NCBI GenBank assembly: GCA_977017575.1
Contig: CDRNVI010000151.1
Coordinates: 1-64,000 of the forward strand
Length of the DNA: 64,000 bases
Direction: 5' to 3'
DNA from: Paramoeba atlantica
Lineage: Eukaryota; Protista; Discosea
The translations under genes were made by a program, and so were the position numbers. Below, piece by piece: positions 1 to 64,000 of this stretch (the stretch's first letter is position 1; every line of letters begins with the position of its first letter). A model generated the notes under the pieces. The model had not been told where the DNA came from, searched no databases, and saw only the letters and a program-made list of their open reading frames with translations.

Positions 1-726
1 CCTAAACCCTAAACCCTAAACCCTAAACCCTAAACCCTAAACCCTAAACCCTAAACCCTAAACCCTAAACCCTAAACCCTAAACCCTAAACCCTAAACCC
101 TAAACCCTAAACCCTAAACCCTAAACCCTAAACCCTAAACCCTAAACCCTAAACCCTAAACCCTAAACCCTAAACCCTAAACCCTAAACCCTAAACCCTA
201 AACCCTAAACCCTAAACCCTAAACCCTAAACCCTAAACCCTAAACCCTAAACCCTAAACCCTAAACCCTAAACCCTAAACCCTAAACCCTAAACCCTAAA
301 CCCTAAACCCTAAACCCTAAACCCTAAACCCTAAACCCTAAACCCTAAACCCTAAACCCTAAACCCTAAACCCTAAACCCTAAACCCTAAACCCTAAACC
401 CTAAACCCTAAACCCTAAACCCTAAACCCTAAACCCTAAACCCTAAACCCTAAACCCTAAACCCTAAACCCTAAACCCTAAACCCTAAACCCTAAACCCT
501 AAACCCTAAACCCTAAACCCTAAACCCTAAACCCTAAACCCTAACCCCTAAACCCTAAACCCTAAACCCTAAACCCTAAACCCTAAACCCTAAACCCTAA
601 ACCCTAAACCCTAAACCCTAAACCCTAAACCCTAAACCCTAAACCCTAAACCCTAAACCCTAAACCCTAAACCCTAAACCCTAAACCCTAAACCCTAAAC
701 CCTAAACCCTAAACCCTAAACCCTAA
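1..726. repeat. Telomeric repeat tract (CCCTAAA)n, i.e. TTTAGGG on the G-strand; chromosome end
   Basis: About 103 tandem heptamers from base 1, one variant unit (CCCTAAC) near 541-547, abrupt change to AT-rich unique DNA at 727. Confidence 0.99.
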
Positions 727-1066
727 TTTTTATATGTAAAATACATAGAAAAAATACTCATATTTTTGGACTCTATAAAAATCTTTCAAAATTAAAAAAT
801 GAGAAATGAAAGTGATAAAGTAGTGTAAAAACATGAAATTAATCTATGTTTAAGGAAAACCATGAAAAATTTTATATATGACCTGATAATGTAGGGAGGA
901 GACTAAAATTATATGTTTGTATGTAAAAATCATATAAATGTTTTCTCAATTATTTTTATTCTATGAGACAAAATCAAAAATCTGGCTGGTCCAAGTTTTA
1001 GAAAATAGTTTTTTTTATTATGTTATCAAAAAAAATGAGTCCCAGCTCACTTGTTTCCTCAATATG

Positions 1067-1281
1067 TAGGGTGCCACTTTAAAGTCCTATCATTATATGT
1101 GAATTTCATACATAAGACCTCTTCGTAAACTGCCTATAACTTTTTGTGACATATTCGGATTTTTAAAAAAAAGATGCCATTAGGAAGACAAAAATGAGGC
1201 GCATCTTTCTACCAGTCTTGATTTTCCGAATTGTAAAAAAAAGTGATTCAAAACGAAGTAATTAGGCCCTAAACCCTAATA
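1067..1281. repeat. ~214-bp subtelomeric direct repeat, copy A, ending in GGCCCTAAACCCTAATA
   Basis: Near-identical to 18806-19020 (TAGGGTGCCACTTT...GTAATTAGGCCCTAAACCCTAATA), same orientation. Confidence 0.95.
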
Positions 1282-1305
1282 AAACCAATTTTGTTTTTTT
1301 TTTAT

Positions 1306-4300
1306 TTATTTCTTTTTCAAAGTGATTTTCAAAAAATCCCAATAAAAAAGTGCAAATCGACAGAACTTTTCCTCAAAAATCATCTCATACCAATGTTCAC
1401 CAGATAAAAATATCTTTTGAAATTTTTTTTTTCTTTCATTTTCTTCTTCTTTCAACAAATTCATTTCTTCAATCAAAAACTCATTCTCTTCTTCTTCACT
1501 TTGAATAGCAACAAAATCACCACCACCACCACCACCACCACGACTGCCGCCACCACTACAAACAACATCACTTGTTGATCCTCTTCTTTTCTCTTCCCTC
1601 TCTCTTTCACCACAAACCAATTGTTGTTGTTGTTGTTTCACCATAACCACATTTCTCAAAAAATCTCCCATCACAAAATCTGGTTGAGAACTTATCCAAG
1701 CGGAAAAACTAACAATATGGGAAATATTTCGACAAAGAGTTTGAGGCATTTGACTTATATGACTTGGACAAACAGAATGAGGTAACCCACAAAACGGACA
1801 AATTTGAGACGAAGCACTCTTGTAATAAATTGCTGGGCAATGTTGTTCTGTTCAATGTTTCTTAAAATCCATACTCTTTCCTCCCATTTTACAAAAATGG
1901 CATTTGTTTTGAATCCATTTCTTATAGATCGAACATTGATTTATATCATCATAAAGAATTGTTGAATTGCAAGCAAAACATTGGTTGGACCATTTTTGGA
2001 GTTGATTTTGAATTTTTTGTTCAAAAAAAGTCTTTCATAAACAAGTCTTCAAAGGAAAGTTCAAATGATCATGAAGAAGAGAGCCGAGAGTATTCATTTT
2101 TGGAGGGTGTGCAGTGATGTTGTTGCTTTTTCCAATTTTCAATTGAAGTGATTGATAAAAGAGAAATGATGAATAGTAATCACGAAGAAGAGGTTCTTTG
2201 ATATCGTTCCATTTTGGTCGTCGAAAATTCTTCTTCAAAAAGAACCCTCCTCCTCCTCCTCTTCCTCCTCTCTCTTTCCCCACTTCCCCTCCTCCTCCAT
2301 GACAATCACTTCCAATTGCAACATCATGAGAGAACAAAGAAGAAGAAGAAGAAGAAGAAGAAGAAGAAGAAGAAGAAGAAGAAGAAGAAAAAAGAGAGGA
2401 AGGGAGGAGCAGTGGCACTATTGCTATTGACAATAATGAGGAAACAAGAGGAAAAAAAGAATTAGATGAAATCATTGATTCACCCTCTTCTTCCTCTTTC
2501 CTTTTTGAAGAAAGAAGAAATTTTGGAGGAGGAGGAGGAGTAAATAAAACAATTTTTCCTGGAGTTCGGTTCCCTCGAGTCACTGGGTCACAAAGTTGTA
2601 AAGTATCCAAAATTGAAAAGGGTACATCCATCATCAACAAATAAAAAAGAACTGGAAAGTCACATGCTTGACAAATTGTTGAGGTTCCAATGATAATAAA
2701 AGTACTTTCCACTGCTGCTGCTGTTGTTTCTTCTTTTCGTGGTGGTTGTGATGAAGAGGAAGAAAGAACTGATTTCATATTTTCCAAGTGTGTTGAATCA
2801 TTTCAATAGTCCAAAGAAAAGGGGATAAGAACAACATTCAAGTATCGTTTATCTGAGTATCGCACGGATAACTTATCAGATTTTTTAAAATAGCAATAAA
2901 CCTCAGAGACTTGACTTTTTGTACAACAATAAATCAAAACTTGACATTGAGCACGGGGGACTCATGTTAAAACATAAGTAAGAAGATTTTCTTTTGTTCC
3001 ATCCAAGCGTTCCTTGGAAGGATAAACAAACACATCATTTAGAAAATTCAAAAGAGAAGCAGAAAGATCAACAGATCCTTGAATTGCATGAAAAATATTC
3101 TTTCCTTTCCCACAATCAATTGCATTAGTCTCTTCTTCAAACATTGAAGAATCATAAGTTCCTGACATTTCGATAACTTTTTCTCCAATTTTAAGACAAG
3201 TGGCTCTCAAGTGAAGATAGCTCGAGCGATACGAAGGACCAGCAGACCATTGGAGATGAGCTTCATCAATAAAAATAAACGAAAAGATTTTTCTCAACAA
3301 ATCCAAAGAAGAAGAATTAGTCGCAACAGCAGCAGCAATACAGGGGGAGGCAGGATTTGTACTTGTTGTTCTGAGAGAAGAAGAAGCTTCCTCCTCTCCA
3401 AATTTCTCCTCCTCTTCCTCTTCCTCTCTTCTTCCTCTCCTTTGTGTTCTTTTTTGTTTTTGTTGTTGTTCATATTGTTGAAGACCCAACCACTCAATAA
3501 ATTCTTTCGTAGTCAAAACTTCAGGACATGCAATAAAAATATCAATTTCATCATCATCACCACCACCATACATCCTCTCACTTCTTTTTTTTTGTTGGTG
3601 TTGTTGTTGTTCAAAATATTGTGAACAAAGAATCGCACATCGAGTTGTTGGAAGAGATGAAAGAATCAAAAGAGATTGCAATTTAAAAGCAATTGTTGGA
3701 ACAACTAAAAGAAGAGGATGGTAATGGTGGTGGTGCAAAAAATTATCATCATCATCGTTATCATTATCAGATTGTTGTCGTTGTTGTTGTCGCTTCAAGT
3801 TTTCTCTTCTTCTTCTTCTTCTTTCTCTCATCTTTGCATGAGAAAAAGCAAAATACTCATAATAGATTGACTTCCCAAATCCACAAGGTCGAGAAATAAG
3901 AGTGTGGCGATTTAAAGAAATCACAATCAAATCTTCTTTTTGCTCTGGTTTCAATTCTTTCCATCCCTTTGCCTCAATAAATTCTTTGTGGTAATCTTCC
4001 ATATACCATAATAATGAGGTCATTGAAGAAGAAGAAGGTAATGGAGGTAGCAATAATGAGGAGGAGGAGGAAAGGGAAGAAGAGGGTGGTCCAGGGGAGG
4101 GGGAAGCAGCAGTTGGTAAAATTATTGTTGCCGCAGCATATAATGAATCTCTCCATTGAGTACAAAGCTCTTCCAAGAAATTCCATTTCAAATCCACATT
4201 TATCTCTTTTTTAAATCCATAAGAGGTTCGAAATGTTTGAAGAGAATGTCCATTTCCAGTTGCTAACATCGAAAAAATCGAGGATGAAGAAGAAGAAGAA

Positions 4301-7300
4301 GAAGAAGAGGAAGAAAATATTTCATCACCACCACCTCTTCCTCCTTCTCTTCTTCCAAAACAACTTTTTGGGGGGAAGTGTTGTTCACTCCCCCCCCCCC
4401 CACCACCACCACCACCACCACTACCACCATCACAAAAAACAACATCTTGGCAAGCTAACTTCATCTGCTGAAGTATTCAAAATCCAAGAACTTTATCAGA
4501 GGGTAATTTGCTTATCTGAAAAAGAGAACGAAGAATCGAATCAATTAATACTAGATCCAAAGTCCATGTCTCACACTTTGAAACTGCCTCACTCGTTAAA
4601 ATAAGATACTGTCAATCAATTGCAAAACAAAAAGAAGCCAACTTATCAAGAAAAGAGACATTGATTAATTGACTTGCTTTCTTCTTCTTAATATCTAAAA
4701 GAAATGCAATTGAGTAATTCGAAGTTGGTTTCCATTGACAAAATGAGTTCGGTGAATGAAGAGAGGAAAATTCACATTTTCGAGGTGTCAACACAGACGA
4801 AAAGTAGTGGTACAGAATGTATAAATGATAAAATTGCTTTCAATCATCTTCCTTAATGAACCCACTAAAACCACTACCACTACCACCATAACCACCACCA
4901 TGACCCCCACCACCACTGTTGCTGTTGCTGGAATCATCATCCAAAACAATTGATTTCCATGTAATTGGTTTCAGTGGATTGCTTGTGGAAGAAGAGGGAG
5001 CAGCAGCAGCAGCAATTACTGGACCATTCAGCATCCATACGTGGTTTTGGTACAGGGAATTCAACTTTAAAGATCGAAGAAACCATAAAAGAATATCTTT
5101 CAGTTTTTTAACAATGGCTGAAAGGGTTGATTGATAGATTTTCACCTCTTCCCCCGCTCCTCCTACTGTCTTTAATAAGAGTGGTGGTGATGGTGCCTGC
5201 TTTTGTGTTGATGTTGTTCCCTCTTCTCCCTCTTCCTCCTCCTCTGTTAATGTTAACGCTCCTCCTCCTCTTCCTCTTCCTCTTCCTCCTCCTCCTCCTC
5301 CTCCTCCTCCTGCCATTCTCATTACCACCTCCTCTCCTTCTTCTTCTCTTTCTATCTCCATCGCCATTCTCTCTTCTGTTGTTGGTGCTTTTGTTGCCAA
5401 TGTTCTCACTCCTCTTGTTGCTGTTCTCATCAGCCCCGCTCCTCTTTCCACTGCCATTCTTGTTGCTTCTTCTCCAATAGCAGTAGAACAAGGAGTTATT
5501 GAGGAAGAAGAAGAAACAGAAGAAAAAGAAACGACTGGAACCCACGAAATTGTCCAATGAAAAGAAGAAATATCTTTCCAAGAAATATGAAGAAGATTCT
5601 TTTCTTTTTCAACTTCATAAACAATATCTGGTTTTCTTTTTTTCTCTTGCTTCTTCTCTTCCTCTCCAAGTCGTTGACAAAAATAAACAATCTCATAACG
5701 ACAGTGCTGAATCATGTGACTTTGTATATTTTCATCAACATTAACATCAAAAGTATTAAGCGCAAGAGGGTACAGGTATAAATCCATTATTCGAAGTGCA
5801 TACAATATCTTCTTCAAATGATTCAATGGAAATGATAAAGAAGAAGAAGAAGAAGAAAAATGGTTTGACGAAAAAGAGGAAGAGGAGAATTCATCATCAT
5901 GAACAGAAGAACCATTTTGAAGAAACTTGGCAACAACATTGGATATCGAATGAGAAATAAACTTCAAGCCAATCAAGCAATGTGCATATGAAAAGATATT
6001 TAAAGCCAACCAAAGAATCGCTTCTCTTTTAGTTAAACCATCAAAACCACCACAACCACCACCACCACCACTCACCGGAACACCAACACAAGCCCTTACT
6101 ACATCAATTTCTATCATCTCAAATAAAGGAAGAAGATGCTGAGCATATTGTTTTGTTATCTGATCCGATTGTCCAACCTTTGAAAATACTGTTTCATTTG
6201 AAGATTGTCCCATTAAAAGATCCCAATTTCCTCCTTTTGTTCGAATTCAATAAATATCTCTTCGCATTGAAACTGAAAGCTCACCCAAAACAAATGCTTT
6301 TCCTTCAAAAAGAACTGAAATCAAAACCTCCAGTAATGGATTTTTATAAGGTGATGAATTTAACCAAGGTTCAATAATTCCACCACCACCACCACCAGAC
6401 CCAGACAACAACCCGCTGTGATCCTTATTCGTACTACCGCCACCACAACTCCTACTGCTGTTTCTGTTGCTGCCATTGCTGCTGCCACCACCACCACCAC
6501 CACCACCACCATCATTTCGATAATGGTGATGAGAAGAAAAAGGCATCATCTCATTGAAGCTCAAAAAAGGTTTGAGGAATGAAGGAATACAAGAACCAAC
6601 AGCTGAATTATCGAGAGCCTGAAGCCATTTCCATCAAGATTGACTTTCCTTTAATGAATAATCTGTAATTCCACCACCACCACCACCACCATTCTCAACA
6701 GAATTTGTTGTTCTCAATGCATATGGTAAAAACATGCATTTTTCTTTTTTTTTTTTCTTTTTGAGGCAGACTTTATTCAATTAGTAGTTCTTAATCTAAG
6801 CCATTTGAATTACATTAAATTATGTTTTTTTTTTTAACCTCTAACAAGAGGTGAAGTTTTAAACTTCAGCTTAGTTCAGTCGGTCTTTATGCTGAACTTT
6901 AGAACTTCTGCAAGTTCAGGCTGGAGGATGCACATCAGAAGGGAGAATAATCCAAAGCTCCTTCTAAGGGAATTTACCCTCAACTTTTTAGCAGACAGGG
7001 CTGAGATGTAACCTGTTCCGATTTTTACACTTTTTCAAAAGCTCCTCACTCCAATCAAATCACTCTACAGCACCAGAAAAATTTTCTATAATATCGAAAA
7101 ACTGGGATTTGAACTCGCCCCCCCGGGGTTGGACATAGTCGAATTTACGACTAAACTATGGGTGCCAACCCAAAAACATGCCTTTTTCACTCAGGTTCAT
7201 ATTCAACATCAAACAAAGAGAGAAAACAGAGTTGTTTCCTTCTCTCCTTCCTCCAGCAGCAGCAGCAGCAGTACCAGCAGCAGCAGCAGCAGTACCAGCA

Positions 7301-7341
7301 GCAGCAGCAGTACCAGCAGCAGCTTTCTCCTCCTCCGTTTC

Positions 7342-7373
<32 letters not shown>

Positions 7374-8166
7374 AGTTGTCAGTTGTTGTTCTTGTGGTTG
7401 TCTCAAGAAGAGAAGAACAACAACAAGAAGAAGGAGAATCTGACTCAAAAGAAGAAGAACAACGAGAATGAGGGAGAGAACAAGAACAACAACCATGACA
7501 AGAATTCTTAGAACAAGAACAAGAACAAGAAAACTGCTTCTGTTGCTGCTGCTGCTGCTCTCTTTTTGTCGATTTGAACAAAGAAGAGGAAGAAGAAGTT
7601 GGACACCCATCAAACAAAACACCTTTCCATTGATACACCACCACCACTTGACTGTTCAAAGAAGTGCAAGTACAACCATCCGCATGTTTTTTCTTTGATA
7701 AATCACTTTTTCTTTTACAAACAACACTATTACATTCAAAACAAAAAGAGAAACAAGATGTCCCTTGTGGAACAGCTCCTTCGAAGATAGGAAGTCTTCA
7801 ACAAGTTACATGCGAGAAAGATAAAAATTGAGAAACATAATCAGGTGAACACCTCTTCATCACCGAAGGATCGTAAGATTTTGTCTGACATTGTTTCAAG
7901 AAAGATTTCTTTATCCAATAATACTTTTTGGAAGTACTCATACTCTTTTTTTCAGCAGTTGGGATAAAACTATGACCACACACAAAAATCACATATTGAG
8001 TCTGTGAACCTCTAACAATCATAAAAGGAGGAGGAGAAGAATACTGTTGCTGCTGCTGCTGGGAAAACAGATCATCATTATGAGGTGGTGGAAACAATCG
8101 AGTTAAATCATGATCTTGTTTCACCAACTGCGAAAACACAAGGCGATCAAGCAAGGGAAACGTCAT
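1306..8166 (-). pseudogene. Telomere-linked tyrosine-recombinase / RecQ-like helicase fusion gene (~2138 aa reconstructed), interrupted by 10 TGA codons and a SINE-like insert
   Basis: Manual translation of the gaps joins ORFs 7798-8166, 7156-7659, 6247-6564, 4840-6213, 2962-4464, 2035-2787 and 1306-1749 in one frame ending at TAA 1306. YR motifs: PRKCEFSSL (Arg at 4780-4782) and GHSLQTFRTSY (His 4246, Tyr 4219). Helicase motifs: PCGFGKS, ACPEVL, FIDEAH, MSGT, VLIYC, GTSTICQACD. Cys-rich tail includes CPFCGLPHSVC. Confidence 0.85.
6745..7171 (-). mobile_element. tRNA-derived SINE-like insertion with A-rich tail and ~17-bp target-site duplication
   Basis: Plus-strand AAAAACATGC(A/C)TTTTTC at 6728-6744 and 7172-7188. 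Minus-strand head has A-box TAGTTTAGTCG (7158) and B-box GTTCAAATC (7114), 44 nt apart. AATAAA then an A-run at 6762-6745. Removing 444 bp rejoins LSEKG-MFL-PYALR in frame. Confidence 0.8.
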
Positions 8167-10129
8167 ACTGTAAAGAATAAACCCTTTTTACAAGCCAGCC
8201 AGCCAGCCAGCCAGCATATATGTATTATTTTGGGGGAGGGAGAGCGGAGCAAATGGTGGATGGATGATTTTCTCGAATTGGGTGAAAGATTACACACCAA
8301 AGTGTGGAACTACACTACACTGGTCAACAAAAAATAAAGAGTGTACTCTACTGATTCACACACACCACACACCTAGACACAATGTACGATACGATATGAT
8401 ACGATATGACACACGATAATGCTCTCTTCTCTTCTGAAGGATCGGAGAAGGGGGGGAGGGAGAAGGGAGGAAGGATGCTTATCTTAAGCTGCTTCGTGTC
8501 TCTTCTAATAATAAGAAAAAAAGAGAGTTAAAATTCATTTTTAATCATCACCAAAAACCAGAAAACCAGAAAACCCTCATAAAAACAAAAAACAATATTC
8601 ACTCAAAGGGAAGTGTTGAAAATAATACCTCAAAAACCAGTCATCCAGAGAAGAAGGGAGGGAGGGGGAGGAGTGAGTGTGTGTTGCTTGTTTGTTTGAG
8701 TTGGTGTTGTTGGTTACTCGAAAAAAGAGAGAAAACTCTTTGTTTTTGCACGTGTACTCTTTTAGCAAAAAGAGAAAAAGCTCTTTCCAACCACGAAAGT
8801 GAAACGAAAAGTCGAGCCAACGTTCAAAAAAATTCAAAAAAAACCTTTTCAAAAAGGTTATTGTTGTTCTCGCTCTCTCTCACCACACCTTAGTCTTTCC
8901 ATGTGTACCTCTAAAAAAAGAAAACAAGCAAAAACAAAAACGTTTTTCTTTTTTTCAAAAAAAACCATAAATTAATCTTTCACAATAAAAAGAATTCTTT
9001 GAAACAAAAAAAGAAAAGAAAAACCTTTTTTCGAGCTTAAATCCTCCTCAATATTATTCAAACATCAGAAGAAGAGAGAGAAAAAACACAACTTTTGAAC
9101 CCCTCTCTCTCTCTCTCCACCCCCCTCCCTTCTTCTCTTGATTTTCATTTGTTTTGAAACTCAAAATGAGAGAAAAGAAAAAATAAATTGAGTATTCAAC
9201 TTAATCTTTTCTTTTTTTTTCTCTTCATTATATTCAACTCCTGCTGTTATATTATCGTTGTCGTCTCTTCCTTTAAAAAAAGAAAAAAAGAAAAAGGAAT
9301 ATTGAATTAGTGTTTTGAAGGATAAAATAAAAAAAATATTATCTTGTTGTTTTAAATTAAAAAAAAAAAAAAAAGAAAATAAAAAACCTTCTTGAAACCT
9401 CTTTCTCTTTCTTTCTCTTCTCTCGAGTCTCTTTCACTCTCTCTCTCCCCCCCCCTTCAAAACCCTAAATCTCTTTGGATGCCGTTAATCGATTCTCTTC
9501 AATAAATCACTAATTATATAAGTCAGTAAAGATATATCTCTCTTCTTTCATAATAATCAAATTAGAACAAACCAGCAAAAAGAAACGATTTATCACTGCT
9601 GAAAAGCTTGATGTTCGCTCTCTCAACAAACAACAATAAACAACAACAACCACATGCATCAATTATTGTGTGAGATGATCTTTCCTCATCTTAACACCAC
9701 TTCTTTCTCCCCCCCCCCTTCTTTTATGGTTTGCCATTATCATAACATATCTTCTCCCTCTCCTTTCCCTCTTAATACTCACAAGACTGCCAAACATTGG
9801 ACAACACAACAAAAGGATCACCGGAACAACTCAAAACCCAAACTCCCTTTTTCATTCCAAAAATAAAAAAAACAAAAAAAAAAAAACAAAAAAAAAAATC
9901 AGTGTTCCGAATAAAAAGACATCTTTTCATTGTTGTTTTTTTGTATCACTTCTTTTTTTTTTCAAAGAATTAATATTTGAATTGAAATCAAAAGAAGAGA
10001 AAATTGGTGGATTGATGTTTGATGTTTGTTGATTTTCTTCTTCTTTTGATTCTTTTTCTTCCAAAACCTTAAACCCTGAAACCACCCACCATAAAAATAA
10101 CAATTAAAGATCTTTGAATTTTTTTGAAT

Positions 10130-11349
10130 TTAAAAAAAAAGAATATTTTTATTATAAGAAATATGATAAGAGTGAGGAGGCCACATAATATTATCCGGGG
10201 AAGAGAATTGCTGGTCATAATTTTTAAAAAAAATAACAGTGTATTGTTCCCCACAAAAACTTTCCATTGCAATTTTTCGATGTCACAAACATCCATCAAA
10301 AACAATTATTGTTCCTGGAATAATTGGAATTCGAATTGTATATGCTCCTGTTGGGTCTTCAAATTCAAAAAAACTCTCATCAACAAATGTTCCTAAAAAA
10401 ATAACAATTTGAAATGTAATATCATGTTCATCAGAGTGCCATTTGACTAATTGGTCATTTGATGTCATTAAAGAAACATAGATTACAAATTCCCCAGAAG
10501 CAAAGCGATCATCGAGAAGAGAATATAGGTATTTCCTTTAAAGCCATAATTGTTTTTTCCATTGAGGAATTTTTCGTTCGAGTGGATTATTAGCAACTCC
10601 AAAATGGCGGATAAAATTGTGGGGTTTTTCAAAACCTAATCCAAAATTAGGGGAAAACAATTAAAGGAGGTGGGTGGGTGGGTGTAAGACGAACAAACGA
10701 AAAAGAAACAAAAATAAGGTTAGAGAAAAAAGATAAACGAAAAAAACAAAGAAAAAAAAGATAAAAAATTAAAGAAAAAAAAATTAAAGAAAAAACCTGT
10801 TGCCCCAATTGCATTAACAGTATATCCAATCATAATTGTTCCTTTAAGATCAAAATTTTTTGAAGTTTGTTTTTGTGAAAAACAACAAAAATTCTTCAAA
10901 AAGAAAAAGAAGATGCTCAAATATTAGGAAAGAACTGGTGGAAATGTTAGAAGTGGTTGAGGAAGGTTTGTGTTTGTAAAGATATGATATTTGTGAAGTG
11001 AAAAAAAGGGAAGAATTTTGTGTTCTTTTCCAGGTTTGTTGAGAGGGTTTAAAAGGCTGCTTCTGCTGCTGCTGCTGAGAACAGAGGAGGAAAAATAATA
11101 ATTTTTGAAAAACTCTGGAATAGAAACTGAAAAAGGTGGTAATATCGTAAACTTTTCCTCCTCCTTTCTCAAAGGTGGTAAAGAAGAAAAGGAAGGGGGG
11201 TTGCATTGAAATGCTGTTAAGTAAAAATTGTCCTCATTCATCGCTTGTACTTTTCGCTTTTTTGCTTCTCTTTCTTCTCTTTTTTGTAAACACCAGTATG
11301 TTCGGCAGTCTTTTTGATGAAGAGAGGGAAAAAGGACTTTATGGGACAT
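10130..11349 (-). pseudogene. Decayed 2OG-Fe(II) oxygenase-like gene, probably with an intron
   Basis: One frame reads KWHSDEHDITFQIVIFLGTF...IIPGTIIVFDGCL*HRKIAMESFCGEQYTVIFFK, giving an HxD motif and a distal His in a DSBH-like pattern. In-frame TGA at 10283 and TAA stops upstream; probable intron ~10635-10795. The 5' boundary is uncertain. Confidence 0.55.
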
Positions 11350-12800
11350 GGAAAGAAACTAACACAAAAAATGTGTTCAATATTTCTCTTGTGTGGAGAA
11401 TTCAAAAAAAAAAAAAAAAATAAAAAAAAATAAAAAAAAAAACAAAAAAAAAAACAAAAAATTCTCAAAAAAAAACAAAAAAAAGTGTCTGCAAAAAAGG
11501 AATTTTTGTGCCTGAAAAATGGGAGGGGGTAGGAACTCTGCTTTTTTTTATTTTTTTTTTTTGTGAGAATTTTTTTTGTTTTTTTTTGAGAATTTTTTGA
11601 GAATTTTTTTGAGAATTTTTGAGAATTTTTTTATTTTTTTTTTGTTAGAATATTTGTGGGTTTAGAGAAGAAAAAAAACAAAAGAGAACTCTACTGCTAT
11701 GTTGGCAGAATTCTTAAAACAAAAAAAAAAGATTTAAAAAGCAGCTTACTGGCACACTGAAAATTGAAGTCTAAACCCTAACCTTAAAGAGACATCCCCT
11801 CCTCTTCTAAGAAAAAATAAAAGTGTTTGCTGATTCACCAAGCATAAAGAGGCAACAACACAACCAACAACAACCATAAATAACAACCCTAAACTCTAGT
11901 GTTTCAATTTCCAGATTTTTCATCTTTTTGCCATTTTTACATAGACGGAGGGGCACCACACCCACCACTGCTGAAGGGAGGAGGCTAACTCTCCATAAGT
12001 CCGAAGACTTGTGCAATAATTGGTGTTGATAAAAGGAGGGGTTAATGGTTTTTTTCTTTGTTGTTAAGGTGATATTAGTTTGTTTTTCATTTGCGATCAT
12101 TGTTGTATGTTTGTGTTTTTCATTTTTTTTCAAAAAAACCAAAAAATAAAACAAATCAAAAATTAATTTTTTTATTAATATTTTTTTGATTTTTCAAAAA
12201 AACAAAACAAACCTTTAACCTTTCTTTTTTATTATTTTGAACTCCAAAAAACAAAAGAGAAAGTAAAAGAAAAAACTATAAATCAGAAAAGAGGAGAGTA
12301 GATTTTGGCCGCACACAGACAGGACGTGTCGAAGATGAAACAAAAGAAAGGAAAGCAAATTGAACACAGAGAGAGGGAGGAAGGGAAGGAAAAAAGGAGG
12401 AGTAATGTATAGAGAGAGGGAGAGAAGTTTGTAAACCTAATTGGTGTGGTCCACAATATCACCCCTAAACCCCCAACAATACTTTGGTAAGAGAGAAAAA
12501 GGCAAAAGAGGAAAATCAGCAAAAAGAAAAAAAAAAAAGAAAAGAAAAGAAAAAAAAAAAAAAAAAAGAAAAAAGAAAAAAAAAAAAGAAAAAAAAAAAG
12601 AGGGAAAAGAGAAAAAAAAAAAAGATTGGAGGAGCAAGAGACAAAAAAGAATAAAAGAAAGAAAAAAAAAGAAAAAGAAGAGAAAAAAGAAAATGAAAAA
12701 AAAGAAAAAAAGAAAAAAAAGAAAGAAAACCAAAGCACAAAGAAATCTCAGTCCATTAAAAAATAAGAATGCTCTTATTTTTTGGTGGTTTCAAAGCAAG

Positions 12801-14660
12801 AGTAAATCACAAGGGAATAAGACGATATAATTTTTCAATGGATAAAGAACATTTTCTGAAAGAAAAAATATTAAAACAAAAAGTTATTTAAATATTATTT
12901 TAAAAAATATCAGAAAAAAGAAACTAAATCCCTAACCCATCACAACATCATTGTGCTTTATCTGAGAGAAAAATAGGATTCTTTGAATACAGTAAATCAC
13001 AAGGAATAAGATGATGTAATTTTCAATGATAAAAAACACTCTCTGAAGAAAAAAACAATAAAAAAAAAGTAATTAGTTACTATTTAAAAAAATACCAGAA
13101 AAAAGAAACTGAACCTCTCACATCACATCAAGTGCTTTATCTGAGAAAAATAGACTTCTTTGGAGAGAGTAAATCACAAAGAATAAGACAATGTAATTTT
13201 CAATGATAAAGAATATTCTCTGAAGGAAAAAACAATAAAAAAAAGTAATTAGTTATTGTTTAAAAAAATGTCAGAAAAAAAGAAATTGAACCCCTCACAT
13301 CACATCAGGTGCTTATCTGAGAGAAAAATAAACTTCTTTGGATACAGTAAATCACAAGGAATAAGACAATGTTATTTTCAATGATAAAGAACACTCTCTG
13401 AAAGAAAAAAACATTAAAACTTTAATTATTTAAATATTGTTTAAAAAAATATCAGAAAAAAGAAATTGAACCCCTCACATCACATCACATTGTGTTTTAT
13501 CTGAGAGAAAAATAGGATTCTTTGGATACAGTAAATCACAAGGAATAAGACGATGTAATTTTCAATGATAAAAAACACTCTCTGAAGAAAAAAACAATAA
13601 AAAAAAATAATTAGTTACTATTTAAAAAAATACCGAAAAAAAGAAACTGAACCCCTCACATCACATCACATTGTACTTTATCTGAGAAAAATAGGCTTCT
13701 TTGGAGAGAGTAAATCACAGGGAATAAGACGATAGTATTTTCAATGATAAAGAACAGTTTCTGAAGGAAAAAACAATAAAAAAAAGTAATTAGTTATTGT
13801 TTAAAAAAATATTGAAAAAAAGAAACTGAACCCCTCACATCACATCAAGTGCTTTATCTGAGAAAAATAGGCTTCTTTGGATACAGTAAATCATAGGGAA
13901 TAAGACGATATCATTTTCAATGATAAAGAACAGTTTCTGAAGGAAAAAATAATAAAAAAAAGTAATTAGTTACTATTTAAAAAAATACTAAAAAAAAGAA
14001 ACTGAACCCCTCACATCACATCAGGTGCTTATCTGAGAAAAATAGGCTTCTTTGGAGAGAGTAAATCACAGGAAATAAGATGATAGTATTTTCAATGATA
14101 AAGAACAGTTTCTAAAGAAAAAAACAATAAAAAAAAGTAATTAGTTATTGTTTAAAAAAATATCGAAAAAAAAAAACTGAACCTCACATCACATCAAGTG
14201 TTTTATTTGAGAAAAATAGGCTTCTTTGGATACAGTAAATCACAAGGAATAAGACGATATTATTTTCAATAATAAAGAATAGTTTCTGAAGGAAAAAACA
14301 ATAAAAAAAAGTAATTAGTTATTGTTTAAAAAAATACCGAAAAAAAAAAACTAAACCCTTCATATCACATCAGGTGCTTTATCTGAGAAAAATAGGCTTC
14401 TTTGGATACAATAAATCACAAGGAATAAGACGATATTATTTTCAATGATAAAGAACAGTTTCTGAAGGAAAAAACATTAAAACTTTAATTATTTAAATAT
14501 TGTTTAAAAAAATATTGGAAAAAAGAAACTGAACCTCTAACCCATCACATCACATTGTGCTTTATCTGAGAGAAAAATAGAATTCTTTGGATACAATAAA
14601 TCACAGAGAATAAGACGATGTTATTTTCAATGATAAAGAACAGTTTCTAAAAAAAAAAAC
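12801..14660. repeat. Tandem array of ~178-bp units (~10.5 copies)
   Basis: Recurrent anchor (GT)AAATCACA(A/G)GG(A)AATAAG about every 175-190 bp; each unit also has TTTTCAATGATAAAGAAC, CACATCACATC and TTATCTGAGAAAAATAGG. Confidence 0.95.
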
Positions 14661-14661
14661 A

Positions 14662-16257
14662 ATTAAAATAAAAAAAAATAAAACAAAAAAAATTCCGAAT
14701 ATCAACAAAAAGATTAAAACTCAAAAAGAAACAACAAAAAACAAACTTTCATATTTTTAAACTTTCAAAACCCTGAAATAAAAAAGAAATAAAAAAAAAC
14801 AAAAAGAAAAAAAAAAGAAGAAAATGAGAGAAAAAGAAAAAAAGAAATCAAAAAAGAAATCAAAAAACCATTGAAAAAAAAGAAATCCTGTTCCCACTCA
14901 ACACAAAAGAAAATGAATCCCTTTTAATTTTTTTTATTGTTCATTCTGAGAATAAAAAAAATTAGTTTTTCATTTTTCTAAATCTTTTCAAAAAAGAAAA
15001 AGAAAAAGAGAAAAAGAAAAAAGAGAAAAAGAAAAAAGAAAAAAAGAAAAAAGAGAAAAAGAAAAAAGGAAAAAGAAAAAAAAAAACAATTTTGTGTGAA
15101 AAAAAGTAAAAAAGAAAAAGAGATAAAGGAAAAAGAAGAAAAAAGAAACAAAAAAGAAAAAGAGAAAAAGAAAAAAAGAAACAAGAAAAAGAAGAGGAAA
15201 AAAGAAAAGAAAGAAAACCTCAAAGAATTGGATCACCAGATAAATTTTGTAAATTCTCTTATCTTTCTCACTTTGAGAAAAATAGATTGGTTTTTCGTTT
15301 CTCTTTCTTAATATAAAAGTGATACATTGAAAAAACCAAAAATCTCTTGATTTCTAAAAGTCTATTTTTCTCATCTTTCAAAAAACAAAAACCAAACACA
15401 AAAATCAAACAAAAACAAAAAACAAAAAAGAAAAACTTTTTTGCCGAAAAACCGATTTTTATTTTGGGTGCGATTTTTTTTCTTGAAATTTGATAAAGTG
15501 AAAAAGAATTCAAATGTTCTTGTTTTTTCTTAGTTGTTCAAGCTTCCATCAAGATAGGACCAATACAAATTCAATTCTTTTTCTTTTTTTCTTCTTTAAT
15601 CTTATTTTTGGTTTGTATTTGGATCTTTTCAATCAATTTTGGTCATACAATCCTTTTTCTTTGTTTTTTTTTGTTTTTTTCTCTTTTTTGTTGAATCTTT
15701 CTCTTTCTCTTTCTTTTTCTTTTTTTCTTTCTTTCTCACAAACAAAAAAGAAAAAAAAAACTGTTCAAAACAAAAAACCAAAAAAAAAACCAAAAAAAGA
15801 AAAAGAAAATGGCTGATGTGGCAACATTTGATTGGGAATTGGATTTTTTTTTCTTTTTCAGAAAAGAAAGTGGCAGGTGAGAAAAAAAAAGAAAAACAGA
15901 AAGAGAAAAGAAAGAAATTGAAAGAAAAGAAGAGTTGAAAGGTTTGAAAAGATACATGATAGATTGTTTGATTTACCAATGAACTTTTTTATTCCATATT
16001 TCAAGTAAATGTTTTAGTTTGTTATTCTTTTTTTTTTTCTTTATTCACAAACTATTAAAAACAACACCACTGGATCAATCATTTCACTTTTCCACACACA
16101 ATCAAAAGAAAGAATTGAGAAAATCAAAGAAAAACAAAAGGTTTCTTTTTTAGCACATCTTATGCTTCGACGTTTTTCATCTCTTTCGAATAGAATCATC
16201 ACCTTAATCGATTCGATTCGTAAATCTTTCGAAAAAATTCGTTAGTTTTTTGCAATG
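14662..16257. repeat. ~1.6-kb segmental duplication, copy 1
   Basis: Co-linear with 17218-18803 from AATTAAAATAAAA...TTCCGAATATCAAC to TTTTTTGCAATG. Confidence 0.92.
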
Positions 16258-16261
16258 AAAA

Positions 16262-17217
16262 GGGAATAAGATGATGTAATTTTCAATGATAAAGAACATT
16301 CTCTGAAGGAAAAAACAATAAAAAAAAGTAATTAGTTATTGTTTAAAAAAATGTCGGAAAAAAAGAAATTGAACCCCTCACATCACATCAGGTGCTTATC
16401 TGAGAAAAATAGGATTCTTTGGAGAGAGTAAATCACAGGGAATAAGACGATGTGATTTTCAATGATAAAGAACAGTTTCTGAAGGAAAAAACAATAAAAA
16501 AAAGTAATTAGTTATTATTTAAAAAAATATTGAAAAAAAGAAACTGAACCCCTCACATCACATCAAGTGCTTTATCTGAGAAAAATAGACTTCTTTGGAT
16601 ACAATAAATCACAAGAAATAAGATGATATCATTTTCAATAATAAAGAATAGTTTCTGAAGGAAAAAACAATAAAAAAAAGTAATTAATTATTGTTTAAAA
16701 AAATACCCGAAAAAAGAAACTGAACCCCTCATATCACATCATTGTGCTTTATTTGAGAAAAATAGGCTTCTTTGGATACAGTAAATCACAAGAAATAAGA
16801 CGATATTATTTTCAATGATAAAGAACAGTTTCTGAAGGAAAAAACAATAAAACTTTAATTATTTAAATATTGTTTAGAAAAATATCAGAAAAAAAAAACT
16901 GAACCCCTCACATCACATCATTGTGTTTTATCTGAGAGAAAAATAGATTTCTTTGGATACAGTAAATCACAAGGAATAAGATGATATAATTTTCAATGAT
17001 AAAGAACAGTTTCTGAAGGAAAAAACATTAAAACTTTAATTATTTAAATATTGTTTAAAAAAATGTTGAAAAAAAGAAACTGAACCTCTAACCCATCACA
17101 TCACATCATTGTGCTTTATCTGAGAGAAAAATAGGATTCTTTGGATACAGTAAATCACAGGGAATAAGATGATGTCATTTTCAATGATAAAAAACACTCT
17201 CTGAAGAAAAAAAACAA
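16262..17217. repeat. Second ~178-bp tandem array (~5.5 copies)
   Basis: Same unit as 12801-14660. Confidence 0.95.
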
Positions 17218-18803
17218 TTAAAATAAAAAAAAATAAAACAAAAAAAATTCCGAATATCAACAAAAAGATTAAAACTCAAAAAGAAACAACAAAAAACAAA
17301 CTTTCATATTTTTAAGCTTTCAAAACCCTGAAATAAAAAAGAAATAAAAAAAAACAAAAAGAAAAAAAAAAGAAGAAAATGAGAGAAAAAGAAAAAAAGA
17401 AATCAAAAAAGAAATCAAAAAACCATTGAAAAAAAAGAAATCCTGTTCCCACTCAACACAAAAGAAAATGAATCCCTTTTGATTTTTTTTATTGTTCATT
17501 CTGAGAATAAAAAGAATTAGTTTTTTATTTTTCTAAATCTTTTCAAAAAAGAAAAAGAAAAAGAGAAAAAAAAAAAAGAGAAAAAGAAAAAAGAGAAAAA
17601 GAAAAAAACCAAAAGAAAAAAAAAAACAATTTTGTGTGAAAAAAAATAAAAAAGAAAAAGAGATGAAGGAAAAAGAAGAAAAAAGAAACGAAAAAGAAAA
17701 AGAGAAAAAGAAAAAAAGAAACAAGAAAAAGAAGAGGAAAAAAGAAAACCTCAAAGAATTGAATCACCAGATAAACCTTGTGAATTCTCTTATCTTTCTC
17801 ACTTTAAGAAAAATAGATTGGTTTTTCATTTCTCTTTCTTAATATAAAAGTGATACATTGAAAAAACCAAAAATTTCTTGATTTCTAAAAGTCTATTTTT
17901 CTCATCTTTCAAAAAACAAAAACCAAACACAAAAATCAAACAAAAACAAAAAACAAAAAAGAAAAATTTTTTGCTGAAAAACTGATTTTTATTTTGGGTG
18001 TGATTTTTTTTCTTGAAATTTGGCAAGGAGGTGAAAAAGAATTCAAATGTTCTTGTTTTTTCTTAGTTGTTCAAGCTTCCATCAAGATAGGACCAATACA
18101 AATTCAATTCTTTTTCTTTTTTTCTTCTTTAATCTTATTTTTGGTTTGCATTTGGATTTTTTCAATCAATTTTGGTCATACAATCCTTTTTCTTTGTTTT
18201 TTTTTGTTTTTTTCTCTTTTTTGTTGAATCTTTCTCTTTCTCTTTCTTTTTCTTTTTTTCTTTCTTTCTCACAAACAAAAAAGAAAAAAAAAAACTGTTT
18301 GAAACAAAAAACCAAAAAAAAACCAAAAAAAAACCAAAAAAAAACCAAAAAAAATGGATAATGTGGCAACATTTGATTGGAAATTGGATTTTTTTTTTCT
18401 TTTTCAGAAAAGAAAGTGGCGGGTGAGAAAAAAACAGAAAAACAGAAAGAGAAAAGAAAGAAATTGAAAGAAAAGAAGAGTTGAAAGGTTTGGAAAGATA
18501 CATAATAGATTGTTTGATTTACCAATGAACTTTTTTATTCCATATTTTAAGTGAATGTTTTAGTTTGTTATTCTTTTTTTTTTTCTTTATTCACAAACTA
18601 TTAAAAACAACACCATCAAATCAATCATTTCACTTTTCTATACACAATCAAAAGAAAGAATTGAGAAAATCAAAGAAAAATGAAAGGTTTCTTTTTTAGC
18701 ACACCTTATGCTTTGATGTTTTTCATCTCTTTCAAATAGAATCATTACCTTAATCGATTCGATTCGTAAATCTTTCGAAAAAATTTGTTAGTTTTTTGCA
18801 ATG
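17218..18803. repeat. ~1.6-kb segmental duplication, copy 2
   Basis: Co-linear with 14662-16257. Confidence 0.92.
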
Positions 18804-18805
18804 TA

Positions 18806-19020
18806 TAGGGTGCCACTTTAAAGTTCTATCATTATATGTGAATTTCATACATAATACCTCTTCGTAAACTGCCTATAACTTTTTGTGACATATTCGGATT
18901 TTTAAAAAAAATATGCCATTAGGAAGACAAAAATGAGGCGCATCTTTCTACTAGTCTTGATTTTCCAAATTGTGAAAAAAAGTAGTTCAAAATGAAGTAA
19001 TTAGGCCCTAAACCCTAATA
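18806..19020. repeat. ~214-bp subtelomeric direct repeat, copy B
   Basis: Near-identical to 1067-1281; abuts a truncated gypsy RT. Confidence 0.95.
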
Positions 19021-20460
19021 GAGAAAATTTTCAAACCTCTGATCCAAAAAATCAAATCAACAATCATAGGGAGCTGGTAGTTTGGAGCTTCTGATTTTAC
19101 ATTCACCCCTCTTAGGTCCATACAAAGCTGAATATCATCTTCCTTCTTGCCACCTGAAACCTTGGGAGCTGCTACTAGAGGGATGTTTCAGAGATTTTGC
19201 ACTGAGGATATATCCTCTAGAGGAACTATCCACCCTTTTTCCAACCATTCAGTAACTCTCTGTTGAACTTTGCCACTTAATCTTTCTGAAATCAGGTACT
19301 GTTGCATAAAAACCAGCTTTGGATCAAGCAATGAAATTGAAAAATGCAAATTCCTAATATTATAACAAGTCCCATTAGACAATCTTTGATTCTCTTCAAG
19401 AACTTTTTTAATCCTTTCTATTATTTTCTCAACTTCTTTCTCAGGCAGGTGTGTCTCTTCAGATGGCCCACTCCATCCCTCTTTGTCCACTAAGTTAGTT
19501 TTATAGGACAACTTCTTCTTTTCTGGGAACACTGGTGGAATTCTTTCAATTTCAACACCAAGTTTTGCTTCATCAGCCACACTCAAAAGTACTCAATCTT
19601 TTCTTAAACCAAGTAAAGTCCAAATTAAAATCTCAGTTTAGCCTTGGATTGTTGAAACTTTAACTTTCTTTGCTGTGTCTGTTTCTTGAACATGTCCAGA
19701 AATTCCTTAAACTCAAAAATTTCTCTTCACTAAATTTCCTTCTAAATAGTCAAAAACAGAAGGGTTAGCAAGTGTTGCACTTGCTCCTGAATCAAAGATC
19801 ACCTACACTTCCATGTTATTCCTTCCAAGAGAGATTGAAATCTTAGAGAGCCCATCCATATCTTCTTCTGTCCTTAAACCAAAAAATCTTTCTTTAGTTA
19901 AAGTTAAATAAGCTTCCTCATCCTTAAAATCAGATGTTAAAACATCATTTCCAGGGACCTCTAGGTTTGATTCCTCTTCTAGCTTTCTTTTTTGGACATC
20001 CATTTGCATAGTGACCCTTTTCCTGATAAGAGAAACATCTTATCTTGGCCAAATCATGTCCTCTCCTCTCTTGAGGCTCATTTCTGTGCAATTGCTGTTA
20101 TAGACCTTTACCTTCTGTTCCACCCCCTCAAGCCCAACACTCTTTCTTAAAATGGCCAGATTTCCCACAATTCTAGTAGTTTGTTGGTCTCCTTGGCTCT
20201 ACAGGACCAGGGGCATGAAAATGGTTAAGTAGGGCTGAACCCTCCCTTGCAGCTCCAATATCAATCAAATTGGTTATAGAGATTCATATCTTAAAAAGAT
20301 AGTCACTTCTACACAATAATTCCCAGAAGGGTTGATAACCTGGGAAAACTGCTTTTTCCAAAAGCTCCTTCACCTCTCAAGAACAAGGATCTATCCCTGA
20401 AGCTGCTACCAGCAGATTAAACTAATACTCAAATATGTTGAGTTTCTCACTTGGCTTTTG
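19021..20460 (-). mobile_element. Decayed Ty3/gypsy-like LTR retrotransposon fragment (gag Zn knuckles, protease, start of RT)
   Basis: Knuckles NCGKSGHFKKEC and CFSYQEKGHYANGC; protease VIFDSGAS; RT start EWLEKGWIVP...L*NIPLVAAPK...IQLCMDLRGVN. Multiple TAA, TAG and TGA stops; cut off at 19021. Confidence 0.85.
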
Positions 20461-22749
20461 CTGGAGACTTTTCAAAGCTTTCAAAATCCACCACATCTGA
20501 TTTTTGAGAAAACGCGAATTTTAAAAATAAAGTTCAGGCCCATTTTTTTTGGTAGCAATCCAGTGTTTAAAGGTGTTGTAAGCAACTTTTTGATGGTTGT
20601 TAAGGTGGTAATTTTGTGTTTTTTTTTCAGATATCAGATGCACAAACCCAGCACCCATAATTCAAAATCTATTTTCATTTTTCAAAGACTGTGTTTCCAA
20701 ATGTAACCCAACTTGGTTAGCTCAAAACTTGGTGTATTTTCCCATCCTAAATAAAAGAGAAGAGAAAGCCCAATATCTTTTTTGTCACGATGAAGAACTG
20801 TCCCACAAGCAATTGAGAGCCAAAATTCTTCAATCAAGCAAAAATCTTTGTTGAAAGAGTCTTCGAGAAGAAGTTCAGGTCCAAACAGAGTGAGCAGTTT
20901 GTTTAGACATTTGAGAGAAAAACAAAAAACAAGAAGAAAAAAAAAAAAAAAAAAACAAAGAACTTGAACTAAATCATTTTGGCTGTATTTTTCGAATAAA
21001 AAAAAAGAAAAAAAGTAATCTGAAAAGAATCCAAGACGAAAATTGCTAATTTTTTTGCTTTTTTTTCTTTCAAATTTTTGATTCTTTTTTCAAAATGCTT
21101 GCCAGATTCAATCTTAAAAGAAAAAAATGAATTCAATCACAAAAAAAGAAAAGAAGGAGATTAAAAATGGAATTCTTGCTCTGTCAACCAATTCCCTATG
21201 ATTCTTTGTTTTCTTCTTCATGGACATTATCACCAAAAAACCCTTTTCCTCTCTCGATGTTATTGTTTCCTCCTGTTTGTTTTTCAGAGCCATCTAAGAA
21301 TAGTTATTCTACTCTCTCTCTCCTCCTTCACCTTTATTATTTGATCGTTTTTGTTTTTTGACTGTATGAGAACTTGTAAAAACAAATAAGAGTTTGGTGT
21401 CTTGGAAAGTGCTTGAAGAGAAGGTTGTGTTTCGGTTTGATCATCTTGTTTTTCTTTTTCTTTCTTTTTTTTCTTTCATTTTTCTCCCCTTTTTTTCTTT
21501 CTTTTTTTTTCTTCCTTTTTATTCTTCCTTTTTATTCTCTCTTTTTTTCTCCTTTTTTCTCCTTCCTCTTTTTTCTTTTCTTTTTTTTTTTATTATTCTT
21601 ATCATTTTTAAAAATATCTTTTTTGAATCCACACAATACAGATTTCTAAAATTGTTGGAAGAATGAGTTGAAAGAAAGCAAGTGGTTCACATGGACTCTC
21701 AAAACCAATGGATTATTCAAAACTGAAACAACCACATTATTTTAACAAGGAAACCAGGAAAAAGCACTATTGTTGTTGAGAACTTATTTTAAAACCAAAC
21801 CAGCAACAGTTTCTCCCCAAAATCCATCGCTGGCTTTGGAGCAGGAAGTTTTGGAAATGGAATTTCAAACTCTGGTGATTTCAAGTGTATTGGCTCCCCA
21901 GACAAAGGATCTAAGACTCACTGAAATATCATCACATCATTTGGATTTTTTAGTAACCCATATCATTCATCATCATATTCACAAACTGTGCTTGTTTCAA
22001 ATCATCAGATTTCTCAAGGTTTTGAAAGTCTATTTATTAAATTTTAAGAAATTATAATCCTTCAAAACACACACAAAAAAAAAATGAATTAACCTTTTCG
22101 AATCGCTTTCTTCACAACTCGCTTCCCAATGGGCAGACAATGAACGAGTTCTTGAATCAGTCTTTTTGAAATGCTGGACTTGAACTTTTCAAAAGTTCAA
22201 GTTCAGTGTTTCAAAAGGTTTATCCTCTTTAATCCGTGTTCCTTCATACCTTCGAAGAGATAAACCACTTTAAAGTTTGTAATTTCTTCTGTTTTCCTCT
22301 TGATTTGAGATGTAAAAGCTCTCCTTTCCCATTGTTTTTCATGAATAACAGAAGTGTTGATGATTGGAAGTTGTTTTATTTTTGTTCGGAAGAAAAATTG
22401 AAAAATTGTCATTTAAAAAGAAAGTTAAACCAGGTTGTTTTGTCCTTTTGACTTTTTTAATCTTTTTGATCTCTTTCCAAAAATCTTTTTGGTGTTTCTG
22501 TGAGATTCGGGTGTGCCCATTTTCAAAAAATTGCCCGATCTATTTATTCTTAGACTTTAGAATATGGAGAAAAAAGTAGAACCAAAATAGAAAAGAACAT
22601 CTTCTCTTTCAAGGGGAGATATTGGCAGTTTGACCAACACTTTTTTAACACTTTTCAATATCTCTCCCATAAAAGTTGTTTTTTTGGTTCTTTAAAAATA
22701 CATTATTTCAAAGAACATCAAAAAACAAATCAAAATCAAAAAACAAACC

Positions 22750-23603
22750 TTGAAAAGACTTCAAACAAAGACCAAAAAAGTGGATGGCAGAAGCGAAGAG
22801 AAGCACAAAAGAAAAACACGAGAAAACACAAGAACACAAACACTGTCCAAAATAGGGACTCAAAAAAAGTGCGCGATTTTTGAAAAATCGAATGCAGTGA
22901 TCACCAACTTCCACCTTGGACCTAGCAACTTTACTAGAACCAACATGAGCAATTCATAGAATGGACAGTTTTCTCTCATCTTTAGAAACCTACTGATCAA
23001 ACTGGGTGTGGCTTTGAACAGATATCTCTTTTGATCAGGCTCTGGAACACATTGGTTCTCCATACAGGAATAGAAGTAAAAAACAAAATCAAGCAACTGG
23101 AAAATCATGACTTTTTCTTGTAGTTTTGGCAAATTTTGGATTTAGAGCAGTCTTTTCTTATCTTTTGGCTTTTATTGTTTCTCTACCCCAATTACATCAT
23201 AAGCTATCAAAGTACTTCTCAAGCTCGTCAACCTCTGGTTGACTAGTTCAACCCTCACCCTTTCCACAGTTAATAAACTATCTTTCAACAAAAGAGCTGT
23301 ATTTTCTTTTTGTAAAACTTGACATTTCTCTTGAAGAGCCTCAACCTCCTCAAAATCTTCCTCTTTCTCTACAGATTTGGAAGACTTTTGTACCATCAAA
23401 CTCATACTCAGTGAACTTGATAAACTTGATTGCTCTGGTTCTGAACCAATCAAAACCAATCCTTGATTTAAATACATTGAACTTGATCCTTGATTCAAAC
23501 ACATTGAATGTCTTTTCATGAATCCAAGCTCCATACAAAACAAAACTTCTTCATTAAAAATTGATGATATATCATCAAGCAAATTGAATAATTTAAATGA
23601 CAT
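22750..23603 (-). pseudogene. Decayed coiled-coil ORF, possibly a TE structural protein
   Basis: ORFs 23172-23603 and 22860-23132 are in one frame separated by two TAA; heptad-like segment EALQEKCQVLQKENTALL; CpG-poor. No family recognised. Confidence 0.3.
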
Positions 23604-25689
23604 ACTTGACCAAATAAAAAAGGACTTTCAACCAAAAAAAGTGAATAACCTCCTGACTCCACACCAAACACACAGTCACTCCAACACACAGAGAACAATG
23701 GACTCAAGAATGGTCTTCAAATCCAGAATTATATTTCAAACAAAAAAAAGAAAAAAATGGAAATGAAGAGGTTGCTGAAATTGAATCAGAGGGAGGTTTA
23801 TGGTGGAATAATCTTTTGTATTATCAACTCCACAAATATCTTCCTTCTAAGAATGGTACATGTTTTAAACAAAAACTTTTGAGTGAAATCTCAAAGGCAA
23901 ACAATAGCAAAAAGCTAATAAAAAAATTCCACACTCAGTTGCATTTTGCTGCTCATTCATAAGATGGAAAGAAAACATTCAAAGAAATGTAAAAACCTCT
24001 TAGCTGAGACATATTATCTCTTGATTGGACATATTAAGTTGAGTCCTCTATGGAATAGTATGGAGATAGAGACAAGAACAGAGAACAAGAACAAAGAACA
24101 AAGAAAGAACAAGCTTGGTTCAATGTCTTTTATCAAATGCATTCCAAAAGCCAAAAAGAACAAAAGAAAGTTTACGCTCTTTCACCCACAAATGGGTCTA
24201 AAGAACAAAACCTCTTTCGTACAAAAAAGGGCAACAAATAATTTACAATTATTTACAATTGGAAAACACACACAAAACAGTTCAGTGTTTTCACTCACCA
24301 ACAAAACAACAAAGTCAACAAAACCAACTATGACAACCCAACATATTACCTCTTGGCTGGGACATATTACCTCAACACAGGTTGCCTTTTCCAGTTTCTT
24401 CCATTTTGAGGATATCTTTTTGATTTTCTAAAAAGGTGTTTCAGTTTGAAAAGAAAGGAAAAGAGAGAAAGGGAGAAAGAGGGGAGAAATTGAAAAAAAA
24501 GAAACCTCAAAAGCAGAAACTTCACAACCCCCAAGAGAGTCATAAAATAACAATTCATTCAACTAAAAACAAAAAAAAAAAAAAACCAACCAGGAAAAAA
24601 AAAAAGAAGAAAACCAAGAAGGAAACATGAATGTGAACAGAAAAAGCAAAAAAAAAATGAGGCTCTGTCACATAAAAATATTATGATTTTTTTTTTGCTG
24701 TCTTTCTTTCAAAAGAAAAAAATGAAAAGACTTGGTACCTTACTTTGGTGAGGAGCACGTTTTTTTTTGTTTTTTCTGTTCAGTTTTGTTCTTTTGGTTT
24801 TTGTTTTGTTTTTGTTTGTTTGTTCTTTTGTTTGATTGTTTTTTTTTTGGTTTCTCTTTTGTTTTGTTTTTGTTTGTGTGTTTGCTTTTGTTTGTGTGTT
24901 TGCTTTTGTTTGTTTGTTCTTTTTAATTTTTTTTTTTGCTTTCTCTTTTGTTTTGTTTTTGTTTGTGTGTTTTTCTTTTGTTTGTGTGTGTTTGCTTTTG
25001 TGTTTTTTTGTTTTATTTTTTGTTTTGTTTTTTGTTTTTGCTTTGTGTTTGAAAGGATGATTGCCAGACAGTGAATTTGAGGATTGATTGAGATGTTTTT
25101 GGGGTTGGTGCACACTTTTCAGGCAACCACTGTCTCTTTTTCTTCAAGTGCAGATGCAAACTATTGTTCTGTTAATTGTTTATTCTCTAATGAACCATAG
25201 AATCCAACTTTCTCCTCTTTGTTCTCTTCTAAACAAGATTCTATCACCTTTTCCCATTTGTTCTGCAAAAGAAAATGATGGTTATGAAGATCTCTCAAGT
25301 GACATTCATCAATTTAAAATTTTGAATTTTCTTCATCTTTATTTTTGTTTTTTTAGTCAAAATAAAAAATTTATTTTTTTTGAAATTATTTGAATTTTTT
25401 TTTAAAATAAAAAAACTCTGGGTTTTCACCCTCAGCAAAAATTCTGGGCCTAGAGTTTTACAAAAAAAAAAAAAATCACATTGATTCCTGCCTTTTAGAA
25501 ACCCTCAATAGAAGATAAAGCTTTCACTTTAGTTTTTCCCTGATTTGATTTTTGAATTTATTTCTCAGTTTTATCTTTGCACCATTTTTCTGTTTGTTAC
25601 TCTTTTGTGTGACTTTGATGATGTAACACCTATGACTCTTGTTTTGTAAATAAATTACAATTTAATTTCCATTTTCAATTTGTGTTTAT

Positions 25690-26990
25690 CAGTTCTCAGG
25701 GTACATGGGTGAATTTTATCTCATTAAAGCACATTGTTAACTTATAGATTTCACAAAGTAATTCATTTAAAGTATACTTTTTAATAGCATGGGTTTTGGG
25801 TGCAGCCTTAATAAGAATCATACAATCCTCAACAACTTCAATCTTATTTGTCATTGATCTGGCACATTGCATTCCTTTCAAGCAGCTTGTAAACTCACCA
25901 ATATTGTTGGACCCAAGAGGAATGGTTTTGAAACCATCATTTTTTTCATTTTCTTTACTGAAAACTGTAAAACCTGCACCCCCCAGATGAGGGTTTGTAT
26001 GTCCTGAACCATTATAAAACACTTGAAAACCTTTAAATTTAAAACTTTCCTTCTCTTTAGTTCTTTTTTTGGTTTGAGCCCTTGGAGGCTGAGGGAGGAT
26101 TTTGTTCTTTCTTAGGATTTTTTTAAAAATTTCAGTAGCATACTGGGGTGATTTTGATCCTTCTACACACACTGTGAGCCACAAACTCAACAGAGCAACA
26201 CTCACCACAGAGGTTTCTTGCCTGGTAAGAAACTTTGAGACAAGCCCACATACATTCTTAGTTTCTTGCCAGCTGGGTACATTCAACAAAATACATTTCC
26301 TTCCTATTGCTTGAAGAAGATCCTCAGCTACAGAACATTCCTCCAGTAGATAAATTCACAACTCCTTTTCTTGGTGGCAGAGCCAATGACTTGAGTCTTA
26401 GTTTGTGAAATGGGCTAACTTGTCTCTTGTAGGCAGCCCTCTTATTATGAATTTAAACAAATTCCTCTTGAGTTGAGGTCTAATTGCATGTGCCAAGTTG
26501 TACACCACACACTCAGCTCTTCCTTCCCCCACATACAGATCCTTGATTTCAATAAGGATCATACAAGACATATTGGAATATGCAATTCAAGTGGCCTGGC
26601 CAAAAACAACTTTGGCTAATTAGAAAACACAGAGGAAACAACAAAACAACATCAAATCAAGAAGCATCTTCAAGAGCCAAAACACTCTCACAACCTAACA
26701 TTTTCTGAATTTCTCAGTTGTTTTCCTTTGCAATTCTATTGGAATTTTTTTGTTATGAGACTTGTTTAGTGTCCCCCTACTTTGGAGATCAAACACCAAA
26801 AAGCAGTCTCTTTGATTGAGTTTGGGGTTAAAGTTATCTTTGAGATGTTTCCTCCAAATTGAGGTAGTGGATGTTAATAATTTTTGTTCAGTAGTTTTTG
26901 TGAGGAGTTTTGTGCAAAAAAAGCACACCTTAGGGGTTATAAATACCTTACTACTTATGGACCAAATATCCTATTGCTGTCAGGGAAATG
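25690..26990 (-). mobile_element. 5'-truncated non-LTR retrotransposon relic with zf-RVT-like and C-terminal RNase H domains
   Basis: FKFIIRGLPTRDKLAHF..DSSHWLCHQEKE..YLLEECSVA resembles zf-RVT. It is followed in frame by VFYNGSGHTNPHLGGAG..SNNIGEF..VVEDC..IKFTHVP*E, an RNase HI pattern with mutated acidic residues. Confidence 0.8.
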
Positions 26991-27050
26991 AAAAAAAGAG
27001 GATATAATAATAAAAATTTAAAAGTAAAAAAAATTAAATAGTTTAAAATA

Positions 27051-30000
27051 TTATTTTAAAAGAAGAATTGCAAGATCAATATTTGATTTTTCTTTTTCCA
27101 ATAAAATTTGAATAATTTGTTCATATCCTTTTTGAGCAGCAACAGAAAGAGGGGTTTCTCCATCCTTTCATTCACAAAAAGAAAATAAGAAAATATTATT
27201 CAAAAAAAGAAATAAAAAAATAAACCAATCTTGAAAGATTAGCATTTGCTCCTCCTTTTTCCAATAAAATTTTCACAATTTGTTCATATCCATTTTCAGC
27301 AGCAGTAAAAAGAGGAGTTGTTCCATTCTTTTAATAAAAAAAAATAGAAAATTGAATAAATAAAATAAAAATAAAATAATAATAATCACCAAATAACCTT
27401 CTCTGCAAGATCAACATTTGCTCCTTTTTCTAATAAAAGGTGAACAATTTGTTCATGTCCAATGTCAGTAGCAATAGAAAGAGGAGTTATTCCATCCTTA
27501 AAATAAGAGAAAAGGAGAAAAATGAAATTGAGGAAAAAAAATATATCAAAAAGAAAAAAACAAATCAACACTTTTAAAATTTAAAAACAAGAAAAAGAAC
27601 CTGATCTGGAAGATCAACATTTGCTCCATTTTTCAATAAAATTTGAACAACTTGTTCATGTCCTTCTTGAGCAGCAATAAAAAGAGGAGTTACTCCATCC
27701 TTTACATGAATAAAAAAAAATAGAAAAATGAGAAAGTGAAAAAGAAAAAGAAAAAGAAAAAGAATCAAATCAACAGAAAAACCTGATCTGGAAGATCAAC
27801 ATTTGCTCCTTTTTCCAATAAAAGGTGAACAATTTGTTTATATCCCTCTTGAGCAGCAATAAAAAGAGGAGTTACTCCATCCTTTACATGAATAAAAAAA
27901 AATAGAAAAATGAAAAAGTGAAAAAGAAAAAGAAAAAGAAAAGAAAAAAAATCAAATTAACAGAAGAACCTGATCTGCAAGATCAACACTTGGTTTTCCT
28001 TTTTCCAATAAAAGTTGAACAATTTGTTTATATCCTTTTTGAGCAGCAATAAAAAGAGGAGTTACTCCATCCTTGAAATTAAAATAATGAAAAAGGTATT
28101 TTTCAAAAAAGTTGTATCAAATAAATTTCAGATATTTTGAATGTTTAAACTCTTTCAGATTCAAAAATATTTTTCAAAAAAGAAAAAATAAAAATAAAAA
28201 AGAACCTCTCTTTGAGAATTAACATTTGGGTTTCCTTTTTCCAATAAAAGTTGAACAATTTGTTCATGCCCTTTTTCAGCAGCAATATAAAGAGGAGTTG
28301 TTCCATCCTTTACATTAAAAAAAAATAGAAAATGAAAAAAAAAAAAAAGAAAATCAACAAAAAAAAAATAAAGAAACCTCTTTTGCAAGGTTAACTTGTA
28401 TTCTCCCTTTTTCCAACAAAAGTTGAACAATTTGTTCATGTCCTCTTTCAGCAGCAATATAAAGAGGAGTCCTTCCCTCCTTTAAAAAAAAAAAAAATAG
28501 AAAAGTAAGAACATGAAAAATAGAAAAAGAAATCAATTAAAATATCATAAAAAGAACCTTCTCAGCAAGATCAACATTTGCTCCTTTTTCCAATAAAAGT
28601 TGAACAATTTGTTCATGTCCTTTTTCAGCAGCAATATAAAGAGGAGTTGTTCCATCCTTTTGATATAAAAAAAAGAAAAATGAGAAAGGAACTTTTTTTG
28701 AAGTTATGTTAAATAAATTTTCAAATATTTTGAGTGTTTGGTTTTTCAATTAGAAAAACAAAAAACCTTCTTTCAAAAATAAGAAAAAAAGAAATAGAAA
28801 AATAGGAAAAGAACCTTTCTTTGAGAATTAACATTTGCTTTTCCTTTTTCTAATAAAAGTTGAACAATTTGATGATGTCCTCTAAAAGCAGCAGTATCAA
28901 GTGGGGTTTGTCCATATCCCTTGGGAATAAAAAATAAAAAGAAGAATGGAAAATAAATAAATAGTTTTTTTTGTTTTAGAAAAAAAAGTTCAATCCAGTT
29001 TTCATCACAAAAGTGAAAAAGATAAAAAAAATCAAAGCTTTCAACAAATTCAAAATAAAAATAAGAGAGAACCTGATCAGCAAGATTAGCATTTGCTCCT
29101 CCCTTTTCCAATAAAATTTGAACAATTTGTTCATATCCTTTTTGAGCAGCAAAAAAGAGTGGAGTTGCTCCATCCTTTAAAAAAAAAAATATCATGACAA
29201 AAATATCATAACAAAATATGTCAAAATAATTTAATAATTCAACCTTTCTTTGAGAATTGGCATTTGCTCCTCTATTCAATAACATTTCAACAATTTGTGG
29301 ATTTCCACCAAGAGAAGCAACACCAAGTGGAGTTTGTCCAAATTTCTGAAAGAAAAAGAGGGAAAGAATGAAAAAGAATTTTTTTTTGTTTTGAGTTCTA
29401 TCTATTTTAAAATTACAAAATAAAGTAAAAAGAAAAAGAACTGATTCCGCAAGATGAACATTTGCTCCTCCATTCAATAAAAGTTGAACAATTTGTTCAT
29501 GGCCATTTTTAATAGCAACATAAAGGGGAGTGAATGCAAACTTTGGAGAAAAAAATTACAACCAAATGAGAAAAAGAAAGTGAGAAAAAAATATCAATTA
29601 CAACAAAGAAATATCAAATAATATTTCATCACAAGGAACAATACTCTCTTTTCAAATGTTAAGAAAAAAGAAAACCTTTCTTTGAAAATTCACATTTGGG
29701 TTTCCTTTTTCCAATAAAATTTGAACAATTTGTTCATGTCCTTCTTGAGCAGCAAAAAAAAGAGGAGTTCTTCCATCCTTTGCACAAGAAAACATAGAAA
29801 AATGAGAAACTGAAAAAAAAAAAAAAAAGAAAAAAAGAAGAAAAAGAAACAATCAACAAAATAACCTGAGTTGCAAGATCAATATTTGGATTTCCTTTTT
29901 CCAATAAAATTTGAACAATTTGTTCATGTCCATTGTGAGCAGCAATCAAAAGAGGAGTGACACCACCCTTTGGTCATAAAAAAATAGAAAATGAAAAAAT

Positions 30001-32706
30001 AAAAAAGTCTTTGAGTGTTTTTAATATGTTCATCCACAAAAAAAAACTCTTTAATAAAAAAAAAGAGGAAAAAACCAAATTTTGAGAATCAATATTTGCT
30101 CCACCTTTTTCCAATAAAAGTTGAACAATTTGTCCAGATCCTTTTTTGACAGCAACATGAAGAGGGGTTTCTCCACCCTTTTTCAAATCAAAAAGAGGAA
30201 ACGAGAAAATGAGAAAATGGAATGAAAGGAAAAACTAAACCAATCCAACAAGTCAAAAATGAACTAAAAAGAACCTCTCCTGGAAGATCAACATTTGGTT
30301 TTCCTTTTTCCAATAAAATTTGAACAATTTGTTCATGTCCTTTTTCAGCAGCAAAATAAAGAGGAGTTCTTCCATCCTTTACATTAAAAAAAATAGAAAA
30401 AATGAGAAAAGAAAAAAAAAAAAAAGTCAACAAAGCAAAAAAAAAAAAAAAGAAACCTCTTTTGCAAGGTCAACATGTATTCCTCCTTTTTCCAACAAAA
30501 GTTGAACAATTTGTTCATGTCCATTTTGAGCAGCAAAACAAAGAGGAGTACTTCCATACTTTCATTTCAAAAAATTAAAAAGGAGAAAAAGAATAAAGAA
30601 AAATAAAAAAAAATTCTTTGATTCTGATTTTGGGGAAAAAATTTTTCTTAAAAAATAAAATCTTCGATGAAAAAAAAATGGAAAAATAAAAAAATAAAAA
30701 TAAAAAATAAATAAATTTATTTCTTCAGGTTAAAAAAAAAAAAGAAAAGAAAAGAACTGTTGTTTGAGAATTGGCATCTGCTTTTCCTTTCACCAATAAA
30801 AGGTCAACAATTTGTTCATTTCCACCAACCACAGCGCGATGAAGTGGATTTTGCCCAAGCTTGAAAGAAAAAGAGAGAAAGAATGAAAAATAAATAACTG
30901 TTTTTTATTCAGTCCATTTTTCATTTTTCAAAATCAAAAATAAGAAGAACCTGATTTGCAAGATCAACATTTGCTCCTTTTTCCAATAAAAGTTGAACAA
31001 TTTGTTCATGTCCTTTTTCAGCAGCAATAAAAAGAGGAGTTCTTCCATTCTTTATTACATTAAAAAAAAAGAGAAAAATGAGAAATTGAAAAAAAAAAAA
31101 AGGAAAATCTCCTACTCACAAACCAAAGTAATTACTAAAAAGAACCTCTTCAGCAAGATCAACATTTGGTTTTCCTTTTTCCAATAAAATTTGAACAATT
31201 TGTTCACATCCTTTTTGAGCGGCAATATAAAGAGGAGTTTCTCCATCCTTTACATTAAAAAAGAGAAAAACATTCAAAAAAAAATGAAAATGGTATTTTT
31301 TTTTACAAGTCATGACAAATAAATTTCAATTTTTTTGAATGTTTGATTGTTTTTCAAGTTACAAAATATTCTCTTTCATTTCAGTTTAAAACCAAAAACA
31401 GAAAAGAAAAGAGAGAAAAAGAAAGAGAAATCATTAACAAAATAACCTGATTTGCAAGATCGACATTTGGTTTTCCTTTTTCCAGTAAAAGTTGAACAAT
31501 TTGTTCATGTCCTTTTTCAGCAGCAAGATAAAGAGGAGTTACTCCATCCTTTACATTAAAAAAAAAATCCCTACTCCCAAAATGCTGCCAACTCAACAAA
31601 TCAAAAAAATCAAAATAACAAAAAAGAATACCAAAACGCTGCCAACTCTCAACAAATCAAAAAAACAAATTAAAAATAACCTTCTTTCGAAGATCAACAT
31701 TTGGTTTTCCTTTTTCCAATAAAATTTGAACAATTTGTTCATGTCCATTTTGAGTGGCAATGTAAAGAGGAGTTGCTCCATACTTTTGATTTTAAAAAAA
31801 TAGAAAAATGAGAAAGTGAAAAAGAACCAAAGTCAAAATAGCAAGAAAAATCCAAATCAAAAAAAGAACCAAAAAAAAAGGACCTGATCTGGAAGATCAA
31901 CATTTGGTTTTCCTTTTTCCAATAAAATGTGAACAATTTGTTTCTTGTTATTCTCTGCAGCAAAGTGAAGAGGGCTTTTTCCACAAAGCTAATAATTACA
32001 TTAAAATAAAAAGATGAGAATATTTATTTTGATCAAAATATTTTGTCCAACAACAAAGAACAGAAGGAAAGAGAAAGCAAAATAATGATATTCTGTGAGT
32101 TCAAAAGAACTCAAATTCAATTCAAGAAAAACCTCTTCAATAGAATTCGCCTTTGCTCCTTCTTGCAACAACAATTCGACATTTTCTTCATTTCCATTGA
32201 ATGCAGCAAGATGGAGAGGTGTTATTCCAAACTAAAATATTATTAAAAGTTTTGTTTTTTTGGGAAAAAAGAGTCAAAATTGTGATAACTTTGATTCAAA
32301 ATTGTTGAAAAAATAGTTTTGGTGCAAACAAATAATAATGATCAATAATTAATGATTCTGATTAAAAAGAAAAAACCTTGGGGAGATTGTGTTTTTCCAT
32401 CAATTCAAAAAGTATCTCAATTCTTTTGCAACAACTATGACTCAAAGCAGTTTGAAGTAATTCCTTTCAATATAAAAATGAGTTCAAAATATTATTTGAA
32501 AGTTGAGAAAAGAAGAAAGAAGAAAGTTCTTCCCCAACCTCAAATGACTTTTTTTCTAACTCCACTCTCACTTCTTCTTCTATCCTCTTCTTTTCTTCTT
32601 CTTCTTCTTCATTTCTCAATCTCATTTCAGGTTCCTTTTTTTGTTGTTGTGGTTGTGGTTGTAGTTGTTGTTGTGGTTGTTGTGGTTGTTGCAAATCTTG
32701 ATTCAT
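27051..32706 (-). CDS. Ankyrin-repeat array protein, ~25 ankyrin exons (one repeat per exon) after Gln/Glu-rich N-terminal exons
   Basis: Repeated ~99-102-nt exons [31 protein letters not shown], flanked by ...AAAG| and |GTT..., phase 0 where checked. Start ATG inferred at 32706; TAA at 27051. Confidence 0.9.
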
Positions 32707-32996
32707 CTGAGACTTGTTGTTCAAAAAAAGAGGATGCTTAAGATTTCAAAAAGGACTGTCCCTTGAGACCCACCCACCCCAAAACAAGAAACTCTACCTT
32801 CTTCTCTTTCTCTTTCTTTCCAGTGTTCCCCTCTTTCACTTCTCTTCTCTTCTTCTCTCCTTCCTCTTTCTCTTTCTATCTTTAACAAGCTCCCCTCTTT
32901 CGCTTCACCTTTATTTATTTCGGTGTCCCTTCTTTTGGTGTCCCTTTACCTTTTGTTTTTCTGTTTTCTTTCTTTCTTTCTTTCTGGTTTGGAAGA

Positions 32997-35166
32997 ATGG
33001 TTTCAATTTTTTGTTGGTTGTTCATTGGGAGAGGTGGTTCTCGTGGTGGATGTGCTCGTTTTTTGATTGGGGGAAGTCATCAAAGTGGTTTGTTAGTTGG
33101 TTATTTGTTTTTTGTTTTGTTTTTGTTTTCGGTTTTTTGTGGGTCCGTTTCTTGTGATGATAGTTTTTGTGTTGAATATTCTCTTCAAAATGAATGTACA
33201 TCTGTTTTGGGAACTGTATCAATTGAACAAGACGAACAAGAAGACTTTTTCAATGAGAATGTTTCACTAACTATTTCTGATGTTCGAATGAGACCTGAGA
33301 AATGTCGAAAACCATTTTTATTGTATTATTGTCAGCTGATGTTTGGAGGATTTGTTTGTCAATCTTCTTCGAGAGAAGAACAACTATGTTTCGAGCAAGA
33401 GACTTGTCGTCAAGTTGCAGAAGCTTGTAGTGATGAATTTTCACTTGATTGTCTTCCTTTTTCTTTCCCAACATCAACGCCAACAACATCAACATCACAA
33501 ATCTCATTACAAATTGGTTGTCGAAAAGAAGTTGAAGAACAAATCGAACAAGCGAAAGAAAACATAATTCATGTGGAAACTTGTTTAGGTGGTTCAAAAG
33601 AACAAATTGAATGTTGTAATGATCCATTTATTTTTGATGATAATGATGAATGTGTCATCGAATGTCCTCAATATTTGATTGGAAAATCACTTGAAAAATG
33701 GATTCAACTCACTGATTTTGTTTTGAATTGGCTATTGTTGATTCTTTTGATTGCAGCCATTCCCCCTCTCTATTTTATGGCGAATATAAGGTTTTTTTTC
33801 TTTCTTTTTGAAAATCAAGAAGAAAAAAAATGAGTTAAATAATCGAGTTGTTATTGAAAGAAAATATTCAAACATGAAAAATGACAATGAAGAATAACAA
33901 AATAGTTATCCAAACAATGTTCTTCTTTTTGCATATGGGACATACTTCCTTGCTGGAATGGTTTATATGAGTGCAATTTTTGATGGTTTCTTTTTCTTAA
34001 GAGTTATTGATGATTATTTGTTGTTGAGAAAAAAATATTATTTTTTAATACAAAATATTGAAACATTTTTCACAGGAGGAGTCCCCAAATTCATTTGTGA
34101 TGGAGAGAAAAATTATTGGGATGGATTGAATCATTTTGCACATTTACCTCGGAATTTTGTTCTCTATTCTATTTGGATCTTTTTCACAAGCTTGTCTTAT
34201 AGTCATTGGACTCTTTTTGCTTTTAACTTGTTTTGCCATTCAATCAGGTTTGTCCTACTCTCTTGTCTCTTCTCTTTTTGTCTCTTTAACTCAAGAGATT
34301 TGCTCTTAGACCTTTCACATCATCCTTTGACAAATTTATTGATCAACCTACACACCCGTTAATTATCATTTTAATGGAAGGACTTTGTTTTGGGTTTTCT
34401 GGAGGGCTAGGTTTTCCTCTTTTGATTTGAGCCATTTTCTCAATTCTTTTTTTTTCATTTCTTTTATTCTCATTTCTTTTAATTCACCAAAACATTTTTT
34501 TTGGAAATAATTCATTCTCATTTATTAAAATAGGTTTAACTTGTCTCATTTATGGGCTTCAAAACAAATCCAAAATAAGCCTTTTTCCTGCTCCAATCTT
34601 TGCATTTCCAACCACTTCAAATCCTTTTTTGTCAAAAATTGTGTTGACACTTTTCTTGGCTCTTTTCTCGTGTGTTGCTGCCTTCTTTATGCTTCTTTCG
34701 ATTATTTTTTTCGTGAAACGAGGAAGACATATTTTTTATTTTCAATGGTTTGGATTTATTCAAAGAAAGTAAGTCAAATTTACATTTAGAATTTAATTTA
34801 ACAACTCCTCTCCCCCAAAAAAACAGGAGATCCATCTTTGTTGGGTGTTTTTGGTGTGTTTGGACAGCGTGGACTTTGTTCATATATTACCTTGGAACCC
34901 ATCAAACCTCTCCAACCAAAACAAAAGTATTCGAATATCCAAATTGTGTAGCATCTCACCCACGAACCAATTCCCCTCCATGTCAAAGACAACACCTCCA
35001 TTATACTTGGTTTTCCTTAACCAGCATTTTCTCAGTTTCCTTCTTTTTCATGCTTCTTTTCATCACTTTTTGGACGAATTCTTCGGTGGTTCGTTGGTGG
35101 AAAGAGTTATTCTCGGCAAGAAGAATTTTGAGATCGCCAAACCAAAAGTATGAAGTTGTTAATTGA
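32997..35166 (+). CDS. Frizzled/Smoothened-like GPCR (Cys-rich ectodomain + multiple TM helices), spliced
   Basis: CRKPFLLYYCQLMFGGFVC...C...C ectodomain; R|YPNNVLLF after TM1; FWTNSSVVRWWKELF after the last TM; GT-AG introns; TGA stop. Confidence 0.75.
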
Positions 35167-35767
35167 GCAAGAGAAGCATTTTTCATTTGATTGACCAGTT
35201 TGCGACCGGGTTGGAGAAATCTTGAGCTCTCGTTTTATCGCTGGGGCAGAAAAAATCCTTCTGTGACTTGCCGGAGTCAAAACTTGATTGGTTATGGTTA
35301 TGGATCATTTACTTTGAATTGATCTCTTGGTTTTGAACAGAACAAGAGATTGGATGAGCCATTGAAGTTATGAGCGTGCGTATCATCAAATTTCTCTCAA
35401 AATGAAATTTTCCAGAGACTGATGTTGGAAAGTAGAAAGAGATTTCAAAACTCCTTTCCTTTTACTGAAAGACAAAAAAAAAAACGTGTTCAACACTGTT
35501 TAGTAGTGAACACTAAAAAAAAACCAAAGGAGAGAGAGAAATGAAACCCTCTTGCCAGAATTCCTTTTCGTGTCTTTTTCCAAAGGTGGATGTGTCTATA
35601 TTTGGGAGTTAGCGACTCGGCAACCGGCGTTTTTTTTTTTTGCGAAGAACCTTTTTCGTGTCACTGGATTTCGTCACAACTTTCACTATTTACTTTTTCC
35701 AAACATCCTTTCTTAAGTCAAAAAAAAGACCCGAGTTCCGAGTAATTTTGAAATCTTGAGAGCGAAA

Positions 35768-36532
35768 ATGGGAAACGCGCATCCAATTCCTGACGAAGAT
35801 GATGGACCTCATTTTTCCGAAGAAGAGTTCATGGATCAAGTTCAAGTTCCACGGGACCATTTGAAGTACATCATATGTTGCTCCTCTTTGGTATGTTGTC
35901 CTTGCTATTACTGGTGCTGCATGAAACCATTTTTGCCACATTATCGAGGGCTCCCTCCTGACAGCCAACCCCTTTCCGTCGCTCAAGCAGACGAATATAT
36001 TCGAAGAATGGAAGGTTCTTTTTCAATTGCTTTTCTCGACTCAAAGACACATGATGGGAATTCAGTTCCCTCATATGAGAAAGTTGAGGTGTGTGGGAAC
36101 AAAATGATTTTCAGTGGAGGAATTCATGATGTGTATCATCACCATGGAGGTCACACTCATCGTAGTGCCGCAGCAAACGCTCCATTGGAGAAATACCTCC
36201 ACTTTTTTGAAGGAAAAGGCCAAAACAAGGTCTTTTGTGATTACTATGGTTCAAGGATCGATTTGGGGGAATCTGATTTTGTTAACCAAATTATATTTGA
36301 ACATTGTTTTGGTTATCGTTTGCGATTTACTCGAATTGGACAACGGTCTGTTGCTCAACAAACTCTTATTCAACAACCAGCTGCTCCCCCTGTGTCTCCT
36401 ATGTCAATGGGAATGTCGATGAACCCACCTGATGTTTCCTCTAGGAAGTTGATCTTCTGTCCCAACTGCGCAAACCCCAAACAATTTGCTGACTCAGGAT
36501 TTTGTGGGAAGTGTGGAACAAGTTTTTCTTGA
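35768..36532 (+). CDS. Hypothetical protein with Cys-rich cluster and C-terminal double zinc ribbon
   Basis: Intronless ORF; CCSSLVCCPCYYWCC and CPNC...FCGKCG; TGA stop. Confidence 0.75.
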   Translation: MGNAHPIPDEDDGPHFSEEEFMDQVQVPRDHLKYIICCSSLVCCPCYYWCCMKPFLPHYRGLPPDSQPLSVAQADEYIRRMEGSFSIAFLDSKTHDGNSVPSYEKVEVCGNKMIFSGGIHDVYHHHGGHTHRSAAANAPLEKYLHFFEGKGQNKVFCDYYGSRIDLGESDFVNQIIFEHCFGYRLRFTRIGQRSVAQQTLIQQPAAPPVSPMSMGMSMNPPDVSSRKLIFCPNCANPKQFADSGFCGKCGTSFS

Positions 36533-36665
36533 AGAAAAGGAGAATTGTAAATTTTTTAAAAGAAAATAAAATGAAGTGTACAAAAAGAAAAAATAATATT
36601 TTGCTTACCAAGAGGAAAAAAGTTTACAGAGGGTGTTATAAAAATCCAAAAACAAATTTTCATAT

Positions 36666-38184
36666 TCAACAAAATGGCAAAATAGAAGAAGTTAGCCACT
36701 GTCCCCAAGCACAATTCAAAGTGGTAATATAATCCTGCACCGCACCACTTCCATCCAAGAAACATGAATCCAAATAAGAACCATCTGAATTTCTCAAATA
36801 TTGATTGATGAAATTTACATTTTTGCAAGCATGCTTATGCAATAATTCATCACCTGATGAATCTTTAATGCCTGAGAATGAGAGGGGAGGAGAGGTGTAA
36901 GAGGTTGATAAAACAGTGAGGATGGACTTGCTGAGCCACCCACTCAGTGTGGTAGAGACAGCCCATGTGACAACAGTTGACTCAATATATGCTGAGGAAG
37001 AGTCTACCCAGAAAAGTCCATCTGTTGAAGATAACACACTCTTCCCAAAATCCATATCCTTCTCAGAGTGAGTGATACCGCCATACTCAACAAAAGCTGC
37101 TGCAGTGATCCCATTGTCATAAGCAAAACTTGCAGTATTTTTAACACCAGAATAGTCGAGATACCATTCAAAGACACCTGTTTCGTTGTTGTAAAGGTTT
37201 GAGAGCAACCATTGGCGCACTTGATCGGCCTGTTTCAAATATGTGGAGTTGTGTGTTTCATAAAAGAGCAAAGAGAGAAGAGAGAAAGCCAAGCCATTAC
37301 TATTAAGAGGGCGAAAGGAATATTGAGTGGGACCTCCTGTTGTCGAAACATTCCACCAATAACCACCGCCAACTGGAGCGGGGCGACTGTCCCATGCGCC
37401 ACTTTCATTGCTTACAAGCCAATCACCACACTCCACAGCAAGCATCAAGCAACGATCACGGAGAGGTTTCCATTTGCCATCATCAAGTGAGAGCATGACA
37501 GGATCTGAGAGAATTTTATAAGATTCAAATAAGACGTTCCCTGCAAATGCATTGTCATCGACATATTGTATCGAGCGGTCAACAAAGAGGGAATCGCTTA
37601 GTGCTGCAGCATAAAAACCACCAGGAAATTGAGGTTCCCACAAATTATTATATTGCCATTCGAGAAGGTTTTGTGCCAGGGATAAGAGATGTGATGATTC
37701 GGTATTGTTTCCCATCTTGAAAGGAAAAAAATAAAGATTCTCTTCTTTTCCCTTTTCCTTTTTGTTTTAATTAAAAGAAAAAAACCTTTGCTAAGGAGAA
37801 TGCAGTTGTGATATGTGCTCCCAACTGAGAAAAATTATCCCAACAAAATGTCCAATCCTTATTTTCTGTTGAGTTCACATAATTTCCTGAGGAGAGAAGA
37901 AAATCACACCGAGTGAAAAAAGAGTTTGGGGAATGAGAAGCTTTGTGCTGGTAATAAAACCTGTTTTGTGGAGAAGGTTTTCTTCGGAAAAAGAAGAAGT
38001 TTGGAGAGATTCATTGACACCAGGGATGGTTGTTGGATTTGGACTCTTTTTTATCCCTTCCAAAAGAGTCGCGGAGAGCAAGAGTGTCAAGTATGACAAG
38101 AGAAAGTTCTGAAACAGCATCCAATAAAAAAAACAGAGAAACTAAAAATGACAAAGAAAAATTTGGAGCTCCAATTTTAGCCAT
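36666..38184 (-). CDS. Secreted six-hairpin glycosidase-like protein (GH76-like)
   Basis: 349-aa Trp-rich terminal exon (YVDDNAFAG, GGGYWWN, AYDNG); hydrophobic signal-like start MAKIGAPNFSLSFLVSLFFLL; intervening exons not fully resolved. Confidence 0.6.
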
Positions 38185-38433
38185 CTTTTTTTGCTTTTTC
38201 TGTTTGGTTTTGGTTTTTTGTATTTTTGTTTGTTTGTTTGTTGGAGAGAGAAGGTCAGTTTGTTTTGTTTGTTTCGTTTGTTTGGAAAGACACAATCAGT
38301 TTTGTTTGTTGGAAAGATAAGGTCAGTTAATTTTATGTTGAGAGAGACTGAGTGGTTCTTTCTGTGTTGATTTTTGACAAAACCCTCCTCAGCCGCACAC
38401 CCCCCCCAAAAAAAAAACTGATGAGAGTTCAAA

Positions 38434-39525
38434 ATGTATTCTTATGGAGATGAGGCCACAGTTTCACCAAACCCACTTGACAATCAACCAAGGTTTGATC
38501 GTCGAAAAATTTTGGCAAATGTTGTTGTTTGTGCTGGTCTTCTTTTTGCACTTTCTGTTGTTGCCGGCGTTTTTATGTATATTATCTGGGGGGCTGTGAT
38601 TCTTAGTAAATATCAGGTTCTTTTTCTTATTTTTTTGGTTGGATTTAGAAAGAGAAAAAGGGTGTCGATGAAAATTGTTGAAATCTTTTTTTTTTGTAAA
38701 AAAAAAAAAAACAGGAAGCCAAGGTTGGTGACCTTTGTGATCATGAGGTTTTCTTTTCTTTTCTTCTCTATCCATCTCTCTCTTCTTCGCAAAAAAAACC
38801 AACATTTTTCTCTTTTCAAGCATATTTGGATTTACACATTGTTGTGTATTTGTGCATTTGCAACTTTCTTTTGCTGTGCGATTTGTCAGGGAGTTAATAT
38901 TGAAGTTGACGAATCTGGTGATCGACAACCTGGTTCTCTTTTGTTTTTCTTTCGTTCACAAAAAAAAAATTATGTTCTCTTTTTAACATAATTTGAAATT
39001 AAAAGTGATAACAAATAATAGGGATGTTTTTAATATTGAGTGGAATTGTAAGCTTTGGAAGCTTTGTTTGGGGAACAATTGAATATGGTGATATGACTGG
39101 GGTGATTTTTTCTTTTTTTTTTCTTTTTTTTTTTTCGATTTGGATCTAATTTAATCTTTTCAAACAAACAGGCTTGCAAACAGCGATTTGGACATGAGTA
39201 TCCAGAATTATGGTGGTTTTTTGTTGCCTCAGTAATTATTCAGATTTTCGGGGCAATCTTTCAAATTGCATTCTTTTTCTTTCTGTGTTGGGCCAATTTT
39301 CGAAGACAGCTCAAATCAGCTCAAAATCAAATTTTATTAGAAGCAGAAGAACGTGTCTTGTCAATTCCTGGTGGTCATGCTGTTTCTGATGTTGTAGGAA
39401 CAATGAGTTCGGCGATGGGTGAAGCTTCTTCCAATTTGAGAGGGAGACATACGGGTGATGGGAGTAGTGTTGGGAGTGTTGGTGAAGCGAGTGTCCGTAG
39501 CGGGAGTGTTTATGTAGATATTTAA
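38434..39525 (+). CDS. Multi-pass membrane protein, spliced
   Basis: About four hydrophobic segments over four exons; last exon ACKQRFG...SVYVDI ends at TAA 39525. Confidence 0.7.
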
Positions 39526-39923
39526 ACATTTTTTTTTGTGAGAGAGAAATTCAAAAGGAAAATTTTAACCAATTTCTTTTTTTGTTTTTCAATAAAAAAA
39601 TTTCCTTTTTATTTTTTTTTTGTTCTATTTGGAATTGCAAAAAATTGGGAATCCCTCATTTTAAAGGAACCCCCCCTAAAAACTTTACGGAAATTCCGCA
39701 GTTTGTTTTCCTTTTTGTTCTTCTGATGTTTTTTTTTTGCCAGAACCATTGAGAAAATAACCTCCGAAAAGTGATGGTCTCTCAACTCTCCATCCACGCT
39801 TTGACTAAGGAGGAGTCTTCTTAATTGGATTCGAAAATTACCAACAAGATGTGAGAGGAATAAAAATATATAATATAGATTAGATACTTAATTCAAAATA
39901 GTTTCAGCTTCCTCTTCTCCACC

Positions 39924-41873
39924 TCAGCCACGATAATAAAATTGGTGAAGTTCATCGCAAGCACCTGCAATGAGACTGTCGAGGTCAAAAGGGATCATGT
40001 TATCACCACCAACAGATGCTTGTTCCATCTTTCCTCCCTCACCGAGAAACGAAAAAGAGACAGGTTCACTCCAAGTATGACCATCATCCAGTGTTACGGA
40101 CACTGGCACAATTCCAACTGGATGTCGTGGCGCATAGCAAATCAGGGTATTTGTCGAAAGAATTTCTGGAACGACTTGACTATCCAACCCAAAACGAATT
40201 CGAATCTGGGCCGGGATGACAGACTCAGAGAGGAAATTATGTCCAATAATTGCCACCCGCCCTTCTCCTCGATAACTGGTCTCTGTAGGAATAACTTCTT
40301 CGATTATGGGAAAAGTCATTGTTGTTTGTTGAGGGAGATGTGTTTGTTGATGTTGTTGTTGTTGAGGGATAATAGTAGGTTGGGGGTGTTGTTGTTGAAG
40401 GTGAGGTGATTGTTGAGGGACAACACTAATAGGCTGGATGTGGGGTGAAGGAATATGCTGTTGTGGTGGAAATTGTCTGGGTACAGTTTGAGTTGGTTTG
40501 GGTCTCTTTCTTGAATTTTGTTGATTTAATGAGGATAAGGAAGAAGAAGAAGATGATGATGAAGCTGGTGTTCTCTTCACTCTCTTCAATATTGTGTGAG
40601 AAACAATATCCAACAGGGGAGACTTAACCCAATGTAAAATATCATAAGGAGCTCCCCTTTTTGGATCGCCATGATACCTTCTCAACTCAAATCGAATGGA
40701 CGGGCGGATTGGAGGAACTGCGCTCGCTAATTGCAAGGATGTCCTTTTGATTTTTAATTGATGAAAAATAGTTGGACAACCATGAACTACCAGCTCAGGA
40801 GAATCTCCGAGTAATTCTCCTTCTTTGGGTTCATTTGTTTCAAAATCGGTGAGAATTGGAACTGCATACAAATGACCTTGAACCCCTGTATCATCGCCAT
40901 GAAGGAGAACTGATGGTTTTGGACGAGGAAGTGGTTTCCGTGAGACAATAGATTGACTCACATCCGGAAATTCGTGAAGAGTGAGATAGAAACGAGTCGA
41001 TTGTGGACCGCTCATTGTATTTTGCGTTGGTTCAGTAAAACTTCTTTTCACACCTGCTCTTGGGATGGATTGAGATGATGAAGAGGAAGAGGTTGAAAAA
41101 GAAGGAACAGAAGGTGGAAGAGAAGGATTCAAAGAAGAAAAAGAAGTTGGAGAGGAGGGAGAGAGAGAAGGAGAAGGAGAAGGAGAAGGAGAGAAAGGGA
41201 GGGAAGGGGAGGAAGAAGCAAAATGATCGCGTATGGCACAAGATACAACTTGAACCTGAAAGAAGAAGGAATCATCTAATGAAAGGATTCGGATCAACAG
41301 ATTTTTTTGAAGGAGTGAAAAATGAGGAAGAGTTCGTTGAAAGCTTTCAAGTTCATAATCAGGCATTGTCAGAAGGTGTCGTACCATTGGTAAAAGGAGA
41401 GGGCGATCATTCAATTTCAGATATTGCATCAATTCCGCATTCCCAAAAGAAATTGGGGAGCGACAGAGGTTTTGAAGAACGTCAACATCCTCTTCCTCGA
41501 GATAAGAACATAATTCTCGAAAGAGAGAGCCCCTCTCACCATCATTAAGATGGTTTGACTGGTCACCAAGAGAACACCGTAAAAAACCAAATTGTTCCAG
41601 AGAAATAGCACGTAACAGATTTCTGACTTCACGGAGATGAAGAAGAGATTTAAAGTCTTGTGGTAAATTTGAGCCATCAACTGGATTTGAGTTTGTCAGA
41701 AATCTTTCAACAGAACTCATTACCACGTGAGAGGTCAAGAGCTGTCGAACGGTATCGGGGTTTGGTGGTGGACATCCTCCAACTTGAGAAAATCGAAACA
41801 AAGATTCCTGGTCTAAGTTACATATTTTGTCTGCAAATCGTAGAAAGTTTTGGAAGTTTTCTCGACCTTCCAT
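39924..41873 (-). CDS. IPT/TIG-domain protein, likely a transcription factor
   Basis: Intronless ORF; C-terminal IEEVIP..GEGRVAIIGHNF...STNTLICYAPRHPVGIVPVSVTLDDG is a typical IPT/TIG pattern; Q/P/S-rich linkers; likely ATG at 41873. Confidence 0.75.
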   Translation of the reverse strand: MEGRENFQNFLRFADKICNLDQESLFRFSQVGGCPPPNPDTVRQLLTSHVVMSSVERFLTNSNPVDGSNLPQDFKSLLHLREVRNLLRAISLEQFGFLRCSLGDQSNHLNDGERGSLFRELCSYLEEEDVDVLQNLCRSPISFGNAELMQYLKLNDRPLLLPMVRHLLTMPDYELESFQRTLPHFSLLQKNLLIRILSLDDSFFFQVQVVSCAIRDHFASSSPSLPFSPSPSPSPSLSPSSPTSFSSLNPSLPPSVPSFSTSSSSSSQSIPRAGVKRSFTEPTQNTMSGPQSTRFYLTLHEFPDVSQSIVSRKPLPRPKPSVLLHGDDTGVQGHLYAVPILTDFETNEPKEGELLGDSPELVVHGCPTIFHQLKIKRTSLQLASAVPPIRPSIRFELRRYHGDPKRGAPYDILHWVKSPLLDIVSHTILKRVKRTPASSSSSSSSLSSLNQQNSRKRPKPTQTVPRQFPPQQHIPSPHIQPISVVPQQSPHLQQQHPQPTIIPQQQQHQQTHLPQQTTMTFPIIEEVIPTETSYRGEGRVAIIGHNFLSESVIPAQIRIRFGLDSQVVPEILSTNTLICYAPRHPVGIVPVSVTLDDGHTWSEPVSFSFLGEGGKMEQASVGGDNMIPFDLDSLIAGACDELHQFYYRG

Positions 41874-42200
41874 CTTTCTCTCAAAGACGGCAAGGAAGAC
41901 GTCAAAATTCCCCAAACCTCCCAAACCAAAAACTGAAGTGGCCAAAAGGTTCGCAAAAAGAGGAAACTAAAAAAAAAAAAAGAAAAAGAAAACGATTTTT
42001 TCAATCCAAAAAAAAAACGATTGTTCCGACCTTCATACAAAAAATAAATGGAATTATTCCAACGCACTTTTTTTTCGGTTTTTTCCTTTTCTTTTTTTAT
42101 TTCTTTTCTTTTTCAAAGAGAAGGAGAAGAAGAAGAAGGGTTCTGTTTTCAGATTTTTCAGATTTTTGGTCAAAAATTGGGTTGCACTGAACGTTTAGTG

Positions 42201-43915
42201 ATGATTGCGCAAGATGGAAAAATCGCTCTCGTTTTTCTTTTGTCGATCTCTCTCATCTTTCCACCAGGTGATACAAACACCAATCCATCGATTCCCTGTG
42301 ATCGGAGAGTCCCAGATAATGCTCCAGAAAGCATTTTGATTGGTTCTCTCATCCCATTCCGTCCTGGACCAAACCCTTACAACACGAGTTTTTTTATGGC
42401 TATCGATAGTATTAATGCTGATGAATGTATTCTCCCTGGAACCACTTTGCTGGGTGTTGCAAATGCCACCAATCCATCACCAGTGAATGGGTTGAGGGCT
42501 TTTCTTGATCAAGTTCAGATTCTTCAAACTGTTGTGAACATTGGTGCTGGAAGCAGCGGCATTTCTCGTTCTGTTGCGATCGCCAGCCCCCTTTTCGAAA
42601 CTCCTCAAATTTCATATGCTTCCACTTTAGCAGAGTTATCGAAAAAAGAGACTTACCCTTATTTTAATCGAGTTGTCCCTTCTGATGTTTTCCAAGTACG
42701 TGTCCCTTCCCAACAAGTAGGAAGAGATCTTTGATCTTTCGAGAGAGACATATTTCTTGCACTTCCATTTTTGATTCTTATTTCTCTTACTCTATTCTTT
42801 TTTTTAGGGGAAATTGTTGGCTCGTTTGTTTCCTTATTTTGGATGGGATCATGTTTCTGTCCTCTTCACTTCCGATTCTTATGCAGCTTCTATTTCGGAG
42901 ACTTTTACGGATGAGGCTTCAGCCCTTGGTGTTCGTTTCCTTTCAACACAGTCATTTCCTGTTGGCTCAGCAGCCAACTCTGCGGACCTGTTGACTGCTA
43001 TGAAAAATACGAAAAGTTCTGGTTCAAAAACTATTTTTATGGCTATGTTGGCTCAAGATGCCCATCAAGTCATGAAAGTAGCAAAGCAAATTGGTTTAGA
43101 CAAAGTCAATTATATTGTTTCAGACGGTGTTGCGCAGAAAAGTTTGTTCGATGATCCTGATACAGGAAATTTTTCTCAAGAGGTTTTTAATCAGTCTCTT
43201 GGTATGATTGGAATGACCCCAAGACAGGCACAGGGCCCCCTCTATGAAGAGTGGCTGGGTTTTTTTTTTATCTTTCTTTTCTTTCCTTTTTCATTTCACC
43301 ACACTAATTTCAAATCTAGCGCAATGGGAATCCCTCCCTGACAACACCGGAGCTGGGAGCAACCCTCCTCCCCTTTTTGTACCCTTTTTACGTGATGCCA
43401 CGTACTCAGCTGCACTTGCTCTAGATCGAATTGTTCGAGCTGGTCTAGATGTCACAACAAGTGGCCCTGAGTTGCTTCATGAAATTCGATTTGGACCTTC
43501 TTTTGAGGGTTTGACAGGTCCTGTTAGTTATGATGTACAAGGTGATCGCTTTGCATTTTATGACCTCTTAAATCAGCGGGGTGATATGAGAGCTGGGGGG
43601 TTCGAGGTTATTGGCTCTGCAAATGATGATATGGGCTTGGAATTTACAACTGATCCCATTTTCAGCCAATCTCCTTTTGAATTTGAGGTGTTTTTGTTCA
43701 AGATATTTCGAAAAATGTGGTCAATTTTTCAGAAAATCTTGTTTTTCTTTTGAGGATTCCCAAAACTGTGAAGCGAAAAAAGAAGCAAAGAAAAAAAAGA
43801 AAAGAAAAGAAAAGATCTTACTGACAATGACGTTGACGATGTCTGCGTGGTGGTGGGGCTGCTGGAGTCCTGGCTCGAAAACACAACCAACCACCCACAC
43901 GGAAACGAAAAATGA
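42201..43915 (+). CDS. Venus-flytrap (ANF-receptor / family C GPCR ligand-binding) domain protein; no 7TM seen
   Basis: IGAGSSGIS..PQISYAST..LSKKETYPYFNRVVPSD|..FGWDHVS..DATY..FEGLTGPVSYD..GDR; signal-like N-terminus; 3' end uncertain. Confidence 0.8.
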
Positions 43916-44051
43916 GGAGGAAGAACGTGGTGAGTTCTGCTGTTTTTGCAAAGAGAACGAGAAGCGAAAAAAAAAGAAAACTAAAATTTCATCAAAAGAA
44001 GATTATCCCAACCACCTTTTTTTTTAGTTTATTTTATTTTCTTTTTTTACA

Positions 44052-45471
44052 TCATTTTTGTGATAAAGTCGAAAGAGAAGAAGGTGAAGGAGAAGGAGAA
44101 GGAGAAGGAGAAGAAGAAGAAGAAGGGTTCTGAAGAATTGTTGTTGTTGTTGTGGGAAAACATTTTCTTTTTTTGTTTTGTTGACCTATTACAAGAGGAT
44201 CATAGGGAGTTAATTCAAGAGGTGGGGCACCAAAACACTTTGAACCATCACGAGCCTTTTCTGACAAAATTTCTGGTGATCTTTTCCAAAATTCTTCTCC
44301 AATCACATCCTCGTGGACAACAACCCAAGTCTTTTTTTCTTTTTTCTGACCTGATTCTTTCTTCTTTTCTTTTCCACTATCAGAGTTTGCTGTTGTTGTT
44401 GGTGGTGCTGCCGGAGAAGAAGAAGCGCGGTACAAAATGGAACCCTTTCGAAACATTGGCGAAATATCATTGTAGTTGATTTGAAAACGAGAAAACAAGA
44501 GCTCATTTTTATCAGAAGAGAGTGTACCATTCAGCTTTGCTTCAGCATCAGCCTCAGACAAACCCCCTTGCAACACCAAAGTCCAAAAACAAGTATTGTA
44601 CAAGTTGTTGATATGGCAATCAACTTGCCGCCAAGAGATATAATCTCTTATATTCTGGTAAGATGGATAACAAACCACTCGAGAATCAAAGACGGGGGGA
44701 AAGAGAAGCTCCGTTTCCATGAACTCTTTCCAGAAGAAGACATAACAAGAAGTAAAGTGAGAGACAAAGAGAGATTGTATTTTGCTGCTTCTTCTCCCGA
44801 AGATTTTTGTCCCTTTGTGTAATACGAAGCTGTATTCGTCGCTTTGTCCAATTGCAAATACAATATCTTGTTTTTTTTTGGTTATTTTAAAAAAAATGAG
44901 TTTTTTTCTTTTAATTTTTAAAAAAAAGTGTGATTTGATAATTTTGTGGTTTTTCTTTTTTAAATATTTAAATTAAAATTAAATTAAAAGAAAAGAAAAG
45001 AAAGAAAATATTTTTTTCAAAAATAATAATAATAAATTATTAAAAATTTATCTTAACAATAAATCAATAAAAACCTGGAAATTCTTTACAAAGAGAAAGA
45101 GCACATCGATTCATTAAAACTAAAGCTCTCCAATCATTTGGTTTTTCGAATTTGTGTGTTTTTGAAAATTGATGAAAACACCTTTTTGAAATAAAGAAAG
45201 AGAAGAGAAGAGAAAGAAAGGTTTGAGAATGGACAAAGAAAAAAAATTCAAATAAAAAAATCCTCAACAGAGAAAAAAGTGAAAAACAAACAAAATAAAA
45301 TCAAAAAGAAAAGAAGAAAAAAGAAGAAAGAAGAAAAGAAGAAAGAAGAAAGAAAAAAGAAAAAAGAAAAAAAAACTTTCCATCAATCCGAACAACAAGC
45401 CAACAATTTGGAAGAAGAACATCAGAACTAATTTCAAACTTTTTAACATATTCATATTGACTGCAAGCCAT
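44052..45471 (-). CDS. THG1: tRNA(His) guanylyltransferase
   Basis: YEYVKKFE..LLPNCWLVVRIDG|..FEKPND..|GQSDEYSF..SWRQVDCHINNLYNTCFW..SSDKNELLF..FRKGS. Confidence 0.95.
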
Positions 45472-45699
45472 ATTTCCTCTCTCTCTCTTCTCTTCTCTCT
45501 TCTCTTTTTCTCTTCTCTTTTTCTCTCTTCTTCTCTTCTCTCTTTTTTCTCTTCTGAATCGAGAAAAAAGAGAGAAAAACTGAAATATACCATAAAAGGA
45601 AAATATTTGTTGTTTCCTTTTTTTCGATTTTTTGAAAAAAGAGGAAAGAAAGAAGAAAAGAAAGAAAAGAAAGAAAGAAAAGAAAGAAAAGGAAAAGAA

Positions 45700-46570
45700 A
45701 TGGAGAGAGAACGGATTGGGGATTGTGGGATTGATTGGAAAGAACATGCTTTAGGGAGAGGAAAATATCGTCGCAAAACTTTTCGTTTTCCACGATTCGA
45801 AGAGAAAAGAGAAGAGAAAAGAGAAGAAGAAGAAAGAGAAAGAGAAAGAGAAGAAGAAGAAGAAAGAGAAAGAGAGGAGAAGGAAAAGAAGAAGGAAAAG
45901 AGAGATTTTTTTGAAATTCATATTCGAGAACTCTCCATTCTTGATGCTGGTTTGTTTCTATTTTTTTCTATTTTTTGTTTTTTTTTTCTCTTTCTTTTTT
46001 TCTTTTTTTCTTTTCTTTTTTTTTTCTTTTTTTTTTTTCTTTTTTCTTTTTTCTTTCTTTGTTTCTTTTTTGTTTTTTTTCTTTTCTTTTTTCTTTTTTC
46101 TTTTTTCTTTTTTCTTTCTTTTTCTTTTTTTCTTTTTTCTTTTTTTCTTTTTTCTTTTTTTCTTTTTTCCTTTCTTTTCTTTCTTTCTTTCTTTCCTTTC
46201 TTTCCTTTTTCCTTTCCTTTTCTCTTTCACAAACAAAAACAAACAAACAAAAAAAGGAATTGGATGTGCAGTATGGGACGCATCAATCATATTTAGTAGA
46301 TGGATCATTTCTAATTCTTCTCTCTTTCTTGGCAAATCTGTTCTTGAACTTGGTAGTGGTTGTGCTCTGACTGGTTTGTTTTATTTTCTTTTCTTTTCTT
46401 TTTCTTTTCTTTTCTTTTTATTTTCTTTTAATTTTATTTTATTTTATTTTCTTTTTCTTTTCTTTTTCTTTTCTTTTTCTTTTATTTTCTTTTTTTGTCT
46501 TCTCTCTTTCTTGGCAAATCTGTTCTTGAGCTTGGTAGTGGTTGTGCTCTTACTGGTTTTTTCTTTTTTC

Positions 46571-46603
<33 letters not shown>

Positions 46604-46989
46604 ATTTTATTTTATTTTATTTTTATTTTATTTTTATTTTATTTTTATTTTTATTTTATTTTTATTTTATTTTATTTTATTTTATTTTATTTTATTTTAT
46701 TTTATTTTTATTTTATTTTTCTTTTATTTTGGTCTCTCTTTCTTGGCAAATCTGTTCTTGAACTTGGTAGTGGTTGTGCTCTTACTGGTTTGTTTTTCTT
46801 TTCTTTTTCTTTTCTTTTCTTTTTATTTTCTTTTCTTTTTATTTTCTTTTAATTTTATTTTATTTTCTTTTTCTTTTCTTTTTCTTTTCTTTTCTTTTTT
46901 TGTCTTCTCTCTTTCTTGGCAAATCTGTTCTTGAACTTGGTAGTGGTTGTGCTCTTACTGGTTTTTTCTTTTTTCTTTTTTCTTTTTTC

Positions 46990-47022
<33 letters not shown>

Positions 47023-49501
47023 CTTTTTCTTTTATTTTTCTTTTTATTTTTCTTTTCTTTTCTTTTCTTTTCTTTTCTTTCTTTTTTTGTCTTCTCTCTT
47101 TCTTGGCAAATCTGTTCTTGAACTTGGTAGTGGTTGTGCTCTGACTGGTTTCTTCTTTTTTCTTTTTCTTTTCTTTTCTTTTTATTTTCTTTTTCTTTTT
47201 CTTTTTATTTTTCTTTTCTTTTCTTTTCTTTTCTTTCTTTTTTTGTCTTCTCTTTTTGCTTCTTTCTTGGCAAATCTGTTCTTGAACTTGGTAGTGGTTG
47301 TGCTCTTACTGGTTTGTTTTTATTTTTTGTTTTTATTTTTTGTTTTTATTTTTTGTTTTTATTTTTAGTTTTTATTTTTCTTTTATTTTTTTCTTTTTCT
47401 TTCTTTCTCTTTTTCTTTTTCTTTTCTTTTTTCTATTTCTTTTTCTTTTTCTCTTTTCTTTTTCTTTTTAGTTTGAGAAGAAGAAAGATCCTTCTTTCTT
47501 TTATCATCTCTTCTAAAACATCTCAAACCCTCTTCTCTTTCTTTCTCTCTTTCCCCCTCCCAAAAAAAAAGGGATTGTGGCAGGAAAATGGGCAAAAAAA
47601 GTATATTTATCGGATTACATTTGTAATTTATTAGAGAATATTCAATACAATATCGATCTTAATCTTGGTCGTTTTTCTTCTGATACAGAGTACTCCTTTT
47701 TCTTTTTCTTCTCTTCTATCTCCCTCCTCTCTTCTCTCTCTCTTCTCTCTTCTCTCTCATCTCTCTTTCTCCCTCCCTCCTCTCTTCTCTCTCTTCTCTC
47801 TTCTCTTTCTTCTTTCTTCTCTCTTCTCTCTCATCTCTCTTTCTCCCTCCCTCCTCTCTCCCTCCTCTCTCTCTCTTCTCTCTTCTCTCTTCTCTCTCTT
47901 CTCTCTCTCATCTCTCTCTCATCTCTCAACTCTCTCTCTTTCCACCTTTTTTAAAAAAAATGTCTCAATTATAGACCTTTTTTGGAGAGTCCAAATGTTG
48001 AGGTTCTCTTTCTTGATTGGGATCAAGTTGCCCTTCCGGTTTGTTTCTTTTTTCTCTATTTCTTTCTTTCTTTTCTTTCTTTCATTCATTCATTTCTTTC
48101 TTTCTTTATTAAATTTATAATCTCATGTGTGAGATTTTCTCTCAAATATTTTTTTCAGGAATTTGACATCTCAAAACCTCCAATCTCTAAAATGCCAAAT
48201 ACTTCTTCTTCTCCCTCTCCCTCTCCCTCTTCTCCCTCTTCTCCCTCTTCTTCTTCCTCTTCCTCTTCCTCTTCTTCTTCTTCTTCTTCTTCTTCCTCTT
48301 CCTCTTCCTCTTCCTCTTCTCTTTCTCCTTCTCCTTCGGCAACCCCTTCTCCTTCTTCCCCTTCAGTTTCCCCCGAAGACCTCACAACTTTTGTCAAGAG
48401 ATCAGTCAAAAAAGTAAGATTCTCCTTTCTCTTTCTCTCTCTCTCTTTCTCTCTCTCCTTCTCAATCTCTTTATACCATCTATTTTCTTTATTCTCTCTC
48501 TCTCCCCGTTAGGTTTTGAAAGAAACAACAAAAGTGGTCGCGACTGAAGAGACAAAAGATGAAGAAGATTGGAAAGAGAGATGGCTCTTTGATTATTTTG
48601 ATTTTACAGAATTTGTGACTGAGCTTTCTGATGAGCTTTCTGTTGGTTGGTGTAAAAGAAAAAGAGAAGATAAAATTTTTGAAGAACAAAGATTGAGAAA
48701 AAAAGAAAAGAAAAAAGAAAAATAACAACAACAAAAAAGAAAAACTAGATTGAAGAATTTAGAATTTGAAGAAAAATGATTTGATTCTAAATTCTCTTCT
48801 TCTTTAAAAAAGAATTACCAGACGCGTCAGAATTCCCAAAATGGACAATTGTTGATGTCGTAGATTATGTGACAACAAATACAGAAATTATGGATCAATT
48901 GAAAAAAAAATATCTCAATGAATCTCCTTCTCTCTCTGATTTGTCTGAAAGATTTGAAGAGAAGGAACAGGAAGAAGATGAAGAAGTTCGGTTACAAAAA
49001 TATATTTTCCCAATCGAAAAGGTTTTTTTTTTTTTTCATTGTTTTATTTTATTCCTTTTTATTTGGTTTTTTTTGAGAATTTCTTTTTTTTTGTTGTTTT
49101 TTTTTTGATAATTTATTTTTTTTTTTGAGTTTTTTGGTTTTTTATTTTTGAAAAAAAATTCACAAAAACATAAAAAATTAAAATGAATTAAAAATTAAAT
49201 TAAAAAAACAAAACAGCTCGACATCATCATTGGAAGTGAGCTAACATACAACACCCTCTCAATCACAACAGTCCCCCAAGTAATTGCAAAATACCTGAAA
49301 CCAGAAGGATTCTTTTTCGAAATTTTGAGTGACGACAGAGATGGTGTCAAATCTTTCTTGACAGAAATGGATCGAGTTGGCTTTTCGGTCGAAATTTCTG
49401 AAATTTCGGCGGAATTTCTTGGAAATTATGGGACTGGACAGAATAGTGAATCTTATCATTTTTATACTTTTCGGTGGAAAAGAAATTTGGAGGAGAAATA
49501 A
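45700..49501 (+). CDS. METTL21/EEF2KMT-like protein lysine methyltransferase (Methyltransf_16 family), spliced
   Basis: GCAVWDAS..VLELGSGCALTG..YLSDY..LLENIQYNIDLN..LDWD..DIIIGSELTY; TAA at 49501. Confidence 0.85.
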
Positions 49502-49768
49502 TTGTTTTGTTTTTTTTTGGGGGTTTCAAAATCCTTCTTCTTTTGTAATTTGCACTTTGTGGTTGGGTTTTTTTCTCTGAGAGTTCTATTTTTTTTTTTT
49601 ACCTCTTCTCTTCTCTCCATTCAATTATCTTCCTTTTTTTTTTCTTTGATTGAGAAAAGAAAAGACAATTCTTTGATTGAGAAAATTGGCCAAATGTGCG
49701 AAATTGCTGAATAATTTAATTTATTTCTGATTTTTTTGGTTCTTTTGTCTTGTCTTGTGTTGGATTTG

Positions 49769-52700
49769 TTAATTGTATTCTTCTGAGATTCGAGGAAAGA
49801 TCAAAACAAATATTGCGCCCTGGTTCTCACGAGCAACTCGGATATTTTTCCAATTGATTGATCGAAAAACAGAGGGTTTCTTTGATAAAATAATTCTCAT
49901 CTCAAAATTTTCTTCTGCTGGAACTTTGCAAATTGCCTGATTTTTTTGATTGTAAAAAAAGAAAAATAAAAAAAATGAGAAGAAAAAAAAAAAAAACATG
50001 AAAGAAAGGAGATGTCCAAGGAGTGTACTGAAATTGAAGAAAAAGTTTCATGTAATCTTCTGATTCATAACATCGTGGTGTAATAATTGTCCCTAAAAAA
50101 AAATACACACAAAAAGAAAATAATGTTCAAAAAAAAAAGAGAGGAAAAAAAGAAACCAAAAAAAAAAAAAAGAATTCTTTTTTTTTTTCAAACCAAAAAT
50201 AGAGAAGACAAGAAGATGTAAATTGCCTCCATTTTCGCCAACTTCCAGTGAAATTCGAATTGGTGGATTTTTTACTGAACCTTTTCTTTTTTTTTAAATT
50301 CCCATTCATTGAGAGAAAAACAAAACATATTTTGTTTAAAGAAAGAAAGTATTTTGACATCAAATAACAAATAAAAAAAATATTGAAAAACTCACTTGAA
50401 ATTTGGATAAATGATCTAAGATCAGGAGAAATGTGTGATTCAACTCGAAATCTATTTTTCCTCTTTTCATCCTTTTCACCTTCTGTAATTTCATCATCTT
50501 CTTGTGTTTCTTCTTCTTCTACCATCAATTTTTTTCTCCTTCCCATCTTTACTTCTTTTTGTTCAAGTTTTATCTGTCTTTGCTTGCCAATACTAGCATC
50601 TGATCCATCTCCATTCTCTTCTTCTTCATCACTTCGAATGTGGGACATCCCTTTTCTTGCTTCAGGACTTTTCATTCCTCCAATTAAGATGCCAAGTCGG
50701 CCAGCAGAATCAGATCCTTTTTAAAAATAAAATGAATTAAACTATTTTTTTGAAAAAAAAAAGAGGGGAAGAGAGAGAGAGAGAGAGGAAAGGAACAAAA
50801 AAAAAAGAAAATGAGAAACTGTTACCAATGGAGCGACAACGCGAGTGTGTCCATCTTCTTGACTTCCTTGAGCGAGATGAGGAATGGGTTGCTGATGGTG
50901 AAGAAGAAGAAGAAGAAGAAGAAGGTTGATGACCATTTCCTGGTGAAACAGAAGGAGAGTAACTATAATCAGAAATGAAAGGAGAAGGATATCTGTTAAG
51001 TTCAACAATTGATTCACTTGGAGATTTTGATCTTATTCCATCAGGACATCGAAATTTTTGATTTTCAGGTGTGAGCGATTGATAAGTGGATGGTAGATCA
51101 GAGATTGAATCTCCAGGAAGAGAAATTTTATGTGAAACAGTAGGAGGAGAAAGCAAGTTGGCTGATGGAGACACCGATCTTGTTAATTTAGGTCGGTTAG
51201 AAGTACAGGATGATAATTCTAATCTTGGTGAAATCTCGGGGGGGGGTGGGGAACCAACTCGCTTCTTTGGAGACCCAGTGAGCCTTGGAAAAGAAGCAAA
51301 ACTTGCAATTTTACTGGATGATGAAGAAGAGGAAGTAGAAGAACTAATGGATGAAGAATTTTGAGGAGGAGGTGCTGGACAAGAGGCCGAAGGTAAAACC
51401 ATTTTCGCCTCTCGGGGAGAACTTTTCGTAAGAGATCGGGTCAAAAGATTCGACCCTCCAAAAAGAGTGCTCGTTTGTGATCTCTTTTTCTCTCTGCTCG
51501 GATCAAAAGAAGAGAAAGATGTCGTTGAGGTTTGGAGGACAGCCAATGGTGGAGAAGAATGACGAGGATTTGGGGTCAAACTGTTCTGACTTGATGGTCT
51601 TCCAGGTTTTGGTTCTTCTAAGTGTGGAGGAGAGAAAGAAGGTGATTCAAATGGCAAAGGTGCTTGATGTGATTGAGATTGAGATTGAGATTGAGATTGA
51701 GATTGAGATTGAGATTGAGATTGAGATTGAGATTGAGATTGAGATTGAGATTGGGAAAAATATTCCTCACCAAGAAGATTTGGAAGAGGAGATACAGGAG
51801 GGGGTTTCTCATCAAAGGACTCAGAAGAAGAGTAACTCTTCAAAAACTTCGCCGACTCTTCTTGAGAAAGCTCATGAGGACCAGGAATCAAAACAAATTG
51901 ATCCATATATTCATCTTCATTCCTCAAATCATCAAACAATTCAGCCTCACAACCCCATTCAAGTTGTTCAAGGCGGGGATCAAAGAAAAAGCTTTGGCGG
52001 GGAGGCCCATTTGCTCCTACTCGGATTGCTACAAGTGTTGTGTGGTCCATTTTTCCTGGGTATTTTTCATAGTCGCTTGGAAGCTTGAGAGAGAGAGAGA
52101 GAGAGAGAAGAGGAGAGGAAGGGGAAGGACAAAAAAAAAAAATATTCAAAGAGGAAGGAAAAGAGAAAAAAAATTGTTACAATATCGAAAGAAAGAAAAT
52201 TGAAGAGATAATGATTTAAAGGGAAAGAAAAATACCTTGTTTCTGGGTTGAGTTTCCATAAAGTGACGACTTGGTCGAGTTGTTTCACTACAATGTGAAA
52301 TTACATTTGGAACAACTTCATCTAAACTCAACACCTTTTTGTGTGCAAGAAAAAAATCAATGAAAAAAAAAACAATTCTTAAAGAAAAAAAAGGAACAAA
52401 AAAAAAAGAAAAAAAAGGAACAAAAAAAAAAGAAAAAAGAAAAAGAAAAAGAGAAAGAAAATAAAACCTTTGAAGGATAAGTTTCAACAATTGCCAGATT
52501 TTCTTTTTTCATTCGTTGCAAAAACCATCCCCTGATCTCTCTATCTGACATTTTACTCGTTTTTTCAAGCTGTAAAAATATTCGAATGAGTTTTGAATCA
52601 TTAATAAAATATTATTCATAAATTCTTTTTAAAAAAATATGTAACTAAATTAATTCTTTATCCAAAATCAAGAACTTTTAGAGAATAGAAAATAAAAAAA

Positions 52701-54248
52701 AATAATTTCTTTTTCTTTTTCTAAAAAGAGAAGAGAGAACAAAAAAACCTCATCAATTTGGTCATTTGATGGATAAGGTGAAACCGTTTGAAAGAAAGTC
52801 TCAAAATTTTGGAGCTCTTCCATTGTCATTTCTATTTCATTTTCTAAACAGAAGAAAAGAAAAAGAAAAAAAGAGAGAAGAGAGAAGAGAGAAGAGAGAA
52901 GAGAGAAGAGAGATAGAGAAGAGAGAGAGAAGAGAGAGAGAGAAGAGAGAGAGAAGAGAGAGAAGAGAAATACCTGCTGGGGGAATAGAATCCTCTTTAC
53001 TTAAAAATTTCACATCCATTTTATCTGTTTATTTTTATTTAATTTTATTATTTGATTCAGGAATTCAATCTTTATTGGATAATTTATTGAAAGAATTCTT
53101 AAGGTTTTCTTTCATTTTTTATTCTTTTTTGTCTTGGTTTGGGGGAGAGAAGAGAGAAGAGAAAAGAGAAAAGAGAAAAGAGAGAAGAGAGGGAGGAGAG
53201 AGAGAAAAAAACCTGGGTTGTTAAGAATGGACATTCGAGGAGAAATCATCCCTACAATTTCAAGAAAAAATAAGTTTTTCTTCAAAAAAAACAAACATTT
53301 TTCTCTTCTCCTTCTTTCTCTTTCTTTCTCTCTCTCTCTCCTCTCTTTCTTCTCTATCCTTCCCACACACACAACAACAACAAACCTACAGCATCATGTT
53401 GAAAAGCAAAACACTTCCTCAAATTACGAGCCATCTCCTCCGCACTATGCGTCACAAGATAACTAATAAAAGATCGCTGAATACAAGATTTCAGTGAAAG
53501 ACCCATTGTACTTTTCCAACTGAAATCAGGCCAATTGCTGTAGATTTCGTTGCTTGAGTGGTTCAGTGATTCTGTTTTTTTTGTTTTTTGTTTTTTTTGA
53601 ACAAGTTTTTGTTAGTTTGGTTTGGTTTTGGGGGGAAGGAAGAAAAAGAAAAGAAAAAGAAAAAGAAGAAAAAAAGAAGAAAAAGAAAAAGAAAAGAAAA
53701 AGAAAGAAAAAGAGAAAGAAAAAGAAAAAGAAAGAAAAACTTTGATTTCGAGATTTGAGTGAATCACCCTTTTCTGATTTAGAAAACCATTCTCTCTACA
53801 AAAAAAAAGAAAGAAAAAGAGAACAGAAAAAAGAAGAAAAAAAGAAAGGATGAGCCTCTTAAAAATGACCTTTTCTCTCCCTTCTCTTCTCTCCTCTCCT
53901 CTCTCTCCTCCCTCTCCTCCCTCTCTCTCCTCTCTCTCCTCTCTCCCCTCTCTCTCTCTCTCCCCAAACCAAAACAAACAAAACAAAAAAACCGGATTCA
54001 TAACCGCTTCAGTAAGAGCTTGCCAGTGAGGATGAGCAATATCAGGACCATCAAGCCCCTCCATTTCATCTTCAAATGTCACAGCTCCGTTTCCTCTGAT
54101 GTATGAGAGGCTGATTGTCTGTGTGGAGAGGGGGAGTGTTTTTTGAGGGGAAGAAAGGGGGAGAAAAGAAAAAAGAAAACAAAACAAAACAAACAAAACA
54201 AACAAAACAAACAAAACAAACAAAACAAAAAGGAAAAAAGAAAAAAAG

Positions 54249-54279
<31 letters not shown>

Positions 54280-55320
54280 AAAAAAGGGGAAAAAAAGGAA
54301 AAAGAAAAAAGAAAAAAGAAAAAAAGAAAAAAAGAAAAAAAGAAAAAAAGAAAAAAAGAAAAAAAGAAAAAAAGAAAAAAAGAAAAAAAGAAAAAAAACC
54401 ATAAATTCAGGAGTACGATCAGCACGACGTTCTTTCTTCACTTTCCATTTCGCAGACATTTGAATCTCCCAAGTTTGTGGCAATGGCTTTCCTGTGTGTG
54501 TTGTTGCCTCATATGCAAACACTTTTTGTACCTTTTTGTGTTCCTGTTGAAAAAGAAAGGGGGAGAGAAAGAGAAGAGAGAAGAGAGAGAGGGAAAGAAA
54601 TGAGAAACAAAATTGAATAGAAGGAAAAGAAAGGAAAAGAAAAAAGAAAAAAGAAAAGAAAAAGAAGGAAAAACCTCTCCAATAAGATCATCCCCAAAAG
54701 TTTCTTTTGAAAAACATTGAACAAGAATTGTCGCATTTCGATCCTATTTTCATGATTTTTAGAAAAGAAAAGAAAATGAAAAAGAGAAATAGAGAAAAAA
54801 GAAAAGAGAAATGAGAAAAAGAAAGAAAAAGAAAAAAAACACCACAGAAACACAAAAAACAATAAAAAAAACACAACAAAAAAAACACAAAAAAACACTC
54901 CAAAAAAACCAAAAACCTTCCAATCAAAAAGAAACTCTTGATTCCACTCCCACTGACTCTGAGGCGAAGAAACAAAAACAACAACAACAATAATAACAAA
55001 CAATAACAACAAATCACAAAAAAACCAAACCTTCCAATCAAAAAGAAACTCTTGATTCCACTCCCACTGACTCTGAGGCGAAGAACTCCTACACCGAACA
55101 GTATTAGTCCGAAACTTCTTATTTGTTCTATTTGTTATTCTATCCATAAATGTCACGAGACAATATCTTTCTTCGCCGATTGATCCTTCGCCTAATTTTG
55201 TGGGAGGAGGGTTTTCAGTTTTTTATGTTTACATAAACTAAGATTTTTTCTTCGAAGAATAAATGAGAATAATAATAAATATCAAAATAAAATAATAATA
55301 TAATTTTTAAATAAAATGAA

Positions 55321-55351
<31 letters not shown>

Positions 55352-57201
55352 ACAATCACAAACATGACATAATATTTAACACAACTTTTCCAGGTTGAAG
55401 TTTCGATTCATTACGAACACAACAAAGTATTTCTTCTCTCACACCTGGAAGAGTTAAGGTCCTCAAAATTGGTGGAAGAACATTTGAACTGTAATTGTTG
55501 TTTTAGTGGTTGTTTTAGTGGTTGTTTTGGAAAAGGAAGGAAAAGGAAAAGGAAGGAAAAGGAAAAGGAAGGAAAAGGAAAAGGAAGAAAGGAGAAAGGA
55601 AAAAAAAAGAAAAAAAAAAAAAAGAAGAAAAAACAACAAACTTTGGAATAAGAGAACAAAGAAGGGAACGAAAAAGAGCAGTAGAAAAACCAAGATGTTC
55701 TGGATCAAGATTATCATGAACTCCATCTGTGCACCCCAAAAAATGCTGTAATAATAAATGAATCAAGCGAATGATAGAAATAAAATAAAGAAAATAAAGA
55801 AAATAAAGAAAATAAAGAAAATAAATAAAATAAATAAAATAAATCAAAACAAAAAAAAAACCAAAAAAACCCAAAAACCCAAAAAAAAACCCCAAAAAAA
55901 CCCCCCCAAAAAAAAAATCAAAAAGAAAAACAAACATCACCACGACGACAATACTGAACATGAAGATGAATATTTCGAAGATCAGGAAACATCGACCGCC
56001 GATAAAACCCAATTCTTCCTCCTGAATCTGATGCTGATCCGTGCGACCTTTTGTTTTTGTTTTGTTTTTTTAATCATTTTGAAATGTTGTATTTTAATAT
56101 TTCAAAAAAAGATCAATGAGAAGATAGATTGTAATGTTCAAATCAAGTGGTGTTCCCACTTGGAGGACTTTTTTAAAACAACATTTTCTCATCATAAAAA
56201 CGAATCAATAAATAATTTTAAATACTAAATCAATAAAATCTTTCAAAAAAAAAATTAAAATAAAATAAAATAAATCAAAAAACCGATTTGAAGCTGTCAA
56301 ATCAATGGCAAGAGGAAAATGATCAGAACAAATAAAAGCTTTACAATCTCCAACCCCCGCTAAAACCACTGCCCATTCCTGAAACAAAAGAATCAATCCC
56401 CAGCAACAAAAGAAAGAAAGAAATGACTCATTCAATGAAAAAACTCACAAACACACAAAAGAACATACAAAAAAAAACACAAAAACAATACAAAAAAAAA
56501 GAGAAACCTTAGATCATAACGTTCAGAAGGAGCAACTTGAACAATAGCACCAGTAACAAAAAAAAATACACAAAAACAAACAAAACAAACAAACAAAAAC
56601 AAACAAAAAATACAAAAAAAAAGAACCTTATCAGGATCATAACGTTCAGAAGGAGCAACTTGAACAATAGCACCAGTAACCAAAGTAGTACCACCCGCAT
56701 CTTCAGGAGAATTTACGGTTTCAAATACGGCCTTGTGTGCTTCCATTAGTGCTCTTAATGAAAGGTAAACCATTCCTAATAATGTGTCGCTTTTGAAGTA
56801 TGCCTGGAGAGAGGGAATGAGATGAGGGGAGAGAAGGGGAGAGAAAAAAATGAGAAAAGAAAAAGAAAAAAAAAGAAAAAAAAAGAAAAAAGAAAAAAGA
56901 AAAAGAAAAAAGAAAGAAAAAAGAAAAAAACAAAAAAAAACAAAAAAAAAACAAAAAAGAAAAAGAAAAAAAACAAAAACAAAAAAGAAAAAAAAAAAAA
57001 AGAAAAAAGAAAAAGAAAAAAAAAACATTTTTTAATTTAAGAATATCAATAGCTCTCTGACCAGCTTGACGAGCAGCATCTCTAGGAGCAACCCCCCAAT
57101 TACACCCATCTGCTATTGCGAAGAGGTGTCGATTTTCGTAAATCTGTTTTTGTTTTTTTTTTTATGTTATTTTGTTTTGTTTTTTGTTTTTGTTTTTTTG
57201 T

Positions 57202-57236
<35 letters not shown>

Positions 57237-58095
57237 GTTTTTTGGATGGGGAAAATTGGTTGGTTTGAGTTTTTTTGTATCAGCAAATATAAAAAACAGT
57301 CAACAAACAAAAAATATTAAATCAACAACAAAAAAAACATATTAAATCAAAAAAAAAAAAGAAAAAAAAGAAATAAAAAAAAGAAAAAAAAAAAAAGAAA
57401 AAAAAGAAAAAAAAAAAAAAAAGAAAAAAAGAAAAAAAGAAAAAAAGAAAAAAAGAAAAAAAAAAAAAAGAAAAAAAAAGAAAAAGAAACCTCAGAACGA
57501 TAAAAATCACAAATAGGATCACCCGCACGACCTTGTTGTTCAACATTCAATCTCGGATATGTTGATGTTGATTCTGCCACTGCGATTGGTAGTCCTGTTT
57601 TTTTTGTTTTTTGATTTTTTGATTTTTTGATTTTTGATTTTTTGATTTTTTTTTTGATTTTTTTGATTTTGTTTTTTTGTTTTTGTTTTTGTTTTTTTGT
57701 TTTTGTTTTTTTGTTTTGTTTTTTTTTTGTTTTTTTTTTGTTTTTTGTTTTGTTTTTTTGTTTGTATCTTCTTCACCCACAACCCTTCTTTCTTTCTCTT
57801 CTCCTTTCTTCTCTAAAAAAAAAAATCTGATCCAAAAGATCTTCTCTCAAAAAAAAAAAAACCTGCCATCATCTTCACAGGAGAAGACAAATGTCCTCTG
57901 AGAGATTCAGTTGACTGAAAACCAAAAGAATTGGAACGATCCATGATTGGAGATGTGGGAGAGAAAGAGATAGAACCGGTTGGTATTGAAGAGGAGGAGG
58001 AGCTAGGAGCAGAAAAGGAAGAGGAGGAAGAGGAAGAAGAAGAGGAGGAAGAGGAAGAAGTAGAGAATGAGGAAGAGGAAGAGGAAGAGGAGGAA

Positions 58096-58134
<39 letters not shown>

Positions 58135-59239
58135 CAAAATGAAGAAAAAGAACTTGAGACCAAAGTCGGGGAAGGAGTAAGAGAAGAGCAAGAAGGAGAA
58201 GGAGGAGAGAGAAGAGAGACTGAATCAGGTGAAGAGATTGGAGAAATAAGAGGAGAATGAGGAGTACGAAGAGGAGGAGGAGAATCAAGAAGAGAGAGAG
58301 ATTGAGATAAGGTGAGAGAAGAAAGAGTAGAAGAAGAAGGAGAAGGGGGAGAAGGAGAAGAAGGAGAAGGAAGAGAGGGAGAAGGAAGAGAAGAAGGAAG
58401 AGAAGGAGAAGAAGGAAGTGGAGGAGGTGGAGAAGAAGAAGAGTTTTGAGAACAAGAATCAGAAGAAAGAGAAAGAAGTTTCTTTTCAGAAACAGTTAAG
58501 ATTCCAACATTTTGAAAGTCTTCTGTGGCAACAGTTTTGAATGGATGAAGAGGCAATTCCAAAAGAAAAAAGAAATCTTTGAATGTGAAATCGTCATAAT
58601 AACAATCGATAAAGTCTCGAAAGTGAAAATCGATTGCTTGGGTTGTGTTCTAAAAAAGAAAAGAAAAGAGAAAGAAAAAGGAGAGACTTTTTTTCAAAAA
58701 AAAGAAAGAAAAAAAGAAGGAAAAAAAAAAGGAAAAAAAGAAAAAGAAAGAAAAGAAAAAAGAAAGAAAAGAAGAACTTTTGGTTTTTCAAGTGGTTTGA
58801 CTCTTCTCACTCGACTAATTGAAAAAAAAAGTGAACAAATATTATTGAAAAATAATTAAAAAAGAAACATTGAAAGTTTTTTTAATTTAAAATTTCTTGC
58901 GAACCATAGCAGTGTTTAAAAAAAAAAAAAAGAATTTAACAAAACAAAACAAAAACAAAATGAAAACTTCCAAAAAACAAAAACAACTCCACCAAAAAAT
59001 AAAAAAAAACATCAAAAACAAAAACAACTTCAAAAAAAACACAAAAAACAAAAAACACAAAAACTTCACAAAAACAAAAACCTTGGTTCTCGTTCCTTCA
59101 TCCGTTGCTTCTCAATCAAATAATAATAAAGCTCCCGAACCTTCTCATGACACCCTCTCCTCTCAATCATCTCCCGAATCACCTCACTAGGCTGAGCATT
59201 GCTCCGCAACAACATCTTCTCACCCCCCCCTCTCGACAT
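49769..59239 (-). CDS. Large PP2C-like (PPM) phosphatase-domain protein with an inserted C2-like domain and long Ser/Pro-rich regions
   Basis: Ordered exons AIADGCNWG, GGTTL, GVGDCKAF, GGRIG..PDLRNI, TDGVHDNLDPEHLG, then C2-like VVLNIMSCE..YCLVTF..WEWNQEF, then HCSETTRPSRHFME|LPSDYEKYPGKMDHTT. Ends and some exons uncertain; could be more than one gene. Confidence 0.65.
51672..51752. repeat. (GATTGA)n hexamer microsatellite encoding an SQ repeat on the minus strand
   Basis: About 13 perfect units inside the ORF 50737-52149. Confidence 0.9.
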
Positions 59240-59474
59240 CTTGAAAGAAAGAAAGAAAGAGAAAGGAAAACAGATGGATAAAACTGGATAAAACGCAAGA
59301 AAAGGTTCTTTTTTTGTCCCATTACCATTTCCGGAAAATTCACGAATCCGGAATCGGAACCGGAATCGGAACCGGAAACTGAAAAATCAAAACCGGAACC
59401 GGATTTCTGTCCGTTACGATTGTTTGTTTGGTGTTTTTTTCGAACTTCAACTTTTGGTTCTTTTCTTTTGGCCA

Positions 59475-62400
59475 ATGGACGAATGTGGCTCTTCTACAAC
59501 CCTCGAAGAAAATTTGAGTGAAGAGAAGAGTGGTGAGAATGAAAAAAGACGGAGTTCTAGAGTGAGAAAATCGGTCTCTCGGCTCTCTGCTTCCATTGAA
59601 GAAGGGAAAGGGAAAAAGAAAGAAAAAAAAGTTGATGGAAAGGAGAAAGGAGAAAGTTCAGAGACCACAGAAAGAATCACCTCCAAACAAACAAAATTGA
59701 TTTTTTCAGGGTCAAGTCTTTCATCTTCTCTCGAATCAGAACAGAAAAAACCGGCTGCTCAACAAAAAGCTGGAAGAGTTGTGAACAAAAACTCACAGAG
59801 AGATGGCCAAACGAATTTGAGCGCATTTCTTCTTGAGAACTCGAATGATTCTCAAATCCAGGAAAGAGAAGATGGAAAAGGAGAAGATGAAGATGAAGAT
59901 GAAGATGAAGATGAAGATACAGAACCTTTTTCTTCACCTGCCCCTTCTCCAATGTTACCTTCTTCTCCCTTTTCTCCCTGTTCACCACTTCATTTGGCTC
60001 TTGAGGAAGATGAAAGGAGAGGCGAGAAAGAAAAAGTTCAGAAGAGAGAAGAAAGAAAAGAAAAGAGTTCGACAGGAAAGAAACCATGTGCAAAAAAGAA
60101 AAAAGAAGAACAGGGAGAAGCCAGGAAGGAAGAAAGTCAACCCGAACCAATGGAAATTGATGATGATTTATCTTCGAAAGAAAAACCCAGAAATCGAAAA
60201 AGAAAAGGGCAAGAGGTTTCGACGAGAACCAAAAAACAAAAAGTTTTAAAGTTTTCTGATACAACTTCAACTTCAACTCAAACTCCAGCACCAATTCCAA
60301 TTCCATCTTCAACTCCAACTCCAACTCCCACTTTTACTCCGTCTTTTGTTCCAACTCCAACTCCAACTCTGATTCCAACTTCAACATTCACTCCAACTCC
60401 AATCTCAACCGCAATTTCACCGACCACAATGACACCAATAAATATGGCCCCATCAACAATAGCCATGACAACACAACCAATAACCAACACAACATCGACA
60501 ATGACAAGACAGCCGAGATTGATCTTGCCAAAACCATCGGTGGCACCAGCAACAATGATCATGACAACACCATCGACAATGACACCATCGACAATGACAC
60601 CAACATCTTTTATGACAACACCAACACCGATGATCATGACAACACTCCCAACAATAACAACACCATCTACATCCCCAACACCATCGATAATGACACCACC
60701 TTTAATGACAATACCATCTTCAATGACAACACCTTCCACATTGACAACATTCCCATCTACAATGACAACATTCCCACCGACAACACCATCTTCAATGACA
60801 ATACCATCTTCAATGACAACACCTTCTTCAATGACGACATTCCCTTCTACAATGACAACACTCCCATCGACAACACCTTCTTCAATGACAACACCTTCTT
60901 CAATGACAACAAATGGAACGAGATTAAAAAGAAGAAAGAAGAGTGAGGGGCGAGAAGAATTTGAAGGACAAAGAAAGTCTTCTCGTTTGTCTGCTCGTTC
61001 TGCTCTTTCATCTCAGTTAACCCTTTCTTTTTTCTTTTCTTTTCTTTTCTTTTCTTTTTCTTTTTTTCTTTCCTTTTTCTCTCTTTTTTTCTCTCTTTTC
61101 TTTCTTTCTCTTTTCTAAATTACTTTTACAGACCAGCCCAAAATCAAAACCAGAATACTTTACTTCAATTTTGTTCTCCAACCACAAATATCCCCTCTTC
61201 TTCTTCTCTCGCTCCTCCTCTCAGCGTGAGTCCGATGCCTGGTTTTACAACTATTATGCCCCTCTCTTCTCCTCTCCCTCAAGAAAGAGAGAAGAAAGAA
61301 GAGAAAGAGAAAGAGAAAGAGAAAGAGAAGGAGAAAGGAAAGGAAGTAAATAAGTTTTTTTTGCCTCGAAAACAATCGAAAAAGGGAACTGGAACGACTT
61401 CTCGTTCTTCTTCTTTGCCTGTTTCTCAAAGTTTGTTTTTATTTCTTATTTCTTATTTTATTTTTTAATATAATTACTCTTTTATTATTATTATATTATC
61501 TTTTTTGAGTTATCTTTTACTTTTTTTCTTTCTTTCTCTTTTGTTTTCTTTCTTAATTCGTAATTTTCACAAACAGAACAAAAAACAACTTCTTTTCAAC
61601 TTCCTTTGTTTCCATCTTCACTCCATATCCCCTCTTCTCTCTCTTTGTCTCTCCCTTTGTCTCTCCCTTCGTCTCTCCCTTCATCTCTCCCCTCTTCTAC
61701 CTCTTTATTTTCTTCTTTATCTTCTTCTTTATCTTCTTCTTCTTCCTCTTCTCTCTCTCCTTCCCCTCTCGAAATCCTTTCCTTTCCATTCATGGAAAAA
61801 TGTCGACAACTAAGAGAGAAAGAGAAAGAGAAAGAGAAAGGGAAAGAAAGAGAAAAAGAAAAAGAGATAACAGTTGAAGGATTTCATTCTTTTTGTTCTT
61901 CATCTTTTGTTCAATTGTATTTCCAATATTTGATTAATTGTTTGCTTTATTTTCAAGGTTTTTCTTTCTTTTTCTTTCTTTTTCTTTCTTTTTCTTTCTT
62001 TTTCTTTCTTTCTTTTCTTTCTTTTCTCTCTTTTCTCCCCTCTCTTCTCTTCTCTCTTCTACCTTCTCGTTTTTCTCTTTCTCCCCTTCTTTCTTCTTAC
62101 TTTCCTTTTCAGACGAGATAGAAAAAATTGGAGAAAATAATGCAACACCAGAGATTAAATCTGATGACCCTCCTCCTCCTCCAGATCTCTCTTCTTTCTA
62201 TCTCTCTCCTCTCTCTTATCTCTCTCCTTCTTCTGTTTCTCCTTCCTCTCCTTCTTCTCTTCCTTTTCCTTCTCGTCATCCTTTTCCGCTTTCACAACCC
62301 CTTCTTTGTTCTCTTTTTCCTTCTCTTTTTGAGGAAGTGAAAGAAGAGAGAGAAGAGAGAGAGGGAGAAGAAAAAGAAAAGAGAGCAGAAAGAGAGAGAG

Positions 62401-64000
62401 AAGAGAAGAGACAATATTCTTATTACAACATTTTTCGTGGGATTTTCACTTTCCTTTCAAAAAGAGAAAAGAGAGAAGAAGAAAGAGATGAAGAAGAGAA
62501 AAGAGAAGAGAGAAGAAGAAAGATAAAAGAAATGGTGGATAAATGGTGGGAAATTGCCAAATTGTATCGAGAAATTGATCTTCATACAGTATCAGAGAAA
62601 GAAAGAGAAAAAGAGAAAGAGAGAGAAAGAGAGAAGGAGAAAGAGAAGGAGAAGAAAGAGAAAGAGAAAGAGAATGAAAAAGAAAAAGAGAAAGAGAAAG
62701 AGAAAGGAGAGGGGGAGAAAGAAGAAGGAGAGAAAGAAGAAAGGGGGATTACTTCTGGGAGACCAAAGAGAGAAGGAGTCCAATCGAAATATTCTTCTCT
62801 CTCTTCTCTGTTTTCTCACAAAAGTAAGAAAGAGAAGGAGAAAGAGAAAGAAATAGAAAAAGAAAAGAGAAATGAAAAAGAAGAAAAAGAAAAAGAAAAA
62901 GAAAAAGAAGAAGAAGAGTCAAAAAGAATTATCCTAAGATCAAAAAGATTATGGAGCCAAAGATATCGACCAAGAAGATGGGATCATGTTGTTGGTAATC
63001 ATCTTTCTGTTGATCGCTTGAGATCTTGGCTTTTGCAATGGTCTTCTTTTGTAGAAGGTTTTTTCTTCTTTTTTTTTTTTGAAAGATTAGTTTCTTTTTG
63101 GTTTTCTTTTTATTTTTTTTATTTTATTTATTTTATTTATTTTATTTATTTTATTTATTTTATTTATTTTTTTATTCATTTATTCATTACTTATTATTCA
63201 TTTTATTCAATTTTCAAAAGGAGGTACAAAAAATACTTTACCATTTGTAAAATGTTTCATTCTCATCGGCCCAAACGGTTCAGCCAAGTCCGCAACAATC
63301 TCCGCCTGTGCAGCCTCTTCTTCCTCTCCCTCTTCTTCTTCTCTCTCTCCCTCTCTCCTCCCTTCTTCTCCCCCTCTCCTCTCTCCCCCGCCCTTTCCTC
63401 TCTCCCCCCCACCATCTCCTTCCCTCTCTCTCAAAACAGACCCAAAACACAACCAACCTCCTTCCTCTCTCTCCTCCTCTCTCTCCTCCTCTCTCTCCTC
63501 ATCTTCTCTCTCCTCCTCCTCTCTCTCCTCCTCTTCTCTCTCTTCTTCCTCTCTCTCTTCTTCCTCTCTCTCTTCTTCCTCTCTCCTTCCCACAAAACAA
63601 GAAATGAGAGTATTAGAAGTGCACGCTGGGATGAACAGAAGTGGAAAATATTTGTTGACTCAAATCGTCGAGGCAACTCAGAGTAAGAAGATTGAAAGAT
63701 TATCTAATAGTGAAGAGAGTCCCTCTTCTTCTTCTTCTCTTTCTTCTTCTTCTTCTTCTTCTTCTTCTTCTTCTTCTTCCTCTCTTTCTTCTTCTTCTAC
63801 TGCTTCGCTTTCCTCTTCTTCGCTTTTGTCTTCTATTTCTGCTTCGAATCCTCTTTCTTCTGGGGATGGTTCTGAGAAAAAGGTTCTTTTCTTTTCTTTT
63901 TTTCCTTCTTTCTTTTCTTCTGTATGAATAATTTAATCTTTTTAGACTATTCGATTGAAGTTTATATTTCCATCTGATTCTTCCTCCTCCTCTTCTTCCT
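59475..64000 (+). CDS. ATAD5: ATAD5/Elg1 RFC-like clamp unloader large subunit, 5' part (runs off the window)
   Basis: LWSQRYRPRRWDHVVGNHLSVDRLRSWLLQW and VLEVHAGMNRSGKYLLTQIVEATQSKKI match the RFC box and the ATAD5 'EVNAS..RSG..L..EATQS' pattern; long low-complexity N-terminus. Confidence 0.8.

Follow-up and report, generated by a model that had tools for sequence, protein, structure and literature searches.

The window analysed here, 64,000 nucleotides of a Paramoeba atlantica contig (CDRNVI010000151.1), opens with a telomere repeat, (CCCTAAA)n on the plus strand in 103.7 tandem units (positions 1–726), followed by AT-rich telomere-adjacent sequence (727–1059), to which the DNA of other copies of the element gives only weak 70-bp AT-rich matches. 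Next comes the first copy of a 233-bp direct repeat (1060–1292), whose second copy (18799–19031) is 93.6% identical to it. Between the two copies lie an intronless, pseudogenised minus-strand gene (1306–8166), which reads toward the telomere and codes for a putative tyrosine recombinase (YR) joined to a RecQ-like helicase, and a second, two-exon gene, also on the minus strand (10130–11349). The telomere type, the intron style and the host genes are consistent with the non-fungal protist that an earlier reading, made from the sequence only, had suggested as the host.

The frame of the YR–RecQ gene runs from 8166 to 1306 over 2,287 codons without any frameshift in the translation, and the remaining two frames contain 116 and 148 stops; the single minus-strand frame proposed by the sequence-only reading is thus real. 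Without a 444-bp insert the gene comprises 2,138 codons, and its stop lies 579 bp from the telomere repeat, which agrees with the ~2140 aa and 580 bp estimated previously. Outside codons ~329–476 the frame is interrupted by ten internal stops, all of them TGA (at 7800, 6636, 6249, 4842, 4614, 4479, 2964, 2805, 2037, and 1854); neither TAA nor TAG occurs. Low-complexity sequence makes up about 39% of the frame.

The insert (6738–7181, minus strand) is SINE-like, with an A-rich tail, a target duplication of at least 10 bp, and a head that looks tRNA-like by eye, with A and B boxes, to which neither ARAGORN nor Rfam gave a match. It is flanked by two copies of GCATGTTTTT (minus-strand 7181 and 6737), and its TAA and TAG stops are by themselves enough to interrupt the frame. 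That the insert is an intron is ruled out by its absence from three other copies of the gene, by the target duplication, and by its mobility elsewhere, as further copies occupy four other sites and a separate target duplication accompanies each.

All the motifs quoted in the sequence-only reading were recovered where it had placed them: PRKCEF at 4785, ILQQM at 4476, GNGH..Y at 4257–4219, PCGFGKS at 3888, DEAH at 3267, MSGT at 3168, LIYC at 2937, and CPFCG at 1800. Library and tool searches of the window protein were performed with separately submitted pieces, not with a joined model lacking the insert or reading through the stops. The N-terminal Cys/His segment (7680–7800, minus strand) occupies the position of OrsD/C2H2 in TLH proteins, and its likeness to a Zn finger was judged by eye only. 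As to the suggested DUF3505-like N-terminus, the Pfam search gave no match to PF12013 (OrsD/DUF3505) in the window protein, nor was there a TLH-profile match at the Cys/His cluster. The helicase part (2574–3888, minus strand) contains SF2 motifs I to VI in order, as had been proposed, with motif VI damaged in the window copy; comparison with L004 indicates an original Q-x2-G-R-x2-R. Matches to it were a Pfam DEAD domain (E 3.6e-4, under the Pfam cut-off), TIGR00614 RecQ (E 0.09), and, as the closest PDB sequence, RECQ5 (E 0.63), spanning DEAH and the RecQ aromatic loop, so that the libraries recognise the helicase weakly but consistently as RecQ/DEAD. The C-terminal part (1786–2001, minus strand) carries two Zn motifs, L-x2-W-x3-C-x2-C and C-x2-C-G-x-P-x3-C, common with fungal TLH, where they are present in 37/38 and 27/38 loci (shuffle frequency 0.001 and 0.0003, respectively); the spacing between them is 67 aa in the window protein versus 51–59 aa in TLH.

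The putative YR catalytic domain (4219–4850, minus strand) is taken to correspond to what is called the TLH domain in the fungal proteins, the only ones for which a YR fold was predicted. The catalytic R, K, R, H/W, and Y occur in order in the window family: R1129 (4782), a Lys run at ~4690, R1233 (4470), H1307 (4248), and Y1316 (4221), the second Arg being taken from copy L001. The window copy has Gln at this position, CAG derived from CGG; L001 has Arg there, and the second catalytic Arg was therefore originally real. The His of H-x2-R is absent from the window protein and likewise from fungal TLH. GH-x8-Y lies 123 aa before Walker A (113–125 in TLH) and R-x2-E-x7-N 177 aa before GH-x8-Y (165–247 in TLH); each occurs once in the protein, and none of 20,000 shuffles contained both, the expressions having been chosen post hoc. 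Unsupervised MAFFT aligned H, P, R, E, N, and the second R between the window protein and TLH, and a separate run placed W, R, GH, Y, and W in register, with seven matched positions, a number reached by 2 of 120 shuffles. GNGH-x8-Y is found at the same place in a distant relative (37% identity) from a different sample.

No YR family in Pfam, NCBIfam, or PHROGs matched either the window protein or fungal TLH. Comparison of the latter two by HMM and profile–profile alignment (hhalign) remained at noise level, the helicase region included, an ordered-block test was no better than shuffles, and word-based homolog searches with a 504-aa piece returned no matches. Viral contigs contained no relatives of the window protein, the GNGH motif, the oxygenase-like second gene, or the TLH domain. 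The structural test proposed for the YR segment gave no confirmation: the window family's own piece yielded an AF2 model with a pLDDT of 41 and without a YR match. Because profile searches gave no link and this model failed, the YR call on the window protein rests on motifs; the identification of its R..E / K / R / GH-x8-Y region with the fungal TLH domain is inferred from sequence, and strand exchange is also an inference.

The case for the fungal domain is based on modelling. Its AF2 model (pLDDT 71.6, pTM 0.71) had only YRs or topoisomerase IB among its first 27 PDB matches in Foldseek, led by XerA (probability 1.00, E 0.011), XerH (0.99), and Cre, with topoisomerase IB at rank 21 and TelK at rank 37; the named top viral matches were recombinases and integrases. 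The matches are not strong (E only 0.01–0.08, TM ~0.35), and a PDB profile search with the domain found no YR. R69, K104, K113, H236, and Y245 are conserved in 33/33 sequences and R192 in 32/33. By prediction, the fungal TLH domain thus has a YR-like fold with conserved catalytic residues. The fungal family retrieved was equated with the named Tlh1/TLH1 proteins by domain content and position, not by their sequences. Three TLH-domain matches in prokaryotic genomes, on short MAG contigs, are probably eukaryotic contamination.

The element is ~15–18 kb long, from about 1060/1071 to 18810, and far exceeds the gene. Its sharp 5' end (18799–18810, minus strand) begins CCTATACATTG; homology ceases at the identical base in three copies, the flanks of which are mutually unrelated. 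It is a multicopy unit with one sharp 5'-CCTA end on at least three flanks, tandem arrays, a telomere-pointing gene, and the second gene. Copy 1 of the 233-bp repeat comprises, toward the telomere, a two-unit telomere-like stub, a CCTA-starting segment, and a second CCTA junction at ~1070; the stub of copy 2 adjoins a truncated Ty3/gypsy-like pol. A similar 11-bp core within the repeat is found at 1060–1070 and 18799–18809, no 3' end of another copy being available for comparison. No terminal inverted repeat (TIR) was found between the presumed ends, and the stub at 1262–1282 forms a short inverted repeat, ATTAGG, an 8-bp spacer, and CCTAAT. Within the element there are 176-bp tandem arrays (12801–14668 and 16263–17223), held in part by a 2.55-kb tandem duplication (13719–16264/16261–18810) that is absent from ctg3824l. 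The second gene (intron at ~10796–10637) is broken in the window copy. Its exon 2, open in L001 and L004, has the 2OG-Fe(II) oxygenase motifs H-x-D, a distal H, and R/Q-Y, and the gene matches PHROG 274, annotated 'DNA endonuclease V' (E 2.8e-5), and PHROG 81, '2OG-Fe(II) oxygenase' (E 0.02); a phage collection yielded no relatives of it.

Three further copies of the gene, ~95% identical, are present in ENA ERZ24900291, from the same organism, on contigs that end inside the gene. Nine sites were compared among the copies, eight TGAs and the ILQQM codon, and at every one except 6636 another copy has CGA/CGG or CAA/CAG. Of the polarised changes, 276/298 are C>T or G>A, and changed sites make up 56% of CpG versus 12–13% elsewhere. 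The other copies carry private TGA, TAG, and TAA stops as well as frameshifts, and the nonsynonymous-to-synonymous rate ratio across the four is 1.0; all four are decaying neutrally, without purifying selection. Judged by these codons, the ten TGAs are mostly products of CGA-to-TGA decay, not recoding. The heavy C>T decay of the element resembles that in neighbouring transposons. The window copy is dead on many counts and serves no function itself; it had been suspected to be dead on account of the Gln at the second Arg, which is only a partial cause, the TGAs and the SINE contributing too. As a separate observation, repeats in the host show strong C-to-T decay in all contexts.

The family closest to the window gene is TLH, whose members include S. 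pombe tlh1, M. oryzae TLH1, Fusarium TLHcr, and Monosiga TLH, with PF12013 (OrsD/DUF3505) and RecQ. Common to both, in the same order, are an N-terminal Zn segment (judged by eye in the window protein), a ~250-aa domain directly before the RecQ helicase (inferred from motifs in the window protein), and C-terminal Zn motifs; further likenesses are the single long ORF facing the telomere, upstream tandem repeats, a sharp centromere-side CCTA boundary (in two fungal lineages), and units separated by telomere-like stubs (PMC1635262; 10.1101/2024.02.27.582403). Of 114 fungal loci, 7 have a TTAGGG array in terminal or near-terminal position on the contig, in each case on the coding strand, the arrangement also seen in the window. 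In one fungal lineage, four copies have a sharp (C)CTA start with differing flanks, and in M. oryzae the TLH regions lose their similarity at CCTAACC, from its first or second C (PMC1635262); the background frequency of CCTA is ~0.001 per base. The window protein differs in its extreme divergence, with no significant profile match and much low-complexity sequence, in its size (2,138 aa versus ~1,550–1,700 aa in TLH), and in the lack of a PF12013 match; U. maydis TLH is likewise devoid of C2H2 motifs. Its element additionally has the oxygenase-like gene, and its TTTAGGG host is apparently neither a fungus nor a choanoflagellate. The YR–RecQ fusion is not new to Paramoeba atlantica; it appears to be none other than the TLH architecture.

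Other systems share single traits with the window element. Cryptons also have a YR (putative here) as the sole recombinase, no TIRs, and a short terminal motif (TATGG in CryptonS, PMC3212892; TATAGG/TGTAGG here), while the window YR is fused to a helicase, which PMC3212892 does not mention, and resides in a telomere-associated element of 15–18 kb; no Pfam match to the Crypton domains GCR1_C and DUF3504 was obtained. Starships are large eukaryotic YR-mobilised elements carrying cargo, but their captain YR (DUF3435) is a stand-alone first gene, unlike the internal, RecQ-fused, telomeric YR of the window, and Pfam gave no DUF3435 match in the window family or fungal TLH. Yeast Y' has a helicase gene within terminal tandem arrays. 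Nimaviruses show YR-linked insertion into telomere repeats (PMC10871703), but viral genes were not found in the window element. Bacterial telomeric transposons have one specific end and the telomere as the other boundary (10.1101/2024.11.13.623437), but are Tn7-like or TnsBC (DDE) elements.

The best explanation, to which we assign a probability of about 0.68, is that the window contains a dead copy of a TLH-type mobile DNA element, associated with telomeres and having a YR of its own as the mobilising enzyme. The evidence supports the earlier suggestion of a telomere-associated and apparently mobile element, here in several copies, that combines YR and RecQ in a single polypeptide. Its mobility is inferred: the evidence lacks an intact copy, an empty site, or a circle, and the other copies are not placed at telomeres. 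In the proposed mechanism the YR would cut and rejoin one strand pair at the CCTA end via a 3'-phosphotyrosine intermediate, joining this end to a subtelomeric target or a telomere stub; a circle or a head-to-tail form would probably serve as the substrate, in line with proposals for Cryptons. From the joint, the 3'-5' RecQ motor of the fusion could then unwind or branch-migrate, and the element would be copied onto the new end, either as far as the telomere or together with it. The 233-bp direct repeats may be a trace of insertion beside the remnant of an earlier copy. Host silencing would follow, most likely by cytosine methylation leading to CGA-to-TGA stops, with the SINE presumably inserted later.

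We consider it unlikely, without discarding it, that the gene serves the host in telomere rescue and lies in a subtelomeric duplicon spread only by ectopic homologous recombination, like Y', with a domesticated or structural YR. The S. pombe tlh genes are indeed induced during telomere crisis, from which they help cells to recover (10.1101/2024.02.27.582403), and homologous integration of a circle could produce the 233-bp repeats. Such a duplicon does not, however, account for a base-exact 5' end against unrelated flanks, the invariance of the catalytic residues in fungi, the absence of purifying selection in all four copies, or their transposon-like C>T decay. Only a slim chance is left to the YR being a protelomerase- or Xer-like resolvase, rather than an integrase, for fused or replicated chromosome ends or an episome at a TAGG/CCTA inverted site. 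The presence of TelK and topoisomerase IB among the fold matches, the inverted repeat of the stub, and the combination of one specific end with a telomere boundary recalling the bacterial telomeric transposons (10.1101/2024.11.13.623437) would fit it, but Xer and Cre stand far ahead of TelK in the ranking, the arms of the inverted repeat measure just 6 bp, and the assembly, which ends in telomerase repeats, shows no hairpin end.

It is very improbable that the protein belongs to an unrelated helicase-bearing element, e.g. an AcademH- or KolobokH-like one, and that its YR-like motifs are coincidental. AcademH and KolobokH possess a DDE transposase, TIRs, and target duplications. A RecQ or SF2 helicase is encoded by transposons of the Academ and KolobokH types (PMC3627910; PMC10799480), and profile and structure tests on the window protein itself were all negative; nevertheless, motif order and spacing, the two TLH-type C-terminal Zn motifs, and the retention of H and Y in the 37%-identical relative argue otherwise, and the window element showed neither TIRs between its presumed ends nor a match to DDE transposase families in the scanned frame pieces or upstream ORFs. 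Finally, a functional gene through TGA recoding or read-through, which would explain why all ten stops are TGA, is effectively refuted by the orthologous CGA or CAA codons, by the various stops and frameshifts of the other copies, by host ORFs of 350–670 codons that lack internal TGA, can terminate in TGA, and contain TGG codons (14 of them in the GH76 gene), and by the SINE, which alone breaks the frame.

TLH genes have been known for more than 20 years; in many fungi, crop pathogens and S. pombe among them, most chromosome ends carry them. Papers on TLH give the TLH domain as of unknown function, and no paper linking TLH or RecQ with a tyrosine recombinase was found in a search that did not cover Repbase and subscription journals. 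The window copy appears to extend the TLH family beyond opisthokonts, and comparison suggests that the fungal TLH genes encode this recombinase as well and that they are transposon-like elements, not ordinary repair genes. A wider proposal, for which we see about even odds, is that the TLH genes of fungi, choanoflagellates, and Paramoeba are the motors of an unrecognised ancient class of eukaryotic DNA transposons, in which a YR–RecQ protein attaches a conserved CCTA end to the ends of chromosomes and so rebuilds the subtelomeres; in the Paramoeba lineage, the additional 2OG-Fe(II) oxygenase may counter host silencing via methylated bases. If the TLH domain is an active tyrosine recombinase, TLH regions would be self-mobile telomeric elements, and their mobility would explain the sharp inner boundary, the tandem arrays, the silencing, and the patchy distribution of TLH.

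CCCTAAA telomere repeat fills the first 726 bp of the window, and the gene for a probable tyrosine recombinase (YR) fused to a RecQ helicase lies close to it on the minus strand. The sequence-only reading had described a single frame without frameshift, and translation bears this out: from ATG 8166 to TAA 1306 there are 2,287 codons and zero frameshifts, with every motif quoted there. Outside a 444-bp stretch the only internal stops are ten TGA; the other two frames carry 116 and 148 stops over the same region. The scripts took the natural frame with stops read as X, while the library searches used separate inter-stop pieces, not a joined, insert-free model. Under these conditions helicase support is thin (DEAD, E 3.6e-4; RecQ TIGR00614, E 0.09; RECQ5, E 0.63), and no YR and no DUF3505 match was obtained.

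In telomere-linked helicases (TLH) a ~250-aa domain of unknown function has been described directly upstream of the helicase (10.1101/2024.02.27.582403). A family of 114 metagenomic loci, for which a motif served purely as a lead, matches this description; the named Tlh1/TLH1 sequences are not among the compared data. Intronless ORFs of 1,400–2,077 aa are present in 38 of the 114 loci, all three ORFs scanned for Pfam-type domains contain OrsD/DUF3505, DEAD, and Helicase_C, and the relatives in databases belong to Alternaria, Pyrenophora, Aspergillus, and Hortaea. TTAGGG arrays lie at or near the contig end in seven loci, on the coding strand. Across 33 TLH domain sequences R69, K104, K113, H236, and Y245 never vary, and R192 hardly does. 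The first 27 PDB matches found by Foldseek with an AF2 model of the domain (pLDDT 71.6) comprise XerA, XerH, Cre, integrases, and topoisomerase IB (best E 0.011, probability 1.00), and integrases are also among the matches of a viral-structure search. The modeled domain is thus read as a YR, strongly, despite modest E-values, because of rank consistency and the invariant catalytic set. Three bacterial MAGs also have matches to the TLH domain on short contigs (L124–L126), which are probably fungal contamination.

An exhaustive phmmer search with the window protein yielded six fragments of 77–92% identity and two distant relatives. The close fragments map to three contigs of the ENA assembly ERZ24900291 and represent further copies in the same organism, since host genes of the window recur in that assembly at 99% identity. 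Homology among copies extends far upstream of the ATG, across a second gene and 176-bp satellite arrays (12801–14668 and 16263–17223), which travel with the element in a position like that of the helicase-associated repeats in M. oryzae, and is observed to end at one base, 18809–18810. There the window and contigs ctg3824l and ctg2854l all start CCTATACATTG, their three flanks being unrelated. The flank in the window is a second copy of 233 bp found just 3' of the gene (direct repeat 1060–1292 and 18799–19031, 93.6% identical); read telomere-ward, both copies consist of a telomere stub two units long and then a segment beginning CCTA, and the outer one cuts off a decayed Ty3/gypsy-like pol. 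No terminal inverted repeats were found in the element. In one fungal lineage four copies with different flanks start sharply at (C)CTA, and no clear end was seen in the other fungal pairs; in M. oryzae, divergence between TLH regions sets in at the first or second C of CCTAACC, and upstream of the gene there are tandem repeats (PMC1635262).

The most likely reading (probability about 0.7) is that the YR would join the CCTA end to a subtelomeric or telomere-stub target via an inferred phosphotyrosine intermediate, the donor being circular or tandem, as proposed for Cryptons (PMC3212892), and that the fused RecQ, its role likewise inferred, would unwind or migrate the joint, the unit being copied to the chromosome end. 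Direct evidence covers only the sharp end, the presence of several copies, the domains found and the decay, whereas the chemistry, the intermediate and what the helicase does are inferred. Spread of a host rescue gene via homologous recombination is doubtful, given the single-base end with unrelated flanks. A resolvase role of the YR is rated slightly lower still.

Whether the window protein itself belongs with TLH was judged from motif order and spacing, which favoured it, and from profile tests and a structure model of the YR piece of another copy (L003), which did not decide it either way: HMM, hhalign, and block-chain comparisons of TLH with the window protein remained at noise level, helicase included, and the model failed (pLDDT 41). 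GH-x8-Y sits 123 aa before Walker A (113–125 in TLH) and R-x2-E-x7-N sits 177 aa before GH-x8-Y (165–247 in TLH). Coincidental resemblance is improbable: both motifs at that spacing occurred in 0 of 20,000 shuffles, although the patterns were picked after inspection and the p-values flatter. Moreover, the protein has both C-terminal Zn motifs of TLH, MAFFT, unaided, places the catalytic positions in register, GNGH-x8-Y is retained in a relative of 37% identity from a different sample, and the CCTA start, mirrored in fungal TLH regions, is independent DNA-level support for membership. Homology to TLH is quite likely and a true YR a shade more so; the gene probably belongs to the TLH family as a divergent member, and this copy of it is dead.

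That the window copy is dead, as had been suspected, was confirmed. All four copies are pseudogenes undergoing cytosine deamination, because 7 of 8 comparable TGA sites read CGA or CAA in another copy, C>T or G>A accounts for 276 of 298 polarised differences, non-synonymous and synonymous changes occur at equal rates (ratio 1.0), each copy has its own stops, and host genes use the standard code, which leaves TGA recoding practically no room despite TGA being the only internal stop. Decay affects 56% of CpG sites and 12–13% of the remaining contexts; methylation as its cause is an inference. The Gln at the putative second catalytic Arg (ILQQM) is indeed CAG in the window; it is CGG (Arg) in the L001 copy and TGG in L003. 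CpG observed/expected is low across 1–32000 (0–0.06 at 24–30 kb versus ~0.6 in host genes), and repeats show C>T decay also outside CpG; mutations of other types are nearly absent, which suggests that this protist has methylation in all contexts or a RIP-like process. The distant relatives, L002 (ERZ27256803) and L006 (JGI 3300045502), come from other samples; both carry a stop or frameshift, and in L006 a TGA stands at a position that would suit Arg. The lineage is not confined to the window organism.

The second gene (~11349–10130, minus strand; two exons, one GT-AG intron; L001 4612–5142 and L004 4574–4912 in other copies) surfaced with a script that took C/T columns as C and G/A columns as G; without such correction, exon 2 is already open in two copies. 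The gene is oxygenase-like: it carries H-x-D, distal His, and R/Q-Y motifs and matches PHROG 274 (E 2.8e-5) as well as a PHROG of 2OG-Fe(II) oxygenases (E 0.02). A TET/JBP-like role is a guess, and a base-modifying counter-defence enzyme is possible. The 444-bp insert (6738–7181) is a SINE-like repeat: it is missing at the homologous site in other copies and occurs in four places elsewhere, flanked each time by a separate target duplication (L001 3661–4083, L003 2044–2471, L004 11158–11607, L007 13955–14326). The family, ~430 bp long, has a tRNA-like head, an A tail, and duplications of ~10–19 bp; one copy is 5'-truncated.

The telomere-like stub (1262–1282 and ~19001–19021) contains a short inverted repeat with 6-bp arms and an 8-bp spacer, which has YR-site geometry but may be due to chance. 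A heavily decayed Ty3/gypsy-like gag-protease-RT fragment, recognized by eye (19032–20500, minus strand), breaks off within RT exactly at a telomere-like stub, which may mark where a chromosome end healed long ago. An RNase H-bearing retroelement fragment (25691–26616, minus strand) shares 87% identity with a longer RT-RNase H ORF (L003 1–1697), which breaks up the element copy on L003. An intron-rich ankyrin-repeat gene with near-zero CpG (27050–32200, minus strand) has a 76%-identical paralog adjoining another element copy (L008 17400–18550), which suggests a subtelomeric gene family. The host could, as a mere inference, be an amoebozoan-like protist, with which its TTTAGGG telomeres, introns rich in T, and genes for family-C GPCR, TIG, and Thg1 are consistent. 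Neither the fetched loci nor the window showed human-looking sequence.

The ingredients have all been described before, namely TLH genes, YR transposons, and transposons that carry helicases, and no paper in the searchable literature, which leaves out Repbase and subscription journals, ties TLH to a recombinase. The chief value of the finding is that it suggests, for the TLH family as a whole, a recombinase function open to experiment.
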